Shown: positions 1 through 64,000 of the stretch, one piece after another
How positions within the stretch are numbered: the first letter of the stretch is position 1
Layout of the letters: each line of letters opens with the position of its first letter
Origin: an uncultured Planctomycetales bacterium
GTDB taxonomy: Bacteria > Planctomycetota > Phycisphaerae > UBA1845 > Fen-1342
Assembly (NCBI GenBank): GCA_964462635.1
Contig: CAYWYJ010000002.1
Location: 4,047-68,046 of the forward strand
Length of the DNA: 64,000 nucleotides
Direction of reading: 5' to 3'
The notes under the pieces: generated by a model
Told to the model about the DNA's origin: nothing
What the model saw: the letters and a program-made list of their open reading frames with translations, nothing else
Databases searched by the model: none
Translations under genes and position numbers: made by a program

Positions 1-723
1 CGTCCTTGAGAATCCGGCAATCCTTGATGATCGTGCGGTCGCCGACCTTTCCGTAGTAGCCCCGCCGGCGGTCGAAGCGGGCCTCCACCATCTCCTTGAA
101 ACGGGCCAGCAGCGCGGGGTCGTCGCGGAGCCGCGACCACAGGTAGGCGTCCGCCGGCAACATGCCGTCGAATGGAATCACCGCCCGGCCGCCGTTCTCG
201 TTGCCCAGGTCCAGCCAGATGCGGACCTTCTCGGGCTCGCCGTCCTTGACGACGCCGTTGCCGAACTTGGCGTAGCTGGTCGTCAACATCTCGTCGATGT
301 TGATGAGGATCACCTCGTCGCCGAGGAGGTAGTGCGCCAGGTGGTTCACGCTGTCGATGGCCACGTTCGAGCCGATGTCGCACGCGACGATCGTGCTGTT
401 GTACAGCCCGACCGGCAGCCGCAGGTCGTGGAACTCCAGGTAGTAGTTCTCCAGCGCCCCGATCCGCACCAGCCCGAAGAACTGGCAGCGCTTCACCAGC
501 TCCGGGTTGAAACGGTCCGTGACGTAGATCGCGCCCCAGTCGTCCGCCGTGTTCTCGTTGCGGACCAGGACCTCGATTTCCTTGGCGGTCAGCCCGCGGA
601 ACGGCACGTCCCCCCGCCGCTGGCGGTCCCGCAAGTAGTACTCGTCACACCCCTCCGGCAGATACTGCGGCTCGACGAACCCGTAACCCAGACGAGGCAA
701 CGGGTGCTTGGTGATCTGATTCA
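1..723 (-). CDS. DUF4954-family protein, N-terminal part (gene continues beyond window start)
   Basis: Not in the ORF track because it runs off the edge. My reverse-strand translation from ATG at 723 gives MNQITKHPLPRLGYGFVEPQYLPEGCDEYYLRDRQRRGDVPFRGLTAKEIEVLVRNENTADDWGAIYVTDRFNPELVKRCQFFGLVRIGALENYY... with no stop to position 1 (241 codons). The pattern LT..EI..L..N.N.A.DW..I.V...F.P......F.G.VRIG matches my memory of DUF4954 N-termini. Confidence 0.55.
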
Positions 724-1150
724 TGCATCTATTCCCTGTGCAGTCACGACCGGCACTGGCCCCCCCGCGACGCGCCATTGTTGAGAACCGCCGCGCGGCT
801 GTAAAGGCCCCGTGGCCGGGGGGACAAGCCGCCTCCCCGGCCCGCCCCCGCGACGGCCAGCGTTTCTCGCCGGCCCGCCGGCGGAAGCGCTCGCCCGCTT
901 CCTGCACCACCTGCTCCGTGTCCTCGATCCAGGGCCCTCGCCGCGCCGCATTCGCCGCTCGCGAGGTCTCTTCCGAGACACGTGTACCTCCGGCTCCGGG
1001 ACCGTCGGCCCCACCTCCCTCGTCACATCGTCCACCCTCTTCGCGCGCATCGCTTGGCCTCCCTGCCAAGCAGCGCCCGCGAACCCCAACCAAACCATTG
1101 CCCGCACCACTTTGCGCGCCCCGGGGAAGAGGGTCCCACCCAATGGAATT

Positions 1151-1191
1151 ACGAAGGGTTTCGTTGACAAGTACGAAGGTATTCGTAATAC
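1151..1191 (+). promoter_or_regulatory. Candidate blaI/blaR1 promoter with twin palindromic operators
   Basis: Two 14-nt dyads lie 22 bp apart: ACGAAGGGTTTCGT (1151-1164) and ACGAAGGTATTCGT (1173-1186). They overlap TTGACA (1164-1169) and TAATAC (1186-1191), which are separated by a 16-nt spacer. The site is a locally AT-richer patch about 85 nt upstream of the blaI ATG. Confidence 0.4.
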
Positions 1192-1274
1192 TGGGAATGG
1201 CGAACGGCGGCAACGTCCGTCCCCGAAGGCCAACCCCGGCCCCGGTCTCTGGAACCGGCCCAGGAGTCTACGTC

Positions 1275-1661
1275 ATGCCCAGTCCGCGGCCCCGCCCCAC
1301 GGACGCCGAAATCGCCATCCTCCGCGTGCTCTGGCAGCACGGCCCCAGCACGGTCCGCCAGGTCCGGCAGGTCCTCGGCCGCCGCCGCCGCACCGGCTAC
1401 ACCACCGTCCTGAAGCTGCTGCAAATCATGCTCGGCAAGGGCCTCGTTCACCGCGACACCGCCCGCCGCAGCCATGTCTACCGCGCCCGCGTCAGCGAAG
1501 ACGCGACGCAGCGGCAACTCGTCGGCGACCTGCTCGACCGGGCGTTCGGCGGGGCCCGGACCAAGCTCATCGTGCAGGCCCTGGCCGACCGGCGGGCCAC
1601 CGCCGCCGAACTCGCCGAGATCCGCCGCCTGCTCGATCAACTGGAAGGGCATCCCCCATGA
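1275..1661 (+). CDS. BlaI/MecI/CopY-family winged-helix transcriptional repressor
   Basis: MPSPRPRPTDAEIAILRVLWQHGPSTVRQVRQVL...GYTTVLKLLQIMLGKGLVHRD...HVYRA is typical of penicillinase-repressor family proteins. The stop overlaps the next gene start (ATGA at 1658-1661). This is the internal ATG of listed ORF 723..1661. Confidence 0.9.
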   Translation: MPSPRPRPTDAEIAILRVLWQHGPSTVRQVRQVLGRRRRTGYTTVLKLLQIMLGKGLVHRDTARRSHVYRARVSEDATQRQLVGDLLDRAFGGARTKLIVQALADRRATAAELAEIRRLLDQLEGHPP

Positions 1662-4600
1662 GCCCGCTCGCCCCATTCTCATCGCCGTTGGTGCAGGCTG
1701 TCGGTTGGACGCTGCTACACTCGCTGTGGCAACTCGCGGCGCTGGGCGTGCTCGCGGCCGCCGCGCTGGCGGCGCTGCGCCGCGCCGCCCCAGGTACACG
1801 CTACGCGGTCGCCTGCGCCGCGCTGGCGGTGATGTGCGTCACACCCCTGGTCACGTTCGCCCTCGTGGCCGACGGCCGTGCGGCGGCCCCCGGCGGCCGG
1901 CGCGTGTCCGTCGATCCGCAAGGTGCCCCCCTTTCCGGTCCGGTCCTTCCCGCGACACACGATCGGGATGGCACGGCGGCACCGGCTGCGTGGCCGGTGG
2001 TTGGCCCCGCACGCGACTCGACGCAGGCCGGCGATGATGTCGCCGCCGCGCCGACCGAAACCGGCGCCCGGTCCGTAGATTGGCGGGCCGTGACTCGCCA
2101 CATCGAACGCGCGCTGCCCATCGTCGTCAGCGTGTGGCTGGCCGGCGTGCTGGCGCTCTCGGCACGGCTGTTCGGCGGCTGGTGGCAGACCCACGTGCTG
2201 CGTCGGCGTGGTGTCAGCGACGCCCCGGCCACGTTGCAGGAGCAACTTGTCCGCGCGGCGCAGCGTCTTGGTGTCGCGCGGCCCGTTCGGCTCGTCGTTT
2301 CGACCCTCGCGGAGGTTCCCGGGGCGCTCGGCTGGCTGCGCCCGATGATCCTGCTGCCGGTCAGCGCGGTCACCGGCCTGCCGCCGCGCCAGCTCGAAGC
2401 GGTCCTGGCCCACGAGTTGGCCCACATTCGCCGCTACGACTACCTCGTCAACTTTGTGCAGTCGGTGATCGAGGTTCTGTTGTTCTACCACCCGGCGGTG
2501 TGGTGGCTTTCGGGCCGCGTTCGCGTCGAACGCGAGCAGTGCTGTGACGATCTCGCTGTGGGCGCCAGCGGCGATGCGCTCAGCCTCGCCCGTGCGCTGG
2601 CCCGCCTCGAAGAACTTCGTGCTCGCCCCGCGGCCCTGGCCGTTGCCGCCGGCGGAGGTACATTGCTGCCCCGCATCCGGCGTCTCCTCGCCGCTCCAGC
2701 GGTACCCGGGCCGCGACCTGCCGGCTGGTGGGCCGGCGTGGTGGTCGCTGCGCTTGCTGCCGGCGTGGGCACGCAGGCCCTGCGGGCCCAATTCGCGCAA
2801 CAAGGCCGGGCCGATTCGGCGGCGTCGCAGCCCGGCCCCACGGCGCTGGGCGAAGTCGTCTACGAAGCCATCCCGCCGCAGACCCAACCGGGTGACACGG
2901 TGACCGGCCTCGTCGTGGACGTGGACGGGCGACCGGTTGAGGGGGCGGCTGTGCGCGCCATCCACCGCGACGATGAGGACGGCGAACCGTCCCACGCGGC
3001 GACGACGGACCACGCCGGCCGCTTCACGCTTGCCGGCCTCGCGCCCGACGGTTACTGGGGCCTGCACGTGGACGACCCGCGGTATGCGCAGCAGTGGCTG
3101 TACGAGCATTCCGTGCAGGTGCCGTTCGACCCCATCGAAGGGCCGGTGCACTTGAAAGTGCAAAGGCCCGTCACTCAGACCGGCATCGTCCTCAACGAAG
3201 CCGGTGACCCGGTGCCGGGGGTCACGGTCACCCTCGTCCGCGAGTACCTGGGCGAGCGCACGCGCCCGCTCCAGGGGTGGCTCGCCTTCGATCTCCAGGT
3301 CACCAAGACGGATGAACACGGCCAATTCACGCTCAATCGCCTGCGGGCGGGCCACATCTCCCTCATGCTCGATCACCCCGACTACGCCCGCACGATCACG
3401 CGCGACCGCGACCCAGGCCTGCGCATCCCCACTGATGAGATTCGCGTAACGATCAAGCGCGGCGTGACCCTCCGCGGCCGCGTCGTGGACCCCGCCGGCC
3501 GCCCCCTGCCGGGGGTCTCCGTCAGACTCACCACGTACAACGTGGCCCATCGCTCCCTCGGCGAGTGGCAGGTGACGACCGACGCGGCGGGCGAGTTTGC
3601 CCAGGGGTCCATCGCCGGTGTCCACGCCGGCTACCGCGCCGATACGTGGCCGGTCAGCGCCATGCTGGACGATCCGAACTGGACGTCGCAGCGATATGCC
3701 GCGTATCAGACCGACGACCAGACCCTGGCGTTCCTGGAGATCACCGCCCACCCGGCCGGAACCAAGTTGCCGAACCAACTCGTGGAAATCGGCCACCCGG
3801 ACTCCGCGCAGGGGGCGCGCCAGCGCAACGAGCCGGTCGGTGGCGGCGTGCTCCGCGTTCGGTTCGGCGGCGTAGTCATCGGGGAGCACGGCCGCGCCCA
3901 CGAGGTGCACGCATGGCGGGAGGCGACGGACGGTGTCCCGCCGGTGTGGCGCACGCAGAGGCTCGACGAGACCGGCACCACGGAGTTCCGCCAACTGTCG
4001 GCCGGCGAGTACAGCGTCAGCGTCCCCTACTCGCTCTCTAGCGTGTACTACCCCTCGCAACGGGTGACCATCCGCGACGACGAGCTGACGGAGGTGACGC
4101 TCGCTCCCGGCCCGGCGCGCCTGCACGGCGTCGTCCGCGTGGACGGCGCGGCGCTCGCGCCGCCCGCGGCTCCGGCGGAACTGGCTGGCGCCATCTACTA
4201 CGTGCTACGCGGCCAGGTGGAAGCACGTGGGCTGATCCGTCCCGACGGGACGTATGAGATCACCGGCCTGCCGCTCGGTCCTTGCATCGTCCGAGCCCAT
4301 GCGGCGCGGGGTTCCTGGCCGTGGCCCGAACGCCGCGTCGAGCTGACCGCGGCCGACACACAACTCGACTGGGACCTGCCAAGCGGGCGCCTCCACGTCA
4401 CGCTTTCCGAACCCTCTACCACGGATTCGCTCACGTTGGAGCGGGCCGCCGGGGAGGATTGGGCCGAGTGGTCGGTGGGGCACTTTGGATTGAACGGCAC
4501 GACCATGACCGTACAACACCTCCCGCCGGGCGAGTACACGGTGAGCACCCACACGACCGCCGGCCCGCTTCACGCCGTGGTCCGGCTCGATCCCGGGGCT

Positions 4601-5191
4601 CCGGACGCGTCGGTCGAACTGCGCCGGCCGCAGGAAACCGGCTGGATCACGGGGACCGTGCGTTTCGAAGGCAGCGCCGAACTGGGCGACATGGACGGCG
4701 TTTCTGCCCAGCCCGCCGGCTGGCACCTGCCCGACTATGTCGCGAAGGTCAACCGGGCGACCGGGGCCTACCGGCTGACCGATCTCCCGCCGGGCATGTA
4801 CGTCGTTAGCGCCGCCGACTGGGACGAGATGAAGTCGTTCGTACGTTATCCGGTGCTGGTTGAAGTCCGCGCGGGCCTGGTGGCGCACCTGGACCTGAAC
4901 GTACCGGCCGCGCGGCGAATCCGCCTGGTGCCCGCCGACCCGCGGGTCGCCTGGCCCACGCCGCCGCGCTGGCGGGTGCGGACGCCCACCGGCGTATGGC
5001 TGCACTGCATGGAGTTGGCGAGCAGCGCGGACCTGTTCTCCTGTCATCTCGCCCTGGGTGTGTACCTCCTCGAGGCGGACTTCCGCGAGCACGGCCGCGT
5101 GCGGCAGAGCTTCACCGTCGGCCCCGGCGACGGCGCCCTCGAAATCCCCGTCGCGCCCCCGCCGCCCACGTCGCCACCGGCCGCGAAGTAG
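1658..5191 (+). CDS. BlaR1-like M56 family membrane metalloprotease/sensor with long C-terminal carboxypeptidase-regulatory-like repeat region
   Basis: N-terminal TM segments and the HEXXH motif in LAHELAHIRRYDYLVNF...FYHPAVWWL identify M56. The C-terminal ~750 aa contains repeated G.VVD..GRP..G..V......TD..G.F.L..L modules. The start is chosen at the ATG overlapping the blaI stop; the listed ORF 812..5191 has a spurious upstream extension. Confidence 0.9.
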   Translation: MSPLAPFSSPLVQAVGWTLLHSLWQLAALGVLAAAALAALRRAAPGTRYAVACAALAVMCVTPLVTFALVADGRAAAPGGRRVSVDPQGAPLSGPVLPATHDRDGTAAPAAWPVVGPARDSTQAGDDVAAAPTETGARSVDWRAVTRHIERALPIVVSVWLAGVLALSARLFGGWWQTHVLRRRGVSDAPATLQEQLVRAAQRLGVARPVRLVVSTLAEVPGALGWLRPMILLPVSAVTGLPPRQLEAVLAHELAHIRRYDYLVNFVQSVIEVLLFYHPAVWWLSGRVRVEREQCCDDLAVGASGDALSLARALARLEELRARPAALAVAAGGGTLLPRIRRLLAAPAVPGPRPAGWWAGVVVAALAAGVGTQALRAQFAQQGRADSAASQPGPTALGEVVYEAIPPQTQPGDTVTGLVVDVDGRPVEGAAVRAIHRDDEDGEPSHAATTDHAGRFTLAGLAPDGYWGLHVDDPRYAQQWLYEHSVQVPFDPIEGPVHLKVQRPVTQTGIVLNEAGDPVPGVTVTLVREYLGERTRPLQGWLAFDLQVTKTDEHGQFTLNRLRAGHISLMLDHPDYARTITRDRDPGLRIPTDEIRVTIKRGVTLRGRVVDPAGRPLPGVSVRLTTYNVAHRSLGEWQVTTDAAGEFAQGSIAGVHAGYRADTWPVSAMLDDPNWTSQRYAAYQTDDQTLAFLEITAHPAGTKLPNQLVEIGHPDSAQGARQRNEPVGGGVLRVRFGGVVIGEHGRAHEVHAWREATDGVPPVWRTQRLDETGTTEFRQLSAGEYSVSVPYSLSSVYYPSQRVTIRDDELTEVTLAPGPARLHGVVRVDGAALAPPAAPAELAGAIYYVLRGQVEARGLIRPDGTYEITGLPLGPCIVRAHAARGSWPWPERRVELTAADTQLDWDLPSGRLHVTLSEPSTTDSLTLERAAGEDWAEWSVGHFGLNGTTMTVQHLPPGEYTVSTHTTAGPLHAVVRLDPGAPDASVELRRPQETGWITGTVRFEGSAELGDMDGVSAQPAGWHLPDYVAKVNRATGAYRLTDLPPGMYVVSAADWDEMKSFVRYPVLVEVRAGLVAHLDLNVPAARRIRLVPADPRVAWPTPPRWRVRTPTGVWLHCMELASSADLFSCHLALGVYLLEADFREHGRVRQSFTVGPGDGALEIPVAPPPPTSPPAAK

Positions 5192-5259
5192 CCGCGGCCC
5201 AGCGGGGTGGCCGCCGCCGCGCCGCCGGGTTTTCGTTGCCGGGGAGGGCGGGCCGATCG

Positions 5260-5265
5260 TACAAT
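5260..5265 (+). promoter_or_regulatory. Candidate -10 hexamer TACAAT upstream of the DUF362 gene
   Basis: TACAAT stands out in GC-rich intergenic DNA 79 nt upstream of the ATG at 5344. AGGAG lies 6 nt before that ATG. Confidence 0.3.
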
Positions 5266-5343
5266 GGCGCTGTTCGCACGGCGGCGCCCTCTTTGGCGTG
5301 CGACTCCCACCCTCCCGCTCGCGCCGAGCACCAGGAGAACGCG

Positions 5344-7038
5344 ATGAGCGCTCACGCGCCCCACGCCCCGCATGTCACGCCGCCGAACGATTCCGGCACT
5401 TCATGGCGACAACGCTTCCTACGCCGCTGGTTCTTCGGCAACCTGCTGCTCAGTGGTCTGTTCGGGTTGCTGTGGCTGGTCCTTCGCAGCGGCACCAAGC
5501 CCAGCCGCCTCACGTATCCCTGCCAACAAGCGGCCCTCTCGACGGCATCACTGGCCTTCGGCGGGCCGCTCGTGGCCGCCCTCATCGCCGCCGGGCGCCG
5601 CACGCTGCGGGCCTTGCTCACCCCCGCGGGCGTGACGGTCGCGGCCGTCGGCCTGTTCGCCACGCTCGGGACGTGGGGCTATCTGTCGCGGGCCAACGCG
5701 GTGCCCAGGCTGCCCATCGACCTGCCGTTGGACTACCGCGCCAAGCTCTTCCACGTCGTGAATTGCCCGCCGGACCCCGTCGGCGACCGGTTCATCGGGT
5801 TGGACAACCTGCTGCGGATGATGGGCCGCGACGGGCTGAAGTTCTACCGCTCGCCGAACGTGTCGCTACTGGCCGGCCCGGACGGGCTCCTGGCCCCCGA
5901 CGACGTCATCCTCGTGAAGATCAACTACCAGTGGCCGGAGCGCGGCGGCACGAACACCGACCTGCTGAGCGGGCTGATTCGCCGCATCATCGAGCACCCG
6001 GACGGTTTCGCGGGCGAGATCGTCGTGTGCGAAAACGCCCAGTTCAACTCGACCGAGGGCTTCGACCGGGCCGCGAACAACGCCCAGAACACGTCGCTCT
6101 CGCCGCACGACGTGGTGGTCGCGTTCAAGTCGCAGGGGGTGAAGATCTCGCACTACGACTGGACGCTGGTACGGTACACGTCGGTGCAGGAATACTCCGC
6201 CGGCAATCTCCAGGACGGCTACGTCGTCGGCGCCTACAACGCCCTGCTCCAGGGCCGCCCGTCGTACCCGAAGTTCAAGACCGAGTACGGCACGTACGTC
6301 AGCCTGAAGTACGGGGTGTGGGACGCGGTCGGCGGCACCTACGACCGTGAGCACCTCAAGTTCATCAACGTCCCCGTGCTCAAGTCGCACCACTCGACGT
6401 ACGGCGCGACGGCGTGCGTGAAGCACTACATGGGCGTCGTCACCCGCGAGCTGAGCACCAACTCGCACAGCGCCATTGCCCGCGGCATCCTCGGGGCCGT
6501 CATCGGCGAGGTCCGCCCCGCCGACCTCAACATCCTCGACTGCATCTGGATCAACGCGAACCCCAACACCGGGCCGCAGACGCCCTACAGCGGGGCCACC
6601 CGGCGGGACCAGCTCGTCGCCAGCACCGACCCGGTTGCCACCGACATCTGGGCGGTGAAGAACATTCTGATCCCCGCGTTCCTGGCCAACGGCTACAACC
6701 CGCCGTGGCCGACGCCCAGTGCCGACCCGGACGACCCGAACAGCGCCTTTCGGCGGTATCTCGACAATTCGCTGGCGTACATTCGCGCGGCGGGCTTCGA
6801 CGCGACCAACGATTTCAACCAGATCGAGGTGCTGACGTGGGACCCGCTGGGCGACCTGAACTGCGATGGGGCGACGGACTTCGGCGACATCAATCCCTTC
6901 GTGCTGGCGTTGTCGAACCCGGGCGGCTACGCGACCCAGTTCCCGGACTGCGAAATCCGCAACGGCGACATCAACCGCAACGGCAGCGTCGGCTTCGACG
7001 ACATCAACCCGTTCGTGAGTCTGCTCGCCGGGCCGTAG
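5344..7038 (+). CDS. Membrane-anchored DUF362 domain protein with C-terminal dockerin-like (GC-type dockerin) module
   Basis: The internal ATG of ORF 4996..7038 follows RBS AGGAG. An N-terminal hydrophobic anchor is present. DUF362-like blocks are IVVCENAQF, INVPVLKSHHSTYGATACVKHYMGVV and ILDCIWINANP. The C-terminus is DLNCDGATDFGDINPFVLALSNP...NGDINRNGSVGFDDINPFVSLL. Confidence 0.85.
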   Translation: MSAHAPHAPHVTPPNDSGTSWRQRFLRRWFFGNLLLSGLFGLLWLVLRSGTKPSRLTYPCQQAALSTASLAFGGPLVAALIAAGRRTLRALLTPAGVTVAAVGLFATLGTWGYLSRANAVPRLPIDLPLDYRAKLFHVVNCPPDPVGDRFIGLDNLLRMMGRDGLKFYRSPNVSLLAGPDGLLAPDDVILVKINYQWPERGGTNTDLLSGLIRRIIEHPDGFAGEIVVCENAQFNSTEGFDRAANNAQNTSLSPHDVVVAFKSQGVKISHYDWTLVRYTSVQEYSAGNLQDGYVVGAYNALLQGRPSYPKFKTEYGTYVSLKYGVWDAVGGTYDREHLKFINVPVLKSHHSTYGATACVKHYMGVVTRELSTNSHSAIARGILGAVIGEVRPADLNILDCIWINANPNTGPQTPYSGATRRDQLVASTDPVATDIWAVKNILIPAFLANGYNPPWPTPSADPDDPNSAFRRYLDNSLAYIRAAGFDATNDFNQIEVLTWDPLGDLNCDGATDFGDINPFVLALSNPGGYATQFPDCEIRNGDINRNGSVGFDDINPFVSLLAGP

Positions 7039-7190
7039 CGGCTGATGGGAAGCGCGCCCCGCCGCCTGGGATCACTGCTCAAGAGCGGTGGCACCCGGCA
7101 CCCGGCGCAGCGCGCGACGCACTTGAGCCATTGTGCAAACGGCTTGCCCCGCGTTGCCGCCGCCGCGCCGCCGCCGCACAATAGCCCGCC

Positions 7191-10175
7191 GTGAGCAAGA
7201 CCCGGCGACGGGCGCAGCGGCAGACCCTCCTCGTCGGCCTCGCGGTGACGGCCGCCGTGGCGGTTGTTTATGCGCTGGGCGGATTGGACTGGCTCGAACT
7301 CAAGACCCTCAACCTGCGGTTCCTGTACGCCAACTCGATCACCGAGTCCGACGCCCTGGCGCTGATCGACATTGACGATGAGTCGCTCGTGCTGGTTCGT
7401 CGGTGGCCCTGGCCGCGCGATATTCAGGCGGGGCTGATCGCGATTCTGCACGAGGCGGGGCTGCGGCGCCTGCTCTACGACATCGAGCTGTCCGAGCCGG
7501 AGTTCGTCCGCACCGTCCAGCCGCCGCACGCGGACATCCTCACCGGCCCCGAGCAGCTCGGCGCCGCGGCCGAGGACCTGGCGACGGCGTACCCGGACCA
7601 CGAGCTGCGGCTGGCGATTGCCGACGCGGCCCCGGTGTATCTCGCGTTCCACTATCTGAGCACGCAGGCGGGCGGGCCGATCCCTAACTCCCCTCCCTTC
7701 CAGGTCGCGACGGGCGACTCGCTGTGGCGAGGAGGGGTTGGGGGAGGGTCGAAGGGGTCGTTCGGCGACCGCCCCGCCCCCCCTGTGGTCCCCCCTGGAA
7801 GGGGGGACGGTGAGGAGGGCGAGCCTCCCGACGAGCCGCGGCTCGGCAGGAGCCTCGCCCTCCCGGAGCGTCAGGCGGCGGACTCGCTGACGGCCCGCGT
7901 TCAGCGGTGGTTTGAGAAGCACCCGGAGGCGTGGTACGCGCCGCCGCCGGCGCAGTTCGAGCGGGTGTTCACCGAAGTCGCCGGGGGCGCCCCCGCGCTC
8001 TACGAGGACGCCGCGCAGGCCCTGCGGGCAGCGCTCAACATGGCGGCGACGACGCGCGGCCCGCTCGTGCCGGCGCATGCGGTCGAGGCGATCGCGCCGG
8101 CCGTGCCCGCGCTCGCCCCGGTGTACTTCCCGCACGCCCGCGCCGCGGCCCGCTGCGGTTTCGTCGTCTTCGAGCCCGACCGCGACGGCGTGATGCGGCG
8201 GACGCCGCTGCTGGTGCGCTACTGTGACGCGGTCCTGCCGCAACTGGCGTTTGCAGTCGCGTTTGATGAGCTGCGGTTGGGGCGTGGAGATGTTCAATCC
8301 CGGCCGGGGCGGATGACGTTGCGCGTTCCGGGGCGGGAACGACCACTAGCCGTCCAACTCGATCGCCAGGGCCGAGCGCTGGTGCCCTGGGTGCCTCATC
8401 GACGTTGGAGCGAGCAGTTCGGCCCGCACGTGCCGATGGGTGCCGTCTGGCAGATCTACGACCGGCGGCTGAAGGTGCGACAGAATCAGGAGCTGATCCG
8501 CGATACGCTGGCCGCCCTGCTGGGGGCCGCGTCGGACGCTGACCAGCGCGATGTGCCGGACGCCGGTCCGCCATTTGATGTCGAGCCGTGGCGGGCGTAC
8601 CGCGACGATTTGCGCCGGCGGCTGGAATTGGACGGCGAACTGCGGTTGGCGCGCTACCGTGACGACAGCGACGCCGCCCGACAGATTGGCGAGTGGATCA
8701 AGCAGTACGACGAGTTGTTGAAACAGGAAGAGCCCGCGGTGCGCGCGGCGCTTCAGGGGAGTGCGGGCGTCTCGCCCGCCAGCGTCTCGCCCGCCGCCGC
8801 CTCGATGGACACTCTGCGCCGGGCATTCGCGGCCAACGATGCGTATCAGCGCGAGATCGACGAACTGCTGACGCGGCTGCGGCAGCGCGTGGCCGGCAAG
8901 ATCGGCCTGATCGGCTACACCGCGACCGCGCTGGCCGACATGACGCCGATCCCGACCAGCCCGCGGGCGCCCGGCGTCATCGCGCACGCCAACCTGCTCA
9001 ACGGCCTGCTGACCGGACAGACCGTCCGCTGGTCGCCGTCCTGGCTCAACGTGCTCTTGACGGTCGGTGCGGGTCTGTTGGCGACGCTGGTCAGTGCCCG
9101 CTGGCGGCCGCGGCCCGCGGCGCTGCTGCTGCTGGCGGTCAGCATCGCCTACGCCGCCCTGGCCGGCTGGCTCGCGTTCCACGTCTGGATACTGTGGATC
9201 GCGCTGGTGCCGATCATCGCGGCGGTCACGCTGTGCTTCTTCGCGATCCTTCTGTTTCGCTACGTGTTCCTCGAACGCGAGTCGCGGCAGATCGCCACCG
9301 CCCTCAGCCAGTACACCTCGGCCACGCTTGCCCGGCAAATGGCGGAGAATGCCGAGCTCTGTCGGCGGGCCGAGGTCCGCGAGGTCACGGCGATGTTCAC
9401 CGACCTGGCGGGCTTCACCACGCTGTCGGAGCGGATCGGCGCGACCCGCACGCAGCATGTGCTCAACGTGGTGCTCGGCCGGCTCAGCGAGGTCGTCCTG
9501 CACCACGAGGGAATGATCAACAAGTTCATCGGCGACGGGGTGTTCGCGTTCTGGAACCCGGTCATCTACCCGCAGCCCGACCACGCCCGGCGAGCGTGCG
9601 CGGCCGCGCTCGACATCCAGGTCGCCCTGGGGCTGTTGATCGCCGAGCAGTGGCAGGGCCGCGGCGACGAGGCGTTCAGCGGCCTGCGGCTGCGCATCGG
9701 ACTGGCCACGGGCAACGCCGTCGTCGGGCCCTGCGGCAGCGAGCAGAAGTACGACTACACCTGCATCGGCGACTCGGTGAATGTCGCTTCCCGGCTGGAG
9801 TCCGCCAACAAGTTCTACGGCACGCGCATCCTGGTCAGCGGCGCAACGTACGACCAGGCCGGCACGGGCTTCGTCGTCCGTCCACTTGGCGGCGTGCAGG
9901 TCAAGGGCAAGACCCAGGCCGTGCCGATCTACGAGTTGCTCGGCCATGCCGGGGAGATCGACGAGGGCACGCTGGGGTACGCCGAGCGCTTCGGCGTGGC
10001 CGTCGCGGCTTTTCAGCGGCGGCAGTGGGAAAAGGCGCTCGCGGCCTTCGAAGCCTGCGCTACGGACCGTCCCGACGACCTGGCTGCGACGCACTACTTG
10101 GCCGCGACGCGCGTGTTCCTGGCCTCCCCGCCGCCGGAGGATTGGACCGGGGCGCTGGAGTTGACGGAGAAGTAG
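7191..10175 (+). CDS. CHASE2 sensor domain-containing class III adenylate/guanylate cyclase
   Basis: GTG start. An N-terminal TM is followed by a CHASE2-like periplasmic region and three TM helices (LNVLLTVGAGLLATLV..., LLLLAVSIAYAALAGWLAF..., IIAAVTLCFFAILLF). Cyclase blocks are VTAMFTDLAGFTTLSE, FIGDGVFAFWN and IGDSVNVASRLES. It carries an in-frame repeat-derived insert at about 7688-7864. Confidence 0.9.
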   Translation: MSKTRRRAQRQTLLVGLAVTAAVAVVYALGGLDWLELKTLNLRFLYANSITESDALALIDIDDESLVLVRRWPWPRDIQAGLIAILHEAGLRRLLYDIELSEPEFVRTVQPPHADILTGPEQLGAAAEDLATAYPDHELRLAIADAAPVYLAFHYLSTQAGGPIPNSPPFQVATGDSLWRGGVGGGSKGSFGDRPAPPVVPPGRGDGEEGEPPDEPRLGRSLALPERQAADSLTARVQRWFEKHPEAWYAPPPAQFERVFTEVAGGAPALYEDAAQALRAALNMAATTRGPLVPAHAVEAIAPAVPALAPVYFPHARAAARCGFVVFEPDRDGVMRRTPLLVRYCDAVLPQLAFAVAFDELRLGRGDVQSRPGRMTLRVPGRERPLAVQLDRQGRALVPWVPHRRWSEQFGPHVPMGAVWQIYDRRLKVRQNQELIRDTLAALLGAASDADQRDVPDAGPPFDVEPWRAYRDDLRRRLELDGELRLARYRDDSDAARQIGEWIKQYDELLKQEEPAVRAALQGSAGVSPASVSPAAASMDTLRRAFAANDAYQREIDELLTRLRQRVAGKIGLIGYTATALADMTPIPTSPRAPGVIAHANLLNGLLTGQTVRWSPSWLNVLLTVGAGLLATLVSARWRPRPAALLLLAVSIAYAALAGWLAFHVWILWIALVPIIAAVTLCFFAILLFRYVFLERESRQIATALSQYTSATLARQMAENAELCRRAEVREVTAMFTDLAGFTTLSERIGATRTQHVLNVVLGRLSEVVLHHEGMINKFIGDGVFAFWNPVIYPQPDHARRACAAALDIQVALGLLIAEQWQGRGDEAFSGLRLRIGLATGNAVVGPCGSEQKYDYTCIGDSVNVASRLESANKFYGTRILVSGATYDQAGTGFVVRPLGGVQVKGKTQAVPIYELLGHAGEIDEGTLGYAERFGVAVAAFQRRQWEKALAAFEACATDRPDDLAATHYLAATRVFLASPPPEDWTGALELTEK
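7688..7864. repeat. Composite GC-rich repeat (family C then family A) inserted in-frame in the CHASE2 cyclase
   Basis: 7688-7813 matches the valS segment 36234-36400 (reverse orientation in the window) over both ends, including ggcgactcgctgtggcgaggaggggttgggggagggtc and cccctgtggtcccccctg.aaggggggacggt. 7814-7864 is a family-A palindrome, ggagggcgagcctcccgacgagccgcggctcggcaggagcctcgccctccc. Confidence 0.8.
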
Positions 10176-10370
10176 AGGCTGGAAGCTGTGTATCACAGCT
10201 CGCAGCCGGGTTGGGCTTCGCCAGCGGGTGTGGCACCGGCCAATGGCCGGTGCGTGCCGGTCGGCAGCGGTACGCACGGTCTTCCACAATCCCGCTTTGG
10301 CGTTATGTTGGCACACCGCAGATGCTAACGGCGACCTTGGCGCACGCGCGCCCCAGCCGAGACGAGGAGC

Positions 10371-11786
10371 ATGCTCATGCCCGCAACCGGTCTGCAAATC
10401 GACTTCGCCAACGTTCTCGACGCCGCCGTTGGGGCCATTCACGGCTTGTCGTCGGCGGAGATTCGCCGGGCCGAGGCCCCCGTGAAGGAAGTGGTGACGC
10501 GTATCGAGCGCGAGCGCAAGGCGGGCAAGCACCGCTACCGCGACCTGCCGGCCGACCGGGCCATGTTGCGAACGGTCCAGGCGGCTGTTCGGCGATACCA
10601 GGGCCGGTTCGAGAACCTGGTCGTTCTCGGCATCGGCGGCTCGGCACTGGGCAACATCGCGCTCCAGACCGCCCTGAATCCGCCCTACCACAACCTGCTC
10701 ACCGGCCGCACCCGGCGCGGGCCGCGGCTGTTCGTGATGGACAACGTGGACCCGGTGCAGTTCGGCAACCTCGTGGATGTGCTGGGTCCGTCGTTGAGAA
10801 GGACGCTGTTCAACGTCATCAGCAAGTCCGGCGAGACCGCCGAAACCGCGGCCCAGTTCCTCATCACTCTCGACCTGGTGGCCAGGAAGCTCGGCAAGAA
10901 AGCGCTCACGAAGCACATGGTCGTTACCACCGACCCGGAAGGCGGCACGATGCGCGGCATCGTCGAGCAGCACGGCTTCGACGCCCTGCCCGTGCCGCCG
11001 GGCGTCGGCGGACGCTTCTCCGTGCTCTCGGCCGTCGGGCTGTTCTCGGCCGGAATGTGCGGCATCAAGATCGACAAGCTGCTGGCCGGGGCGGCGGCGA
11101 TGGGGCGGCGCGTCGCGCAGTCGGCGATCGCCAAGAACCCCGCCGCCATGCTCGCCCTGCTGCTGCACGCCTTCTACGTTCGCGGAAAGCGGCTGCACGT
11201 GATGATGCCGTACAGTTACCAGCTCAAGGACCTGGCGGACTGGTACCGGCAGCTTTGGGCGGAGAGCCTGGGCAAGTGCCGCGACCTGGACGGCCAGCCG
11301 ACGATCGCCGGGGCGACGCCGATCAAGGCCCTGGGGGCGACGGACCAGCATTCGCAGGTGCAGCTCTACCGCGAAGGCCCGAACGACAAGGTGTTCATGT
11401 TCCTGGAGGTCGAGAAGTTCGACCGCGATGTCAAGGTCCCGCGTGTCGGCGGGATGCCGGACGAGTTGGGCTACTTGCAAGGCAAGTCGCTGGGGCGACT
11501 GCTGAATGCGGAGAAGCGGGCGACGGAGGCGGCCCTGGTCGCCAGCCAGCGGCCGTGCCTGACGATCCGCTTCCCGCGCGTCAGCGAGGAAGCCGTCGGG
11601 CAGTTCATCCTGCTGTGGGAAGCCGCCACCAGCATCATGGGTTACCTGCTCCACATCGATCCCTACGACCAGCCCGCGGTCCAGCTCGGCAAGGAATACA
11701 CCTTCGCCCTGATGGGCAAGCCGGGATACGACGAACAGGCCCGCTCGCTGACGCGGCCCGGGCGCAGCCGGCGGTTTACCGTGTAG
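10371..11786 (+). CDS. pgi: Glucose-6-phosphate isomerase
   Basis: 471 aa with VVLGIGGSALG, VISKSGETAETAAQF and GATDQHSQVQLYREGP, the characteristic PGI motifs. Confidence 0.9.
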   Translation: MLMPATGLQIDFANVLDAAVGAIHGLSSAEIRRAEAPVKEVVTRIERERKAGKHRYRDLPADRAMLRTVQAAVRRYQGRFENLVVLGIGGSALGNIALQTALNPPYHNLLTGRTRRGPRLFVMDNVDPVQFGNLVDVLGPSLRRTLFNVISKSGETAETAAQFLITLDLVARKLGKKALTKHMVVTTDPEGGTMRGIVEQHGFDALPVPPGVGGRFSVLSAVGLFSAGMCGIKIDKLLAGAAAMGRRVAQSAIAKNPAAMLALLLHAFYVRGKRLHVMMPYSYQLKDLADWYRQLWAESLGKCRDLDGQPTIAGATPIKALGATDQHSQVQLYREGPNDKVFMFLEVEKFDRDVKVPRVGGMPDELGYLQGKSLGRLLNAEKRATEAALVASQRPCLTIRFPRVSEEAVGQFILLWEAATSIMGYLLHIDPYDQPAVQLGKEYTFALMGKPGYDEQARSLTRPGRSRRFTV

Positions 11787-11827
11787 TCGTGTAACGGCGG
11801 CCCCTCCGGCTATCATGTCACGCGCTA

Positions 11828-12517
11828 ATGACGGCCCCGGATCAGGACAACTCCCCGTGCGGCCGGCGGCTGCTCGTGACCGCCGGTCCGACGCACGAGC
11901 CGATCGACGCCGTGCGGTACATCGCCAACCGGTCGAGCGGTCGGCTGGGCGTTTGTCTGGCCGAGGCGGGCCGTGACGCGGGCTGCGACGTCACGCTGCT
12001 GCTCGGACCAGCCCCGGTCCCGCCGCCCGCCGGCGTGCGGACGTTGCGGTTTGGCTCGACCGCCGACCTGGCCGCCTTGCTCGACGAGCACTTTCCGCGG
12101 TGCGACGTGCTCATCATGGCGGCCGCCGTGGCGGACTACCGGCCGCGCCCGGCCGACGTGGCCAAGCTGCCGCGGACCGGTGAGCGATTGGTCATTGAAC
12201 TGGAACCCACGCCCGACCTGGTGGCGGCGTGTGCCGCCCGCAAGCGGCCCGGGCAACGCCTCGTCGGTTTTGCGCTCGAGGCGCCGGCGGTCCTGGAAGT
12301 CCGCGCGCGTCACAAGCTGCGGGCCAAGGGACTGGATGCCGTCGTCGCCAACCCGCTGGACACGATGGGCGCGGCCGACATCCGTGCTACCGTATTCACC
12401 GCGGGCGGCGAAGTCGTGACCCCGCGCCAGGGCGTCGCGTTGGACAAGGCCGAGTTTGCTCGCTGGCTCATTCAGTGGCTGGGCGCCTCCGCACCGACCG
12501 GGGGAGGGCCACCATGA
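11828..12517 (+). CDS. coaB: Phosphopantothenate--cysteine ligase (stand-alone CoaB domain)
   Basis: LLVTAGPTHEPIDAVRYIANRSSGRLG and LIMAAAVADYRP are DFP/CoaB signatures. At 229 aa there is no CoaC flavoprotein domain. The stop overlaps the next start (ATGA at 12514-12517). Confidence 0.85.
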   Translation: MTAPDQDNSPCGRRLLVTAGPTHEPIDAVRYIANRSSGRLGVCLAEAGRDAGCDVTLLLGPAPVPPPAGVRTLRFGSTADLAALLDEHFPRCDVLIMAAAVADYRPRPADVAKLPRTGERLVIELEPTPDLVAACAARKRPGQRLVGFALEAPAVLEVRARHKLRAKGLDAVVANPLDTMGAADIRATVFTAGGEVVTPRQGVALDKAEFARWLIQWLGASAPTGGGPP

Positions 12518-14622
12518 CGCCGGACGACGCCGTGTCGCAGGCCGCACATGAAGCCGAACGACAGCGCCGGCGACTGGCGGAAGCCCGCGCCGAAGCGCTG
12601 GAGACCGAATTGCGGTTCTGTCAGGCGGAGCTGCGGCGGCGCCGCGAGGAAGTGCGTTACCAGCTCGGCGACGCGCTGGTCCGCGCCGTGCGGCCCTCGC
12701 TCGACACCCTGAAGCTCCCCGTCCGCCTGTGGCGGCTGCTGTGTCTCGGCTTGCAGCGTCGCCGGCAACGCGGGCAAGCTCTGGCCGCGGAGGAGCACGC
12801 CGGCCCGACCACTCCCCCCCCTCTTAGGGAGGGGTTGGGGGGGGGGCGGACCACTCCATCCGCGCCGCTCGCCGCCGTCGCGCCCCGTGGTGACACGGGC
12901 TCCGTCGGCGAATGGCCCGCGACGCCGGTCGGCCCCGCCTTCGACCCGGTCCCGCTGGTCTCGGAGCCCTTTGGCCGGGCGCCGCCCGAGCTGCGCCGAC
13001 GCCGCGATCTGCGCATCGCGGCGGTCACCGACGAGTTCTCCTGGTGGGCTTGGCAATTCGAGGCGGACGTGTACACGTTCACGCCGCGGTCCTGGCGCGA
13101 GGTGCTGGAGGAACAGCCGCCGCACTTGCTGCTGGTCGAGTCCGCCTGGGCGGGGTTCAGCGACACCTGGCGGTTTCAAGTGCAGGACCTGGGCCGGTGG
13201 CCGGAGATCGTGCCGCGTTACGCGTTGCCGGAACTGGTCGCGTGGTGTCGCGCGCGCGGCATTCCCACGACGTTCTACAACAAGGAAGACCCGCCGAACT
13301 TCGCCCACTTCGTCGATGCGGCCCGGCTGTTTGACTTCGTGTTCACGTCGGACGCCGACTGCCTTCCGGCGTATCGACGACACCTGGGGCACGAGCGCGT
13401 GTTCGCGTTGCCGTTCGCCGCCCAGCCACGGCTGCACAATCCGGGGTGGGCGGGGCCGCGCGACGGGGCGGTGGCCTTCGCCGGCACGTGGTACCGCGAG
13501 CGGCACACGCGGCGTCAGGACGCGGCGGCGGCGATCCTGCGGCCCGCCCTGGAGTTCGGCCTGCACATCTACGACCGCATGGCGGCCAGCGACGATCCGC
13601 AGTACGAGTGGCCGGCGGCGTACCGGCCGGCGTTGCGCGGCCGGCTGCCGTACGCCCGGATGCTGACGGCCTACAAACGCTACCGGGTGTTCCTGAACAT
13701 CAACAGCGTGGCCGATTCGCCCACGATGTTCGCCCGCCGCGTGTTCGAGCTGCTCGCCTGCGGCACGCCGGTGATTAGTTCGCCCTCCCGCGGCATCGTC
13801 GAACTGCTGGGCGAGGACCTTGTGCTCCTGAGCGCGGATGAGGCGACGACGCGGCGGTGCCTAGAGCGCTTGCTGGGCGACGACGAATACCGCGAACGGC
13901 TGGCCTGGCGTGGCCAGCGGCGGGTGTTCGCGGAGCACACGTATGCGCACCGGCTTGCCGCGATTCTCGACGCCGTCGGCCTCCGTTTGGCCGCGGAAAC
14001 CCTGCCCGCGATAACGATGCTGGCGGCCGTCGCGGACGAGGATGATCTGCGGGGAGCGTGGGAGAACTATCGCCGGCAGACGTACCCACGCAAGCGGCTG
14101 CTGGTGTGCGCCGTGCAGTCGGCGGCGGTGGCGGGGCTGGAACGCGTTGCCGGGGGCGATTCAGCGGTCGCCGCCGTCGTCGCGGAGGGGGCGTCGTGGT
14201 CGCGGGCCTGTGCGGCCGCCGTGGCGAGATGCCGCGAGGGCCATGTGGCGGCCGTCCACCCGCGCCATTTCTACGGTCCCGACTATCTGACGGATTATGC
14301 GCACGCCACTTTGTACGCCGCCGCGCCCGCGATCGGCAAAGCGAGCTACTACGGCGTCGCGGCCGATGGTGACCTGCACGTCGTAAACCCTGGTCAGGAA
14401 TGCCGCGTTGCGGCACCCGTCCAACCGTGGACACTGTGCGTGCCGGCGGGCCTCGTCGCCGCGTTGGCGGAACGACTTGATCACGCCGCCACGCCGGAGG
14501 CGTGGTGGGCCGCGCTACTCACGCACATCGCGGTCGTGTATTCCGCCGACCGCTTTAACTATGTGGAGAGCGTGGCCAAGGAGAGGGTCCGGCCGGAGAC
14601 CGCCGCGGCGGTCGTGGTCTGA
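12514..14622 (+). CDS. CgeB/DUF3880-like glycosyltransferase family protein with N-terminal coiled coil
   Basis: Internal ATG of ORF 12229..14622, translationally coupled to coaB. The block YRVFLNINSVADSPTMFARRVFELLACGTPVISSPSRGIVELLGEDLVLL....RLLGDDEYRERLAWRGQRRVFAEHTYAHR resembles CgeB-type glycosyltransferases. Confidence 0.7.
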   Translation: MTPDDAVSQAAHEAERQRRRLAEARAEALETELRFCQAELRRRREEVRYQLGDALVRAVRPSLDTLKLPVRLWRLLCLGLQRRRQRGQALAAEEHAGPTTPPPLREGLGGGRTTPSAPLAAVAPRGDTGSVGEWPATPVGPAFDPVPLVSEPFGRAPPELRRRRDLRIAAVTDEFSWWAWQFEADVYTFTPRSWREVLEEQPPHLLLVESAWAGFSDTWRFQVQDLGRWPEIVPRYALPELVAWCRARGIPTTFYNKEDPPNFAHFVDAARLFDFVFTSDADCLPAYRRHLGHERVFALPFAAQPRLHNPGWAGPRDGAVAFAGTWYRERHTRRQDAAAAILRPALEFGLHIYDRMAASDDPQYEWPAAYRPALRGRLPYARMLTAYKRYRVFLNINSVADSPTMFARRVFELLACGTPVISSPSRGIVELLGEDLVLLSADEATTRRCLERLLGDDEYRERLAWRGQRRVFAEHTYAHRLAAILDAVGLRLAAETLPAITMLAAVADEDDLRGAWENYRRQTYPRKRLLVCAVQSAAVAGLERVAGGDSAVAAVVAEGASWSRACAAAVARCREGHVAAVHPRHFYGPDYLTDYAHATLYAAAPAIGKASYYGVAADGDLHVVNPGQECRVAAPVQPWTLCVPAGLVAALAERLDHAATPEAWWAALLTHIAVVYSADRFNYVESVAKERVRPETAAAVVV
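12816..12848. repeat. 33-nt GC-rich mini-palindrome flanked by a 9-bp direct repeat inside the glycosyltransferase CDS
   Basis: GACCACTCC (12807-12815) and GACCACTCC (12849-12857) flank cccccctcttagggaggggttggggggggggcg. The insert plus one repeat copy is 42 nt (14 codons, in-frame; peptide PPLREGLGGG). Confidence 0.7.
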
Positions 14623-14652
14623 GGCGCCTGGGGCGAACGTGGCGGCTGGAGT

Positions 14653-16965
14653 CTATTGGGCCGCGGCCGGGAGATACTGGTTCAGCCCGCGCAGGATTTT
14701 CTCCACGTCCGCCGACCGCAGCCGGAAGATGCGCCGCTCCGCGGGCAGCCCCGCGCGGCGTGGCAGGTCCCCGGGCTGCTCCTGCGTCAGGTTCATGACC
14801 ACTTCAGTCCCGTCGGTCAGCTCGATCCGGACCGACGCGGGGGCGGACTCCAGGCCCGCCGCCGCCAGGTCGCCGTCGTGGTATGCCAGCCACGTTTCGA
14901 CGCGCAGCTCCGACAGGTCATGCACGAAGTCCTGCACCTTCTTCTGGTCCAGGGCGACGAAGGGGTCGGGCACGTAGATCCAGCGTTCGCCCTGGCGGGC
15001 CAGCTCCAGCGTCCCGCCGGTGGCGACGACCTGGACCCGTTGCGCTGCGTCGGCGGTGAACGCGAACACCCGCGGCTCGATCAGCTCGGCCGTCAGCGAC
15101 TGCCAGACCGATTCGTCGAGTTCATAGATGAGCGGGTCTTCGTCGCGGCGCGCGTAGCCCACGCCGTTGGCCCGCCCCACCCGCAGCACGTGCGACACGG
15201 CGCCCGCGGCCTCCGGTGACGCGGGGACGGTCGTCGCGGCCGGGGCGGTCACGTCGAAACGGACGGTCGCGGCCGGCGGTTCCAGACCGTAGCGCGCGGG
15301 CTCGTCACGGGCCACCACGTTGCGGGCCCGCAGCCGTGCCAGGTCTTGCGCCAGCGCGCGGGCGGCGGCCACGTTCAACGGGGTGTCGGCCGGCTCGCGC
15401 AACGCCCACCCCTCTCCGTCGCGTTCAATGAGGAACGCCCCGCCATCCCGCTCCACTCGGACGCGCTGCACGCGCTCCAGCGCGTAGCCGAAGACCTCCC
15501 GCGAGCGCAGCGACAGCGGATTCACCGCCAGGCGGGCCGCCTGGGCCTCGCTCACCACCACGACCCCGGGCTGGTCGGCAAGCTGAACGTATGCGTTTCG
15601 CCCGCTGGCCGTCGCGCCGCCGATCCGCAGCACCAACGGCGTCACCCGGCCCGTCGCCGCGATCGACAGCTCGGCCCGCGGCGCGTCCAGGCCGTAGGCG
15701 GCGGGCGCCTCCGGCTCGTCAATGGTGCTGATCGCGCTCAGGTCCTCGATGGCGGTGACGAAGTCCTTGACGGCGTCGTCATCCAGCTCGCCGGCGTCAC
15801 CGACGCCGCGCCACGTCCCATCGCTCTTGCGCAACACCGTGGTCTGCCCGGCCAGCGTCAGGCTGATCTCGGTCAGATCGGCCGCCTTCAGCCGCGTGAC
15901 CCGCGGGTCGCGCAGCTCGTTGAGGTTCGGCACCAGCCCGGTCACCTCGCCGGCCCCGACCGCGACCACGGCCGGTCCGGCGTCGGTCTGCGCGTAACGC
16001 CGCTCGTTCTTCAGGTCCGCGAACCCCCCAATCCGCACAACGTGCGTCTGCGTATCGATCCGGACTTCGGCCGGCTGTGTCTCGGCGGCCTCGGCGGGCG
16101 CCGTCGTCACCGTCCGGCGGTGTTCGGTCGTCAGCGTGACGGTCAGGAACGGCTCGTCCAAACCGTACGGGGTGAGCGAAGTGGGCGCCTCCTCGACAAA
16201 GTCGGCCGCCTGCATCATGGACAGCGGCGACAGCAGCTTCGAGCGGAGCTTGGCCCCGTCCGCATAGGCCCGCGTCGGCTCATTGATGACCCACTCCTCA
16301 CCCGAACGCGAAAAGTCATACGTGCGGCCGTCGTGCTCAATACGGGCCCGCACCACCTCATCCGGTTTGAAACGCAGCAGGCGCTTGGCCCGGTAGTCCT
16401 GGATGCGCTCCTGGACCTGCGGCCGCAGGTCGCGCGCCACGATGTGAATGGTGGGACGCTCGGCCAGCCGCACGTACGTGTCGTTGGACATCGCCGCCTT
16501 CCTGCCGATCTGCACGCCGATGCGCTTCCCCTGCGTGTCCACCAGCGTGATCGTGGCGGCCGGCGGTTCCAGCCCCGCGTCGGCGGCGCTCGGCGCTCCC
16601 GCCGCTCCCGGCTCGAACCGACTCTGCGATTGCAGGCCGGTCAACGTGCGGATCAGCCCGCTCACCTTGAAGTTCTCGGCCTGGGCGGCGAGCGGTTCCA
16701 GCATGCGCCAGTCTGGCTCAACCCCCGCCTCCGCGCTGGCCGCCGGTCGTTCGAGGACCAGCCGCGGCTGGTTCGGCCGCTCCACCTCGACTCGCACGAT
16801 GTCCTCGTCCTTCGGGCGCGGGTCGAGCAGGTCCGTCGTCGCCGGCGTCCGTGGGGACGGCGGCGGCTCCAGGTCGGCCGGCGTCCGTCCGCGTGGAAAC
16901 AGCAGCCACACCAGGCCGACCAAGATGAGCAGCCCCAGCAGCAGTCCGGTGGTCTTGAAGTTCAT
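14653..16965 (-). CDS. DUF4340 domain-containing protein
   Basis: 770 aa with an N-terminal anchor MNFKTTGLLLGLLILVGLVWLLF. It is the last gene of a GldG-type ABC operon, the usual context for DUF4340. Confidence 0.75.
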   Translation of the reverse strand: MNFKTTGLLLGLLILVGLVWLLFPRGRTPADLEPPPSPRTPATTDLLDPRPKDEDIVRVEVERPNQPRLVLERPAASAEAGVEPDWRMLEPLAAQAENFKVSGLIRTLTGLQSQSRFEPGAAGAPSAADAGLEPPAATITLVDTQGKRIGVQIGRKAAMSNDTYVRLAERPTIHIVARDLRPQVQERIQDYRAKRLLRFKPDEVVRARIEHDGRTYDFSRSGEEWVINEPTRAYADGAKLRSKLLSPLSMMQAADFVEEAPTSLTPYGLDEPFLTVTLTTEHRRTVTTAPAEAAETQPAEVRIDTQTHVVRIGGFADLKNERRYAQTDAGPAVVAVGAGEVTGLVPNLNELRDPRVTRLKAADLTEISLTLAGQTTVLRKSDGTWRGVGDAGELDDDAVKDFVTAIEDLSAISTIDEPEAPAAYGLDAPRAELSIAATGRVTPLVLRIGGATASGRNAYVQLADQPGVVVVSEAQAARLAVNPLSLRSREVFGYALERVQRVRVERDGGAFLIERDGEGWALREPADTPLNVAAARALAQDLARLRARNVVARDEPARYGLEPPAATVRFDVTAPAATTVPASPEAAGAVSHVLRVGRANGVGYARRDEDPLIYELDESVWQSLTAELIEPRVFAFTADAAQRVQVVATGGTLELARQGERWIYVPDPFVALDQKKVQDFVHDLSELRVETWLAYHDGDLAAAGLESAPASVRIELTDGTEVVMNLTQEQPGDLPRRAGLPAERRIFRLRSADVEKILRGLNQYLPAAAQ

Positions 16966-16971
16966 GCCCCG

Positions 16972-19191
16972 TTACCTCCGCCGCACAAACCACACCCCCA
17001 GCCCCACGACCAGGGCCACCGCCGGCCACACCCCGACCAGCATCCACGGCAGGACGGCCGCGGTGGACTCGCTGAGATTGCTCAGCCGCGGCAGCTCCGC
17101 GCGCCGCGGACCCACCGCGATGCGGTCCGCCTCTCCGGTCAACCAGTGCAGCGCGTTGATGAGCAAGTCGCTATTGGCCGGGTAGAGCGTGCCCAGCACC
17201 AGCGCGTTGCCGACCTGTTGGAGTCCCGTGGCCTGCGCGATGGTGTCGCTCGCGAACAGCTCGCTGCCGAAGACCACGACTTTCTGCCCCGCCTCGTTCG
17301 TCGCGGCCACCGCCAGGGGAAACGGCGCGGCGATGTCGGCCGGGCCCGGCCGGATACCCTGGCGTCGCTTGAGCTGGTCCTCGATCTGATTCAGGTCGCC
17401 GCAGGCCCAGGCGTCCACCGTGTCGCGCAGCTCCGCGACCGTCTCGATGGTCAGGCCCGTCGGCCGGCTCGCCGCCGGGGCCACGCGCAGCGGACAGGCC
17501 AGCACCAGCGCGGCGCGGTCGGTCTTCAGCGGGGCCCCGATGGCATGATCGGTGAAGCGCAGCACATTGTCCGTCGTCAGGAGCTGCGGCTGCCGCCCGG
17601 CGGGGACCCACTCGCCCGGTTTCTCCGGGTGCGGCATGAAGCTCAGGCACAACGCCTGGTTCACCACCTCAATCCCCCACGTCGACTTCAAATAGTCGCC
17701 GAAGTCGTACGGCGGGCCGGCGCCCGGGATGGGGAGTTCCGGCGGACGCCAGCCGGCCATGAACACGGCCCGGCCGGCGGCGGCGACCGCGTTCAGGATG
17801 ATCTGCCGGTCTTCGTCGCTGAGGGTCGGTGGCGGCATTGGGTTGCGCGGATCGCGCGGCGCGGGTTCCGGTGCGAAGATGACGTAGACGGTGCGGGCCG
17901 CCCCCTCGACCGTCGGCGGGGACTTCTCCTCCGCGACGTTCCATTCCGCGGTCTGGAAGTTGGCCTTCTCCAGGAGGTAGTTCAGCTCCTGATACGGCGC
18001 CCGCGGCAACTGCCGCAGGTTCATCATGTTCATCTGGCTGAAATCGGGTGTCAGCAGCGGCGTGCCCCCCACGCGCACGAAGACCACCGCCGTCTTCTCT
18101 TTCTGCGTCAGTTGGAGAATGGCCGACGAGATCGCGGCCTCGCCCGCGAAGACGCGGTCCTCGCCGTCGGGGCCGACCGGGGCGTCGGGGGCGGCGGGCG
18201 TGGGCCACAGGTCCCAGAACGGGATGACACGGGCTTCGCGCTCGCTTTCGACGAGCACGGGCGGACTGGTGCGCCAGCGTGTCAGCCCGTTGTAGAGCTC
18301 CTCGACCTTCACGTCCTTCAGGTCCTTGGTCTGGTCCAGGAGTCCGCGGACGGCGGTGAGCACGGGCTCATAGCGGGCGGAAGCCTGCTGGAAGAACCCG
18401 CGCAGCTCGTCGGGCAACCCGGGCAGCGACAAGCCCTCGCCGCCCATCCACGCCGCCGCGTTTTGCAGCAGCAGTTCCACGTCGCCGAGGTACTGGCGGG
18501 CGTCGCGGACGGCTTGCCCGAACCGCGGCACTTCGCTCTTTTGCAGTTCGTCGAGCGTCCGCACGATGTCCTGCGCGTCGCGGGCGATCTCGCGGAAGTT
18601 GTTGCGGATGATGGCCAGATTGCGCTGCCGCGCCAGCGTCGGCTCGGCCTGCATCAGCTCATCCAGCCGGGCGAACTCCGCGGCCCCCAGCGACTGAACC
18701 TGGCTGTTGACCGGCCCGAAGGCGGCCAGGGCCTCCTGGTGCGGGCGGGCCTCGTCGCGGTAGGCCGGCAGCTCCAGCAACCGCTGGAGCAGCTTGTCGG
18801 TCTCGGCCTTCTGGAGCGACGGGTCCAGCAGGTACGTGCTGACCCGCGCCCCGCCGGCCTGCTCATACAGCTCCAGCAGGTCCTGCAACGCCCGCCGGCG
18901 ACGCTGCCCCAGCACATCGCGCTTGTCCGGCTCGGCAAACACCCCGGTGATGCGGATGTTCAGGTCCAGCCCGCGGAGCAGCTGCACCGAACGCGAGCTC
19001 AGGCTGTTGCGCCCGGTCCCCGTCAGATCCGCTTGCGCCGGGAACCGCCCGCCGAGCCAGATCACCACCACGCACACCAGAACGGCCAGCCCGATCTGCA
19101 CGAGCACGTTGACGCCGAACAGCAGCCGGCGTCGCGGCGCGTCGAGGGGCCGGGGAGCCGCGGGCCCCGTCGTGGGGACGCTTACCGCCAT
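16972..19191 (-). CDS. GldG-like ABC-transport auxiliary component
   Basis: Start chosen at MAVSVPTTGP... (ATG 19191, overlapping the permease stop by 10 nt). It has an N-terminal TM (LLFGVNVLVQIGLAVLVCVVVIWL) and a C-terminal TM (VLPWMLVGVWPAVALVVGLGVWFVRRR). The listed 921-aa ORF extends spuriously into the permease gene. Confidence 0.8.
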   Translation of the reverse strand: MAVSVPTTGPAAPRPLDAPRRRLLFGVNVLVQIGLAVLVCVVVIWLGGRFPAQADLTGTGRNSLSSRSVQLLRGLDLNIRITGVFAEPDKRDVLGQRRRRALQDLLELYEQAGGARVSTYLLDPSLQKAETDKLLQRLLELPAYRDEARPHQEALAAFGPVNSQVQSLGAAEFARLDELMQAEPTLARQRNLAIIRNNFREIARDAQDIVRTLDELQKSEVPRFGQAVRDARQYLGDVELLLQNAAAWMGGEGLSLPGLPDELRGFFQQASARYEPVLTAVRGLLDQTKDLKDVKVEELYNGLTRWRTSPPVLVESEREARVIPFWDLWPTPAAPDAPVGPDGEDRVFAGEAAISSAILQLTQKEKTAVVFVRVGGTPLLTPDFSQMNMMNLRQLPRAPYQELNYLLEKANFQTAEWNVAEEKSPPTVEGAARTVYVIFAPEPAPRDPRNPMPPPTLSDEDRQIILNAVAAAGRAVFMAGWRPPELPIPGAGPPYDFGDYLKSTWGIEVVNQALCLSFMPHPEKPGEWVPAGRQPQLLTTDNVLRFTDHAIGAPLKTDRAALVLACPLRVAPAASRPTGLTIETVAELRDTVDAWACGDLNQIEDQLKRRQGIRPGPADIAAPFPLAVAATNEAGQKVVVFGSELFASDTIAQATGLQQVGNALVLGTLYPANSDLLINALHWLTGEADRIAVGPRRAELPRLSNLSESTAAVLPWMLVGVWPAVALVVGLGVWFVRRR

Positions 19192-19904
19192 CGTCGTGAC
19201 TCCACCACCTTGACCGTAAGGAACAGGAACAACGCCGCGACGGCCAGGAAGAAGACCACCGCGTCGGTTTCGACCTGCCCGCGGGCGAACTGCGCGAAGC
19301 GGCCCATGATGTTGAGCTGGGCCAGGACTTCCCGCTGCCAGCCCTCGAACTGACGCACCAGGTTGTAGACCGACAGCACCAGCAGCATCAGCGGCATGGC
19401 GCCCAGCATCCACGCGACCGCCTGGTCGCGCGTCAGGCTGCTGGCGAACAGGCTGTACGCCGCGAACGCCACCCCGACGAGCACGAGCCCGAGGTACGTC
19501 GCCAGCACCTCGCCCCAATCGGGGTTGCCGAACACTTCCATCAGCAGCGGGTAGACAAGCGTGCCGGCCAGCAGCACGCCGTAGAATCCCAGCGTGGCCA
19601 CATACTTGCCCAGCACCACCGCCGCGTCCGACACCGGGGCGGTCATCAGGGTCTCGAAGGTCCCGCTGCGGTATTCCTCGCTCAGCGCCCGCATCGTCAT
19701 CGCCGGCACCACCAGCGTCAGGACGAACGGCGCCCACATGAAGATGTCCCGCAGCGTGGCCGGCTTGCCGGGGCCGAAGGCCTCCGCGTTCCAGATCGCG
19801 ATCGCCCCCGTCACCAGCCAGAAGCCCGCGAGCACGATGTAGCCGACCGGCGAGCAGAACAGTGACAGCAGTTCGCGTTGTGCAATAGCCAGCGTGTGGC
19901 GCAT
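19182..19904 (-). CDS. ABC-2 type transporter permease (GldF-like)
   Basis: 240 aa polytopic membrane protein between the ATPase and the GldG-like gene. Confidence 0.85.
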   Translation of the reverse strand: MRHTLAIAQRELLSLFCSPVGYIVLAGFWLVTGAIAIWNAEAFGPGKPATLRDIFMWAPFVLTLVVPAMTMRALSEEYRSGTFETLMTAPVSDAAVVLGKYVATLGFYGVLLAGTLVYPLLMEVFGNPDWGEVLATYLGLVLVGVAFAAYSLFASSLTRDQAVAWMLGAMPLMLLVLSVYNLVRQFEGWQREVLAQLNIMGRFAQFARGQVETDAVVFFLAVAALFLFLTVKVVESRRWR

Positions 19905-19928
19905 GGCCGGTCCCTCACCTCCCCGTCA

Positions 19929-20888
19929 CTACGGCCGCGCCGCCCGGGCGGCGAGCACGGCCTTGACAAAGAAGTCCTCCAGCGATGGCAGCTCCTGGTG
20001 CAACTCGCGGACCGCCCACCCGCGGGCCGCTGCCAGTCCCGCCAGCGGCTCCAACGCCTCCCCGGCCGCCGCCGCGTCCACCCGCGCCCAGTCCCCGTTA
20101 GCCGTCGTCCGCACGTCGTGCAGGCCGGGCAGCTTGCGCACCGCGTCGGCCACGTCCCCCGCCGGCGCCTTCAGGACCGCGTGCAGGCGGCGTTGGCCGG
20201 CGGTCTGGGCCTTCAGCTCGTCCACCGTCCCCGCCGCGATCAGCCGCCCCTCGTGAATAATGACGATGCGGTGGCAGATGGCCTCGACCTCGGACAGCGT
20301 GTGGCTGGAGAACAGGATCGGGTGGTCGCCGGACAGCTCGCGGAGCAGGCCCCGCGTCTCCCGCACCTGGGCCGGGTCCAGTCCGACCGTCGGCTCATCC
20401 AGAATCAACACCTTCGGGTTGTGCAGCAGGGCATCCGCCAGCCCCACCCGCTGCCGAAAGCCGCGGGACAACTGCCCAATGGGGCGATCGACGGCGTCCC
20501 GCAGCCAGCAGCGCTCGACGACCCGCGCGATCGCCGCCTCGCGCTGCGAACGGTCGAGCCCGCGCAGCTTCCCGCGGAACCTCAGGTACTCGCGGACGCG
20601 CATTTCGGGATACAGCGGGACCGCTTCCGGTAGGTACCCGACGACCGAACGGACCGCGAGCGATTGGGTCAGGACGTCGTACCCCGCCACCGTCGCCGTA
20701 CCCGAGGTGGGCGGCATGTAGCCCGTGAGGATGCGGATGGTCGTGGTCTTGCCGGCCCCGTTGGGGCCGAGGAAGCCGACGATTGTCCGCTCGGCGACCG
20801 TGAACGAGATGCGGTCCACCGCACACCGGCTCCCGTAGTATTTCGAGAGGTTCCGAACGTCGATCACGCGCAAGTCCTCCCGCGTCAC
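19929..20888 (-). CDS. ABC transporter ATP-binding protein
   Basis: Walker A GPNGAGKTTT, signature LSRGFRQR and Walker B VLILDEPTVGLD. Confidence 0.95.
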   Translation of the reverse strand: MTREDLRVIDVRNLSKYYGSRCAVDRISFTVAERTIVGFLGPNGAGKTTTIRILTGYMPPTSGTATVAGYDVLTQSLAVRSVVGYLPEAVPLYPEMRVREYLRFRGKLRGLDRSQREAAIARVVERCWLRDAVDRPIGQLSRGFRQRVGLADALLHNPKVLILDEPTVGLDPAQVRETRGLLRELSGDHPILFSSHTLSEVEAICHRIVIIHEGRLIAAGTVDELKAQTAGQRRLHAVLKAPAGDVADAVRKLPGLHDVRTTANGDWARVDAAAAGEALEPLAGLAAARGWAVRELHQELPSLEDFFVKAVLAARAARP

Positions 20889-21120
20889 ACGTTCACAGAC
20901 CGGCCCAGACTTCGAGTCCGGTCACGATTCCTGGGGATGCCCGTTCCACACGGGACGCCGGCGGCACCCCTCCCCGGGCCCGTGCGACCCGGGGCGGCTC
21001 GCTGGTGCGAACGAGTGGAGCGATTCTATGGACCCCCGCCGGCCTGTCAAGCAACCACCGGCCCCCGGCACGGGGCGGGCGGCGCGTCCGCTTGCCCCGC
21101 CACGGCGCGCAGCGCGCACG

Positions 21121-24100
21121 TCAGGCGTGGACCGGCCGGGTCGCGTCGGCGTGGCCGGCCGGGGTGGGCACCGTCGCCGCCGACATCGTGGCGGCGCGGG
21201 CGGTGCGCCGGTGCAGCCGGTGACTCAGGTATCGGCCCAGGGCCCGGACGGCCTGGTCGGCGGAGCGGAAGACCGGGACGCCGGCGGCCCGCAGCGCCCG
21301 CACCAGCGCGTCGTACCGCGGCCCGCTGTCCACGCTGACAACCACCGGCTTGCGGGCCTCCGCGAACAGCTTGGGCAGCCGCTCCGCCAGCGAACCGGGT
21401 TTGCCGATCTCGTCCGGCGTCGTGAGCATGGCCGGCGTCAGAGGGACGAACGATGCGACGACGGCGTCCACGTCCGCACTGTCGAGCATTACCCGGACGC
21501 ACTGCTCGTACGCCTCGTCCGTGGCCATTGGCGTCAGGTCGAGCGGGTTGCGGGCGTTGACGAGTGCGTCGAGCTTGAAGCGGCCCAGCACGGCCGAAAG
21601 CTGCTGCTTCGAGGCGTCGGAAAGCGCCCCGATCTCGACCGCGAAATCCGGCCCGAGCACGTTGTCGGCCATGCCGACCGTCTCGAAGCCCGCGTTGCTG
21701 ATGGCCCCGATCCGCGGCCCCTCGGCCGGCTTGGCGTGCAGCGCCGTGGCCAGATCGACGAGCTGCTCGAACTCCTTGAACGTCTCGACGACGATCGCGC
21801 CGGCGTTGGCCGTCGCGGCCTGGCACACGTCGTAGTCGCCGGCGACCGAGGCCGTGTGCCCCGCCGCCGCCGACCGCCCCGACGCCGTCCGCCCCGCCTT
21901 GTAGAAGATCACCGTCTTGCCCGCGTCGGTCAGCCGCCGAATCGCCCGCACCAGATCGAGCCCGTCGTAGTTGTTGAACCCCTCGGCATAGACGGCGATG
22001 ACGTCGATGTCGTGGCGCTCGCCCACCGCCTGCACGCAATCGGCGATGCTCAGGTCGATCTGGTTGCCGAGCGAAATCGTCAGTGCCGGATCGAGCGTCT
22101 CCAGGTTGCTCAGCCGGCTGACGATGAACGCGCCGCTTTGCGACACCAGGGCGACCCGCCGCGGCGGCGCCGTCCAGCGCGTGTCAAGCTTGGCCTGCGG
22201 AATGAAGAACGTGTCGTAATGCCCCGGCCGCGACTGGATGCCCATGCAGTTGGGCCCCAGGAACACGGGGCCGCCGTCGGGCAGCTCGCGGCCGGCGGCG
22301 ATCGCGCTGCGAATCTGCTTCTCGATCTCCTCCGACCCCTCCTTCTCGCCCATGCCGCCGGGGATGACGACCGCGGCCCCGACCTTGCCGCTGGCGATCA
22401 CGTCGCGGGTGATCTGCGGCATGGCGGTAGCGGGGGCGGCGATGACGAGCATGTCCACCGGCTCGGGCAACGCCGCCACGTTCGGCACGCAGCGGACCCC
22501 GTCGATCTGCTGCTCGTTCTCCTTGACCACGTAAAGGTGGTCCGCCGGGAACCCGCAGGTCTTGATGTTGTTCAGGATGATGCGGCCGAAGTTCATCGCC
22601 GTACTGGACACGCCCAGGACGCCGATGGCCCGCGGCTCCAGCAATCGGCGGACCTTCTCGATCGGGCGGACCGCGGGGCGTTTGGCGGCGGGCCCGAGCC
22701 GTCCGCGGCCGTCGAGCGGGACCATGTGCTGCTGGCGGAACGCGAAGGGGTTGACCTCCAGCTCGGCCACGTCCGGGCCTTCGATGCCGCGATCGACGCA
22801 GAAGTGCCGCGCCAGCGAGATGAACGCCCGGAAGCAGCGCAGGAGCTCGCCGTCGGAGACGATCCGCCGGTGGCCGCGCGCCCGCCCCGACAGCACGTCG
22901 TACGCCGCGGTCTGCCGGAACAGCTCCAGGAACTCCTCGGCGGTGGTGTCGGTGGCGCAGGCCTTGGCGACGGCAACGCCGGGGCGCATCTTGCTGGCCA
23001 GGTATTCGGTGTCGATGCCGCCGAGGCCGGCCGCGATGACCGGGCCGAACTCGCGCGTGGCCCGCACGCCGACGAACAGCTCGTTGCCGAAGCCCGGCTG
23101 CGTGCGCTCGACGAACTCGACGACGAGGACGCCCTCGACGCGGGCGGTGCCGGCGTGGCGCTGAATCAGCCGCTCGATCTCGCGGCGGACCACGTCGTGG
23201 CTCTTGGGCACGAAGGCGATGCCGTCGGCGTCGCTCTTGTGGATCACGTCCTGCGAGACGATCTTCAGCACGACGCGATCGCCGGGGAACTGGTCCAGGG
23301 CTTCGTGTGAAATCAGATTGCCGGTGGGGATGAAGACGTAGCGCGGCGGGGAGATCGCGCCGATCAGCTCGATGAGCATGTAGACTTCGTGCTCATAGAG
23401 CGGCCGACGGCCCTCTTCGTACGCCCGTAGTAGCGTCCGTTCGAACGCCGTTGCCTCCGCCCCGGTCAGGCGCGTCTCGCCCGTGTCGAGGTCGTCGAAC
23501 GTGGGTGGGGTCGGCGGCTCTTCCCGGAGCAACGCTTCGATCGGCAGGGTGTCGATCCACGCGCGGACGGCCCGCGACGTGCCGCCGCGCTGCAACCCGT
23601 CGCGGTACGCCGCCGCCGCGTTCCGCCCCAGCCGGAACGCCCGCCGATTCACCTGGATGATCTTCTCGCCCTTGGTGGCGAACATCTCGGCGACGGCGTC
23701 CTCCAGTTCCTGCGGCTCGATCTCCAGGAACAGCGAGCCGGCGCCGAGGGTGACGATGTTGGCCGCCAGGACCGAGCCGGCCGCCTTGGCGAGCCGGTCG
23801 GCGTCCAGCAGGACGTGTCGCGGGAAGGCGGCGATGCGGTCGAGCACCTGCTCGATCGCCGGGTAGTTCTCGATGTTCACGAAGGCGTTGGTGCTGACGA
23901 CCATGACCCCGTCGTCGCGCAGGTACTGGACGTAGCGCAGGGCCTCCAGCGGTTCCACCGAGAAGATCAGGTCCGCCTGGCCCGCCGGGATCAGGTCGCT
24001 GAAGATCGGATGGTCGGCGATGCGCAGGTGTGACTGCACCGCCCCCCCGCGCTGGGCCATGCCGTGCACTTCGGCCTGCTTGAGGTGGAGGTTGCGGCGC

Positions 24101-24180
24101 AGCGCCGCGATGGAGATGGCCCGCGCGATGGACAGGATGCCCTGCCCGCCGACGCCCGCGAGAATGAGGTTCTGTTCCAC
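21121..24180 (-). CDS. Fusion protein: indolepyruvate/2-oxoacid ferredoxin oxidoreductase beta(gamma-like) subunit + ADP-forming acyl-CoA synthetase (ATP-grasp, CoA-binding and ligase-CoA domains)
   Basis: One uninterrupted frame. The N-terminus NLILAGVGGQGILSIARAISIAA...EVHGMAQRGGAVQSHLRI is IorB/POR-gamma-like. An ATP-grasp-like segment follows (YEHEVYMLIELIGI..VVLKIVSQDVIHKSDADGIAFV). Next is a CoA-binding segment (RAIGVLGVSSTAMNFGRIILNNI...VDMLVIAAPA), then VALVSQSGAF and the phospho-His loop AAGHTASVAG. The likely start is GTG at 24180; the upstream ATG at 24276 lies inside a repeat element. Confidence 0.85.
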   Translation of the reverse strand: MEQNLILAGVGGQGILSIARAISIAALRRNLHLKQAEVHGMAQRGGAVQSHLRIADHPIFSDLIPAGQADLIFSVEPLEALRYVQYLRDDGVMVVSTNAFVNIENYPAIEQVLDRIAAFPRHVLLDADRLAKAAGSVLAANIVTLGAGSLFLEIEPQELEDAVAEMFATKGEKIIQVNRRAFRLGRNAAAAYRDGLQRGGTSRAVRAWIDTLPIEALLREEPPTPPTFDDLDTGETRLTGAEATAFERTLLRAYEEGRRPLYEHEVYMLIELIGAISPPRYVFIPTGNLISHEALDQFPGDRVVLKIVSQDVIHKSDADGIAFVPKSHDVVRREIERLIQRHAGTARVEGVLVVEFVERTQPGFGNELFVGVRATREFGPVIAAGLGGIDTEYLASKMRPGVAVAKACATDTTAEEFLELFRQTAAYDVLSGRARGHRRIVSDGELLRCFRAFISLARHFCVDRGIEGPDVAELEVNPFAFRQQHMVPLDGRGRLGPAAKRPAVRPIEKVRRLLEPRAIGVLGVSSTAMNFGRIILNNIKTCGFPADHLYVVKENEQQIDGVRCVPNVAALPEPVDMLVIAAPATAMPQITRDVIASGKVGAAVVIPGGMGEKEGSEEIEKQIRSAIAAGRELPDGGPVFLGPNCMGIQSRPGHYDTFFIPQAKLDTRWTAPPRRVALVSQSGAFIVSRLSNLETLDPALTISLGNQIDLSIADCVQAVGERHDIDVIAVYAEGFNNYDGLDLVRAIRRLTDAGKTVIFYKAGRTASGRSAAAGHTASVAGDYDVCQAATANAGAIVVETFKEFEQLVDLATALHAKPAEGPRIGAISNAGFETVGMADNVLGPDFAVEIGALSDASKQQLSAVLGRFKLDALVNARNPLDLTPMATDEAYEQCVRVMLDSADVDAVVASFVPLTPAMLTTPDEIGKPGSLAERLPKLFAEARKPVVVSVDSGPRYDALVRALRAAGVPVFRSADQAVRALGRYLSHRLHRRTARAATMSAATVPTPAGHADATRPVHA

Positions 24181-24243
24181 GTCACCAACCCTCGGCGACC
24201 CGGTGTCCGGGCCGCGCACCGACTCTCTCTTGACCGCGGATTC

Positions 24244-24423
24244 ACCACAGAGGCACAGAGACGCAGAAAAGAACAATCAGATGCCACTTAGATTGCGGGA
24301 TCCCGCAACAGCTGCGGCGTGCAGCCCGACGGCCGCGAGCGTGGAAGCGCGATAGAGACGAATGGCGTCCGCATTCTCCGTTTCCCTGGTCTCTTCTTCT
24401 CTGCGCCTCTGTGCCTCTGTGGT
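24244..24423. repeat. Nested inverted repeat in the iorA-iorB spacer
   Basis: Arms accacagaggcacagagacgcagaaaagaa (24244-24273) and ttcttctctgcgcctctgtgcctctgtggt (24394-24423) are complementary at 28 of 30 positions. The perfect 16-nt palindrome ttgcgggatcccgcaa (24293-24308) sits inside the 120-nt spacer. Confidence 0.8.
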
Positions 24424-24459
24424 TATCTGTTTCCTCTCTCACGGTGGGGCGCGCGACCG

Positions 24460-26082
24460 TCAGGCCGGCGTCGCCGCCTTGCCCGCCGCCGGCTCCGCCT
24501 TGGCCTTGCGGCGGTTGTGGATGCACTCGCGTTGGGCCACGATGACCGACAGGCCGCGGTGCTCGATCGCCCGCTTGATGGTCTGCACGCTCTGCTCGTG
24601 GTTCTTGGCCAGCGGTTCGAGCAGGTGCATCTGGTCCGGCTTCACGCCCAGGCCGCGGAGCAGGTCGATGAGCTGCTGCCCCGCCGCCATCGTCTCCTGC
24701 CCGCCGGTCATCGCCACCGTGGCATTGTCCAGGACGAAGACGGTGATGTCCGCGTCGGCGCGAATCGCGCCGATCAGCGGGGTCATCCCCGAGTGCGTGA
24801 ACGTCGAGTCGCCGATCGTACACAACACGGGGTACGCCCCCGCCTGGGCCGCCCCGTGCGCCATCGCGATCGACGCCCCCATGTCCACGCACGAGTGGAC
24901 GGCGCGGTACGGCGGCAGCACGCCCAGCGTGTAGCAGCCGATGTCGCTGAACAGGCACGCCTCGGGGTACGACGCCGTCGCGTCGATGATCGCCTTGAAC
25001 GTGTCCGCGTGCGGACAGCCGCGGCACAACGCTGGCGGACGGCCCGTCAGGTCAGTCAGGGCAGTATGGCCGGCGGTATACGGCTGGCCGAGTGCTGTGG
25101 CGACGAGATCGGGCGTGAGTTCGCCGTCGGGCGGCAGCGCCCCGGTCAGCTTGCCCTTCACCGCCTTGCCCGCCAGCCCGAGCAGCCCGTTCAGCCGCTT
25201 CTCCAGGAACGGGTAGCCCTCTTCCACAATCAGGATCTCGTCACAGTGGTTCACGAGCTGGCGGATCAGCTCCACCGGCGGGGGATACGTGCCCAGTTTG
25301 AGCAGCGACAGCTCGTCGCGGCCCGCCAACGCTTCGCCCACGTAATTCGCCGCAATCCCCGCCGCCAGCACCCCGCGTCGCCCCGCCAATCGCAACGTGT
25401 TCAGCGGGTGCTTCTCCGACCACTCCCGAAGCTGTGGTTGCATCTCGATCAGGCGGCGAAATCGCCGGCGGGCGTTGGACGGCACCAGCGTCCAGGCGTT
25501 CGGATCGGGGGCTAGGCGGCGACCGTTGCCGGCGTCCGTCTTCTCGGGCGGCCGGGTGTGTACGTTGGCCCGGCTGTGCGACAGGCGCGTGACGACGCGG
25601 ACCATGACCGGCAGCCCGAACCGCTCGGACACGTCGAACGCTTCACGCGTCAGGTCGTACGCCTCCTGCTGGTTGGCCGGCTCGAAAACGGGAATCTGGG
25701 CGAACTCAGCGTAGTACCGGCTGTCCTGCTCGTTCTGCGACGAGTGCATCCCCGGGTCGTCCGCCACCACCAGCACGATCCCGCCGTTGACCCCCGTCAG
25801 GGCCGAGTTGATGAACGGGTCGGCGGCGACGTTCAGGCCGACGTGCTTCATGGAGACGAGGGCCCGCTTGCCGGCATATGACATGCCGAGGGCTTCCTCG
25901 TAGGCAACCTTCTCGTTGGCCGACCAGCGGGCCCACACGCGGCCGCCGTCCCGCGCCCGCTCCGCGATGAACTCGAAGATCTCCGTGGCCGGGGTGCCGG
26001 GGTAGGAGAACGCTCCGCCAATATGGGCGTGCAAGGCGGCCATGCCGACCGCCTCGTCGCCGAGCAGCAGTTCCACGCTCAT
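24460..26082 (-). CDS. iorA: Indolepyruvate ferredoxin oxidoreductase subunit alpha (TPP-binding)
   Basis: MSVELLLGDEAVGMAALHAHIGGAFSYPGTPATEI, PPALCRGCPH and the TPP motif GDSTFTHSGMTPLIGA....VFVLDNATVAMTGGQ. At 540 aa it ends without an obvious C-terminal CxxCxxCxxxCP ferredoxin domain. Confidence 0.9.
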   Translation of the reverse strand: MSVELLLGDEAVGMAALHAHIGGAFSYPGTPATEIFEFIAERARDGGRVWARWSANEKVAYEEALGMSYAGKRALVSMKHVGLNVAADPFINSALTGVNGGIVLVVADDPGMHSSQNEQDSRYYAEFAQIPVFEPANQQEAYDLTREAFDVSERFGLPVMVRVVTRLSHSRANVHTRPPEKTDAGNGRRLAPDPNAWTLVPSNARRRFRRLIEMQPQLREWSEKHPLNTLRLAGRRGVLAAGIAANYVGEALAGRDELSLLKLGTYPPPVELIRQLVNHCDEILIVEEGYPFLEKRLNGLLGLAGKAVKGKLTGALPPDGELTPDLVATALGQPYTAGHTALTDLTGRPPALCRGCPHADTFKAIIDATASYPEACLFSDIGCYTLGVLPPYRAVHSCVDMGASIAMAHGAAQAGAYPVLCTIGDSTFTHSGMTPLIGAIRADADITVFVLDNATVAMTGGQETMAAGQQLIDLLRGLGVKPDQMHLLEPLAKNHEQSVQTIKRAIEHRGLSVIVAQRECIHNRRKAKAEPAAGKAATPA

Positions 26083-26486
26083 GGCATCGGGCTCCAGTGG
26101 GCCGCCGACCCGCCAGCGGCGGCGAACGATCAGCTCCCGGGCACGCGGCGCCGCGGGGGAGCCGAAAGCTCAGGCTCCTTCAAGATAATGGATGCTGCCC
26201 GTGCGTTCAAACCGTACCGCCGGGGTGCCCGATGCCCGCAAGAGCGTGCTCCTCCACAGGAGGGGGCACCAACGCCCCGCGCGGCCCCGTCGTGCCAGTG
26301 CCCTCGCCGTCAGCTCAGTTCGTGCGCGAGCCGCACAGCCGGGCACCGACCACGCGAACATCGACGGTTCGCCGCTTGTGCTCGGCGGCGTGCGCCTTAT
26401 GATGGTCCCGTATTGGGCCCCGATCGGCGCCCGGTGCCCGCGGGGCAGGTCATCTCCAACGGTCCCTGAGATAAGGAGGACGCCTC

Positions 26487-28028
26487 ATGGTCACAACACG
26501 GATCGCGCATTGCGGATGGGCGTTGTTGGTGCTCGGCCTGTGCGGCGCCGGCGTGTGGGCGCAGGAGGCCGCGAACCCCGCCGGGGCGGATGAGGCGGAC
26601 CGCGTCGCCCGACTGGAGTCGCTCCTGGCCGCCCAGCAGCAGAAGATCGACGCGTTGCGGCAGCAGGCCGCGGCGGCGGCCCAGCAGGACACGGACCGGT
26701 CGCGCGTCGACCAGATGAAGCAGCAGATTCGTGAGGTGCTGAGCGAGCGGGAGTTCCGCGAGAGCCTCATGCCGTCCACCCTCCAGGCGGGGTATGACCA
26801 CGGCTTCTTCATCCGCAGCAGCGACGACAAGTTCTCCATGAAGTTCAACTGGCAGATGCAGTTCCGCTGGACGCACTACGGCACGCGCGGCCAGAACCGC
26901 TACCTGTCCCCCGGCTTCCGCCGGCACGACCGCACCGGCTTCGACATCGTGCGGATGAACTTCGACGTCAGCGGCCACGCGTATGACAAGGACCTGACGT
27001 ACTTCATGGAACTGGGGGCCGCGGCGCCCGGCGGCTACAACGTCGGGCTGAACTACGCCTGGGTGGACTACCGCTTCTCCGACGCCTTCCACTTCCGGGC
27101 CGGGCTGATCCGGGCCAAGAGCACGCGGGCCAACGTGACGTCCAACGCCCTGTACCAGATGGTCGAATCGCCGACCATGGACGCCGTCTTCGGACTCAAC
27201 GATGGCCTCGGCGTCGAGTTCTGGGGCCAGCTCGCCGACAAGAAGGTCGAGTACTTCATCGACGTGCTCAATTCGGTCGACAACCCGGCGACGCGAACGA
27301 TCACGACCGATGAGAACCTCTATGCCGTCGGGCACGACAACAACCCGGCCCTCCTGGCCCGCGTCGTCTGGCACGCGCTGGGCGGCCAGTGCCGTACGCC
27401 CCTGCCCGATGCTCCGGCGCACTTCGCCGACTTCTGTGACATGGCCCACCACATGGAACCGGGGTTGGACCTCGGCTTCCATTACATGTTCAACGAAGAC
27501 TGGCACGACGGCACGCTGCGCATTCCGTACCCGCGCAAGAACGTCTTCCGCGCCGGCGGCTTCGGCCTGGCCAGTTCCGAGGGCCTCCAGATCAACCAGT
27601 TCGGCTTGGACGCGGCGTTCAAGTACCGGGGTTTTTCCGCGACGGGCGAGTACGTCGTCCGCGTGCTCGATGTTCGGGAAGGCAGCCGGCCGCCTTTCAC
27701 GCCGCTGTACCAACTCACTGGTGACGACTCCACCAACGCCCAGCACGGCGCCTACGTGCAGTGCGGCTACTTCCTGCCCATTCCGGGCTGGGAAGACAAG
27801 TTCGAGGTCACGGCCCGCGTGGGCGGCATCTCGACCCTGGCCGGCGGGACGGAAGGCACCTGGGAGTACGCCGGCGGCTTCAATTACTACATCGAGGGCC
27901 ACCGGGTGAAGCTCCAGACCGACCTCGTCAAGATCTCCGAGGTCCCGATTTCCAACCCGACCTGGAGCTTGGCCAACGTGAACGACGACGCGCTGATCTG
28001 GCGCGTGCAGCTCCAGGTCGCGTTCTAA
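26487..28028 (+). CDS. Outer-membrane porin, phosphate-selective porin O/P-like
   Basis: Strong RBS (taaggagg). Signal peptide ...LGLCGAGVWAQE, an N-terminal coiled coil (RLESLLAAQQQKIDALRQQ), beta-rich alternating sequence and the C-terminus WRVQLQVAF. Confidence 0.8.
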   Translation: MVTTRIAHCGWALLVLGLCGAGVWAQEAANPAGADEADRVARLESLLAAQQQKIDALRQQAAAAAQQDTDRSRVDQMKQQIREVLSEREFRESLMPSTLQAGYDHGFFIRSSDDKFSMKFNWQMQFRWTHYGTRGQNRYLSPGFRRHDRTGFDIVRMNFDVSGHAYDKDLTYFMELGAAAPGGYNVGLNYAWVDYRFSDAFHFRAGLIRAKSTRANVTSNALYQMVESPTMDAVFGLNDGLGVEFWGQLADKKVEYFIDVLNSVDNPATRTITTDENLYAVGHDNNPALLARVVWHALGGQCRTPLPDAPAHFADFCDMAHHMEPGLDLGFHYMFNEDWHDGTLRIPYPRKNVFRAGGFGLASSEGLQINQFGLDAAFKYRGFSATGEYVVRVLDVREGSRPPFTPLYQLTGDDSTNAQHGAYVQCGYFLPIPGWEDKFEVTARVGGISTLAGGTEGTWEYAGGFNYYIEGHRVKLQTDLVKISEVPISNPTWSLANVNDDALIWRVQLQVAF

Positions 28029-28053
28029 ATGGGCATTCACGGTTGTGCGACAT

Positions 28054-28106
28054 GGGAGGGCGAGGCTCCTGCCGAGCCGTGGCTCGCCGGGAGGCTCGCC
28101 CTCCCC
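28054..28106. repeat. Family-A GC-rich palindromic element between convergent genes
   Basis: gggagggcgaggctcctgccgagccgtggctcgccgggaggctcgccctcccc is an imperfect palindrome between the porin stop (28028) and the DUF1559 stop (28182). Confidence 0.8.
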
Positions 28107-28181
28107 GCTGGCGCCCCGTGATATGGCCGTCCGTCGGGGCTCACGGCGGTGACCCCGTCACCCGCGGCCGCTGGGCTCTCC

Positions 28182-29150
28182 TCAATAGCCCGCCAGCGGC
28201 ACGATGTGGCGGTACTCGTAGTCCGGGTCGTTCGGATCGTTCCACCACGCCAGCGGGTCGCCGGGGTCATTTCCCGAGGCGCTCTTCCACCCCAGCCCGC
28301 GCGACCCCTGGGTCGTGTCCGTCCGCAGCGACGCCGCATGACCGTCGAGAAACAGCAGGTTGTTCCGCATCCACCCGCGGTGCCAGCCGCGACGTGGGAT
28401 CCGCAGCCACTGGGCCGAGTCGAACGGGTCCTCGTAGATGATGATGAACGTGCTGGCGTGCTTCATCCGCTGCACACGCAGGAACGCGTTGGCCCGCTGG
28501 AGCCACCGCACCGGTTGCTCGTCTTTGAACGCCGCCCGTGCCCAGTTCCGCGCGAAGTGATAATTGCAGTCGTAGCTGTTCCCGCTGAACCAATACAGGT
28601 TCGGCGCGTTGGGGAAATCGCCGCCGTACCACATCCAGAACCCCCCGTCATCCGACGGACACGCGAACACCGGCATGTTCCGCACGATCTCGAACAGCGG
28701 ATCCTCCGGCGGCACGTCGTAGTCCGGCAGGTCGGGGTAGATGTACGGGTTGAACGGCCGGCCGCGCGGCGTGTCGCGGTACGGCGGCTGCACGTAGCCC
28801 CACCACTGGTCCGAACCGGGCGCATCCTGACGACCCGGGTGCCCGCCGTAGTAGAACCCGTGCAGCGACGGATGTACCTCACCGGGGATGACCTCGTTGC
28901 GCTTCTCGAACGGGAACCAGTCGTTCTCGTCGTTGAAGTAAGAGTGCATGGCGATGCTGATCTGCATCAGGTTGGCCAGGCACTTGGTCTGCTTGCCCTG
29001 CTCGCGGGCCTGCCCCAGCGAAGGCAACAGGATCGACATCAGCAGAACGATGATTGCGATGACCACCAGCAACTCGATGAGCGTGAACCCCGCCGCGCGC
29101 GCACAGGCCGGCGTTGCCTCCGCCTCGGGCATCCCTCTTCGTAGAACCAT
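28182..29150 (-). CDS. DUF1559 protein with prepilin-type N-terminal cleavage/methylation domain
   Basis: [41 protein letters not shown]. The start is taken at [11 protein letters not shown]... (29150); 29132 is an alternative. The listed ORF begins at 29297. Confidence 0.85.
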
Positions 29151-29336
29151 GCGGCGCACCCGGCACCAAGCCCCCCGAAACTCACCCGGTTCTATTGTAG
29201 GGAGCCGGGCAACGCCTCTGTCGCCGCCGGGAGCGCCGACCTCAGCGCGCCCGACGATCTGCGGGCGCTGTCTGCGACGGCGGAAACAGGCGGCCACAAC
29301 GTTCCCGTGACCGATTTCGCTCGAATGCGATGGCCC

Positions 29337-29342
29337 TATAAT
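29337..29342 (+). promoter_or_regulatory. Perfect TATAAT hexamer in the long lower-GC divergent intergenic region
   Basis: ggccc-TATAAT-gtgc with TTTCGC/TTCGCT 15-16 nt upstream. Three TAGAAT motifs follow on the same strand at about 29549, 29572 and 29741. Confidence 0.3.
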
Positions 29343-29821
29343 GTGCTCATGGTGGCGTTGCGACGGGGCCGACCTCGGGCGCAGCTTTGCCTTCCGCCAC
29401 GGCGGACGGCGGTCAACACCAGAAAGTACTATAAGACAACGACTTAAGAGACTTCGGAGCGTGCGTTCTCAAGCCGGGCTGCCCGACATGGAACGCTCGT
29501 CCGGTTATCGGAACCGATTACGGTGGTCGTCCCGCGCGCGGCTGAGCCTAGAATCCGTGAGCGGTTTCGGTTTAGAATGGCGGCTATGGACGACGGCCAG
29601 CAAGCAGAACGGTCAAAAAAAACGCTTGCTGCGCCAGAGAAAAGGGTTTATCGTACTAGTAGAGGTCGGCTTGAGATCGAGACGCGGGAGTCGACCGGGC
29701 ACGGATTCGTTCGCCGCTGTGTCATGTCTGCGGCTCGGCTAGAATCATCTCGGGCCCGTTCCGCCTGCGTACTCGGCGCACGCCGTCCAGCCGATAGAAA
29801 AGACTGAGGCGGATTACGCTC

Positions 29822-30730
29822 ATGCGTCCGCACCGCTCAATATCCGCGACGCACCGCCGGGGGCGACGGGGTTTCTCGCTGCCCGAACTCCTGGTCGTGA
29901 TGGGGATCATCGCGCTGCTGCTGGCCGTTTTGCTCCCCCCGTTGCGGGCGGCGCGGGAGCAGGCCATCGCGACCGCGTGCCGCGCCCAACTCCGTGAGTT
30001 GGGGAACTCGCTCCAGAGCACGCTGAACGAATATGGGTTCTATCCCCTGTGGGACGACGGCGGTTCGCCGTACCGCTTTTCGTGGGTCGACGTGCTGCTT
30101 CAGCAGCGGGAGCTGCTGAATCGCAATGTGGCGTACTGCCCGGCCGATCCTCGTCCCGGGTTCATCAACGCGGACCGTGGCCGACACTATCGTGTCTTCT
30201 ATCCGGGGCAGCCCGGCGTGTATGGGATGGACTACAGCTACGGCATCGGGGTGCCGCTCTCGGCCGGCGGCTGGGCTTGGCGCCCGGGCTTCGGCGACGA
30301 CCAGCACCGGCGTTTCCTCCAAGACCACGACCGGTTCCCGGCGCAGCGGGTCCTGGCGGCGGACGCAAACTGGAGCACCATCTTCAACTTGAGCGGCGAC
30401 GTGCTGAAGGATCACCACTGGACCTACCCGACGCAGTACGACAACACCGTCGAATGGCGTCACCCGGGTTTGGCGGCCAACGTGTTCTTCCAGGATAGCC
30501 ACGTCGAGCGATTGGCCTACAACCTGACGGCGGCCGAGCCGATCAACACCGGCCGGGCCTTTCTGTGGTACCCCAACGAGCCCATCCACGTCGGGCCTGA
30601 GGACTTCTACAACGGGAACTTCTACCCCAACGTCCCGCCCGTCGATCCGGTCACGGGCGAAGGTTTCTTCCCGCGTGAGCTGGTTCCCGGCTGGTACACG
30701 GCGAACTCGCTCTGGACCGTCACCAAGTAG
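29822..30730 (+). CDS. DUF1559 protein with prepilin-type N-terminal cleavage/methylation domain
   Basis: RRGFSLPELLVVMGIIALLLAVLLPPLRAAREQAIATACRAQLRELG. Confidence 0.85.
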   Translation: MRPHRSISATHRRGRRGFSLPELLVVMGIIALLLAVLLPPLRAAREQAIATACRAQLRELGNSLQSTLNEYGFYPLWDDGGSPYRFSWVDVLLQQRELLNRNVAYCPADPRPGFINADRGRHYRVFYPGQPGVYGMDYSYGIGVPLSAGGWAWRPGFGDDQHRRFLQDHDRFPAQRVLAADANWSTIFNLSGDVLKDHHWTYPTQYDNTVEWRHPGLAANVFFQDSHVERLAYNLTAAEPINTGRAFLWYPNEPIHVGPEDFYNGNFYPNVPPVDPVTGEGFFPRELVPGWYTANSLWTVTK

Positions 30731-30919
30731 GGGGTTCTTCCACTCCGTCGAGTTTGTCTAGTCCGCGCCGGGTGTGCGCTGTTCATCGTTGGCGCGCGGC
30801 GCAAACTCGCGCGTCGCGGCTGGAATGTCGCCCGCTCGCTGCACACGGTGGCACCGGCGTTTTCGCCTGTGTTTCGGCGGTGTGTGTGCCACTGTTCTTG
30901 AGAAGTGGTCCGGCGCCCA

Positions 30920-30977
30920 ACGGCCGGTGCGGAGCTGGGCCGCTACGGACGGCCGGTGCGGAGCCCGGCCGCTACGG
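30920..30977. repeat. Tandem family-B hairpin repeat (2 x 29 nt)
   Basis: acggccggtgcggagctgggccgctacgg followed by acggccggtgcggagcccggccgctacgg. Each unit has a GGCCGG...CCGGCC stem. Degenerate further copies lie at about 31035-31058 and 10243-10280, and copies in both orientations lie inside valS (36671-36910). Confidence 0.8.
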
Positions 30978-31052
30978 ATGACGAGTACGAAGCCTGGCCG
31001 CCACCGGCCGCCACAGCCTCCCGGCGTTGCGGCTCGGTGCGCCTCTTGGCCG

Positions 31053-32999
31053 CTACGGGTTCGTCAGCAACAGCACGAACGGGTTAATGTCGCCGAAGTT
31101 GACCTGACCATCCTGGTTGATGTCACCGTTCATGATGTTGCAGTTCGGGAACGCCGCCGCATAACCGCCCGGGTTCGTTAGCGCCAACACGAACGGGTTG
31201 ATGTCGCCAAAGTCCACCAGCGTGTCGCAGTTCAGGTCACCGCGCGGCCAGGGGGCCGTGCAGTCCAGCGCCGTCAACCTGACGTCGTCAATGTTCCAGC
31301 CGCAGTAGGTCCAGCCGCTGTCGGTGGTGCCCATCGTCCAGCGGAGGTAGACTGTCGGCTGGTTGTCGGCGATGGCGGCGATGTCGTACTCCGTCGCTTT
31401 CCACTCCGTGTCCGCGGTTTCGCTGTCCGGGTTTGACCAGACATTGGTCCACGTCGTGCCGTTCGTGCTGATCCGCACGTAGGCGTGGTCGTACTGGCTG
31501 CGCTCGACGCCCAGCCACCGCCAGAAGCTCAGCTTCGTGCGGTATGCCCCGGTGCAGTCGATGGCCGTGCTGGTCAGGTGATACTCCGGCATGTTGTTGG
31601 TGTAGTCGCCGTTGAGGTTGTAGCCGTATGCGTTCAGGCCGGTGTAGCCGCTGGTCGGGTCCGGCCCGCCGTACGCCCCGCCGCCGCCGGTCGGCCGGCC
31701 GAAGGCCCAGGCCCCGCCCGAGATGGTCCAGCCGGGGTTCGTGTCGAGGGTGTTCTCGTAGAAGGTGGTGACGCCGTAGGCCGCGGTGGCGGCGTAACTG
31801 GCGTTGGGGGCCTGCGACGGGTCGGTGAAGACCTGCCCGCCGACGGCCTCAGCGCTGAAGTAGTAGCGCACCGCGGTGCCGCACGTAGCCCCGGGCAGAA
31901 CGGCGTCGTAGAGATTGGGGGACACTTCGGACATGGGGACCGCCTGCCAGCCGCCCCCCGTGTTGTAGTGCAGCATCCCCGTGCCGGGTTGCGGGACGGC
32001 CGCGCCGACGCCGGTCACGTCGACGCGGATCGTCGTTCCGCCGGCGGGACTGCAATACTCGGGCAAACCGCCGGGATACTGGAACTTCAGCGTGTTGATG
32101 AGCACCTGCACGGCGGCCGCGTCCACGAGCCAGCCGCAGAGGCTGCGGGTCATCTTGACGGCGAACGGCATGTTGAGATAGCCGGGCGTGTCGTAGCAAT
32201 CGGTCTGCGTGTGATAGTAGGGATTGTTGTACACCTGGTCCTCAATGAGCAGACACGCCTGATAGCCGGCGGCCTCGAACGGGGCGTGGTCGCTGGCATC
32301 GTTCTGCCCGAGGATGTTGGTGGTCAAACCCTGGCCGTACTCGGTGATCGCGGCCGCCAGCGCGTTCTTGATCGGGTTGGATGCCGTACGGCCGTAAAGC
32401 CGGGCCTTGTTGGTGTTCGGGTCGTAGCAAACCATGTCGGCCGAGATCATCCCACGGATGTCCTCGCCGGGGTGCATCTGCACGTACGCCTTGGAGCCGT
32501 AGAGCCCTAGTTCCTCCAGGTCGAACGCAATGTACTTGATGGTGCAATTGGTCTGGTATTGGCTGAGGATGCGCGCGCATTCGAGCACCGCGGCCACGCC
32601 GCTGGCGTTGTCGTCCGCCCCGGGATTGCTCACCGAGTCGTAGTGCCCGCCGATAATGTACACGCGGCTCGGGTAGAGGGTGCCGACCTGCGTGGCGATC
32701 ACGTTGACGCCATTCTTGCCGCTGTAGACGAAGGGTTCCAGTTGGGCTGACAGCCCATAGCTCTGAAACAGGGCCAGAATGTGGTCGCGGGCCGGGTCGT
32801 GCTGGGCCCCGCTCGGGCCGCGGCTGTGCCCTGTCCGCGTGTAGAGCCAGTTGGCCAGGAAATCGTCGTACGACGTTTGGCTCACCTGGTCGGCCGCCGC
32901 CTTGCCCATGTCCGACGCGACGGCGCCGGCGGTCAGACCGCCCGTAACGACTAGAACAGACACAATCAGCCAGAATGTGCGCCTCGTACTCACAGCCAT
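31053..32999 (-). CDS. Secreted M28-family aminopeptidase with MAM-like domain and C-terminal dockerin-like module
   Basis: The start MAVSTRRTFWLIVSVLVV follows RBS AGGAGG. M28 blocks are IIGGHYDSVSNPGADDNASGVAAVLE, AFDLEELGLYGS and ASDHAPF. The C-terminus is DLNCDTLVDFGDINPFVLALTNP...NGDINQDGQVNFGDINPFVLLLTNP. Confidence 0.85.
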   Translation of the reverse strand: MAVSTRRTFWLIVSVLVVTGGLTAGAVASDMGKAAADQVSQTSYDDFLANWLYTRTGHSRGPSGAQHDPARDHILALFQSYGLSAQLEPFVYSGKNGVNVIATQVGTLYPSRVYIIGGHYDSVSNPGADDNASGVAAVLECARILSQYQTNCTIKYIAFDLEELGLYGSKAYVQMHPGEDIRGMISADMVCYDPNTNKARLYGRTASNPIKNALAAAITEYGQGLTTNILGQNDASDHAPFEAAGYQACLLIEDQVYNNPYYHTQTDCYDTPGYLNMPFAVKMTRSLCGWLVDAAAVQVLINTLKFQYPGGLPEYCSPAGGTTIRVDVTGVGAAVPQPGTGMLHYNTGGGWQAVPMSEVSPNLYDAVLPGATCGTAVRYYFSAEAVGGQVFTDPSQAPNASYAATAAYGVTTFYENTLDTNPGWTISGGAWAFGRPTGGGGAYGGPDPTSGYTGLNAYGYNLNGDYTNNMPEYHLTSTAIDCTGAYRTKLSFWRWLGVERSQYDHAYVRISTNGTTWTNVWSNPDSETADTEWKATEYDIAAIADNQPTVYLRWTMGTTDSGWTYCGWNIDDVRLTALDCTAPWPRGDLNCDTLVDFGDINPFVLALTNPGGYAAAFPNCNIMNGDINQDGQVNFGDINPFVLLLTNP

Positions 33000-33157
33000 G
33001 ACCTCCTGCTGTTGTCCGGTAAAACGACGTAAGGCCGCATCAAGCACCCACACCGCGCGCCGACATGCCCGGCGGCGTGCCGACGCGCTCTCTCACGTTC
33101 TGCCTCCCGGGCGGCGGACGCCACGCGGCGCTCGTCCCCGGCGAATCCCCCGTGGCA

Positions 33158-35089
33158 CTACGGGTTGGTCAGTAGTCGGACGAACGGGTTGATGTCACCG
33201 AAATCGACCAGCCCGTCGCCGTTGATGTCTCCGTTCCTGATGTCGCAGTTCGGGAAGGCGAGCACGTAGGCCGTCGGGTTGGTCAGCGCCAGCACGAACG
33301 GGTTGATGTCGCCGAAGTCCACGAGTGTGTCGCAGTTCATGTCTCCGCGCGGCCACGGGGCCGTGCAATCCAGCGCGGTGATCCGCACGTCGTCGATGTT
33401 CCAGCCGCAGTACGTGCGACTGGAGTTGGTGGTGCCCATGGTCCAGCGGAGGTAGACCGTCGGCTGGTTGTCCGCCACCGCGGAGATGTCGAACGTCTGT
33501 TCGATCCAGGCAGTGTCGCCCACAGCGCCCGTCGGGTTCGACCAGACGTTGGTCCACGTGCTTCCGTTGGTGCTGATCCGCACGTAGGCGTGGTCGGATG
33601 CGCTGCCTTGCACACCCAGCCAGCGCCAGAAGTTCAAGCTCGTGCGGAACGCCCCGGTGCAGTCGATCGCCGTGCTGGTCAGGTTGTATTCCGGCATGTT
33701 GTTCGTGTAGTCGCCGTTCAGGTTGTAGCCGTACACGTTCAGCCCGGTATACCCGCTCGTGGGATCGGGGCCGCCGTACGCCCCGCCGCCGCCCGTCGGC
33801 TTGCCGAAGGCCCACAGCCCGCCCGAGATCGACCAGGCGGGGTCGGTGTCGAAGGTGTTCTCGTAGACGGTGGCGATGCCATAGGCGGCGACGGCTGCGT
33901 AGCTGGCGGTCGGGGCTTGCGACGGGTCCGTGAAGACCTGGCCGCCGACGGCCTCGGCGCTGAAGTAGTACCGCACCTCGGTGCCGCACGGGGCCGCGGG
34001 CAAGGCGGCGTCGTACACGTTCGGGGACACTTCCGTCATCGGGACGGCCTGCCAGCCGCCGCCGGTGTTGTAGTGCAGCACCCCCGTGCCGGGCTGCGGG
34101 ACGACCGTGCCGATGCCCGCGACCTCCACGCGGACGGTGGTTCCGCCGGCGGGACGGCAAAACTCCGGCCGGCCCAGGGGGTACTGGAACTCCAGGCCGT
34201 TGATGACCACCTGCACGCCCGCCGCGTCCACGAGCCAGCCGCACAGGCTGCGAGTCATCTTCACGGCGAAGGGGATGTTCAAGTAGCCCGCGGTGTCGTA
34301 GCAGTCGGTCTGGGTGTGATAGTAGGGATTGTCGTCCGCCTCGATCAGCAGGCAGGCCTGGTAGCCCGCCGCTTCAAACGGGGCGTGGTCGCTCGCGTTG
34401 AGCTGGCCGTTGATCGTCACGGCCAGTCCCTGCCCATACTGACCGATGGCCGCCGCGAGGGCCTGCTTGATCGGGTCGGACGCGGTGCGGCCGTAGATGT
34501 CGGCGCGGTTGATGCGGTCGTAACACACCATGTCGGCCGAGATCATCCCGCGGATGTCCTCGCCGGAGTGCATCTGCACGTACGCATAGCTCCCGTACAG
34601 CCCGAGCTCCTCCAGGTCGAACGCCACATACTTGATCGTGCAGTCCGACGGATACTGGCTGAGGATGCGGGCGCACTCGAGCACCGCCGCCACGCCGCTG
34701 GCGTTGTCGTCCGCCCCCGGGTTGCTCACCGAGTCGTAGTGTCCCCCGATCAGGTACACGCGGTTCGGATAGACGGTCCCCGGCTGCACGGCGATCACGT
34801 TGACGCCCTGCCGGCCGGAATACACGAAGGGCTCGAGGTAGGCCGTCAGCCCGTAGCTTTGGAACGAGGCCAGGATGTGGTCCCGGGCCGGGTCGTGCTG
34901 GGCCCCGGTCGGGCCGCGGCTGTGCCCCGTTCGCGTGAACAGCCAATTGGCCAGGAAGTCGTCGTACGACGCCTGGCTCACCTGGTTGGCGGCCGCCTGC
35001 CCCATGTCCGAGGCGACGGCGCCACCGGTCAATGCCCCCGCCACGATGAGAACCGACACGAGCAGCCAGTACGTGTGCCTTGCACTCAC
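33158..35089 (-). CDS. Secreted M28-family aminopeptidase, tandem paralog of 31053..32999
   Basis: Colinear with the neighbour over its full length (roughly four fifths identical by eye) and carries the same dockerin-like tail. The start is taken at GTG 35089 (VSARHTYWLLVSVLIV) with GGAGG 8 nt upstream, matching the paralog N-terminus. ATG at 35137 is an alternative, and the listed 777-aa ORF extension is unlikely. Confidence 0.85.
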   Translation of the reverse strand: MSARHTYWLLVSVLIVAGALTGGAVASDMGQAAANQVSQASYDDFLANWLFTRTGHSRGPTGAQHDPARDHILASFQSYGLTAYLEPFVYSGRQGVNVIAVQPGTVYPNRVYLIGGHYDSVSNPGADDNASGVAAVLECARILSQYPSDCTIKYVAFDLEELGLYGSYAYVQMHSGEDIRGMISADMVCYDRINRADIYGRTASDPIKQALAAAIGQYGQGLAVTINGQLNASDHAPFEAAGYQACLLIEADDNPYYHTQTDCYDTAGYLNIPFAVKMTRSLCGWLVDAAGVQVVINGLEFQYPLGRPEFCRPAGGTTVRVEVAGIGTVVPQPGTGVLHYNTGGGWQAVPMTEVSPNVYDAALPAAPCGTEVRYYFSAEAVGGQVFTDPSQAPTASYAAVAAYGIATVYENTFDTDPAWSISGGLWAFGKPTGGGGAYGGPDPTSGYTGLNVYGYNLNGDYTNNMPEYNLTSTAIDCTGAFRTSLNFWRWLGVQGSASDHAYVRISTNGSTWTNVWSNPTGAVGDTAWIEQTFDISAVADNQPTVYLRWTMGTTNSSRTYCGWNIDDVRITALDCTAPWPRGDMNCDTLVDFGDINPFVLALTNPTAYVLAFPNCDIRNGDINGDGLVDFGDINPFVRLLTNP

Positions 35090-35513
35090 GGCTTGGGCCT
35101 CCAAATGTCCTTTTTGAGCAGGGACGTGGTGTCGCATCACTCGCCAGCGCAACGACGGGACCGGGGGGAACCCCGGCCGATGCAAGGCCGCTTTCCGACC
35201 TCCGCGCGCATTATAGACCCTGAGCATCCCCCGCCGCAACGCAATCTTCTCCCCTTCGCCGCTCCCTCGGAAGCCGGCGACCGACGGCGTAGCCGCCGGT
35301 CGCCGGACCCGCCACCCGAGGGACGGAACGCCCAGCCCCGCACTCGCGTGCGGGGTTCTGATAAGCGTTCCAGGTTGTTGGCCCGCCGGCCACTGCAGGG
35401 ATCCGGGAATATGGGACGCCGCACGGCAGGCCGCTCGCGTGACACTCGCCCGCGGCTGAACGGCTGCGCATGTGCGCCGATGTCCTGGCACACCGGGGCC
35501 GCCGGAGGGTCGT

Positions 35514-39338
<3,825 letters not shown>

Positions 39339-39460
39339 GAAGGCTCCTGGACGCAGCGTCAGCGGGCCGGACCCCGCGAAAACGCTGTTACGCCGCGCGG
39401 CGCCGGGGCGGCGCGCGGGACCCGGACTCATCCGCTTTGTCCCACGACCCGGTTAGGCGG

Positions 39461-39682
39461 TCAAGCCACGAGGCGTTCGGCCACGCCGATGACGGCCCGC
39501 GCGGTGGTGCCGCTCTGGGCCTCCTGGCCGAGCTCGATCAGGGCGCGCAGGATGGCCCCGAATACGCTCGTGGAGACGTTGATGATGCCGTTCTCGACCG
39601 TCGTCCTCAGCGTCGGATCGCAACCCCCCAGGAAGAGGGTCACGCCGCCCGCCGCGACCACCCATCGCCACCATCGGTGCAT
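39461..39682 (-). CDS. Small putative lipoprotein (73 aa)
   Basis: RBS AAGGAG lies 6 nt upstream of the ATG. The N-terminus MHRWWRWVVAAGGVTLFLGGC has a lipobox-like LGGC. The rest is non-repetitive with ordinary composition. No family recognised. Confidence 0.5.
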   Translation of the reverse strand: MHRWWRWVVAAGGVTLFLGGCDPTLRTTVENGIINVSTSVFGAILRALIELGQEAQSGTTARAVIGVAERLVA

Positions 39683-39960
39683 GGTCTGCTCCTTCGAGGC
39701 CGCGTCACCCGTTCATGGTACCGGGTCGCCAGGCGTCCGGCCAGACGCCGCGCGGGAGCGGGCCGCGCCGGGGGAGGGCGACAGAATCGGCGGGCGTGTA
39801 GCGTCGCCCCCCCCGTGGGCGACGTAGGCTGGCGACGTCCGCCCGTGCCCACCGTCGGTCCCGGCGCGCCGGGAGGGCCAACGCGACCTTCCGGCGGGGC
39901 CGGGAGGGGGCGCGATGTTCTCGCATTGACCGTGTACCGCCGGCGTGGTATCGAAGCGCC

Positions 39961-41514
39961 ATGCATCCCCGTGAGATCATCGCCATCCTCGATTTCGGCA
40001 GCCAGTATTCGCAACTGATTGCCCGCCGCGTCCGCGAGAACCACGTCTACAGCGAGCTTCTGGCCCCGCAGACCCCGCCGGCCCGGCTCAAGGAGCTGGG
40101 GGTCCGCGGCATCATCCTGTCCGGCGGGCCGGCAAGCGTGTACGAGGCGGGCGCTCCGCGCTGCGACCCGGCGATCTTCGACCTGGGGGTGCCGGTGCTC
40201 GGCATTTGTTACGGGATGCAGTTGGCGTGCCAGCTTCTGGGCGGCGCGGTCACGCCCGGCCAGGCCCGCGAGTTTGGGCGCGTCCGCGTGCGTGTTCACC
40301 GGCCGGAGGGCGTGCTGGCCCACGTGCCGCCGGAGATCACCGTATGGATGAGCCACGGCGACGTGGTCCGCGCGGTGCCCGAGTGCTTCGAGCCGCTGGC
40401 CGAGACCGACAACTGCCCGGTCGCCGCGGTCCGGCACCGCTCCCGGCCGGTGTGGGGGGTGCAGTTCCACCCCGAGGTCACGCACACACCCAACGGCGAG
40501 TTGATGATCCGCAACTTTGTGTACGACTTGTGCGGGTGCCGGGGCGAGTGGCGCGTGCAGAACGTCATCGAAGCGGCTGTCGAGGAGGTCCGCAACCGCG
40601 TCGGACCGAACGAGCGGGTGATCTGCGGGCTGTCGGGCGGGGTGGACAGCAGCGTCACCGCGGCCCTGGTCCACCGGGCCATCGGCGACCGCTTGGTCAA
40701 CATCTTCGTGGACAACGGGCTGTGCCGGCGGCGGGAAGCCGAGCTGGTGGAACTGACGTTTCGCGGCCACTTCGGCATGGAGCTGCACGTGGTCGATGCC
40801 CGCCGGCGATTTCTCGACAAGCTGGCCGGGGTCGTCGATCCGCAGGAGAAGCGCCGCCTGATCGGCCACGAGTTCATCGAGGTGTTCCGAGACGAAGCCC
40901 GGCGGATCGAGGGGGCCCGCTTCCTGGCGCAAGGCACGATCTACCCGGACGTGATTGAGTCCGGCCACGGCCCCACCGGCCACGCCGCCGTCATCAAGTC
41001 GCACCACAACGTGGGCGGCCTGCCGGCGGAGCTCGGCTTCGAGCTGATCGAACCGTTGCGGCAGCTCTTCAAGGACGAGGTGCGCCTCGTCGGCGAGGCG
41101 CTCGGCCTGCCGGAGAACCTCGTCTGGCGACACCCGTTCCCCGGGCCGGGACTGGCCGTCCGCATCGCCGGCGCCGTCACGCCCGAGCGGCTGGAGGTGC
41201 TGCGCTCGGCGGACGAGATTCTTCTGGAGGAGTTGACGGCGGCCGGGTGGTACCGCAAGGTCGCGCAGGGCTTCGCGGTGCTGGTGCCGGTGGCCAGCGT
41301 GGGGGTGATGGGTGACGGCCGCTCATACGAAGGCCAGAACGTGATCGTCATTCGCCTCGTCGAGTCGAAGGACTTCATGACCGCCGACTGGGTCCACATC
41401 GACTACGGCGTGCTGGCGACGGTCAGCAACCGGATCATCAACGAAGTCGCCGGCGTGAACCGCGTGGCGTACGACATCTCCAGCAAGCCGCCGAGCACGA
41501 TCGAGTGGCAGTAG
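39961..41514 (+). CDS. guaA: GMP synthase (glutamine-hydrolyzing)
   Basis: The GATase block is [18 protein letters not shown]...GICYGMQL, the PP-loop is [10 protein letters not shown], and the C-terminus is ...[11 protein letters not shown]. Confidence 0.97.
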
Positions 41515-41535
41515 GCCCCCTGGGCGCTCGACGCC

Positions 41536-43191
41536 TCACGCGGCCGGCCCGGCGGCCACGGGGCTGGTGGACACCTGAAGCGCGTCGTCGCCGCGCACCA
41601 GGTCGATGTGGCAGTGCCAGCGGGGGTCGGGTTGCGGGAAATCCGTGCGGTAGTGGACGCCGCGGGACTCGCAGCGGGTCGCCGCCCCGGTGGCGATGGC
41701 CAGGGCGACGGTGAGCATGTTCTGCGTTTCCCACGCCCGCGGCTCGTCGAAGAGCTTGTCCATGACGTAGCGCGCCCAGAACGTAATGATCTCGAGCGTT
41801 TCCTGGAGGCGGTCGCCGCTGCGCTCCACGCCGACGTTGCGCGACATCAGGCTGGTCAGGCTGTTGAGCACGTCGACCAGGTCGAGCTCGGTGCGCGTGG
41901 ACCGCGGCAGCAGGTGGCTGATGGGCAGCGGGCTGTTCAGGTGACGGTTGGCCCGCGCCCGCTCGGCGGCCAGGCGCCCGGCGCGCCGGCCGAAAACCAG
42001 CCCCTCCAGCAGCGAATTGCTGGCCAGCCGGTTCGCCCCGTGCAGGCCGCTCGATGTGACTTCGCCGCACGCCAGCAGCCCGGGAAGGCTCGTCCGACCG
42101 CTCGCGTCCACGACGACGCCGCCGACCGCGTAGTGCGCGCTGGGCCGCACGGGGATCAGGTCGCGCTCCGGGTCGATGTCGAAGTCGCGGCACAGTCGCG
42201 TCAGGTTGGGGAACCGCTCCGCGAAGCGGCCCGTCGGAAAGTGCCGCACGTCGAGATAGACGCACGCCGCGTGGCTCCGCCGCATCTCGTTGGCGATCGC
42301 CCGGCTCACCACGTCGCGCGAGGCCAGCTCGGCCCGCTCGTCGTACTCGGGCATGAAGCGGCGGCCGTCGCGGGTCACGAGGTAGGCGCCCTCGCCGCGC
42401 ACGGCCTCGGTGATGAGCTCGCGGGCGGCCCCGGCGACATAGAGCGTGGTGGGGTGGAACTGGATCATCTCCATGTCGCGGAGGACGGCGCCGGCACGGA
42501 AGGCCATCGCCAGGCCGTCGCCGGTCGCCACGGGCGGGTTCGTCGTTTCCCGGTAGACACGCCCGCAGCCGCCGGTGGCCAGGACCGTGGTCGTCGCCCA
42601 GAACATCTGGTAGCGGTACTTGGGGTGATAGGTGACCAGGCCGACGACCTGGCCGTCGTGGGTCAGCAAGTCGATGGCGAAGCACTGCTCAAAGACGCGA
42701 ATTCGCGGATGGGCGCGGGCCTTGTCCAGCAGGACGCGCAGGATTTCCTGCCCCGTGGCGTCGCGGGCATGGATGATCCGCGGCACGGTGTGCCCGCCTT
42801 CCCGACCGGCTGACAGGCTGCCCCCGGCCCGGTCGAAGTTCGCCCCGCTGGCCTGAAGGTCGGCGATGATTCCCGGGGCCTCGGTGGCACACTGCCGAAT
42901 CGTGTCCGCGTGCCCCAGGCCGCAGGCAACCTCCAGCGTGTCGCGGGCGTGCTGTTCGGGGCTGTCGCCGACGCCCAGGGCCGCCGCGATGCCTCCCTGG
43001 GCCCACGCCGTCGCCGACTGCTCCGCCCGGTCCTTCGTCACCAAGACGACGTCGCCGCCCTCCGCCGCCTGCAATGCCGCCTCCAGCCCCGCGATTCCCG
43101 ATCCGATGACCACCACGTCAGTGAATAGATGAGGGACGCGGTGATACTCAAAATTGGTCAGGTAACGACGGCGGGCCACGGTGCTGCTCAT
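41536..43191 (-). CDS. nadB: L-aspartate oxidase
   Basis: Start at MSSTVARRRY... (43191). The FAD fold motif is DVVVIGSGIAGLEAAL, with RPSAHYAVGGV and HGANRLASNSLLEGLVFG. The listed ORF has a 21-codon upstream extension. Confidence 0.93.
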   Translation of the reverse strand: MSSTVARRRYLTNFEYHRVPHLFTDVVVIGSGIAGLEAALQAAEGGDVVLVTKDRAEQSATAWAQGGIAAALGVGDSPEQHARDTLEVACGLGHADTIRQCATEAPGIIADLQASGANFDRAGGSLSAGREGGHTVPRIIHARDATGQEILRVLLDKARAHPRIRVFEQCFAIDLLTHDGQVVGLVTYHPKYRYQMFWATTTVLATGGCGRVYRETTNPPVATGDGLAMAFRAGAVLRDMEMIQFHPTTLYVAGAARELITEAVRGEGAYLVTRDGRRFMPEYDERAELASRDVVSRAIANEMRRSHAACVYLDVRHFPTGRFAERFPNLTRLCRDFDIDPERDLIPVRPSAHYAVGGVVVDASGRTSLPGLLACGEVTSSGLHGANRLASNSLLEGLVFGRRAGRLAAERARANRHLNSPLPISHLLPRSTRTELDLVDVLNSLTSLMSRNVGVERSGDRLQETLEIITFWARYVMDKLFDEPRAWETQNMLTVALAIATGAATRCESRGVHYRTDFPQPDPRWHCHIDLVRGDDALQVSTSPVAAGPAA

Positions 43192-43196
43192 GGGAC

Positions 43197-43772
43197 CTAC
43201 TTGGTGTGCGTGAACCGGCGGACCTGGGCGTCGGTCACGAGCATGTCCACGCAAACGTCGGAGGGGCCGACGGGGATCGCATCGACCACCTGATCTTCCA
43301 GGGCCAGCGCGCAGGCCACGCCGCGGAAGTCCGGGTGCGACAAGAACCGGTCATAGAAGCCCCGGCCGCGGCCCAGCCGATTGCCCTGCCGGTCGAAACC
43401 CAGGCCCGGCACGACCACGAGGTCGATGTCCGCAACCGGGACGGGCAGGCCCTCCAGCGGCTCGCGGATTCCCATGTACCCCTCCTCGACGCCGCTGACC
43501 AGCGAGTGGATTTCGACGGGGAGCATTCGGCGCTGGTCCCACGCCACGCGAGGGGCCAGGACGGTCTTGTGGTCGGCCCAGGCGTCCAGGGCCAGGGGTT
43601 GCGTGTCCACCTCGTGGGCCGTGGACAAGAAGATCATGAGCGTGTTGGCCCGGCGATACTCGTCCTGCTCGCACAGCCGCCCGCACGCCGCCGCGCTGCG
43701 CTGTTGCAGCACTTCCGGCGGGATCGCTCTCAGCCGGGCTCGCAGCTCTTGACGCAGGGTCTTCTTCGGCAC
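43197..43772 (-). CDS. 5-formyltetrahydrofolate cyclo-ligase
   Basis: The GTG start lies 2 nt after the rarA stop. The motif is VVVPGLGFDRQGNRLGRGRGFYDRFL and the length is about 191 aa. The listed ORF 43197..44126 overlaps rarA and is over-extended. Confidence 0.8.
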   Translation of the reverse strand: MPKKTLRQELRARLRAIPPEVLQQRSAAACGRLCEQDEYRRANTLMIFLSTAHEVDTQPLALDAWADHKTVLAPRVAWDQRRMLPVEIHSLVSGVEEGYMGIREPLEGLPVPVADIDLVVVPGLGFDRQGNRLGRGRGFYDRFLSHPDFRGVACALALEDQVVDAIPVGPSDVCVDMLVTDAQVRRFTHTK

Positions 43773-43774
43773 GG

Positions 43775-45130
43775 CTAGCTCTGCTTCCGTTCGGCGGCGG
43801 CGCGGGCCCGCGCCGCGCGCAACCCGCGCACGATCTCGGCCAACTGGGCTTCGTGCCCCTGGGTCGTGGGATTGTAATACGTTTTCGACTGGGTGAGGTA
43901 GCCCTGCTCCACGATCGCCCGCGGGTCGTCGGGCGGATACCGATAGCCGGTCCCGTGGCCGAGGCGCGCCGCGCCGCCGTAACTGGCATCCCGCAGGTGC
44001 TCCGGCACCGGCAGCGTCACGCCCTCCCGTACATCCTGCCGCGCCGCCGCGATGGCGGCAGCGACCGCGTTGGATTTCGGTGCGCAAGCGATGTAGATCG
44101 CCGCCTGCGCCAGGGCGTATTCGCACTCGGGCAAGCCGACGGCCTGCGTGATCTGGACGGCAGCGGCCGCCAGGATGGCCGCCTGCGGGTCCGCGTTGCC
44201 GACGTCCTCGGACGCGCAGATGGCGATGCGCCGGGCGATGAAGCGGGGGTCCTCGCCCCCCTCCAACATGCGGGCCAGCCAGTACAGGGCCGCGTCGGGG
44301 TCGCTGCCGCGCATGCTCTTGATGAACGCCGACGCAATGTCGTAATGCGCGTCGCCCGCCGCGTCGTAGGGGATCGCCTTCTGCTGCAGCGACTCGGCGG
44401 CCACCTCGAGCGTGACGTGCGGCGGGGCGGCGGGCGCCGGGGCGGTCCCCCGCGTCAACGACAGCACGGCCACTTCGAGCGCGGCCAGCGCGCGGCGGGC
44501 GTCGCCGTCGGCCCGCTCGGCGAGAAAACGCAGGGCCGCCTCGTCGGCCGTCGCCCCGGTACTCCCGAGGCCGCGCTCGGCGTCCGCCAGCGCGCGACGC
44601 AGGAGCGTCAGGAGCTGCTCCGGCGTCAGCGGGCGGAACTCGAAGATGTGGCTGCGCGACAGCAGCGGGGCGGTGAGGGAGAAGAAGGGGTTCTCCGTCG
44701 TGGCCCCGATGAGCGTGAGGGTCCCCTCTTCCACGTCCTTGAGCAGCACGTCCTGCTGGGCGCGGTTGAAGCGGTGAATCTCATCCAAAAAGAGGACCGT
44801 CCGTGGGCCGCCCGCCGTCAGACGCTGGTGCGCCGCGTCAATCACCGCGCGCACGTCCTTGACGCCGGCTTCGGCGGCGTGCAGGGTGACGAACGCCGCG
44901 TGCGTGTGGGCCGCGACGAGCAGCGCCAGCGTCGTCTTGCCTGTTCCCGGGGGCCCGTACAGGATCGCGCTGCCCAGCCGATCGGCGTCGATCAGGCGGC
45001 GGAGCAGCCGGCCGGGGGCGGCGAAGTGCTCCTGCCCGACGAATTCGTCCAGCGTCCGCGGCCGCATTCGTACGGTCAGCGGCTCAACGGCACGACGGGC
45101 CGCTTCTCGCTGCTCGCGGAACAAGTCCAT
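43775..45130 (-). CDS. rarA: Replication-associated recombination protein A (AAA+ ATPase)
   Basis: RMRPRTLDEFVGQEH, Walker A GPPGTGKTTLA, LFLDEIHRFN, and the MgsA C-terminal block YDIASAFIKSMRGSDPDAALYWLARML. Confidence 0.95.
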   Translation of the reverse strand: MDLFREQREAARRAVEPLTVRMRPRTLDEFVGQEHFAAPGRLLRRLIDADRLGSAILYGPPGTGKTTLALLVAAHTHAAFVTLHAAEAGVKDVRAVIDAAHQRLTAGGPRTVLFLDEIHRFNRAQQDVLLKDVEEGTLTLIGATTENPFFSLTAPLLSRSHIFEFRPLTPEQLLTLLRRALADAERGLGSTGATADEAALRFLAERADGDARRALAALEVAVLSLTRGTAPAPAAPPHVTLEVAAESLQQKAIPYDAAGDAHYDIASAFIKSMRGSDPDAALYWLARMLEGGEDPRFIARRIAICASEDVGNADPQAAILAAAAVQITQAVGLPECEYALAQAAIYIACAPKSNAVAAAIAAARQDVREGVTLPVPEHLRDASYGGAARLGHGTGYRYPPDDPRAIVEQGYLTQSKTYYNPTTQGHEAQLAEIVRGLRAARARAAAERKQS

Positions 45131-45165
45131 GGCAGCGGAGTATACCCCCGCGGGAAGCCCGACGG

Positions 45166-46794
<1,629 letters not shown>

Positions 46795-46971
46795 GTCGTG
46801 TCCGTTGGGTCGCGGGTCGCCGTGTGTCCGGCGGCACGGCCTGCCGGCGGTACGCCGACCACGGGCCGCGGTTCACCCCCGGACCGCGGGCCGCTCGGAT
46901 TGTCCGCCAGAACTGGTCCGTGTGCGGTCAGCACCGGACGGTCGCTGTTTTGGACGTCACGGGGGCCGTCG

Positions 46972-47178
46972 TCAGGCGTACGTATCCACCCGAGTTTGGG
47001 CTGAGCCGCCCACCGACCGCCATGTTTCCAGCACGTCCTCGACGGTCTGCTTGACAAGCTCCGCCGCCTGCTCGCCGGCCTGCTGGACCAGCTTGAGTAC
47101 GCGCAGGCCAACGGCGGCTTCCACCTGGGCCTGCGCTGTGACGCTGCTGAATGTCGCTATGCTGGTCACGTCGCTCAT
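46972..47178 (-). CDS. YjfB-like putative motility protein (68 aa)
   Basis: MSDVTSIATFSSVTAQAQVEAAVGLRVLKLVQQAGEQAAELV resembles the YjfB family pattern (S.A...S.AQ.Q.....V.VLK......E..A..L). A GAGG RBS is present. Confidence 0.55.
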   Translation of the reverse strand: MSDVTSIATFSSVTAQAQVEAAVGLRVLKLVQQAGEQAAELVKQTVEDVLETWRSVGGSAQTRVDTYA

Positions 47179-47418
47179 GGCTGTTTACCTCTGTCGTGCC
47201 AAAGTCGACGATCCGCGCCGGGAGTCCGACGCGCCCAGCGCTTCGCCGCTAAGGGTAGAATGCCAATTGTTAGGTTCGCGGGCGACGCATTCTAATGATG
47301 ATTTGAAGCCGCCCCCGGTCGGTGCCCCCGATAATGTCGGCTCCGGAAGCGTCCCGTTGGCGCCGGGCCGCTGGTCTGATAGTCATTGCGCCTGCGGAAC
47401 CCCGCGAAAGCGAGAACC

Positions 47419-48276
47419 ATGACGCCGGCCCCCACCGCTTCGCCCCGCATCGACCTGGCCACGCTGCGTTGCATGAAGTCGGAGGGGCGCAAGTCCGCCT
47501 GGCTGACCGCCTACGATTATCCGACCGCGGCCCTGGCCGAGGCGGCGGGCGTCCACGCGCTGCTCGTCGGGGATTCGCTCGCCACCGTGCTGCTTGGCCA
47601 TCCGACAACCCGTACCGCCCCCCTCGACCTGATGATCTCGTTGGCCGAGGCCGTGCGACGCGGCGCCCCGCACGTCTTCCTCGTCGGAGACATGCCCTAC
47701 GAAGCCGTCCGCGGCGGCGGCGTGGCCGGGGCCGTCCGGGCCGCCCGCCGCTTCCGTGAAGTCGCGGGCTGCGACGCGGTGAAGTTCGAGGCCGCTCCCG
47801 GCGACGAGCCCCTGGTCAACGCCCTGACCCGTGCCGGCCTCGCCACCATCGCGCACCTGGGGCTGCGACCGCAGGAGATTCTCTCGGCGGACGGCTACCG
47901 GGCGCAGGCGCGGGACCCGAGCGCCATCGCGGCCCTGGTCGGCCATGCGCGGAGCATGGTCGCTGCCGGCGCCGTCATGCTCTTGCTCGAAGCCGTGCCC
48001 AACGAGGCTTCGTCGGCGGTGGTCGCCGCGGTGGATGTGCCGGTGATCGGGTGTGGGGCGGGTCCGGCGTGCGACGGCCATATCCTCGTTACACAGGACA
48101 TGCTGGGCCTGGGCGCGCCGCGCCCGCCGCGGTTCGTCCCCGTCATGGCCGACCTTCGCCGGACGATGGCGGAAGCGATGCAGCGCTACGTGGAGGACAT
48201 TGTCGCCGGCCGGTACCCCGGCCCCCAGCATGTCTACCACATGCGGGCGTCGGCCGGCGAGGCCCCGCCCTCGTGA
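47419..48276 (+). CDS. panB: 3-methyl-2-oxobutanoate hydroxymethyltransferase
   Basis: LTAYDYPTAALAEAAGVHALLVGDSLATVLLGH and RRGAPHVFLVGDMPY. The start is taken at MTPAPT; an upstream in-frame start at 47386 is possible. Confidence 0.92.
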   Translation: MTPAPTASPRIDLATLRCMKSEGRKSAWLTAYDYPTAALAEAAGVHALLVGDSLATVLLGHPTTRTAPLDLMISLAEAVRRGAPHVFLVGDMPYEAVRGGGVAGAVRAARRFREVAGCDAVKFEAAPGDEPLVNALTRAGLATIAHLGLRPQEILSADGYRAQARDPSAIAALVGHARSMVAAGAVMLLLEAVPNEASSAVVAAVDVPVIGCGAGPACDGHILVTQDMLGLGAPRPPRFVPVMADLRRTMAEAMQRYVEDIVAGRYPGPQHVYHMRASAGEAPPS

Positions 48277-49199
48277 CGCCCGCGGCCGCCCCGAGCCGGT
48301 GCCTTGCCTGCGGCCCGGACGCGCCGCGGCCGCGCGCCGCGCTGCGTCTGATGAATGGCCGACCGCTGCTCCAATGTCCGCGCTGCCGGTTGGCCTGGTG
48401 GGACTGGCCGCCGTTCGACCCCGCCGCCCTCTACGACGCATCGTACTTCCAGTCCCCGGACAGCGCCGCCGGCTACGACGACTATGCCGCGTTGGAGCCG
48501 GGGCTCCGTCGAACCGCCTGCGGCCGCCTGCGACGCATCGCCCGGTGCCAAACCCACCGCCCCCCCGCCCCCCGCCTGCTGGAAATCGGCTGCGGCCCGG
48601 GAGTGTTCCTGGACGCCGCCGCCGCGGCGGGCTGGGAGGTCCACGGAATCGAAGTCAGCGCATACGCGGCCGAACAGGCCCGTCGCCGCGGGCACCCCGT
48701 GCAGTGCGCGGCGAGCGAAGCGCTGGATCTGCCCGGCGAGGCGTACGACGCGGTGGCCATGTGGGACGTCATCGAGCACCTGCGTGACCCGGCGCGCGTG
48801 CTGCACGCGGCGGCCCGGGCGCTGCGACCCGGGGGTGTTCTGGCGTTATCCACCGGCGACGTGACCTCGCTGTGTGCCCGCTTGTGCGGGGCGCGCTGGC
48901 ACCTGTTCAACCTCCCCGAGCACCTGTTCTTCTTCTCCCCCGCGGCGCTGCGGCACTTGCTGGCCGCCGCCGGTTTGCACGTCCGGCTGTGGACGCGCGA
49001 GGTCACGTGGCTGCCCGTGGCCTACTTGCTCGAACGACTGCGCAAGTCCGCCGCCCCGAAGTGGTGGCGGCCGGCGGCGCGTTCACCGTCCGGCGTCCTC
49101 GGCGCTCTGTTGCTCCCCGCGACACTGCTGGACGTGCTCGGCGTGTACGCGGTGCGCGGTCGAGGTAATCGCCAACCCGCCCGTGACGCGGTACACTGA
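48273..49199 (+). CDS. Class I SAM-dependent methyltransferase with N-terminal zinc-ribbon-like CxxC...CxxC
   Basis: The GTG start overlaps the panB stop (GTGA). The N-terminus has CLACG...CPRC. The SAM motif is LLEIGCGPGVF, followed by DAVAMWDVIEHLRDP...LRPGGVLALST. Confidence 0.8.
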   Translation: MTPAAAPSRCLACGPDAPRPRAALRLMNGRPLLQCPRCRLAWWDWPPFDPAALYDASYFQSPDSAAGYDDYAALEPGLRRTACGRLRRIARCQTHRPPAPRLLEIGCGPGVFLDAAAAAGWEVHGIEVSAYAAEQARRRGHPVQCAASEALDLPGEAYDAVAMWDVIEHLRDPARVLHAAARALRPGGVLALSTGDVTSLCARLCGARWHLFNLPEHLFFFSPAALRHLLAAAGLHVRLWTREVTWLPVAYLLERLRKSAAPKWWRPAARSPSGVLGALLLPATLLDVLGVYAVRGRGNRQPARDAVH

Positions 49200-49273
49200 A
49201 CGGGCCGGGTCGGCGCCGGAGTTGCCGGTGTCGGTGAGGGCGTGCGACCGGCGGCCCGCGGAGTGAACTGCCC

Positions 49274-49609
49274 ATGATCTTCGGTGAGGAAAACGAACAG
49301 AACGCCGGGCCGCCGCCGCCGCACCCGCAGGCGACCTTCCGCCTGGACACGGCCACGATGGAAACGGTGTACGCGAACTTCTTCGCGCTGGCCGGCTCTC
49401 CGGACGAGCTGGTGTTGTACCTGGGGGCCAACTCGCCGCTGCCCAACGTCACGCAGCCGGAGATCAAGGTTTCGCACCGGCTGATGTTGTTGCCGGCCAA
49501 CGCCAAGCGGCTCATGCTGGCGCTGCAACAGGCGATCAAGGCGCACGAGGACCGCTTCGGCCCCATCGAGCTGCCGCCGCCACGCCGGCCGGAACCCCCG
49601 AACCGCTGA
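49274..49609 (+). CDS. DUF3467 domain-containing protein
   Basis: VYANFFALAGSPDELVLYLG.....KVSHRLMLLPANAKRLMLALQQAIKAHEDRFG matches my memory of DUF3467. Confidence 0.7.
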   Translation: MIFGEENEQNAGPPPPHPQATFRLDTATMETVYANFFALAGSPDELVLYLGANSPLPNVTQPEIKVSHRLMLLPANAKRLMLALQQAIKAHEDRFGPIELPPPRRPEPPNR

Positions 49610-49629
49610 CTCGCGGTGGGCCGCCGCCC

Positions 49630-50937
49630 ATGTTGATCCGCACGTTGTTGTCACGGGAGTTGTTCGCCCTGGGGCTGCGGGACCTGCGGGCCCACAAGCT
49701 CCGCTCGCTGCTGACGGCGCTGGGGGTGATCTTCGGCGTGGCGGCGGTGATCTGCATGTTGAGCATCGGCGAGGCCGCGTCCGCCGAGCAACTCGAACAA
49801 ATCCGCCTGCTGGGCAGCAACAACATCATCCTCCGCAGCGTCGAGCCCCCGAAGTCCGAGCAGGTCGGTCAGGCCCAGGATGCGGTCAAGAAATACGGCG
49901 TGACCCGCGAGGACGCGGCCCGGCTCCGCGAGCTGCCGCATGTCGCCGACGTGGCACGGCTGCGGGAGGTGGCGGACACGGCGGTCCACGGCGCCCGGCA
50001 GTTCGACGGGCGCGTCATGGGGACTTCGGAGAACTACTTCCGCATTGTCAACGTCCGTCTCGCCCGCGGGCGTTCGCTGACGATGCTGGACGAGGAGGAG
50101 CGACGCAAGGTGTGCGTCATCGGGGCCGCGGTCGCCCGTTCGCTCTTCCCCGAGGACGATCCGCTGGGCCAGTCGATCTCCGTCCAGAGTCGCTCCGCCG
50201 GCAGCGTCCCGTACACCATCGTCGGCGTACTGGCCGCCGTCACCACCGCCGGGAACCCCGCGAAGGGCCTGGCGGCCCGCGACGTCAACCGCGACATCTA
50301 CCTTCCGCTGGCCACGGCGGACCTGCGTTACGGCGACTTGAACATGTCGCGCACCGGGATGTCGCGCGAGTTCAAGGAGGTGCAGCTCAGCGACCTGTAT
50401 GTCCACGTCCAGCCCCAGGAGCGGGTGCTGGCCGTGTCGCGCATGGTCGAGCGCGTGCTGCAACACAGCCACCCGCAACTGGACTACACCATCACCGTGC
50501 CGCTGGAACTCCTGCAACAGGCCGAACAGGTCAAGCGCTCCTCGCAGATCGTGCTCGGCAGCATCGCCGGCATCTCGCTGCTCGTCGGCGGCATCGGCAT
50601 CATGAACATCATGCTTGCCTCGGTCACCGAACGCACCCGCGAGATCGGCATCCGCCGCGCCCTCGGCGCCAAACGCTACCACATCACCGCCCAGTTCCTC
50701 ATCCAGACCTTGATCCTCAGCGTGCTGGGCGGCCTGATCGGGATCGCCCTGGGCGTGGGCCTGGCCCGCCTGGTGACCGTGGTCGTACACTGGCAGACGA
50801 TTATCCCGCTCTGGGGCGTGGTGCTGAGTTTCGGCGTCTCGGCGCTGGTGGGCATCGTGTTCGGCCTGTATCCGGCCCGCGCCGCCGCCCGACTCGACCC
50901 CATTGAAGCCCTCAATTCCGCGACGCGGATGGCCTGA
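49630..50937 (+). CDS. MacB-type ABC transporter permease (MacB periplasmic core + FtsX domain)
   Basis: LRDLRAHKLRSLLTALGVIFGVAAVI and LVGGIGIMNIMLASVTERTREIGIRRALGAKR. There are four TM segments. No cognate ATPase is adjacent. Confidence 0.88.
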   Translation: MLIRTLLSRELFALGLRDLRAHKLRSLLTALGVIFGVAAVICMLSIGEAASAEQLEQIRLLGSNNIILRSVEPPKSEQVGQAQDAVKKYGVTREDAARLRELPHVADVARLREVADTAVHGARQFDGRVMGTSENYFRIVNVRLARGRSLTMLDEEERRKVCVIGAAVARSLFPEDDPLGQSISVQSRSAGSVPYTIVGVLAAVTTAGNPAKGLAARDVNRDIYLPLATADLRYGDLNMSRTGMSREFKEVQLSDLYVHVQPQERVLAVSRMVERVLQHSHPQLDYTITVPLELLQQAEQVKRSSQIVLGSIAGISLLVGGIGIMNIMLASVTERTREIGIRRALGAKRYHITAQFLIQTLILSVLGGLIGIALGVGLARLVTVVVHWQTIIPLWGVVLSFGVSALVGIVFGLYPARAAARLDPIEALNSATRMA

Positions 50938-50943
50938 GCAGCC

Positions 50944-51687
50944 GTGCCCACCCCTCTGTACGTCCTCCGCGACCCTCCCCTCGACGGGCCCACCAACATG
51001 GCCCGCGACGAGCACCTGCTGTACGACGCCCGGTCTTGGCCGGCGGTCTTGCGCATCTACGCATGGACCCCGCCGACGCTGAGCCTGGGGTGTTTCCAAC
51101 GCTTCGCCGACATTGAAACCCTGCCCGCCGACGTGCGCACCCTGCCGGTGGTCCGACGTCCCACCGGCGGCGGGGCGATCCTCCATGACCGCGAGGTCAC
51201 CTATGCGCTCGTCATCAACGAGGACCGGCTGCCGGCCAAGGCGTCGCCGGCGGAGTTGTACCGGCTGGTACACGCCTGCTGGCAGGCGGTCTTGTCGCCG
51301 CGGGTGGCGGACCTGACGCTGGCCGACGAGGCGTTTCCACCTCCCCACCCGCGCCACGGCCCGTTCTTCTGCTTCGAGAAGCCGGGCCGGACCGATCTGC
51401 TGCGCGGGGCGCGTAAGGTTCTCGGCAGCGCGCAGCGCCGCATTCCCGGCCGCGTGCTCCAACATGGTTCGCTCATCCTGGGTCGGCGCTTCGCCCCGCA
51501 TCCCGGGGGGCATTTGGACGAACCGCCACCCGCGCTCGTCGCGGATTGGATTGCCGCGTTCATCAGCCGATTGGCCGAGGGCCTCAACCTCCATCCGGGG
51601 CCGGCCGCCTGGACCCCGGAGCAGCTTGCCGCCGTCGCCGACCGCCGCCGCCGCTATGAGTCGGACGAGTGGACGCGACGGCATTGA
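50944..51687 (+). CDS. Lipoate-protein ligase / octanoyltransferase family protein (BPL/LPL catalytic domain)
   Basis: GTG start. Blocks are NMARDEHLLY, RIYAWTPPTLSLGCFQ, VVRRPTGGGAILHDREVTYALV and KVLGSAQRR. Confidence 0.75.
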   Translation: MPTPLYVLRDPPLDGPTNMARDEHLLYDARSWPAVLRIYAWTPPTLSLGCFQRFADIETLPADVRTLPVVRRPTGGGAILHDREVTYALVINEDRLPAKASPAELYRLVHACWQAVLSPRVADLTLADEAFPPPHPRHGPFFCFEKPGRTDLLRGARKVLGSAQRRIPGRVLQHGSLILGRRFAPHPGGHLDEPPPALVADWIAAFISRLAEGLNLHPGPAAWTPEQLAAVADRRRRYESDEWTRRH

Positions 51688-51736
51688 CCGGTCCGCCGGT
51701 TTGAAGGCCCGACCATCCGGCTTATGATGCCGCGCG

Positions 51737-53455
51737 ATGTCGTTCGAGGTTTACGCCGGAGCCAAGCCGGGCCGCCCGCGGCTGCTCGCGCTCACCACGG
51801 GCGGCCTGCTCGCGTTGACCCTGGCGTTGGCCTGGTGGCAGGTCCGTGACACGCGTGCTCTGACCCCGCCACAGCGCATCGGGGACACGCCCCTGTCCGT
51901 GCGTCTGCCGCGCGGCTGGCAGCCCGACCCCGCCAATCCGCAGCGTTTCCTGCTTCCGGTGGCCGATCGCGGGCGACGTACGCTGTTCGAGTTTGAACGC
52001 CGGATCGAGTTCACCTTCGCGCGCCTGCCCAGCTTCGAGTCCCCGCGCGAGTTGCTGGCGCGGCCGGTCTTCGGGGGGGTCGTGGAGACCTCGCGGGCCG
52101 AGCACGCCTTCATCGGCCCGTACGACGCGCTTCAACGGTACGAATCGGTCCCGACGCGGATCGGTCGGGCCCAAGTGCGGCGCGACACGGTCACGCGCGT
52201 GACCTGCCTGCCACGTGGCCACCTGTTGCGTGTCGTCTACGAGCCGCTCGTGGAGCTGCGGCCGGCCGACCTGGAAATCCTCGACGAGGTCTGCCGGAGC
52301 TTGCGCGTGGACGACCCCAGCCTCAATCGCCCCCGCAACGAGTACCTGGAGCAGGCTGGGCTCGTGCTGCCGCTCGACCCGGCGTGGCTGGTGGTCGGAA
52401 CCGATTTCGCCGAGGTTCCCGGCGTCTTCCTGGGTGGCCTGATTAACAGCAGCCCCGAATGGGCCATCGCGGTCCTGCGAACCTGGCTGGCCCCCGACCG
52501 CACGCCCCGGGACCTCCTCGCGGACTTCGCCGCTCAGGAATGGCTGCAATGGGAGACGGCGGACCTCATCCGCGACTCGCGGCGGTCCGACGGGGCGGCG
52601 GTGGCCCACATTCGGCACCCCGGCTTTGGACGCCTGGGCCCGTCGATTCCGTCCGCGTGGGTCGTGGCCACGTCGCCGGCGGAGGCGGCCATCCTTTTCG
52701 TCTATACCGGGCCGGATTATGCGGAGGCGGTGGATGAGATTGCCGGCCGCCTCGTCGCGGAGATGCGCCTCCGCGCGATCGACGGCATTCCGGCCCCGGA
52801 CGCGGCCGTGGCGGCGGGCCGGGAGCTGAGCGCGGACCTGCGGAAGCGTGGACCGGCGCCGCGCTGGGGCCGCGAAAGCCTGGAGACCACGTATCGCCGC
52901 GAGAACCGCGACGAGATCGTCACTACCCGCCGGGCCGCCGTTCAACGCGACCCGACGCGCGGCTACGAGGGCTTGCAGTGGCGGCGCGTCGGGCCGGGGC
53001 ACGAAGAACGGATCAGTTGGACGCTCGACGGCATGGCCGCGGCCTACCGGTGGCAAGCGGACTTCTACTACGGGCAGTTGCCCGTCCGCGTCATCGAGCA
53101 GCGCGCCGATCCCACAGCGGAGGTGGTCCGGCAGGTCTTCGTCGAGCAACGGCGCGAACAGCGCTGGAGCTTTCGGCCGGGCGACTTGTTCGTGCCACCG
53201 CCGGCCGAGTCCATTATCAAGGGCTGGGTGGCCCGCGGCGACGCGCCGGCTGCCGCCCTGATGGTCGTCTCAACCCCGCTGGGGCCCGGTGTCCACAGCG
53301 TTCTGCTGCGCCGGCTCGCGCCGGATGGTCCCTACCCGCGCGTCCTGGTTCAGCAAGACTTCTGGCCCTTCGGCGCCATCGAGGCCTTCGACGACGCGCG
53401 GGCCGAGACGCACGGCGAGGTCTACCCGACGGCCACATACATCCGCATCCGTTGA
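51737..53455 (+). CDS. Hypothetical membrane-anchored protein (572 aa), no family recognised
   Basis: Long ORF with ordinary, non-repetitive composition and an N-terminal anchor LLALTTGGLLALTLALAWW. It lies on the coding strand of a co-directional gene run. Confidence 0.65.
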   Translation: MSFEVYAGAKPGRPRLLALTTGGLLALTLALAWWQVRDTRALTPPQRIGDTPLSVRLPRGWQPDPANPQRFLLPVADRGRRTLFEFERRIEFTFARLPSFESPRELLARPVFGGVVETSRAEHAFIGPYDALQRYESVPTRIGRAQVRRDTVTRVTCLPRGHLLRVVYEPLVELRPADLEILDEVCRSLRVDDPSLNRPRNEYLEQAGLVLPLDPAWLVVGTDFAEVPGVFLGGLINSSPEWAIAVLRTWLAPDRTPRDLLADFAAQEWLQWETADLIRDSRRSDGAAVAHIRHPGFGRLGPSIPSAWVVATSPAEAAILFVYTGPDYAEAVDEIAGRLVAEMRLRAIDGIPAPDAAVAAGRELSADLRKRGPAPRWGRESLETTYRRENRDEIVTTRRAAVQRDPTRGYEGLQWRRVGPGHEERISWTLDGMAAAYRWQADFYYGQLPVRVIEQRADPTAEVVRQVFVEQRREQRWSFRPGDLFVPPPAESIIKGWVARGDAPAAALMVVSTPLGPGVHSVLLRRLAPDGPYPRVLVQQDFWPFGAIEAFDDARAETHGEVYPTATYIRIR

Positions 53456-53682
53456 GCCCGGTCGGTCGGAACAAGGCCGCGGGCGGGGTCTTTTCAGCCC
53501 CCCCGTCATCGCGTATTCTCGCGGCTTGTGCGTGGTCAAGGACGACGCGCCGTCTCGGAATGGAGGCCGTGCCGGCGGCGGGCCTGCCGCGATGCCGGCC
53601 GGCCCGGGGGCGCGAGCGTCCCGCCAGGCCAACCTTGAGTGGACACTAGCGCACGCCGTACAATTCCGGGCGTTCGGGCGGC

Positions 53683-55575
53683 GTGCCAAACGCGAGTCTT
53701 AGTCTGCAACAACGCATGGGCACCGTGTCGGCTACCACCCCGCGCCTCGTCACGCCCGCGACCCCCTTTCCACGGGCAACGGTCGACCGGCCGGCATCGT
53801 CCGAGGCCGACCGGCACGCGACGTACGACGGCTTGGCCTGGTCGCACCGCCCCGGGGCGGAACCGCTCCTGATCGGCGTCCCGGCCCAGGCGTGGTGCCA
53901 GCCGGAGCGCCAGGGCTGGCAACGCGTCAAGCAGAACACCAGCCGGGAAGTCTGGCGCGCGGTCATCGGCGGCTCGCCGTACTACCTGAAGTACTACTTC
54001 CGCGATCATTGGCTGCGGGTGCTGCGGCGGCTGTTTCGGGCCGCCTCGTGCCGCGCCGAGTGGGAAGCGGGGCGGTTCGCGCAGCGGGCGGGGCTGCCCG
54101 CGACCCGGCCGGTGGCCTACGCCATGAATCTCCGCCGCGGCCGCCGTCGCTGCGATCTGCTGGTCAGCGAGGCCGTGGAGCCGGCCCACGCGTTGAGCGA
54201 CTTCTGGCGGTCGCTCATCTCCGACGACGACGTTCGCCGGCGACGGCAGGACGCCGCTCAGCTTGGTGAGCGACTCGCCGAGATGATCGCCCGCGCGCAC
54301 CAGGCGGGCTTCGAGCACCTGGATCTCCACGCCGCCAACGTGCTCGTGCAGCCGGTCGGTCCGCGGCGCTACCGGACGCTGTTTGTCGATCTGCAAAGCG
54401 CGCGGCGGGACGTGCCGGTCGGCGACCACGCCATCGTCCGCAACCTGGCCCAGCTCAATCAGTGGTTCCGTCGGCACAGCTCGGTCGGGGACCGGCTGCG
54501 TTTTCTGCGGGCCTACCTGCGGTGGCGAAACGAGTACGAGACGGCCTTCCCGCACGGACGCCCCATCGGCCTGACGTTTCGGCAGCTTGTGGCGGCCCTC
54601 GGCCGGGCCGCCGAGCGCCACGCCCGACACCTCTGGGCCCAGCGCGACCGGCGGACGGCCCGCGACGGGCGGTATTTCACGCGGCTGCGGCTCCCCGGCG
54701 GGTGGCGTGGCATGGCCGTCGTCTCCGCCAAGCACGCGACGGACGATTCCCTCGCTTCGCGCCTGAGTTTTGATCGCACGTGGTGGCAGCAGCAGCTCGC
54801 GCAACCGCTGCGGTGGTTCGCGGACGAGACCACAGGCGTCTGCAAAGATTCGCACTCCGCCAGTGTCCGGCGGGCCACGTTGCTTCACGACTCGCAACCT
54901 CTGCCCGTGATTATCAAACGGCCGCTGGCCCGCGGCGGGCGCCGCCGCCTGGCCCAGCTCTGGCCCCCGTCGCGCAGCCGGCGGGCGTGGGGCGTCGGCC
55001 ACGCGCTGCTCCACCGCGATCTGCCCACGGCCCGTCCGCTGGCCATGCTCGAACGGCGCTGGGGGCCGTTCGTGCTGGACAGCCTGCTGATCACTGAAGC
55101 CCTGCCGGGCGCGCGGGACCTGGAGTCGTATCTGCGCGACGCCCATGAGTCCGGTTCGCCGCGCGGCTGGGCCCGTACGAAGCACATGCTGGCCGGCGTG
55201 CTGGCCGCGCACCTGCGCCAGCTTCACGATCGCGGGTTCCAGCACCGCGACTGCAAAGCCTCGAACATCCTGGTCCGCCCCGGCTCCCCGCCCCGGCTCA
55301 CGTGGATCGACCTCGACGGACTCCGCCGTGCCGGGCGTTTCGCGCGGCGGCGCCGGTTGGACGCTTTGGTCCGCCTGCACGTGAGCTTATGCGACGTGCC
55401 GGGCCTGACGCGTACCGACCGGCTCCGCGTCCTCAAAGCCTACCTCACGCGCCTGGGCCGCGCGACGGATTCATGGCGGGAACTTTGGCGCGCGATGACG
55501 CGGGCTGCCGCCCGTAAGCAGCGTGCCAAGGCGGCCCGCCGAGCGTGGAAGCTCAAGCACTACGGCCGCGAGTAG
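53683..55575 (+). CDS. Lipopolysaccharide kinase (Kdo/WaaP) family protein with two tandem kinase-like domains
   Basis: Domain 1 shows VWRAVIGGSPYYLKYY...LLVSEAV...FEHLDLHAANVLV. Domain 2 shows VIIKRPL...LLITEALPGA...FQHRDCKASNILV....WIDLDG. The start is uncertain (GTG 53683 or ATG 53716). Confidence 0.75.
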   Translation: MPNASLSLQQRMGTVSATTPRLVTPATPFPRATVDRPASSEADRHATYDGLAWSHRPGAEPLLIGVPAQAWCQPERQGWQRVKQNTSREVWRAVIGGSPYYLKYYFRDHWLRVLRRLFRAASCRAEWEAGRFAQRAGLPATRPVAYAMNLRRGRRRCDLLVSEAVEPAHALSDFWRSLISDDDVRRRRQDAAQLGERLAEMIARAHQAGFEHLDLHAANVLVQPVGPRRYRTLFVDLQSARRDVPVGDHAIVRNLAQLNQWFRRHSSVGDRLRFLRAYLRWRNEYETAFPHGRPIGLTFRQLVAALGRAAERHARHLWAQRDRRTARDGRYFTRLRLPGGWRGMAVVSAKHATDDSLASRLSFDRTWWQQQLAQPLRWFADETTGVCKDSHSASVRRATLLHDSQPLPVIIKRPLARGGRRRLAQLWPPSRSRRAWGVGHALLHRDLPTARPLAMLERRWGPFVLDSLLITEALPGARDLESYLRDAHESGSPRGWARTKHMLAGVLAAHLRQLHDRGFQHRDCKASNILVRPGSPPRLTWIDLDGLRRAGRFARRRRLDALVRLHVSLCDVPGLTRTDRLRVLKAYLTRLGRATDSWRELWRAMTRAAARKQRAKAARRAWKLKHYGRE

Positions 55576-55629
55576 GGGGCCGGCACTCTCCCGTCACCCA
55601 GTGGTCTTGCGCGGCTCGGCGGCGCACGC

Positions 55630-55707
55630 GGGGAGGGCGAGGCTCCTGCCGAGCCGCGGCCCGGCAGGCCCGGCGCGCCGCGGCTCGGCAGGAACCTCGC
55701 CCCCCCC
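55630..55707. repeat. Extended family-A palindromic element between convergent genes
   Basis: ggggagggcgaggctcctgccgagccgcgg ... ccgcggctcggcaggaacctcgcccccc. The near-perfect arms generate mirror-image ORFs on both strands (track ORFs 55545..55745 + and 55553..55771 -). Confidence 0.85.
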
Positions 55708-55778
55708 GCGCCGCATGTTCGCGCATGGCGATCTGGTATGCATGAACAATCAATGGCGGTCTGGTACGCACACGCCGC

Positions 55779-55814
55779 CAATAAAGAAGGGAGCCGGACG
55801 TGAATCCGGCTCCC
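55779..55814 (-). terminator. Rho-independent terminator of the PEP-CTERM gene
   Basis: On the minus strand GGGAGCCGGA-ttcacg-TCCGGCTCCC (a 10-bp perfect stem) is followed by TTCTTTATT, about 30 nt after the stop at 55843. Confidence 0.6.
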
Positions 55815-55842
55815 GGGTGTTACTGCTAGCTGGACTGCGCGA

Positions 55843-56559
55843 CTAGCGCCGACGCAGAGCCAGGCCCGCCAGGCCGAGGAGCATCAGGCTCGCCGGCTCG
55901 GGGACGCAGACGACCTTGTTCAGCGTGCGAACGCTGGGGTTCTGGCCTTCCGCGTAGTTGACCGGGGTCTGGCCGTAGCTCAGGGTCATCTCGCCCGGGC
56001 ACACGCCGCACTTGACAGCGCCGAGCAAGAAGACGCGGTCGGTGCCGCCGATGTAGAGGTTCCACGGCAGGTTGCTGTTGCGGTTGGTGACGCCAAAGGC
56101 GGTGACCGCAACCAAGCCGGCCGGGTTGAAATAGAAGACCTCATCATCGCCGTCCCAGCGCTTGGCGCCGATGTCCTCGTCGTCGAGGTTGTTCAGCGCG
56201 TACCAAGCGATGTTACCGACGCCGGGCAGGCCGCCGTTGACGTTGATCGAGATGCCGTTGATCTTGGCGCCAACCGGCTCATCAACGAAACGGCCCCAAA
56301 CGTACGCCCACTGCGTCGGGGCGTTCGGCTCGCAGTTGAGCTCGACGTTAGCCATGCCGACCGCGGCCGGGGGGGCGCCAGCCGGCGACAGCTTGTACCC
56401 GTCGATATAATCCGTCTTGTTGCCCTTGCTGTGCAAGAAGGCAAGCGCCGGATTATTCAGCCCGTACGGATCCAGGCTGCTGGTGAAGAAAAAGTCGACG
56501 CTGGCCGTTGCTGAAACGGCGAGCGTGACCAACAGGGACAGACACAATATCCTCTTCAT
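55843..56559 (-). CDS. PEP-CTERM sorting domain-containing secreted protein
   Basis: Signal peptide MKRILCLSLLVTLAVSATA and C-terminus VPEPASLMLLGLAGLALRRR (PEP motif, TM, basic tail). The start is taken at 56559 (GGAG spacing is better); ATG 56565 is an alternative. Confidence 0.85.
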   Translation of the reverse strand: MKRILCLSLLVTLAVSATASVDFFFTSSLDPYGLNNPALAFLHSKGNKTDYIDGYKLSPAGAPPAAVGMANVELNCEPNAPTQWAYVWGRFVDEPVGAKINGISINVNGGLPGVGNIAWYALNNLDDEDIGAKRWDGDDEVFYFNPAGLVAVTAFGVTNRNSNLPWNLYIGGTDRVFLLGAVKCGVCPGEMTLSYGQTPVNYAEGQNPSVRTLNKVVCVPEPASLMLLGLAGLALRRR

Positions 56560-57010
56560 ACCCATTCTCCCTCAAGCTTTCTGTTTGCCAGTGGAGTTTG
56601 CCTCCAAACCTCCTGAAGACCATCGTCCGACGTGGGTGACGCTCACCCTTCCTCTCACAAACTAGTTTATACCCCGCGCGCCGCGCGATTGCAAGCGATT
56701 TCTTGGCCCAATTTTTCGTGAGCGCCCCGTATCGGGCAGGATCGGGTGGCGCCGCGGCCACTTCGCGGCCTTATCTCCGCCACCGGCGGCAAAAGAAGAC
56801 CGTAAGTAATTATTGCACGTAAGTTTATGAAAGAACAACCCTCCAGGCCCGTGTTCAAAGTACTCCTCGCCGCGGGAACACCGCAGGTTCCCTCGCGGCA
56901 TGGCCCGCTCAGACCGCGCCAGCCGCACCCGGCCAACTCCGGCGGCGCCGCGCACGCATGAACTTCGTGCTTGCGTGGTATCAACGGCTGGGCTATATTA
57001 TCGGCTCAGG

Positions 57011-57016
57011 TACAAT
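57011..57016 (+). promoter_or_regulatory. Candidate -10 hexamer TACAAT upstream of smc
   Basis: ctcagg-TACAAT-atgttg lies about 62 nt upstream of the proposed smc GTG, in a lower-GC intergenic region. Confidence 0.3.
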
Positions 57017-57077
57017 ATGTTGTAGGCGCGGTTGTCGGTGCAGCGGACCCCGTACGCCGACATTGTGGGTCGTTTTG

Positions 57078-60000
57078 GTGTTCCTCAAGCGCATCATCCT
57101 GCACGGCTTCAAGAGCTTCGCCGACCGAACGGAATTTGAGTTCGGATCAGGAGTTACAGCGATTGTCGGGCCCAACGGCTGCGGCAAGAGCAACGTCCTC
57201 GACGCCGTCCGGTGGGTGCTGGGCGAGCAATCGCCCCGCAACCTGCGCGGGGGAAAAATGGCGGACGTGATTTTCGCCGGCTCCCGCTCCCGCCCCCCCG
57301 CCCCCTTCGCCGAAGTGCAGCTTATTTTCGACAACCGGGGTGGGCTGCTGCACTGCGACGCGGAAGAAGTGATCGTCGGGCGGGTGCTGTACCGCGCCGG
57401 CGTCAGCGAATACCGCCTCAACGGCAACGCCTGCCGCCTGAAGGAAATCCGCGAATTGCTGCTGGACACCGGCGTCGGCGTGGACGCCTACAGCGTCATC
57501 GAGCAGGGCCGCGTGGACCTCCTGCTGCAATCCAACCCCGTCGAACGCCGCGAAATCTTCGAGGAAGCGGCCGGCATCAGCCGCTACAAGTTCCGCCGCG
57601 CCGAGGCCCAGCGCCGGCTCGAGCGCACCGACGCCAACTTGCAGCGCTTGCAAGATGTTCTAGAGGAACTGGAGCGGCGGCTGCGCAGCGTGCGCCTGGC
57701 CGCCGGCAAGGCCCGCAGCTTCCAGCAGTACGACGCCCAGTTGCGCAGCCTGCGTTCGACCTTCTCGTTGGCCGAGTTTCACGAACTGGAGCAGCAGCGG
57801 CAGCGGGCCCAGGCTGCCGCCGATGACCTGACGGCCCGCCTGGCCCAGCGGCGGGCCGAGCTGGCCGCCCGCGACGCGGAGACGGCCGAGATCGAAGAGG
57901 CCCGGCAGCGTCTGGATGAGGAAATCCAGGCGGCGGAGGCGGCGCTGCTCGACGTGCAGACGACGCTGGGGGCGCTGGCCGAGCGCATCGACCAGGTTGA
58001 GAAGCGTCTGCCCGAGTTGGCGGCCCTGGGTGAGCGGCGGCAGCGGCAGGCGGCGGACGCCGCCGCTCGCCTCGCGGCCCAGCAGGAGCGTCTGGCCCAG
58101 GAGGCCGAAGCGCTCGAGGCGCTGCGGGCGCGCGAAGGCGAGACCGCCACCCTGGTGGCGCAGCTTCAACAGGAGCGGCAGGCGGTGGAGTCGCAGGCCG
58201 CCGCCGCCCGCCAGGCCCTGGAGGCGGAAAAGCGGGCGGCGTTTGAGGCGGTGCGGCAGGCCGCCCTGCTGCAAAACGAGCAGGAAAACCGCCGGCAACA
58301 GCTCGCCCGCTTGTCCGCCCAAACCCAGCGGTTGGATGAACGGCAGGCCGAGTTGACGCGGGAGCACGCCGCGGCGGAGGCTGCCCTGGCCACGCAGACG
58401 GCCGCGTGGCAGCAGCTCGACGCGCGACTAGGCGAGTTGACGGCGGCCCTGCGCGACGATGAGGCCCTGTGGCGAACCTCCGTCAACGAGGCCGAACAAC
58501 TCGATCAGGCGATCGGGGTGGCCAAAGAGCAGCGCAGCGCGCTGCTGTCGCGCCTGTCCGTGCTCGAAGACCTTGAGCGGCGCCTGGAAGGCGTCGACCA
58601 GGGGACCCGCGCGGTCCTGGCGTGGCGTGCCGACGAGCGCGGCCGCCAGCTCGTGGCCGGTCTCGTCGCCGACCTGCTCCGCATCGACGACCCCCGCGTG
58701 GCCCTGCTCCAGCCCGTGCTGGCCACGTTCGAGAACCACCTCGTCGTGCGGGACACGGCGGCGTTCCTGGCGGAACGGCATGAGCGCGGCGTATCGGACG
58801 GGGCCCTGCGCGTGCTGGCGCTGGATCGACTCGGCCGCGGCAGCCCGCCGCTGGGCTATGGGCACACCGCGGGCGTGGTGGCGCGGGCCGCGGACTGGGT
58901 GACGTGTGCCGCGGAGTTCCGCCCCCTCGCCGAGCATGTCCTGGGTCGCGTGTTCATCGTGGATTCGCTCGACCTGGCCCTGCGGTTGGCCGCCGAAGCC
59001 CTGGCCGGGTGCGTGTTCGTCACGCTGGCCGGCGAGGTGGTCGGGGCCGACGGGCGGCTGACGTTCGGTGCGACCGTGGCGGCGACGGGGCTCATCAGTC
59101 GTCGGTCCGAGATTCGGCAATTGGGCGCTGAGCGGGACGAGGTGGAGGGCCGTCTGGTCCAGCTCACGCGCCGGCGGCTGGAACTCGACGCGACGATGTC
59201 GGACCTCCAGTTGCGCAAGGACGGGCGGCTGAGCCAGATTGCCGGCCTTCAGCGGGAGCACGCCGACGTTCGTCACCAGCAGACCGCGGCGGCGGCGACG
59301 GCCGAGCGACTACAGAAGGAAGCCCGGCTCGTCCGCGAGGAGCTGGCGGCGTTGTCGCGGGCGCGGGAGGAGCTGGCACAGCAGTTGGAGTCCTTGCGCC
59401 GCGCGGGGCAAGACGCCGGCGAGGCGCAGCAGGCCCACGAAGAGCGCGTGGCGAACCTGGCCGCTGATCTGGCCCAACACGAGGCGGCGGTCGCGCGGTT
59501 GGTGCATCGGCACACCGACGCCCAGGTCGAATGTGGACGGGCCACGGAAAAGCGGTCGGCGGCGGAACAGGCGTTGGCGGAACTCGAAGCCCGTGCCGCG
59601 GCGATTGTCGCGGAGCAGCGCGCGGCCGAGGACGAAGCCGCCGAGACGCGGCGCCAACGCGAAGCCGCCCTGGCCGAACTCCAGTCCGCTCGGCAGCAAC
59701 AGGCGGAATTGCAGGCCGCGTGGCAGGGGCGACAGGCCGCGCTGCTGGCCCGCCGTGAGGCCCGCCAGCAGGAGCGCCAACGACTCGAGGCGTGCGGCGC
59801 CGCGGGCCGGGCGATCCAGCACCAGATCGAGGAACTGGAAGCCGAACTCCACGCTTGCCAGATGGAGCTGCGCGAGAGCGCGGTGCGGGCCGAGAACCTG
59901 GTCGCCCGCGTGCGCGAGGAGCTGGGGCTGGACCTTACCGAGCTCTATCGTACCTACGAGCACGCCGAGCAGGATTGGGAGGCGGTCCGGGCCGAGATCG

Positions 60001-60647
60001 AGGACCTGCGCGGCAAGATCGCCCGCCTCGGCCATGTGAACCTGGATGCCCTGGCCGAGCTCGAGGAGCTGACGCCGCGCTACGAGCACCTGACATCCCA
60101 GCGGGAGGACCTGACGGCGGCGCGGCGACGGCTGGAAGCGCTGATCGCGGAGCTGGACGAGCGCTCGCGGACGCGCTTCGCGGCGGCGTTCGACGAAATT
60201 CGCGGGCATTTTCAGGAGATGTTCCGCAAACTCTTCGGCGGGGGGAAGGCCGACGTCGTGCTGGAAGACCCGGAGCGGCCGTTGGAGTGCGGCATCGAGA
60301 TCATCGCCCGGCCGCCGGGAAAAGAGCCGCAATCCCTGTCGCTGCTGTCGGGCGGGGAAAAGACGATGACCGCGGTGGCGCTGCTGTTGGCGGTGTTTCG
60401 CAGCCGGCCGTCGCCGTTCGCTTTTCTGGATGAAGTCGACGCGGCCCTTGATGAAGCGAACATCGAACGCTTCAATAGCGTCCTGCAGGAGTTCCTGTCG
60501 CATTCGCAGTTCGTGGTCATCACGCACAGCAAGCGGACGATGGCCGTTGCCGATGTGTTGTATGGCGTGACGATGGAAGAGCCGGGCGTGAGCAAACGCG
60601 TCAGCGTCCGGTTTGAAGATCGCGTGCGAACGCCCAGTGTGGCGTGA
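57078..60647 (+). CDS. smc: Chromosome segregation protein SMC
   Basis: The GTG start gives [39 protein letters not shown]. It has long coiled coils, a hinge region, and the C-terminal [18 protein letters not shown] and [10 protein letters not shown]. The listed ORF 56958.. has a spurious N-terminal extension. Confidence 0.95.
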
Positions 60648-60687
60648 GCGGTGTTTCGTTTCCGGATCCCTGTTTTGAGGTAGCGCC

Positions 60688-60819
60688 ATGGCAAAGAAGA
60701 AGAAAGCCGCGAAGAAGAAGAAGGGCACGAAGAAGAAGACCGCCAAGAAGCGGAAGGGCACCAAGAAGAAGGCCAAGCGCAAGGCCAAACGCTCCAAGAT
60801 GAGCTGCGGGCCCTGCTAG
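60688..60819 (+). CDS. Small highly basic lysine-rich protein (43 aa) ending in SCGPC
   Basis: Below the ORF-track size cut-off. GAGG lies 8 nt upstream of the ATG, 40 nt after the smc stop on the same strand. The translation is MAKKKKAAKKKKGTKKKTAKKRKGTKKKAKRKAKRSKMSCGPC. Lysines are almost all AAG, consistent with host codon bias. Confidence 0.5.
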   Translation: MAKKKKAAKKKKGTKKKTAKKRKGTKKKAKRKAKRSKMSCGPC

Positions 60820-61068
60820 CGGTCCAAGGAACTCGGCCGGGCGCCGCGACCTGGGACCGGCGCTGCGATCATGCTGTGGCGTGACTCGGCAGCGCGAGCA
60901 TCCCGGACGCGGGGCCCCGCCGAACGGGGCACAGGCCCACAGCGCGGTCCCGCCTGAGGGCGGGAGGCTGTGAGCGATCGACCGGCGTCATCGGCGCCGT
61001 TTGATCGCTGACAGAAACGCGCGGGGCGTGTGCCTCTTTCTTGCGCGCCCCATGCCGCGCCGCCGCGG

Positions 61069-62682
61069 TCACATCCGATGCGCAAGAATGACGGTGATGT
61101 CGTCGGGTTGGGAACCGCCCTCTGTGAAGTTGCGCAGGTCGGTCAGCATCTCCTTGAGCATGGCGCTGGCCAACTGCCCGAACCCGTCGCAGAGGATGTT
61201 CACGAAGCGCTCCTCGCCGAACACCTCGTCGCGGCGGTTCTTGGCGGTGACGACGCCGGGCGTGAACAGCACGAGCGTCTCGTCCGGTTCGAGTTGCTCC
61301 GAAAGCAAGGGGTACACCGTTGCCTTGGCCGTGCCCAGCGGCACGGTGGGTTCCTCGCCTCCCAGCGGACGGGCCTCGCCGCGCTGGCCGATGATGTACG
61401 CGCCGAGGTGACCGGCCAGGGCGTAGCGTGTCAGGCCGCTCGCCGGGTCGATGACGCCGACGAAGCACGCCAGGGGATGGTCTTTCTGTCCGTCGTACAT
61501 CAACCAGTTCAACATACGCAGGCAGACGCCCGGGTTGTCCTGGTGCATGACCGCGGACCGGAACGCGGTCTGGGCCTGGACCAGCAGCAAGCTGGGCAGG
61601 GCGCCGGCGGCCGGCGTGTAGGCGATCATCAGGGCCGCCAGGTTGTTGGACAGCCGCACGACATCATAGATGTCGCCGCTGCGTTCGCGCCCGGGCTCGC
61701 GAAACGCCCCGAAGACCAACTCGTTTTCCCACTGCGGGAGCTTCCGCGGGGTGAGCCGGGCCTGGATTTCGTGCGCGACGCTGACCTGCCCGTCGATCAA
61801 CGCGGCCCGGTTGCGGGCCGTGACCTTGAAGATGGCGTCGAGCTGGTGCGCGAAGATGTTGAGTTGCAGGATGAAGTAGTCGAGGTCGGGGGTCTCATAA
61901 CGCCGACCCGATTCTCCGCTGTCCAGGTAAACCATGCCGAGGGTGCCGTCCGGCCCCAGCAGGGGACCGGCCAGGACCGACATCGGCTCCTCGCGGCTGA
62001 CCCGCGGCACCAGGACGAACTGCGCCCGGTCGAGGGCGCGCGGCTTGAGCTCGTGGCCGAGTTCGGGCAAGTCGGTGGTCTGTCCCGTGATCAGCCGCCC
62101 TTCCTCGTACTCCATCGGTCCGTAGCTCAGTCGCCGGACGCCGATCCAGGCCCGCTGCGCCGCGAATGCCGCCAGCAGACAGCCGAGGGCCGCGTCCATC
62201 AGCTCTTCGACTGTCTGGTTGCCGGAGGCGGCCAGGCTGGCGCGACCGACCCCCGCCAGGTGTTCGGGCTGCACGGTCAACAGGTCGCTGCTCTTCTTCA
62301 GGAGGGCCCCCGCCGGCAAGCGGGCCTGGGCGAACCGCTCGAGCTGCGCGCGGGTGGTCCCGAGCGTCGCCCGGGCCGCCGGCTGCTCGTCGTACTCCGG
62401 GTACACGCGAATCTTGAAATCGAGGAGAGTGATCTCGTCCCCCGTCGACAACTCGGCCTGCTCGCGCACCACCATGCCGTTCAGGCGCAGCTCGCAGCTC
62501 GCGTCGAGCTGCTGCAACAGCCAAGCGCCGTCCCGCTCGGGGATGATTACCGCCTGCTGGGGGGCGATGCGGTTGTCGCCCAGCCGCACGCGGCACTCCT
62601 CGCGCGATCCGACGTAGACCGCCTCGAGTCCGCAGACCACGTCGGCCACCATCGCGTCGTTTTGCAGGACGATGAGTCGCAT
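61069..62682 (-). CDS. FHA domain + GAF-like domain + PP2C/SpoIIE-family protein phosphatase
   Basis: The N-terminal FHA-like segment is VYVGSREECRVRLGDNRIAPQQAVII...LNGMVV....L..GDEITLLDFKIRV. The central GAF-like segment is ...RAWIGVRR...GMVYLDS. The C-terminal SpoIIE blocks are SGDIYDVV, LVLFTPGV and GGSQPDDITVILAHR. Confidence 0.88.
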   Translation of the reverse strand: MRLIVLQNDAMVADVVCGLEAVYVGSREECRVRLGDNRIAPQQAVIIPERDGAWLLQQLDASCELRLNGMVVREQAELSTGDEITLLDFKIRVYPEYDEQPAARATLGTTRAQLERFAQARLPAGALLKKSSDLLTVQPEHLAGVGRASLAASGNQTVEELMDAALGCLLAAFAAQRAWIGVRRLSYGPMEYEEGRLITGQTTDLPELGHELKPRALDRAQFVLVPRVSREEPMSVLAGPLLGPDGTLGMVYLDSGESGRRYETPDLDYFILQLNIFAHQLDAIFKVTARNRAALIDGQVSVAHEIQARLTPRKLPQWENELVFGAFREPGRERSGDIYDVVRLSNNLAALMIAYTPAAGALPSLLLVQAQTAFRSAVMHQDNPGVCLRMLNWLMYDGQKDHPLACFVGVIDPASGLTRYALAGHLGAYIIGQRGEARPLGGEEPTVPLGTAKATVYPLLSEQLEPDETLVLFTPGVVTAKNRRDEVFGEERFVNILCDGFGQLASAMLKEMLTDLRNFTEGGSQPDDITVILAHRM

Positions 62683-62868
62683 GGAGCGCGTCGATTGGTA
62701 GTCGCGGCCGATACCGCCGCGGGGGCCCGCGCTCCGTCCGGTGGAGACCGCCGGGGCCCGCCGCGCCGCGGCCGGACCAGCGAAACTGTTCGCTGGCGCG
62801 GCATCCTACTCAGCGGTGCGGGGCCTGCCCAGCCCCAGCAGCGGAAGCTCAGGAGAGGAGGCGGGTTT

Positions 62869-63246
62869 TCAGCCGCCGGCGGGGGCCGGGGCCCCGACGA
62901 CGTGTTTGACCTTGGCCGCCAACTGGTCCGGCGAGAAGGGTTTGATGAGGTAGTCGTTGGCGCCGGCCTTGATGGCCTCGATGACGCGGGACTTCTCGGC
63001 CTCCGTGGTGACCATGATGACCGGGGTCTTGTTGCCCGCTTGACGGATGGCCCGCAAGGCGTCGATGCCGCTCATCTTGGGCATGTTCCAATCCAGCAGG
63101 ATCAGGTCGTAGCCGCCGCCCTGGAGGGCCTTGACCGCTTCCATGCCGTCGCCGGCTTCGGTCGCCTCGTTGATCCCGACCATCCCGAGGGCCTTGATCA
63201 CAATCCGCCGAATCGTCATCGAGTCGTCGACGACCAGTGCTTTCAT
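62869..63246 (-). CDS. cheY: CheY-like single-domain response regulator
   Basis: MKALVVDDSMTIRRIV...LILLDWNMPKMSG...VIMVTTE...DYLIKPF. Confidence 0.9.
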   Translation of the reverse strand: MKALVVDDSMTIRRIVIKALGMVGINEATEAGDGMEAVKALQGGGYDLILLDWNMPKMSGIDALRAIRQAGNKTPVIMVTTEAEKSRVIEAIKAGANDYLIKPFSPDQLAAKVKHVVGAPAPAGG

Positions 63247-63257
63247 ACCGCAGCCCT

Positions 63258-63719
63258 TTAGTTCGGGTTGTAGGTCACTTCCAAGGTGAAGTTGCCCGCC
63301 TCGGACGTAAACGGGACTTCCAGCCAGACCGACTTGCTGGGGTACTTCAGCTTGTAGCCGGTCCCCTCCACCACGGTGGGCAGTCCGAGTTCGAGCGGCG
63401 GCTCGAAGTGGAACTTGGCCTTCGCCGACCCAGCCACCATGTTGACGATTTCCGAGATCGCGTCGATGACCTCATCGTTCACCGTCTTCGTCTCCGCCCC
63501 GAGCATCCGGCCGGCCAGGGCCAGGGCGGTCTTCGGGGGGAAGCGGAGGGCCACCACGCCGCTGACCTTCCCGCTCAGGCCCACGAGCGACGTGATGACT
63601 TCGCCGACGGCGCGCCCGTCGCTGACCTTCAGGCCGTTCCGCTTGGGCGTCACGCCGAGCATCGTCGTGAACACCGTGTCGACGGACTCGATGAAGGGGT
63701 TGATGTAACTGACGTCCAC
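63258..63719 (-). CDS. cheX: Chemotaxis phosphatase CheX
   Basis: GTG start with GGAGG 7 nt upstream. INPFIESVDTVFTTMLG...SLVGLSGKVSGVVALRFP...A..MLG.......DEVIDAISEIVNMVAGSAK is typical of CheX. Confidence 0.85.
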   Translation of the reverse strand: MDVSYINPFIESVDTVFTTMLGVTPKRNGLKVSDGRAVGEVITSLVGLSGKVSGVVALRFPPKTALALAGRMLGAETKTVNDEVIDAISEIVNMVAGSAKAKFHFEPPLELGLPTVVEGTGYKLKYPSKSVWLEVPFTSEAGNFTLEVTYNPN

Positions 63720-63941
63720 GATTCATCCTCCGCCGCAGGCTCCTGCGACGACCTCCGCGGCCCGAGTTTGGGCCACACCGTCGGCCGGCCGCGGCACGCC
63801 GCCGTTCGCGCTCCCCCGTCCGCGTCCATCGTCCCGCCGTGTTAGCTACATCGTCCCAAACGCGCGCGACGTTTGAAAAATCAACGTGGTCCGGAAGCGC
63901 CGGCCTGCTAAATAGGTACTCAGGATCATGGGGCGCCAACC

Positions 63942-63985
63942 GGGAGGGCGAGCCTCCCGGCGAGCCGCGGCTCGGCAGGCCGGTA
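63942..63985. repeat. Family-A element (degenerate right arm) at window end
   Basis: gggagggcgagcctcccggcgagccgcggctcggcaggccgg matches the left arm and core of the copies at 7814, 28054, 38078 and 55630. Confidence 0.7.
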
Positions 63986-64000
63986 GGGTCGCCGCAGGAG

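What the first reader, a model, noticed from the sequence alone, without database searches (positions are those of the whole stretch)
21121..24180. Single-ORF fusion of IorB with a complete ADP-forming acyl-CoA synthetase, next to iorA
Indolepyruvate:ferredoxin oxidoreductase (IorAB) makes arylacetyl-CoA from arylpyruvates. ADP-forming acyl-CoA synthetases (ACD/ACS) convert such thioesters to the acid plus ATP. In hyperthermophilic archaea these are separate enzymes acting consecutively (established biochemistry, recalled). Here the IorB-like domain is covalently joined through a ~60-aa linker to ATP-grasp, CoA-binding and ligase-CoA domains in one 1019-codon frame. The phospho-histidine loop is conserved (AAGHTASVAG).

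This would channel 2-oxoacid oxidation directly to substrate-level phosphorylation. The ACD part is ordered beta-like (ATP-grasp) before alpha-like (CoA-binding). That is permuted relative to the alpha-then-beta order I recall for characterised fused ACDs. The partner IorA (540 aa) appears to lack the C-terminal 2x[4Fe-4S] domain.
Basis: partly seen in the sequence, partly recalled or inferred. Interest (0 to 1): 0.65.

Follow-up and report, generated by a model that had tools for sequence, protein, structure and literature searches.

The report
IorB fused to ADP-forming acyl-CoA synthetase
A real, conserved bacterial gene fuses the small subunit of an aromatic 2-oxoacid oxidoreductase to the ATP-making acyl-CoA synthetase that acts next in the pathway; the fusion is common in metagenomes but I found no paper that describes it.

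Summary
Window 21121-24180 (minus strand) is one 1019-codon frame. It contains an IorB/POR-gamma domain, ATP-grasp_5, CoA_binding_2, Succ_CoA_lig and the ligase-CoA subdomain. Both ACD catalytic histidines are present (H314 in VIHKSD, H775 in AAGHTAS). iorA (540 aa) lies directly upstream.

It is not a sequencing artefact:
- At least 120 protein clusters (90% identity level) of about 1000 aa share the architecture. They come from Phycisphaerae/Planctomycetota and Acidobacteriota.
- Independent assemblies and one metatranscriptome contig cross the junction without indels.
- In Aminicenantes, Holophagae, Myxococcota, Bdellovibrionota and Spirochaetota the same genes are adjacent but separate (iorA-iorB-acd).
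- Two distant fusions with different linkers (one from Zixibacteria) suggest at least three independent fusion events.

- The ATP-grasp-first order [3-4-1-2-5] is already known. It occurs in Nitrosopumilus Nmar_1309 (PDB 9Y43) and in hundreds of stand-alone bacterial ACDs.
- The "60-aa linker" is a conserved helical IorB tail followed by about 22 flexible residues.
- The short IorA, with one [4Fe-4S] site and no ferredoxin domain, was found in all 22 bacterial loci checked, including Bacteroides. It is not specific to the fusion.

The most likely function is arylpyruvate oxidation coupled to substrate-level ATP synthesis in one complex. Substrate channelling and physiological direction are untested. 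I rate it a new variant of a known kind, of moderate interest.

The parts
21121..24180 (-). iorB-acd fusion CDS (1019 aa plus stop), starting at GTG 24180
   Evidence: ORF; domains; start position supported by homologue N-termini and by frame-breaking indels upstream in related strains; codon coordinates verified
23623..24150 (-). IorB / OFOR gamma (POR, domain III) domain, residues 11-186
   Evidence: PF01558 at 6e-32; NF005324 IorB equivalog 267 bits against cut-off 222; Foldseek matches OFOR gamma subunits 8ys5_B, 3on3 and 3g2e with TMt 0.80-0.84
23530..23622 (-). Conserved helical C-terminal tail of the IorB part, residues 187-217 (Y192 and G199 invariant; GGTSRAVR.WI nearly invariant)
   Evidence: Conservation across 41 fusions; AF2 helices 172-197 and 202-211 with pLDDT ~87-90; similar tails on unfused 245-271-aa IorBs in L007, L008, L010 and L013
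23464..23529 (-). Variable, probably flexible linker, residues 218-239
   Evidence: Coil in the AF2 model; block-mean pLDDT ~77 (residues 221-230) and ~57 (231-240); no consensus residue at most positions
22705..23463 (-). ACD beta-like ATP-grasp part (subdomains 3-4), residues 240-492; second catalytic His314 (VIHKSD) at 23239-23241
   Evidence: PF13549 at 1e-24; aligns to ACD1 beta 4xyl_B, including the VVHKSD histidine; H314 invariant in 41 sequences
22234..22632 (-). CoA-binding Rossmann subdomain 1, residues 517-649
   Evidence: PF13380 at 6.5e-14; colinear with 4xyl_A and 9y43
21754..22161 (-). Subdomain 2 (Succ_CoA_lig) with the swinging phosphohistidine loop, residues 674-809; His775 (AAGHTAS) at 21856-21858
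   Evidence: PF13607 at 8e-34; aligns to the Nmar_1309 AASHTGS loop; H775 invariant; loop 764-782 has low pLDDT, as expected for a mobile loop
21205..21753 (-). Ligase-CoA subdomain 5, residues 810-992, followed by a variable, poorly modelled tail (993-1019)
   Evidence: TIGR02717 covers to the equivalent of residue 984; colinear with 9y43 to residue 975; pLDDT falls below 50 from residue 993
24460..26082 (-). iorA: TPP-binding catalytic subunit, 540 aa. It has the TPP motif GDS...N (from residue 424) and four invariant Cys (C353, C356, C383, C520) for one [4Fe-4S] cluster. It has no C-terminal ferredoxin domain.
   Evidence: POR_N plus TPP_enzyme_C; TIGR03336 positions 3-540 of 595; Cys conservation 22/22; no CxxCxxCxxxC motif
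24181..24459 (.). Unusually long iorA-iorB spacer (279 bp). It contains an inverted 25-nt repeat pair (24246-24270 and 24397-24421) and a ~144-bp segment that is absent in related strains.
   Evidence: Sequence; repeat search (0 expected by chance); skip 24261->24406 and contig breaks. In L001 and L002 the same two genes are 36 bp apart or overlap.

Best explanation
iorA and iorB-acd form a two-gene module. It encodes an IOR-type 2-oxoacid:ferredoxin oxidoreductase whose small (gamma, domain III) subunit is covalently joined to a complete, catalytically competent ADP-forming acyl-CoA synthetase of subdomain order [3-4-1-2-5].

Proposed reaction sequence:
1. IorA holds TPP and one proximal [4Fe-4S] cluster. 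Together with the IorB domain it oxidatively decarboxylates an arylpyruvate (from Phe, Tyr or Trp transamination), using CoA, to give arylacetyl-CoA and CO2. Electrons pass to an external ferredoxin or flavodoxin.
2. The tethered ACD exchanges CoA for phosphate. It passes the phosphoryl group through His775 on the swinging loop to His314 in the ATP-grasp domain, and then to ADP.
3. The products are arylacetate and ATP, and CoA is regenerated next to the oxidoreductase.

Both IOR and fused ACDs are dimers, so the likely assembly is (IorA)2(IorB-ACD)2.

Shown here: the gene structure, the domains, the conservation of catalytic residues, the conserved synteny, and recurrent fusion. Inferred: the aryl substrate, the catabolic direction, the quaternary structure, and any kinetic advantage from acyl-CoA or CoA hand-over.
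For: - Domains and family scores.
- Catalytic residues: H314 and H775 are invariant in 41 fusions. They align with the catalytic histidines of ACD1 and Nmar_1309.
- IorA competence: TPP motif and four Cys invariant in 22/22 loci.
- Purifying conservation over the full length: 62-97% identity in at least 120 clusters of ~1000 aa.
- Conserved iorA-fusion synteny in an Acidobacteriota complete genome and in a 9.3-Mb contig.
- The same order, iorA-iorB-acd, as separate genes in at least 13 loci from six or more other lineages.
- Fusions in three separate ACD clades with different linkers: ~60 aa in the window, ~25 aa in P0152 and ~5 aa in P0143 from Zixibacteria.
- Expression: metatranscriptome contigs of a ~95% relative cover both genes and the junction.
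- Biochemical precedent: P. furiosus ACS2 uses phenylacetyl-CoA and indoleacetyl-CoA, and its alpha gene is in the IOR operon (PMC3942289). ADP-forming ligases next to OFOR genes in Peptostreptococcales are active with phenylacetate, hydroxyphenylacetate and indoleacetate (PMC13285125).
- Aryl context: in Bacteroides the same short-IorA/IorB subfamily is followed by a PaaK-like phenylacetate-CoA ligase.
Against: - No enzyme of this clade has been assayed.
- Substrate specificity cannot be read from sequence. IorA scores below the TIGR03336 equivalog cut-off (510 against 651 bits), partly because the ferredoxin domain is missing.
- The ACD scores far below every NCBIfam equivalog cut-off, so its acyl specificity is open.
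- The closest solved homologue with the same domain order, Nmar_1309, works physiologically in the acyl-CoA-forming direction. Direction therefore cannot be inferred by homology.
- No aminotransferase or ferredoxin gene lies next to the module in the window.
- Fusion alone does not prove channelling.
- AF2 gave only moderate confidence (pTM 0.65), and I could not inspect any IorB-ACD interface.
Confidence: 0.65

Rival explanations
1. Same complex, opposite physiological direction. The ACD activates exogenous arylacetates (or other organic acids) at the cost of ATP->ADP. The IOR then reductively carboxylates the acyl-CoA to the 2-oxoacid for amino-acid synthesis. This is an acid-salvage route of the kind I recall being described for methanogens and rumen bacteria.
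For: - Both reactions are reversible.
- Nmar_1309, the closest solved enzyme with the same [3-4-1-2-5] order, acts as a synthetase in vivo.
- In Bacteroides the equivalent third gene is an AMP-forming PaaK-like ligase, which can only activate acids.
- The organism lives in sludge, where aryl acids are available.
Against: - ADP-forming enzymes linked to OFORs are, in every characterised case cited here, the ATP-conserving end of amino-acid fermentation (PMC3942289, PMC13285125).
- Reductive carboxylation needs strongly reduced ferredoxin.
- The window carries secreted-type M28 peptidases, which fits a peptide-degrading lifestyle. This is weak evidence.
Confidence: 0.2
2. The module is an IOR homologue by sequence only. 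It actually handles other 2-oxoacids (branched-chain, pyruvate, 2-oxobutyrate or 2-oxoglutarate), with the ACD matched to that acyl-CoA. This rival concerns the substrate only and can be combined with either direction.
For: - IorA is below the equivalog cut-off.
- The ACD part matches acetate, 3-hydroxypropionate and 4-hydroxybutyrate ligase models about equally and all far below their cut-offs.
- OFOR and ACD specificities are known to be broad (PMC3942289).
Against: - The IorB part passes an IorB equivalog cut-off.
- The IorA architecture, with alpha and beta fused in one chain, is the hallmark of the IOR cluster (PMC13285125).
- Close IorB relatives (50-56% identity) in Bacteroidales sit next to PaaK-like ligases.
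Confidence: 0.25
3. The single frame is an assembly or sequencing artefact: a lost stop codon or a frameshift between adjacent iorB and acd genes.
For: In many other lineages the two genes really are separate and only 4-70 nt apart, or overlapping. A single error could therefore mimic a fusion.
Against: - At least 120 independent 90%-identity clusters from NCBI, ENA, JGI and Logan assemblies have the same ~1000-aa protein. These include a finished 4.1-Mb Acidobacteriota chromosome.
- Contigs from four independent runs, one of them RNA, cross the junction with substitutions only.
- The junction region itself is conserved at the protein level.
Confidence: 0.01
4. The ACD-like part is not a catalyst. 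It would be a CoA- or acyl-CoA-sensing regulatory or scaffolding module, as I recall for the ACD-like N-terminal region of the acetyltransferase PatZ/Pat.
For: PatZ structures appear among the sequence and fold matches.
Against: - Both catalytic histidines and the nucleotide- and CoA-binding subdomains are invariant across the family.
- There is no GNAT or other effector domain.
- The best matches are true synthetases.
Confidence: 0.04

Closest known systems
Pyrococcus/Thermococcus IOR plus ACS2 (ADP-forming acyl-CoA synthetase II)
   Same: The same two consecutive reactions: arylpyruvate -> arylacetyl-CoA -> arylacetate + ATP. The genes are linked: PF0532 (ACS2 alpha) is in the IOR operon (PMC3942289). 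The protein families are the same.
   Different: The archaeal enzymes are separate proteins. Their ACS is an alpha2beta2 heterotetramer ([1,2,5]/[3,4]). From my recollection, archaeal IorA carries a 2x[4Fe-4S] ferredoxin domain; the only tool support for that is the unmatched ~55 C-terminal positions of the IOR_alpha profile. Here IorB and a [3-4-1-2-5] single-chain ACD are one polypeptide, and IorA has a single cluster site.
[quoted passage not shown]
   Same: Colinear over query residues 274-975, with the same [3-4-1-2-5] subdomain order. The swinging-loop His and the ATP-grasp His are both present. It is the best sequence and fold match.
   Different: It is archaeal, stand-alone, and acts on 3-hydroxypropionate in CO2 fixation, in the synthetase direction. 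It has no OFOR partner or fusion. Sequence identity is ~19% in the Foldseek structural alignment.
Unfused bacterial iorA-iorB-acd operons (Aminicenantes, Holophagae, Vicinamibacterales, Myxococcota, Bdellovibrionota, Spirochaetota)
   Same: Same three functional units, same gene order, same ACD subdomain order and same short IorA. Some IorBs already carry the C-terminal tail.
   Different: A stop codon separates iorB from acd, with gaps from -29 to +69 nt. As far as I could find, these operons are equally uncharacterised.
OFOR-associated ADP-forming acyl-CoA ligases of Peptostreptococcales (C. difficile Cd3c-associated ligase)
   Same: A bacterial OFOR homologue next to a PF13607 ligase. The ligase was assayed and is active with phenylacetate, hydroxyphenylacetate and indoleacetate (PMC13285125).
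   Different: The genes are separate. The assayed ligase is associated with a VOR-like four-subunit OFOR (cluster 3), not an IOR. No fusion is reported.
Bacteroides-type iorA-iorB-paaK clusters
   Same: The same short single-cluster IorA (530 aa, matching IOR_alpha positions 2-537) and an IorB that is 50-56% identical.
   Different: The third gene is an AMP-forming PaaK-like ligase rather than an ADP-forming ACD, and it is not fused.
ATP-citrate lyase
   Same: An ACD-superfamily synthetase module covalently fused to a second catalytic module that handles the same acyl-CoA intermediate without releasing it (as described in PMC13018889). This is a precedent for fusion-enabled hand-over.
   Different: The partner domain is different (citrate-synthase homology), the subdomain order is different ([3-4-5-1-2]) and the chemistry is different.

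Membership tests
[quoted passage not shown] | Small subunit made of the OFOR gamma / POR (domain III) fold | tested here: met
   PF01558 at 6e-32; NF005324 IorB equivalog 267 bits against cut-off 222; the fold matches OFOR gamma subunits
[quoted passage not shown] | Large subunit with the OFOR alpha and beta modules in one chain (POR_N plus the TPP-binding domain) | tested here: met
   POR_N and TPP_enzyme_C in one 540-aa protein. The best family is TIGR03336 IOR_alpha at 9e-153, but 510 bits is below the 651-bit cut-off.
[quoted passage not shown] | TPP motif and Cys ligands for the proximal [4Fe-4S] cluster | tested here: met
   GDS-x26-N from residue 424; C353, C356, C383 and C520 invariant in 22/22 loci. 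Assigning these as cluster ligands is by analogy with PFOR, from my own knowledge.
[quoted passage not shown] | C-terminal 2x[4Fe-4S] ferredoxin-like domain on IorA, as in the archaeal prototype | tested here: not met
   The profile match stops at position 540 of 595, and there is no CxxCxxCxxxC motif. The same holds for all bacterial IorAs examined, including Bacteroides.
[quoted passage not shown] | Preference for arylpyruvates | not testable with these tools
   Only contextual hints: PaaK-like neighbours in the sister Bacteroides loci
NDP-forming acyl-CoA synthetase (ACD) superfamily | All five subdomains present: CoA-binding 1 and 2, ATP-grasp 3 and 4, ligase-CoA 5 | tested here: met
   PF13549, PF13380 and PF13607; TIGR02717 over the whole alpha-like part; full-length colinearity with 9y43
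NDP-forming acyl-CoA synthetase (ACD) superfamily | [quoted passage not shown] | tested here: met
   H775 in AAGHTAS aligns to AASHTGS of Nmar_1309 (His503); invariant in 41 sequences
NDP-forming acyl-CoA synthetase (ACD) superfamily | Second catalytic histidine in the ATP-grasp (beta) part | tested here: met
   H314 in VIHKSD aligns to VVHKSD of ACD1 beta (4xyl_B); invariant
NDP-forming acyl-CoA synthetase (ACD) superfamily | ADP- and Pi-dependent acyl-CoA cleavage, or the reverse ligation | not testable with these tools
   Requires an enzyme assay
[3-4-1-2-5] single-chain ACD subgroup (Nmar_1309 type) | ATP-grasp N-terminal to the CoA-binding, ligase and subdomain-5 parts in one chain | tested here: met
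   Domain order; colinear alignment with 9y43_A residues 32-687; order defined in PMC13018889

The most novel reading that the evidence does not exclude
The fusion, together with the conserved helical IorB tail, makes a dedicated 2-oxoacid-to-ATP machine. In this reading arylacetyl-CoA never equilibrates with the cytoplasm, and a small pool of CoA cycles between the OFOR domain-III CoA site and the ACD CoA site. That would be a natural case of direct channelling from a ferredoxin-dependent 2-oxoacid oxidation to substrate-level phosphorylation. It would have evolved independently at least three times in bacteria. In the unfused long-tail IorBs, the tail would act as the docking element for the ACD.
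Probability: 0.3. Interest if true: 0.65.

Novelty: new variant of a known kind. Interest (0 to 1): 0.5.

Why it matters
- Functional link. This is a Rosetta-stone fusion. It gives strong genomic evidence that bacterial IOR-type oxidoreductases and [3-4-1-2-5] ADP-forming acyl-CoA synthetases work as a unit. That extends a pathway known from hyperthermophilic archaea to Planctomycetota, Acidobacteriota, Zixibacteria and, as operons, several other phyla found in sludge and other metagenomes.
- Annotation. The protein is currently named only 'indolepyruvate oxidoreductase subunit beta'. Metabolic reconstructions from MAGs will therefore miss an ATP-yielding step.
- Experimental value. A covalently tethered complex is a convenient system for testing acyl-CoA or CoA channelling. 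No homologue closer than a 2-oxoacid:ferredoxin oxidoreductase alpha-subunit fragment was found for IorA among solved structures, so it could also be a route to a first IOR structure.
- Limit. The idea is an expected kind of evolutionary event, a fusion of consecutive enzymes. It is useful rather than revolutionary.

Tried and rejected
- Artefact hypothesis. I checked it against homologues, finished genomes and independent DNA and RNA contigs, and rejected it.
- 'Novel permutation of ACD'. Rejected after the PDB and literature comparison.
- 'Short IorA is a special feature of the fusion'. Rejected after scanning 27 loci for ferredoxin motifs (22 of them aligned for Cys conservation).
- Literature. 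Seven full-text searches for a description of the fusion found none. One further search failed on syntax. The library lacks most subscription journals, so absence is not proof.
It is not an unbiased census, and the fused versus unfused counts are illustrative only.
- Rfam. A scan of the whole window found nothing.
- Neighbouring genes. They are an ABC-2 transporter set, a porin, DUF1559 proteins and M28 peptidases. None gives a functional link to the module.
- Phylogeny. The NJ tree is a rough BLOSUM-distance tree without support values. The inference of independent fusions also rests on identity levels (36-37% against 54-97%) and on the different linkers.
- Not done. I did not run a multimer structure prediction or inspect inter-domain contacts, because the tools do not offer this. 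I did not use the remaining large protein searches, because they would not have changed the verdict.


Full report
**1. What is in the sequence**

On the minus strand an ORF runs 21121..24276. The first possible start (TTG 24276) lies inside an intergenic repeat. The real start is almost certainly GTG 24180, for four reasons:
- The IorB profiles begin there.
- Forty homologues start at exactly this position, with the consensus MEQNLILAGVGGQG.
- A GAGGG lies about 10 nt upstream.
- Related strains carry two separate 1-nt insertions at 24232 and 24236, which a coding region would not tolerate.

Pfam finds four domains in 1019-aa numbering, each far above its gathering score: POR (11-186), ATP-grasp_5 (253-492), CoA_binding_2 (517-649) and Succ_CoA_lig (674-809). 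NCBIfam puts the N-terminal part above the cut-off of an IorB equivalog (NF005324, 267 against 222 bits). It aligns the ACD alpha model TIGR02717 across the rest of the protein, to the equivalent of residue 984.

iorA lies upstream at 24460..26082 and encodes 540 aa with POR_N and TPP_enzyme_C domains.

**2. Is it an artefact?**

No.
- A search of 5.8 billion proteins returned 571 hits at E<=1e-10. All of the best 120 are 973-1062 aa long, 62-97% identical and carry the same four Pfam domains. They come from NCBI, ENA, JGI and Logan assemblies.
- Where named, they are called only 'indolepyruvate oxidoreductase subunit beta' and come from Phycisphaerae/Planctomycetota and Acidobacteriota (including Thermoanaerobaculia).
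- One sits on a finished 4.1-Mb Acidobacteriota chromosome and another on a 9.3-Mb contig. In both, a 539-549-aa iorA lies immediately upstream.
- Contigs from four independent runs (bioreactor sludge, sludge, hot spring, and one sludge metatranscriptome) tile 21000-26200. Inside the ORF they show substitutions only.
- The RNA contig covers 22997-23907, which includes the IorB/ACD junction, without gaps.
- Caveat: these were assembled Logan contigs, not raw reads.

**3. Are the catalytic parts intact?**

Yes.
- The ATP-grasp part aligns with ACD1 beta (4xyl_B), including VIHKSD against VVHKSD.
- H314 and H775 are invariant in an alignment of 41 fusions. They correspond to the two phosphoryl-relay histidines described for Nmar_1309, H69 and H503 (PMC13018889).
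- IorA keeps the TPP motif and four cysteines (C353, C356, C383, C520) that are invariant in 22 of 22 loci. By analogy with PFOR, from my own knowledge, these bind the proximal [4Fe-4S] cluster.

**4.

(a) Domain order. ATP-grasp first is the [3-4-1-2-5] order of Nmar_1309, which is characterised and was released in the PDB in 2025 (published 2026). The NCBIfam Archaeoglobus acetate-CoA ligase model is also colinear. An exhaustive HMMER scan of 1.84 billion representatives lists well over a hundred stand-alone 700-820-aa proteins that align colinearly with the ACD part (those tested were confirmed by Pfam). The order is therefore not a novelty of this protein.

(b) The linker.
- Residues 187-217 are conserved (Y192 and G199 invariant).
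- AlphaFold2 models them confidently as helices packed after the POR domain.
- Only residues 218-239 are variable and modelled as coil.
- Unfused IorBs come in a short form (186-207 aa) and a long form (245-271 aa; Holophagae, Bdellovibrionota, Anaeromyxobacteraceae, Myxococcales). The extra tail of the long form resembles window residues 186-235.
- The tail therefore predates the fusion and may be a docking element. That last point is an inference.

(c) The short IorA. It matches IOR_alpha profile positions 3-540 of 595 and has no CxxCxxCxxxC motif, so the ferredoxin domain is indeed absent. The same is true of every bacterial IorA I examined, including Bacteroides, Parabacteroides-type and Carboxylicivirga loci without any ACD. 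It is a property of this bacterial IOR subfamily, not of the fusion. By analogy with single-cluster OFORs (my own knowledge), electrons probably leave the proximal cluster directly to an external carrier.

**5. Evolutionary context**

It returned 80 loci. ORF analysis of these, together with the two loci, gave the following:
- True single-ORF fusions occur in Phycisphaerae and Acidobacteriota (L001-L004).
- In Aminicenantes, Vicinamibacterales, Holophagae, Bdellovibrionota, Bacteriovoracaceae, Myxococcota, Anaeromyxobacteraceae and Spirochaetes, iorB and a 720-820-aa [3-4-1-2-5] ACD are separate, adjacent and co-oriented. Spacers range from -29 to +69 nt.
- A Lutibacter locus has iorAB followed by an ACD of the opposite order, [1-2-5-3-4].
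- Several Bacteroidales loci have a PaaK-like AMP-forming phenylacetate-CoA ligase instead.

Among 50%-identity representatives, the full-length fusions are P0121, P0122, P0143 and P0152.
- In a rough NJ tree of the ACD part, the window, P0121, P0122 and the Acidobacteriota and Phycisphaerae proteins form one clade. A single unfused protein, P0123, is nested inside it.
- P0143 and P0152 sit in two other, distant clades among unfused ACDs.
- They are only 36-37% identical to the window protein and have quite different junctions: about 5 aa in P0143 and about 25 aa in P0152, against about 60 aa in the window.
- P0143 belongs to a cluster of 10 members seen on many contigs. One of these is a Zixibacteria MAG protein annotated 'hypothetical'.
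- I therefore infer at least three independent fusions. This is tentative, because the tree has no support values.

**6. Structure**

The AlphaFold2 model has mean pLDDT 77.6 and pTM 0.65.
- Confident regions: the IorB part, the CoA-binding subdomains and subdomain 5.
- Low-confidence regions: parts of the ATP-grasp domain, the mobile histidine loop (764-782) and the C-terminal tail.
- Foldseek ranks 9y43 first (TM 0.75 on the target), then ACD1 alpha chains. For the N-terminal part it finds OFOR gamma subunits (8ys5_B, 3on3, 3g2e).
- For IorA, no closer solved relative than a 2-oxoacid:ferredoxin oxidoreductase alpha fragment was found.

**7. Mechanism**

The best-supported reading is that IorA plus the IorB domain oxidise an arylpyruvate to arylacetyl-CoA, and that the tethered ACD converts this to arylacetate plus ATP, releasing CoA next to the oxidoreductase.

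The link between the two activities rests on:
- conserved synteny and repeated fusion, shown here;
- the P. furiosus precedent, where ACS2 uses phenylacetyl- and indoleacetyl-CoA and its alpha gene PF0532 is in the IOR operon (PMC3942289);
- the 2026 report that Peptostreptococcales OFOR genes neighbour ADP-forming ligases, one of which is active with phenylacetate, hydroxyphenylacetate and indoleacetate (PMC13285125).

In PFOR the gamma/domain III module contributes to CoA binding (my own recollection of the Moorella PFOR-CoA structure). If that is right, fusing it to the ACD brings two CoA sites together. Whether this gives real channelling is untested.

The physiological direction is also open. 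Both reactions are reversible, and the closest solved homologue works as a synthetase.

**8. Comparison with known systems, and novelty**

The components, their order of action and their operon linkage are all known. The [3-4-1-2-5] ACD type is known, and so is the short bacterial IorA. What appears undescribed is the covalent IorB-ACD protein as a widespread, recurrently evolved architecture. Seven full-text searches found no paper on it, but the library lacks most subscription journals. I therefore rate it a new variant of a known kind. It is of moderate interest (0.5) as a Rosetta-stone link, as an annotation correction and as a tractable system for testing channelling. It is not a categorically new mechanism.

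**9. Surroundings**

The module stands alone.
- Downstream is an ABC-2 type transporter set: ATPase 19929-20888, permease 19182-19904, a large DUF7088 protein 16972-19737 and a DUF4340 protein 14653-16965.
- Upstream are a porin-like gene (26487-28028), two prepilin-type/DUF1559 proteins, which from my own knowledge are typical of Planctomycetota, and two M28 peptidases.
- The iorA-iorB spacer is unusually long at 279 bp, against 36 bp or overlapping genes in L001 and L002. It contains an inverted 25-nt repeat pair and a ~144-bp segment that is missing in related strains.

Noticed in passing
window 24246-24421 (iorA-iorB spacer): There is an inverted pair of a 25-nt repeat (CACAGAGGCACAGAGRCGCAGARAA) at 24246-24270 (+) and 24397-24421 (-); 0 matches are expected by chance. 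Related strains skip 24261->24406 (144 bp), and their contigs break here. This looks like a small polymorphic hairpin or MITE-like insertion between the two genes. It also creates the spurious TTG-started 5' extension of the ORF.
   Followed up: partly
L007 5001-5768, L008 5001-5738, L010 2293-3063, L013 5001-5816: Unfused IorBs in ACD-linked operons of Holophagae, Bdellovibrionota, Anaeromyxobacteraceae and Myxococcales are 245-271 aa long. They carry a 50-80-aa C-terminal tail that resembles the 'linker' region of the fusion. Other unfused IorBs are 186-207 aa and lack it. The tail could be a docking element.
   Followed up: partly
L009 6132-10151 (Myxococcota MAG127): Downstream of iorAB, a single 1339-aa open frame joins a [3-4-1-2-5] ACD to HisKA, HATPase_c and Response_reg domains. 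It could be a real ACD-hybrid histidine kinase fusion, or an over-extended or frameshifted ORF in a 72% GC contig.
   Followed up: no
L071 6052-8568 (uncultured Clostridia MAG): An 838-aa protein combines POR_N, TPP_enzyme_C and POR (an IorA-IorB single chain). It lies directly downstream of a normal split iorA/iorB pair. This is a different fusion within the same enzyme family.
   Followed up: no
L046 5001-7663 (Lutibacter MAG): iorA-iorB is followed 17 nt later by a 686-aa ACD of the opposite subdomain order [1-2-5-3-4]. IOR-ACD linkage has therefore arisen with both ACD topologies.
   Followed up: partly
P0123 (775 aa, Logan contig of 4088 bp): This is an unfused ACD with its own Met start and a distinct N-terminus. 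It is 58% identical to the window's ACD part and falls inside the main fused clade in the NJ tree. It may be a secondary fission or the closest unfused sister.
   Followed up: partly
window 14653-20888 (minus strand): Immediately downstream of the fusion lies a four-gene set: ABC ATPase, ABC-2 permease, a 921-aa DUF7088 protein and a 770-aa DUF4340 protein. I recall this composition from gliding-motility-type GldA/F/G ABC systems. There is no evident link to the IOR module.
   Followed up: no
window 28182-29297 (-), 29822-30730 (+), 31053-33053 (-), 33158-35491 (-): There are two prepilin-type N-terminal methylation / DUF1559 proteins, which from my own knowledge are typical of Planctomycetota, and two large M28-family peptidases. 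The peptidases fit a peptide-degrading lifestyle. The window is ~70% GC and has no Rfam match at gathering thresholds.
   Followed up: no

What the first reader, a model, noticed from the sequence alone, without database searches (positions are those of the whole stretch)
60688..60819. Unlisted 43-codon poly-lysine ORF with C-terminal CGPC immediately downstream of smc
The ORF encodes MAKKKKAAKKKKGTKKKTAKKRKGTKKKAKRKAKRSKMSCGPC. It starts 40 nt after the smc stop on the same strand, with GAGG 8 nt upstream. About two thirds of residues are K/R, in a genome where GC pressure disfavours Lys, so the composition is unlikely to be accidental. The AAG-rich tract also accounts for the odd antisense ORF 59310..60797, which ends in poly-F.

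The composition resembles histone H1-like or Hc1/Hc2-type nucleoid proteins. Co-transcription with the condensin subunit SMC would make functional sense. The terminal S-C-G-P-C resembles the thioredoxin CGPC redox motif and could bind metal or form disulfide-linked dimers.
Basis: partly seen in the sequence, partly recalled or inferred. Interest (0 to 1): 0.6.

Follow-up and report, generated by a model that had tools for sequence, protein, structure and literature searches.

The report
Conserved poly-lysine micro-gene after smc
A tiny gene that gene callers appear to miss, encoding a 43-residue peptide that is half lysine, sits right after the chromosome-condensing gene smc in every genome checked of one family of uncultured Phycisphaerae, and it probably makes a histone-tail-like polycation that helps pack DNA.

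Summary
The ORF is real and at the stated coordinates (60688..60819, +), 40 nt after the smc stop.

**Not a chance ORF**
- It is the only place in the 3.78-Mb, 69% GC assembly where any reading frame reaches 9 or more Lys in 20 residues.
- A "MAK(K)…" poly-Lys ORF of 15-109 aa lies 30-62 nt after smc in 41 of 41 genomes of the same family (40 genera).
- None was found there in 23 genomes of sister families or in 25 class-level genomes.
- Only the Lys frame always has a start codon, and its GC3 is 0.89.
- No Asp or Glu occurs in 1,697 residues. Lys is often replaced by CGN-coded Arg.
- The same-genus species differs at 1 of 132 nt in the ORF, against 14 of 132 nt just downstream.
- Metatranscriptome contigs cover the ORF in 4 of 4 runs, and two of them bridge it to smc.

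**Reading**
It is most likely a disordered polycation like a histone H1 tail or Hc2, made from the smc transcript, that binds and condenses DNA. It is not a sequence member of Hc2, the H1-like families or thioredoxin. The CGPC tail occurs in only 3 of 41 genomes. A C-terminal CxxC occurs in 5 of 41, and any Cys in 13 of 41.

This scan has noted similar unannotated oligolysine micro-genes on other DNA, in other genomic contexts.

The parts
56958..60647 (+). smc (condensin ATPase). The longest ORF is listed. The true start may lie about 40 codons further in, because the SMC_N match begins at residue 42.
   Evidence: Pfam SMC_N E 8.9e-69 and SMC_hinge E 3.4e-10. Orthologues were found in 61 of 61 relatives.
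60648..60687 (+). 40-nt pyrimidine-rich leader ending in GAGG (60677..60680), then 7 nt, then the ATG. It is the likely ribosome-binding region of the micro-gene.
   Evidence: The alignment of 37 orthologous spacers shows a T/C-rich run, then (T)GAGG, then (T)GCGCC-ATGGC. GC is 57.5% against 69.1% for the genome. No sigma-70-like promoter was found in 60300..61200.
60688..60819 (+). Poly-lysine micro-gene: 43 codons plus TAG, with 21 Lys, 3 Arg, no acidic residue and net charge +24.
   Evidence: An orthologue follows smc in 41 of 41 family genomes. GC3 is 0.93 here. There is 1 difference in 132 nt against G001, compared with 14 in the next 132 nt (Fisher p = 0.0007). RNA contigs cover it in 4 of 4 runs.
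60805..60816 (+). C-terminal Cys-Gly-Pro-Cys tail, a lineage-specific CxxC.
   Evidence: CGPC occurs in G000, G001 and G026. CRRC occurs in G012 and CKKC in G247. An environmental variant reads C-R-P-C (G>C at 60808). All 16 Cys codons in the 37 tabulated orthologues lie in the last 5 residues.
60820..61068 (+). Structured, single-copy spacer between the micro-gene and the convergent gene. It is the probable 3' UTR and terminator region.
   Evidence: The fold z-score is -5.07, and 0 of 200 shuffles fold as well. Weak terminator-like hairpins lie at 61017..61036. There is no Rfam match. It is single-copy in the genome. RNA contigs reach 60838, 60841, 60929 and 60971.
61069..62682 (-). Convergent FHA-SpoIIE (PP2C-type) phosphatase gene. 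It is not part of the unit and marks its end.
   Evidence: Pfam SpoIIE E 6.4e-27 and FHA E 1.2e-06. The gene downstream of the micro-gene differs between genera.

Best explanation
The ORF is a genuine protein-coding micro-gene and the last cistron of the smc transcription unit. Ribosomes start on an unstructured U/C-rich leader with a GAGG Shine-Dalgarno. They make an intrinsically disordered polycation: across orthologues about 53% Lys, 21% Ala, 9% Thr and 5.5% Arg, with no acidic, aromatic or amide residue.

Selection acts on charge and composition, not on a fold, so repeat number drifts from 15 to 109 residues. The peptide binds the DNA backbone electrostatically. It neutralises charge and bridges or condenses DNA, as the C-terminal tail of linker histone H1 and chlamydial Hc2 do. 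Because it is made together with SMC, it supplies a counter-ion or condensing partner for SMC-ScpAB-driven chromosome compaction and segregation. In a sub-clade that includes this genome, a C-terminal CxxC or single Cys adds an optional metal or disulfide cross-link between peptides.

What is shown: the gene is real, conserved, linked to smc, present in RNA libraries, and has this composition.

What is inferred: translation, DNA binding, cooperation with SMC, and cross-linking through Cys.

Sub-confidences: real coding gene about 0.9; same transcript as smc about 0.65; nucleoid or DNA-condensing role about 0.5.
For: **Conservation and linkage**
- A Lys-frame ORF starting ATG-GCN-AAR lies 30-62 nt after the smc stop in 41 of 41 family genomes (31 of 31, 6 of 6, 4 of 4; table).
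- None is at that spot in 0 of 23 sister-family genomes of the order or 0 of 25 class-level genomes from 8 further families.
- Among 63 public SMC loci with a recognisable gene end, only the 8 closest carry it. These are Phycisphaerae/Planctomycetota MAGs.
- The gene downstream varies between genera, so the conserved linkage is to smc.

**Coding signal**
- Mean GC3 is 0.89 in the Lys frame, against 0.31 and 0.41 in the other two frames.
- An alternative-frame ORF with a start codon that covers the tract exists in only 10 of 41 and 19 of 41 genomes.
- Lys codons are AAG 818 to AAA 63. Of 92 Arg codons, 71 are CGN, so charge is kept across changes of two or three bases.
- There are no D, E, N, Q, H, W or Y among 1,697 residues.
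- Against G001 there is 1 change in 132 nt (a K-to-R change), compared with 14 in the next 132 nt (p = 0.0007).
- Variants in environmental RNA contigs are two synonymous changes, one G41R change and one 3-nt in-frame deletion.

**Expression**
- The leader with GAGG is conserved.
- TGA stops are avoided: TAG 26, TAA 9, TGA 2, against 33%, 12% and 55% in the genome's proxy genes.
- RNA-library contigs cover the ORF in 4 of 4 runs from 4 studies.
- Contigs 60575-60838 (run X15) and 60632-60776 (run X17) bridge the smc 3' end and the ORF.
- Contigs over the ORF and its 3' region have higher word depth than the smc contigs of the same run: 281 against 3.6-4.4, 11 against 3.7, and 7.3 against 2.9. 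This is a hint only.

**Kind of protein**
- The only family resemblances are to bacterial H1-like DNA-binding proteins.
- ScpA and ScpB are present elsewhere in the genome, so the SMC complex is canonical and the peptide is an addition to it.
Against: - No experiment or proteomic data shows the peptide exists or binds DNA.
- The RNA evidence comes from assembled contigs of metatranscriptome libraries. They carry no strand information, may include DNA carry-over, and come from close relatives (94-98% identity), not this exact strain.
- A contig that spans two genes does not prove a single transcript.
- The much higher depth of the 3' contig could equally mean a separate promoter, a processed stable RNA or an antisense RNA.
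- Sequence searches give no significant homologue, so the H1/Hc2 analogy rests on composition alone.
- Polycations bind RNA, ribosomes, polyphosphate and acidic membranes as readily as DNA.
- Gene order is the only link to SMC function.
- The genomes also encode other Lys-tailed proteins (HU, and a peroxiredoxin). Lys-rich tails are therefore a general habit of this lineage and need not be specific to SMC.
Confidence: 0.55

Rival explanations
1. The peptide is real, but it is a general polyanion binder whose main target is not DNA or SMC. It might coat RNA or ribosomes as a small basic ribosome-associated factor, or organise polyphosphate granules as the H1-like protein AlgP does. Its position after smc would then be a historical accident that gives it a housekeeping level of expression.
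For: - The composition is pure polycation with no specificity element.
- AlgP, an H1-like Lys-rich protein, is reported to space polyphosphate granules (PMC9239181; title and start of abstract seen in the listing).
- Near-identical DNA is held by bioreactor-sludge metagenome runs.
- Lys-rich tails occur on unrelated proteins of the same genomes.
- The apparent RNA abundance far above smc fits an abundant structural polycation better than a stoichiometric SMC partner.
Against: - Strict linkage to smc across 40 genera while the downstream gene changes argues for a functional tie.
- Length variation from 15 to 109 aa is unlike ribosomal proteins, which fit fixed rRNA pockets.
- No Pfam or NCBIfam ribosomal or other family hit was found.
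Confidence: 0.2
2. The act of translating the ORF matters, not the peptide. A strongly initiated poly-Lys cistron at the 3' end of the smc mRNA would keep ribosomes on the transcript. That could block Rho or 3' exonucleases, or tune mRNA decay through slow poly-Lys decoding, and so set SMC levels.
For: - The strong leader is conserved and always 30-62 nt after smc.
- The ORF is always the last one before a variable, often convergent neighbour.
- Peptide length and sequence are free to vary.
- The 3' region is highly structured.
Against: - The composition is tightly policed. No acidic residue occurs in 1,697 positions, and Lys-to-Arg replacement uses CGN codons. A pure 'ribosome parking' element would not need this.
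- AAG is strongly preferred over the slippery, stalling AAA (818 to 63), roughly as in the genome at large (9,854 to 1,211).
- Stand-alone paralogues of the same kind exist away from smc in some genomes.
Confidence: 0.1
3. The C-terminal CGPC would act as a thioredoxin-like dithiol or metal site, and the poly-Lys part would only tether it to the nucleoid.
For: - Cys is confined to the extreme C-terminus and is the last residue in 12 of 41 orthologues. The naive binomial P is 9e-14 against a 1.26% Cys background, ignoring phylogeny.
- CxxC tails recur as CGPC, CRRC and CKKC. C-x4-C and CC tails occur in further MAGs.
- An environmental variant keeps both Cys as C-R-P-C.
- The same genome encodes an AhpC/TSA peroxiredoxin with a similar Lys-rich N-tail and a near-identical start region. 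A nucleoid-tethered thiol redox pair is therefore conceivable.
Against: - 28 of 41 orthologues have no Cys at all, and only 3 have CGPC. Redox chemistry therefore cannot be the family's conserved function.
- There is no thioredoxin fold or family hit.
- The Cys-bearing genomes cluster among the closest SMC relatives (identities with the tails), so the counts are not independent.
Confidence: 0.07
4. It is not a gene. An AAG-rich purine tract would be conserved for a nucleic-acid-level reason (an RNA or DNA structure, or a protein-binding site) and would merely happen to be open in one frame.
For: - High-GC genomes have many spurious ORFs. The tract is also open in other frames in some genomes: 10 of 41 and 19 of 41.
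- No predicted protein is on record.
Against: - ATG-GCN-AAR start, a stop and the Lys frame are present in 41 of 41 genomes, with GC3 0.89 against 0.31 and 0.41.
- Third positions of Ala, Thr and Val codons vary freely while first and second positions are fixed.
- Arg is coded by CGN in place of AAG.
- An in-frame 3-nt indel occurs in a natural variant.
- A conserved Shine-Dalgarno lies at the right distance.
Confidence: 0.03

Closest known systems
Chlamydial histone H1-like protein Hc2 (HctB; Pfam PF07382)
   Same: - It is a Lys/Ala-rich, repeat-built, acid-free DNA-condensing polycation of a PVC-superphylum bacterium.
- Its length varies through the number of Lys-rich repeats (PMC2848022; start of abstract seen in the listing).
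- HC2 is the only Pfam family that touches the longer orthologues.
   Different: - Scores of 8.4-11.3 bits are far below the 40-bit cut-off, and the window peptide has no hit.
- Hc2 is 165-237 aa, while this family is 15-109 aa (median 32 in the 37 tabulated).
- Hc2 is not linked to smc. Its late-developmental regulation is recalled, not tested here.
- Hc2 has no Cys tail.
C-terminal tail of eukaryotic linker histone H1, and tail-only H1 of kinetoplastids (recalled)
   Same: A disordered Lys/Ala/Thr-rich polycation that neutralises linker DNA and promotes compaction. It works through charge, not a fold.
   Different: There is no globular winged-helix domain (no PF00538 hit) and no detectable homology. 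The gene is bacterial and co-located with smc.
Pseudomonas AlgP and Burkholderia/Bordetella H1-like proteins (NCBIfam NF038053)
   Same: Bacterial Lys/Ala-rich repeat proteins. NF038053 gives the best, still insignificant, hits to the long orthologues (E 0.054-3.5).
   Different: - Bits of 13.7 or less fall far below the 80-bit cut-off.
- Those proteins are about 200-350 aa and have KPAA-type repeats (recalled).
- AlgP is reported at polyphosphate granules (PMC9239181; title and abstract start).
Lys-rich (PAKKA/AKKA) tails of actinobacterial HupB, Ku and TopA
   Same: Low-complexity Lys/Ala repeats that raise DNA affinity or processivity (PMC3553676 and PMC7398561; starts of abstracts seen in the listing). 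The same genomes here also put such tails on HU and on a peroxiredoxin.
   Different: Those tails are fused to folded domains. Here the tail is a free-standing gene product.
Protamines, and the Rad50 zinc hook (both recalled, analogy only)
   Same: Protamines are short polycations whose Cys residues cross-link neighbouring molecules to lock DNA condensation. In Rad50, a CxxC from each of two SMC-like molecules shares one Zn2+.
   Different: The peptide is Lys-based, not Arg-based. Cys is present in only 13 of 41 orthologues. There is no homology, and no evidence of metal binding.
Thioredoxin (WCGPC active site)
   Same: The tetrapeptide C-G-P-C.
   Different: - There is no thioredoxin fold or Pfam hit.
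- 43 aa is too short for the fold.
- The motif occurs in 3 of 41 orthologues and is replaced by CRRC or CKKC in others.

Membership tests
Hc2 / HctB (Pfam PF07382) | Profile match at or above the gathering score (40 bits) | tested here: not met
   The window peptide has no hit. Four of five long orthologues score 8.4-11.3 bits (E 0.36-2.8) and one has no hit.
Hc2 / HctB (Pfam PF07382) | Lys/Ala-rich short repeats with variable copy number and no acidic residues | tested here: met
   The composition is K 53%, A 21%, T 9%, with 0 D/E in 1,697 residues and lengths of 15-109 aa.
Hc2 / HctB (Pfam PF07382) | Binds and condenses DNA | not testable with these tools
   This needs a peptide-DNA assay.
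NCBIfam NF038053 histone H1-like DNA-binding protein (Burkholderia type) | Equivalog model match at or above 80 bits | tested here: not met
   The best score is 13.7 bits (E 0.054). The window peptide has no hit.
Eukaryotic-type linker histone H1/H5 (PF00538) | Globular winged-helix domain | tested here: not met
   No Pfam hit at E up to 10. The peptide is low-complexity throughout.
Thioredoxin family (PF00085) | Thioredoxin fold of about 100 aa carrying a conserved CGPC | tested here: not met
   No Pfam hit. The peptide is 43 aa. CGPC occurs in 3 of 41 orthologues.
Small basic ribosomal or ribosome-associated proteins | Match to a ribosomal-protein model, with fixed length across taxa | tested here: not met
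   No Pfam or NCBIfam ribosomal hit. Length varies 7-fold within one family.
smc-linked poly-Lys micro-gene (the family defined here) | ATG-GCN-AAR start 30-62 nt after the smc stop on the same strand, behind a T/C-rich leader with GAGG, with at least 40% Lys and no acidic residue | tested here: met
   Window. Family: 41 of 41 genomes.

The most novel reading that the evidence does not exclude
The smc operon of this Phycisphaerae family encodes a bacterial 'protamine'. This would be a free histone-tail-like polycation made with condensin. In the sub-clade with C-terminal CxxC tails (CGPC here), two peptides would share a Zn2+ or form a disulfide, in the manner of a zinc hook. DNA-bound peptides would then become switchable bridges, which would couple nucleoid compaction to the cell's thiol redox state. 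A peroxiredoxin that carries the same Lys-rich tail (G000 contig C152) could be the nucleoid-tethered oxidant sensor or partner of that switch.
Probability: 0.08. Interest if true: 0.8.

Novelty: new variant of a known kind. Interest (0 to 1): 0.6.

Why it matters
Bacterial chromosome folding is usually described with SMC complexes plus folded nucleoid-associated proteins such as HU, IHF, H-NS and Fis.

Here the only gene that stays beside smc across 40 genera of an uncultured planctomycete family is a free, tail-only polycation. In the exact look-ups made (0 of 6), neither this peptide nor five relatives were on record as predicted proteins.

If it binds DNA, it would be a minimal, natural version of the H1-tail or protamine principle working next to a condensin. 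It offers a simple system to ask how loop extruders and charge-neutralising polycations cooperate; a synthetic peptide is enough.

It also shows how annotation can miss abundant micro-proteins. Together with similar notes from other lineages in this scan, it suggests that oligolysine micro-genes are a widespread, overlooked class.

The extreme length plasticity (15-109 aa) with invariant composition is a clean example of selection on charge rather than sequence.

Tried and rejected
- **Similarity search of genomes with the 43-aa peptide.** It recovered only the same-genus copy and one 75%-identical orthologue. The low-complexity query is a poor probe, so I switched to synteny, fetching the DNA after each smc.
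- **Word-indexed protein search.** 829 candidates were found, none at E <= 0.001. This is uninformative for a low-complexity query.
- **Exact look-up.** 0 of 6 were found. Gene callers may have used other starts, so this shows 'not on record as such', not absence.
- **ESM Atlas.** The nearest clusters are unnamed 36-52-aa 'hypothetical proteins' (scores 0.90-0.93). The nearest cluster with a family is HC2, at 0.81. These are leads only.
- **Rfam on 60500..61150.** No match.
- **Promoter scan.** No sigma-70-like site, but the scan does not cover planctomycete promoter types.
- **Read-through or frameshift fusion to SMC.** Rejected. The ORF lies in all three frames relative to smc (17, 11 and 13 of 41), with stops between.
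- **Repeat explanation for the depth-281 RNA contig.** Rejected. The 3' spacer is single-copy in this genome.
- **Class-wide MAKKK pattern search.** It hit 187 of 201 genomes because many proteins start that way, and the list was truncated. It was not usable for linkage, so I used smc-anchored loci instead.
- **Type I toxin idea.** Rejected, because the peptide has no hydrophobic segment.
- **Structure and complex prediction.** Not run. A low-complexity polycation gives no meaningful model, and I do not claim direct SMC binding.
- **RNA runs.** Parts of smc without contig cover carry no weight.
- **Literature.** Six full-text searches found no paper on a Lys-rich gene after smc or on such micro-proteins in Planctomycetota. 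Only listings and abstract starts were read.
Full report
**1.

Reading the window and listing ORFs gives an ATG-started ORF at 60688..60819 (+) of 43 codons plus TAG. The ORF upstream (56958..60647, +) is smc: Pfam SMC_N E 8.9e-69 and SMC_hinge E 3.4e-10. The gap is 40 nt. GAGG is at 60677..60680, 7 nt before the ATG.

Two details need correction. K+R is 24 of 43 residues (56%, net charge +24), not two thirds. The antisense ORF 59310..60797 has its Phe-rich stretch at its N-terminus; it is simply the mirror image of smc plus the AAG tract.

**2. It is far beyond chance**

- The assembly (G000; 3.78 Mb, 187 contigs, 93% complete) has 69.1% GC.
- In 1,237 long high-GC3 ORFs taken as proxy genes, Lys is 2.4% of residues.
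- A six-frame scan of the whole assembly for 20-residue windows with at least 8 Lys returned two places. This ORF has 13 Lys, and an unrelated 1,230-aa frame has 8.

**3. It is conserved as a gene, and the conservation is tied to smc**

A similarity search with the peptide found the same-genus copy (G001, 98% identical) and little else. This is expected for a low-complexity query. I therefore anchored on smc.

The last 200 residues of SMC were found in 61 of 61 relatives, and I read the DNA after each gene end.

- *Within the family:* in 31 of 31 family loci, 6 of 6 further family genomes and 4 of 4 more found later, an ORF beginning ATG-GCN-AAR and made mostly of Lys follows smc on the same strand. 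The total is 41 of 41 genomes, from 40 genera.
- *The 37 tabulated:* the gap is 30-62 nt, and 30-47 nt in 36 of them. Length is 15-109 aa with a median of 32. The four later ones are 22-27 aa.
- *Sister families in the order:* no Lys-dense ORF lies within 600 nt after smc in 0 of 23 genomes from ten families. A 24th locus had no recognisable smc end.
- *Class level:* 0 of 25 genomes from eight further families have one.
- *Public genome records:* among 80 records with SMC relatives, 63 had a recognisable gene end. Only the 8 closest carry the micro-gene. Their record titles read 'Phycisphaerae bacterium', 'uncultured Planctomycetales' or 'Planctomycetota' MAGs. Four of these repeat genomes already counted. 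One Pirellulales locus had an unrelated Lys-dense frame.

The next gene downstream differs between genera. It is a convergent FHA-SpoIIE phosphatase here and in three others, and a convergent permease-like gene in five. The conserved neighbour is therefore smc. ScpA and ScpB are present elsewhere in this genome.

**4. The Lys frame is the selected one**

- All 41 have the ATG start and a stop in the Lys frame, where mean GC3 is 0.89.
- The other two frames have third-position GC of 0.31 and 0.41. An ORF with a start that covers the tract exists in only 10 and 19 of 41.
- The ORF sits in all three phases relative to smc (17, 11 and 13 of 41), so it is not a read-through or frameshift extension of SMC.
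- Over the 37 tabulated orthologues the composition is K 53%, A 21%, T 9%, R 5.5%, V 3.8%, G 2.3% and S 2%. There is no D, E, N, Q, H, W or Y in 1,697 residues.
- Lys codons are AAG 818 to AAA 63. Ala, Thr and Val codons vary freely at the third base.
- 71 of 92 Arg codons are CGN. Positive charge is therefore kept through changes of two or three bases, which a nucleotide-level constraint on an AAG tract would not do.
- Against the same-genus species G001 the ORF has 1 difference in 132 nt, a Lys-to-Arg change. The next 132 nt have 14 differences, one of them a gap, and the 40-nt leader has 3. Fisher p = 0.0007.

**5. Signals of expression**

The 37 aligned spacers share a T/C-rich run followed by (T)GAGG and, in many, (T)GCGCC-ATGGC. 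The leader here is 57.5% GC in a 69% GC genome.

Stop codons are TAG 26, TAA 9 and TGA 2. The genome's proxy genes use 402, 146 and 658. This avoidance of TGA is not phylogenetically independent.

No sigma-70-like promoter was seen in 60300..61200. Weak terminator-like hairpins lie at 61017..61036. The 249-nt spacer after the ORF folds far better than shuffles (z = -5.07). It has no Rfam match and is single-copy.

A search of public runs found near-identical DNA in bioreactor-sludge metagenomes, and small shares in six metatranscriptome runs. Laying the contigs of four RNA runs from four studies gave these results:

| Run | Contig span | Depth | smc contig depth in the same run |
|---|---|---|---|
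| X15 | 60575-60838 (6 mismatches) | 2.7 | none besides this contig |
| X17 | 60632-60776 | 11 | 3.7 |
| X18 | 60688-60929 | 7.3 | 2.9 |
| X16 | 60749-60971 | 281 | 3.6-4.4 |

- The X15 and X17 contigs both bridge the smc 3' end and the ORF.
- Variants inside the ORF are two synonymous changes (60753, 60804), one G41R change (60808, which leaves C-R-P-C) and one 3-nt deletion.
- These are assembled contigs without strand information, from close relatives (94-98% identity). RNA libraries can hold DNA.
- I take this as support that the locus is transcribed and contiguous with smc RNA. It is only a hint that the ORF and its 3' region accumulate well above smc mRNA.

**6. What it is like, and what it is not**

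- Pfam and NCBIfam give no significant match.
- The only families touched are HC2 (PF07382; 8.4-11.3 bits against a 40-bit cut-off) and the Burkholderia-type H1-like model (13.7 bits or less against 80). These hits are for the long orthologues only.
- The window peptide hits nothing.
- The word-indexed search gave nothing.
- The exact peptides are not on record (0 of 6).
- The ESM Atlas places the peptide next to unnamed clusters of 36-52-aa 'hypothetical proteins'.

The peptide therefore works like an H1 tail or Hc2 by composition, but it is not a demonstrable member of those families. Hc2's own length varies through the number of Lys-rich repeats (PMC2848022, abstract start), which parallels the 7-fold length range here.

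**7. The Cys tail**

- CGPC is found in G000, G001 and G026 only.
- CRRC is found in G012 and CKKC in G247, the closest other genus by SMC identity (87%).
- Single terminal or near-terminal Cys occurs in eight more genomes.
- In total 13 of 41 have Cys, always within the last five residues. 12 of 41 end in Cys and 6 of 41 end in Met.
- Further MAGs show C-x4-C and CC tails.
- A naive binomial test against 1.26% Cys gives P = 9e-14 for 12 terminal Cys. The Cys-bearing genomes are mostly the nearest SMC relatives, so the events are few.
- Three family genomes have a second, unlinked poly-Lys mini-ORF with a Cys-pair tail, and their smc-linked copies lack Cys. One such transcript-like contig appears in run X15.

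Cys is a recurrent, probably functional addition, for example a metal or disulfide bridge between peptides. It is not the family's core, and nothing supports thioredoxin-like catalysis.

**8. Mechanism proposed**

Shown: a conserved micro-cistron lies at the end of the smc unit, and it encodes an acid-free polycation whose charge, not sequence, is selected.

Inferred: it is translated from the smc transcript, or from a transcript overlapping it. It binds DNA electrostatically and condenses or bridges it. It thereby cooperates with SMC-ScpAB in compaction and segregation.

Rivals, in order:
- a general polyanion binder (RNA, ribosome, or polyphosphate as for AlgP; PMC9239181, listing only);
- a cis-acting translated element that stabilises or tunes smc mRNA;
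- a redox or metal function as the primary role;
- a non-coding tract, which is essentially excluded.

**9. Novelty**

Lys-rich H1-like proteins and tails are known in bacteria. A free-standing, tail-only micro-protein invariably placed after smc was not found in six full-text searches (listings and abstract starts only).

Earlier AI notes of this scan describe comparable unannotated oligolysine micro-genes in other lineages and contexts: Nitrospirales, Patescibacteria, Chitinophagaceae and two archaeal groups. I did not test those. They suggest a wider overlooked class, of which this is the smc-linked variant.

The record titles of its nearest SMC relatives agree.

Noticed in passing
G000 contig C152:5890-6810 (+), outside the window; locus L261:191-1108: A 306-aa protein with three parts: a roughly 100-aa Lys/Arg/Ala-rich H1-like N-terminal tail beginning MAKKK, a Pro-rich linker, and an AhpC/TSA peroxiredoxin domain (PF00578 E 1.1e-45, residues 159-286). 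Its start region matches the micro-gene's over 28 nt at 93% identity. Most family genomes have a MAKKK-started, Lys-rich, then Pro-rich protein of this look, but those loci were cut at 140 aa, so their domains were not checked. It may be a nucleoid-tethered peroxiredoxin.
   Followed up: partly
L090:1455-1544 (-), L091:1470-1550 (+), L092:1368-1523 (-); and in another family L085:1524-1589 (-), L086:1490-1594 (-), L087:1537-1605 (+): Second poly-Lys mini-ORFs (22-52 aa), not linked to smc, have Cys-pair tails (CC, C-x3-C, CC-x-C). They occur in three family genomes whose smc-linked copy has no Cys, and in two genomes of a sister family (f6) that lacks the smc-linked gene. One of the three f6 copies (L087) has no Cys. 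Their gene neighbourhoods were not resolved.
   Followed up: partly
G000 contig C17, minus strand, start 4979 (outside the window); also L084, L094, L095, L214, L222, L233: HU/IHF-like proteins of 106-117 aa carry a short Lys-rich N-terminal extension starting MAKK(K), in this genome and in relatives. The HU assignment is by eye from the sequence and was not checked with Pfam.
   Followed up: no
window 60820..61068: The single-copy spacer between the convergent genes folds unusually well (z = -5.07) and has no Rfam match. An RNA-library contig over 60749-60971 has word depth 281, against about 4 for smc contigs in the same run. It could be a stable 3' UTR, a processed RNA or an antisense RNA; the strand is unknown.
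   Followed up: partly
SMC C-termini in loci L179-L204, compared with window 60600..60644: SMC proteins of many other families of the class end in acidic or Pro/Ala/Glu-rich extensions, for example tails rich in E and A. SMC of the family with the micro-gene ends shortly after the conserved ...VSVRF... motif. Whether the gain of the basic micro-gene and the lack of an acidic SMC tail are connected was not examined.
   Followed up: no
window 55843..56565 (-): A PEP-CTERM-anchored protein (PF07589 E 5.5e-05) lies upstream of smc on the opposite strand.
   Followed up: no
window 62869..63246 (-) and 63258..63719 (-): A CheY-like response regulator and a CheX phosphatase gene pair follow the FHA-SpoIIE phosphatase gene.
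   Followed up: no
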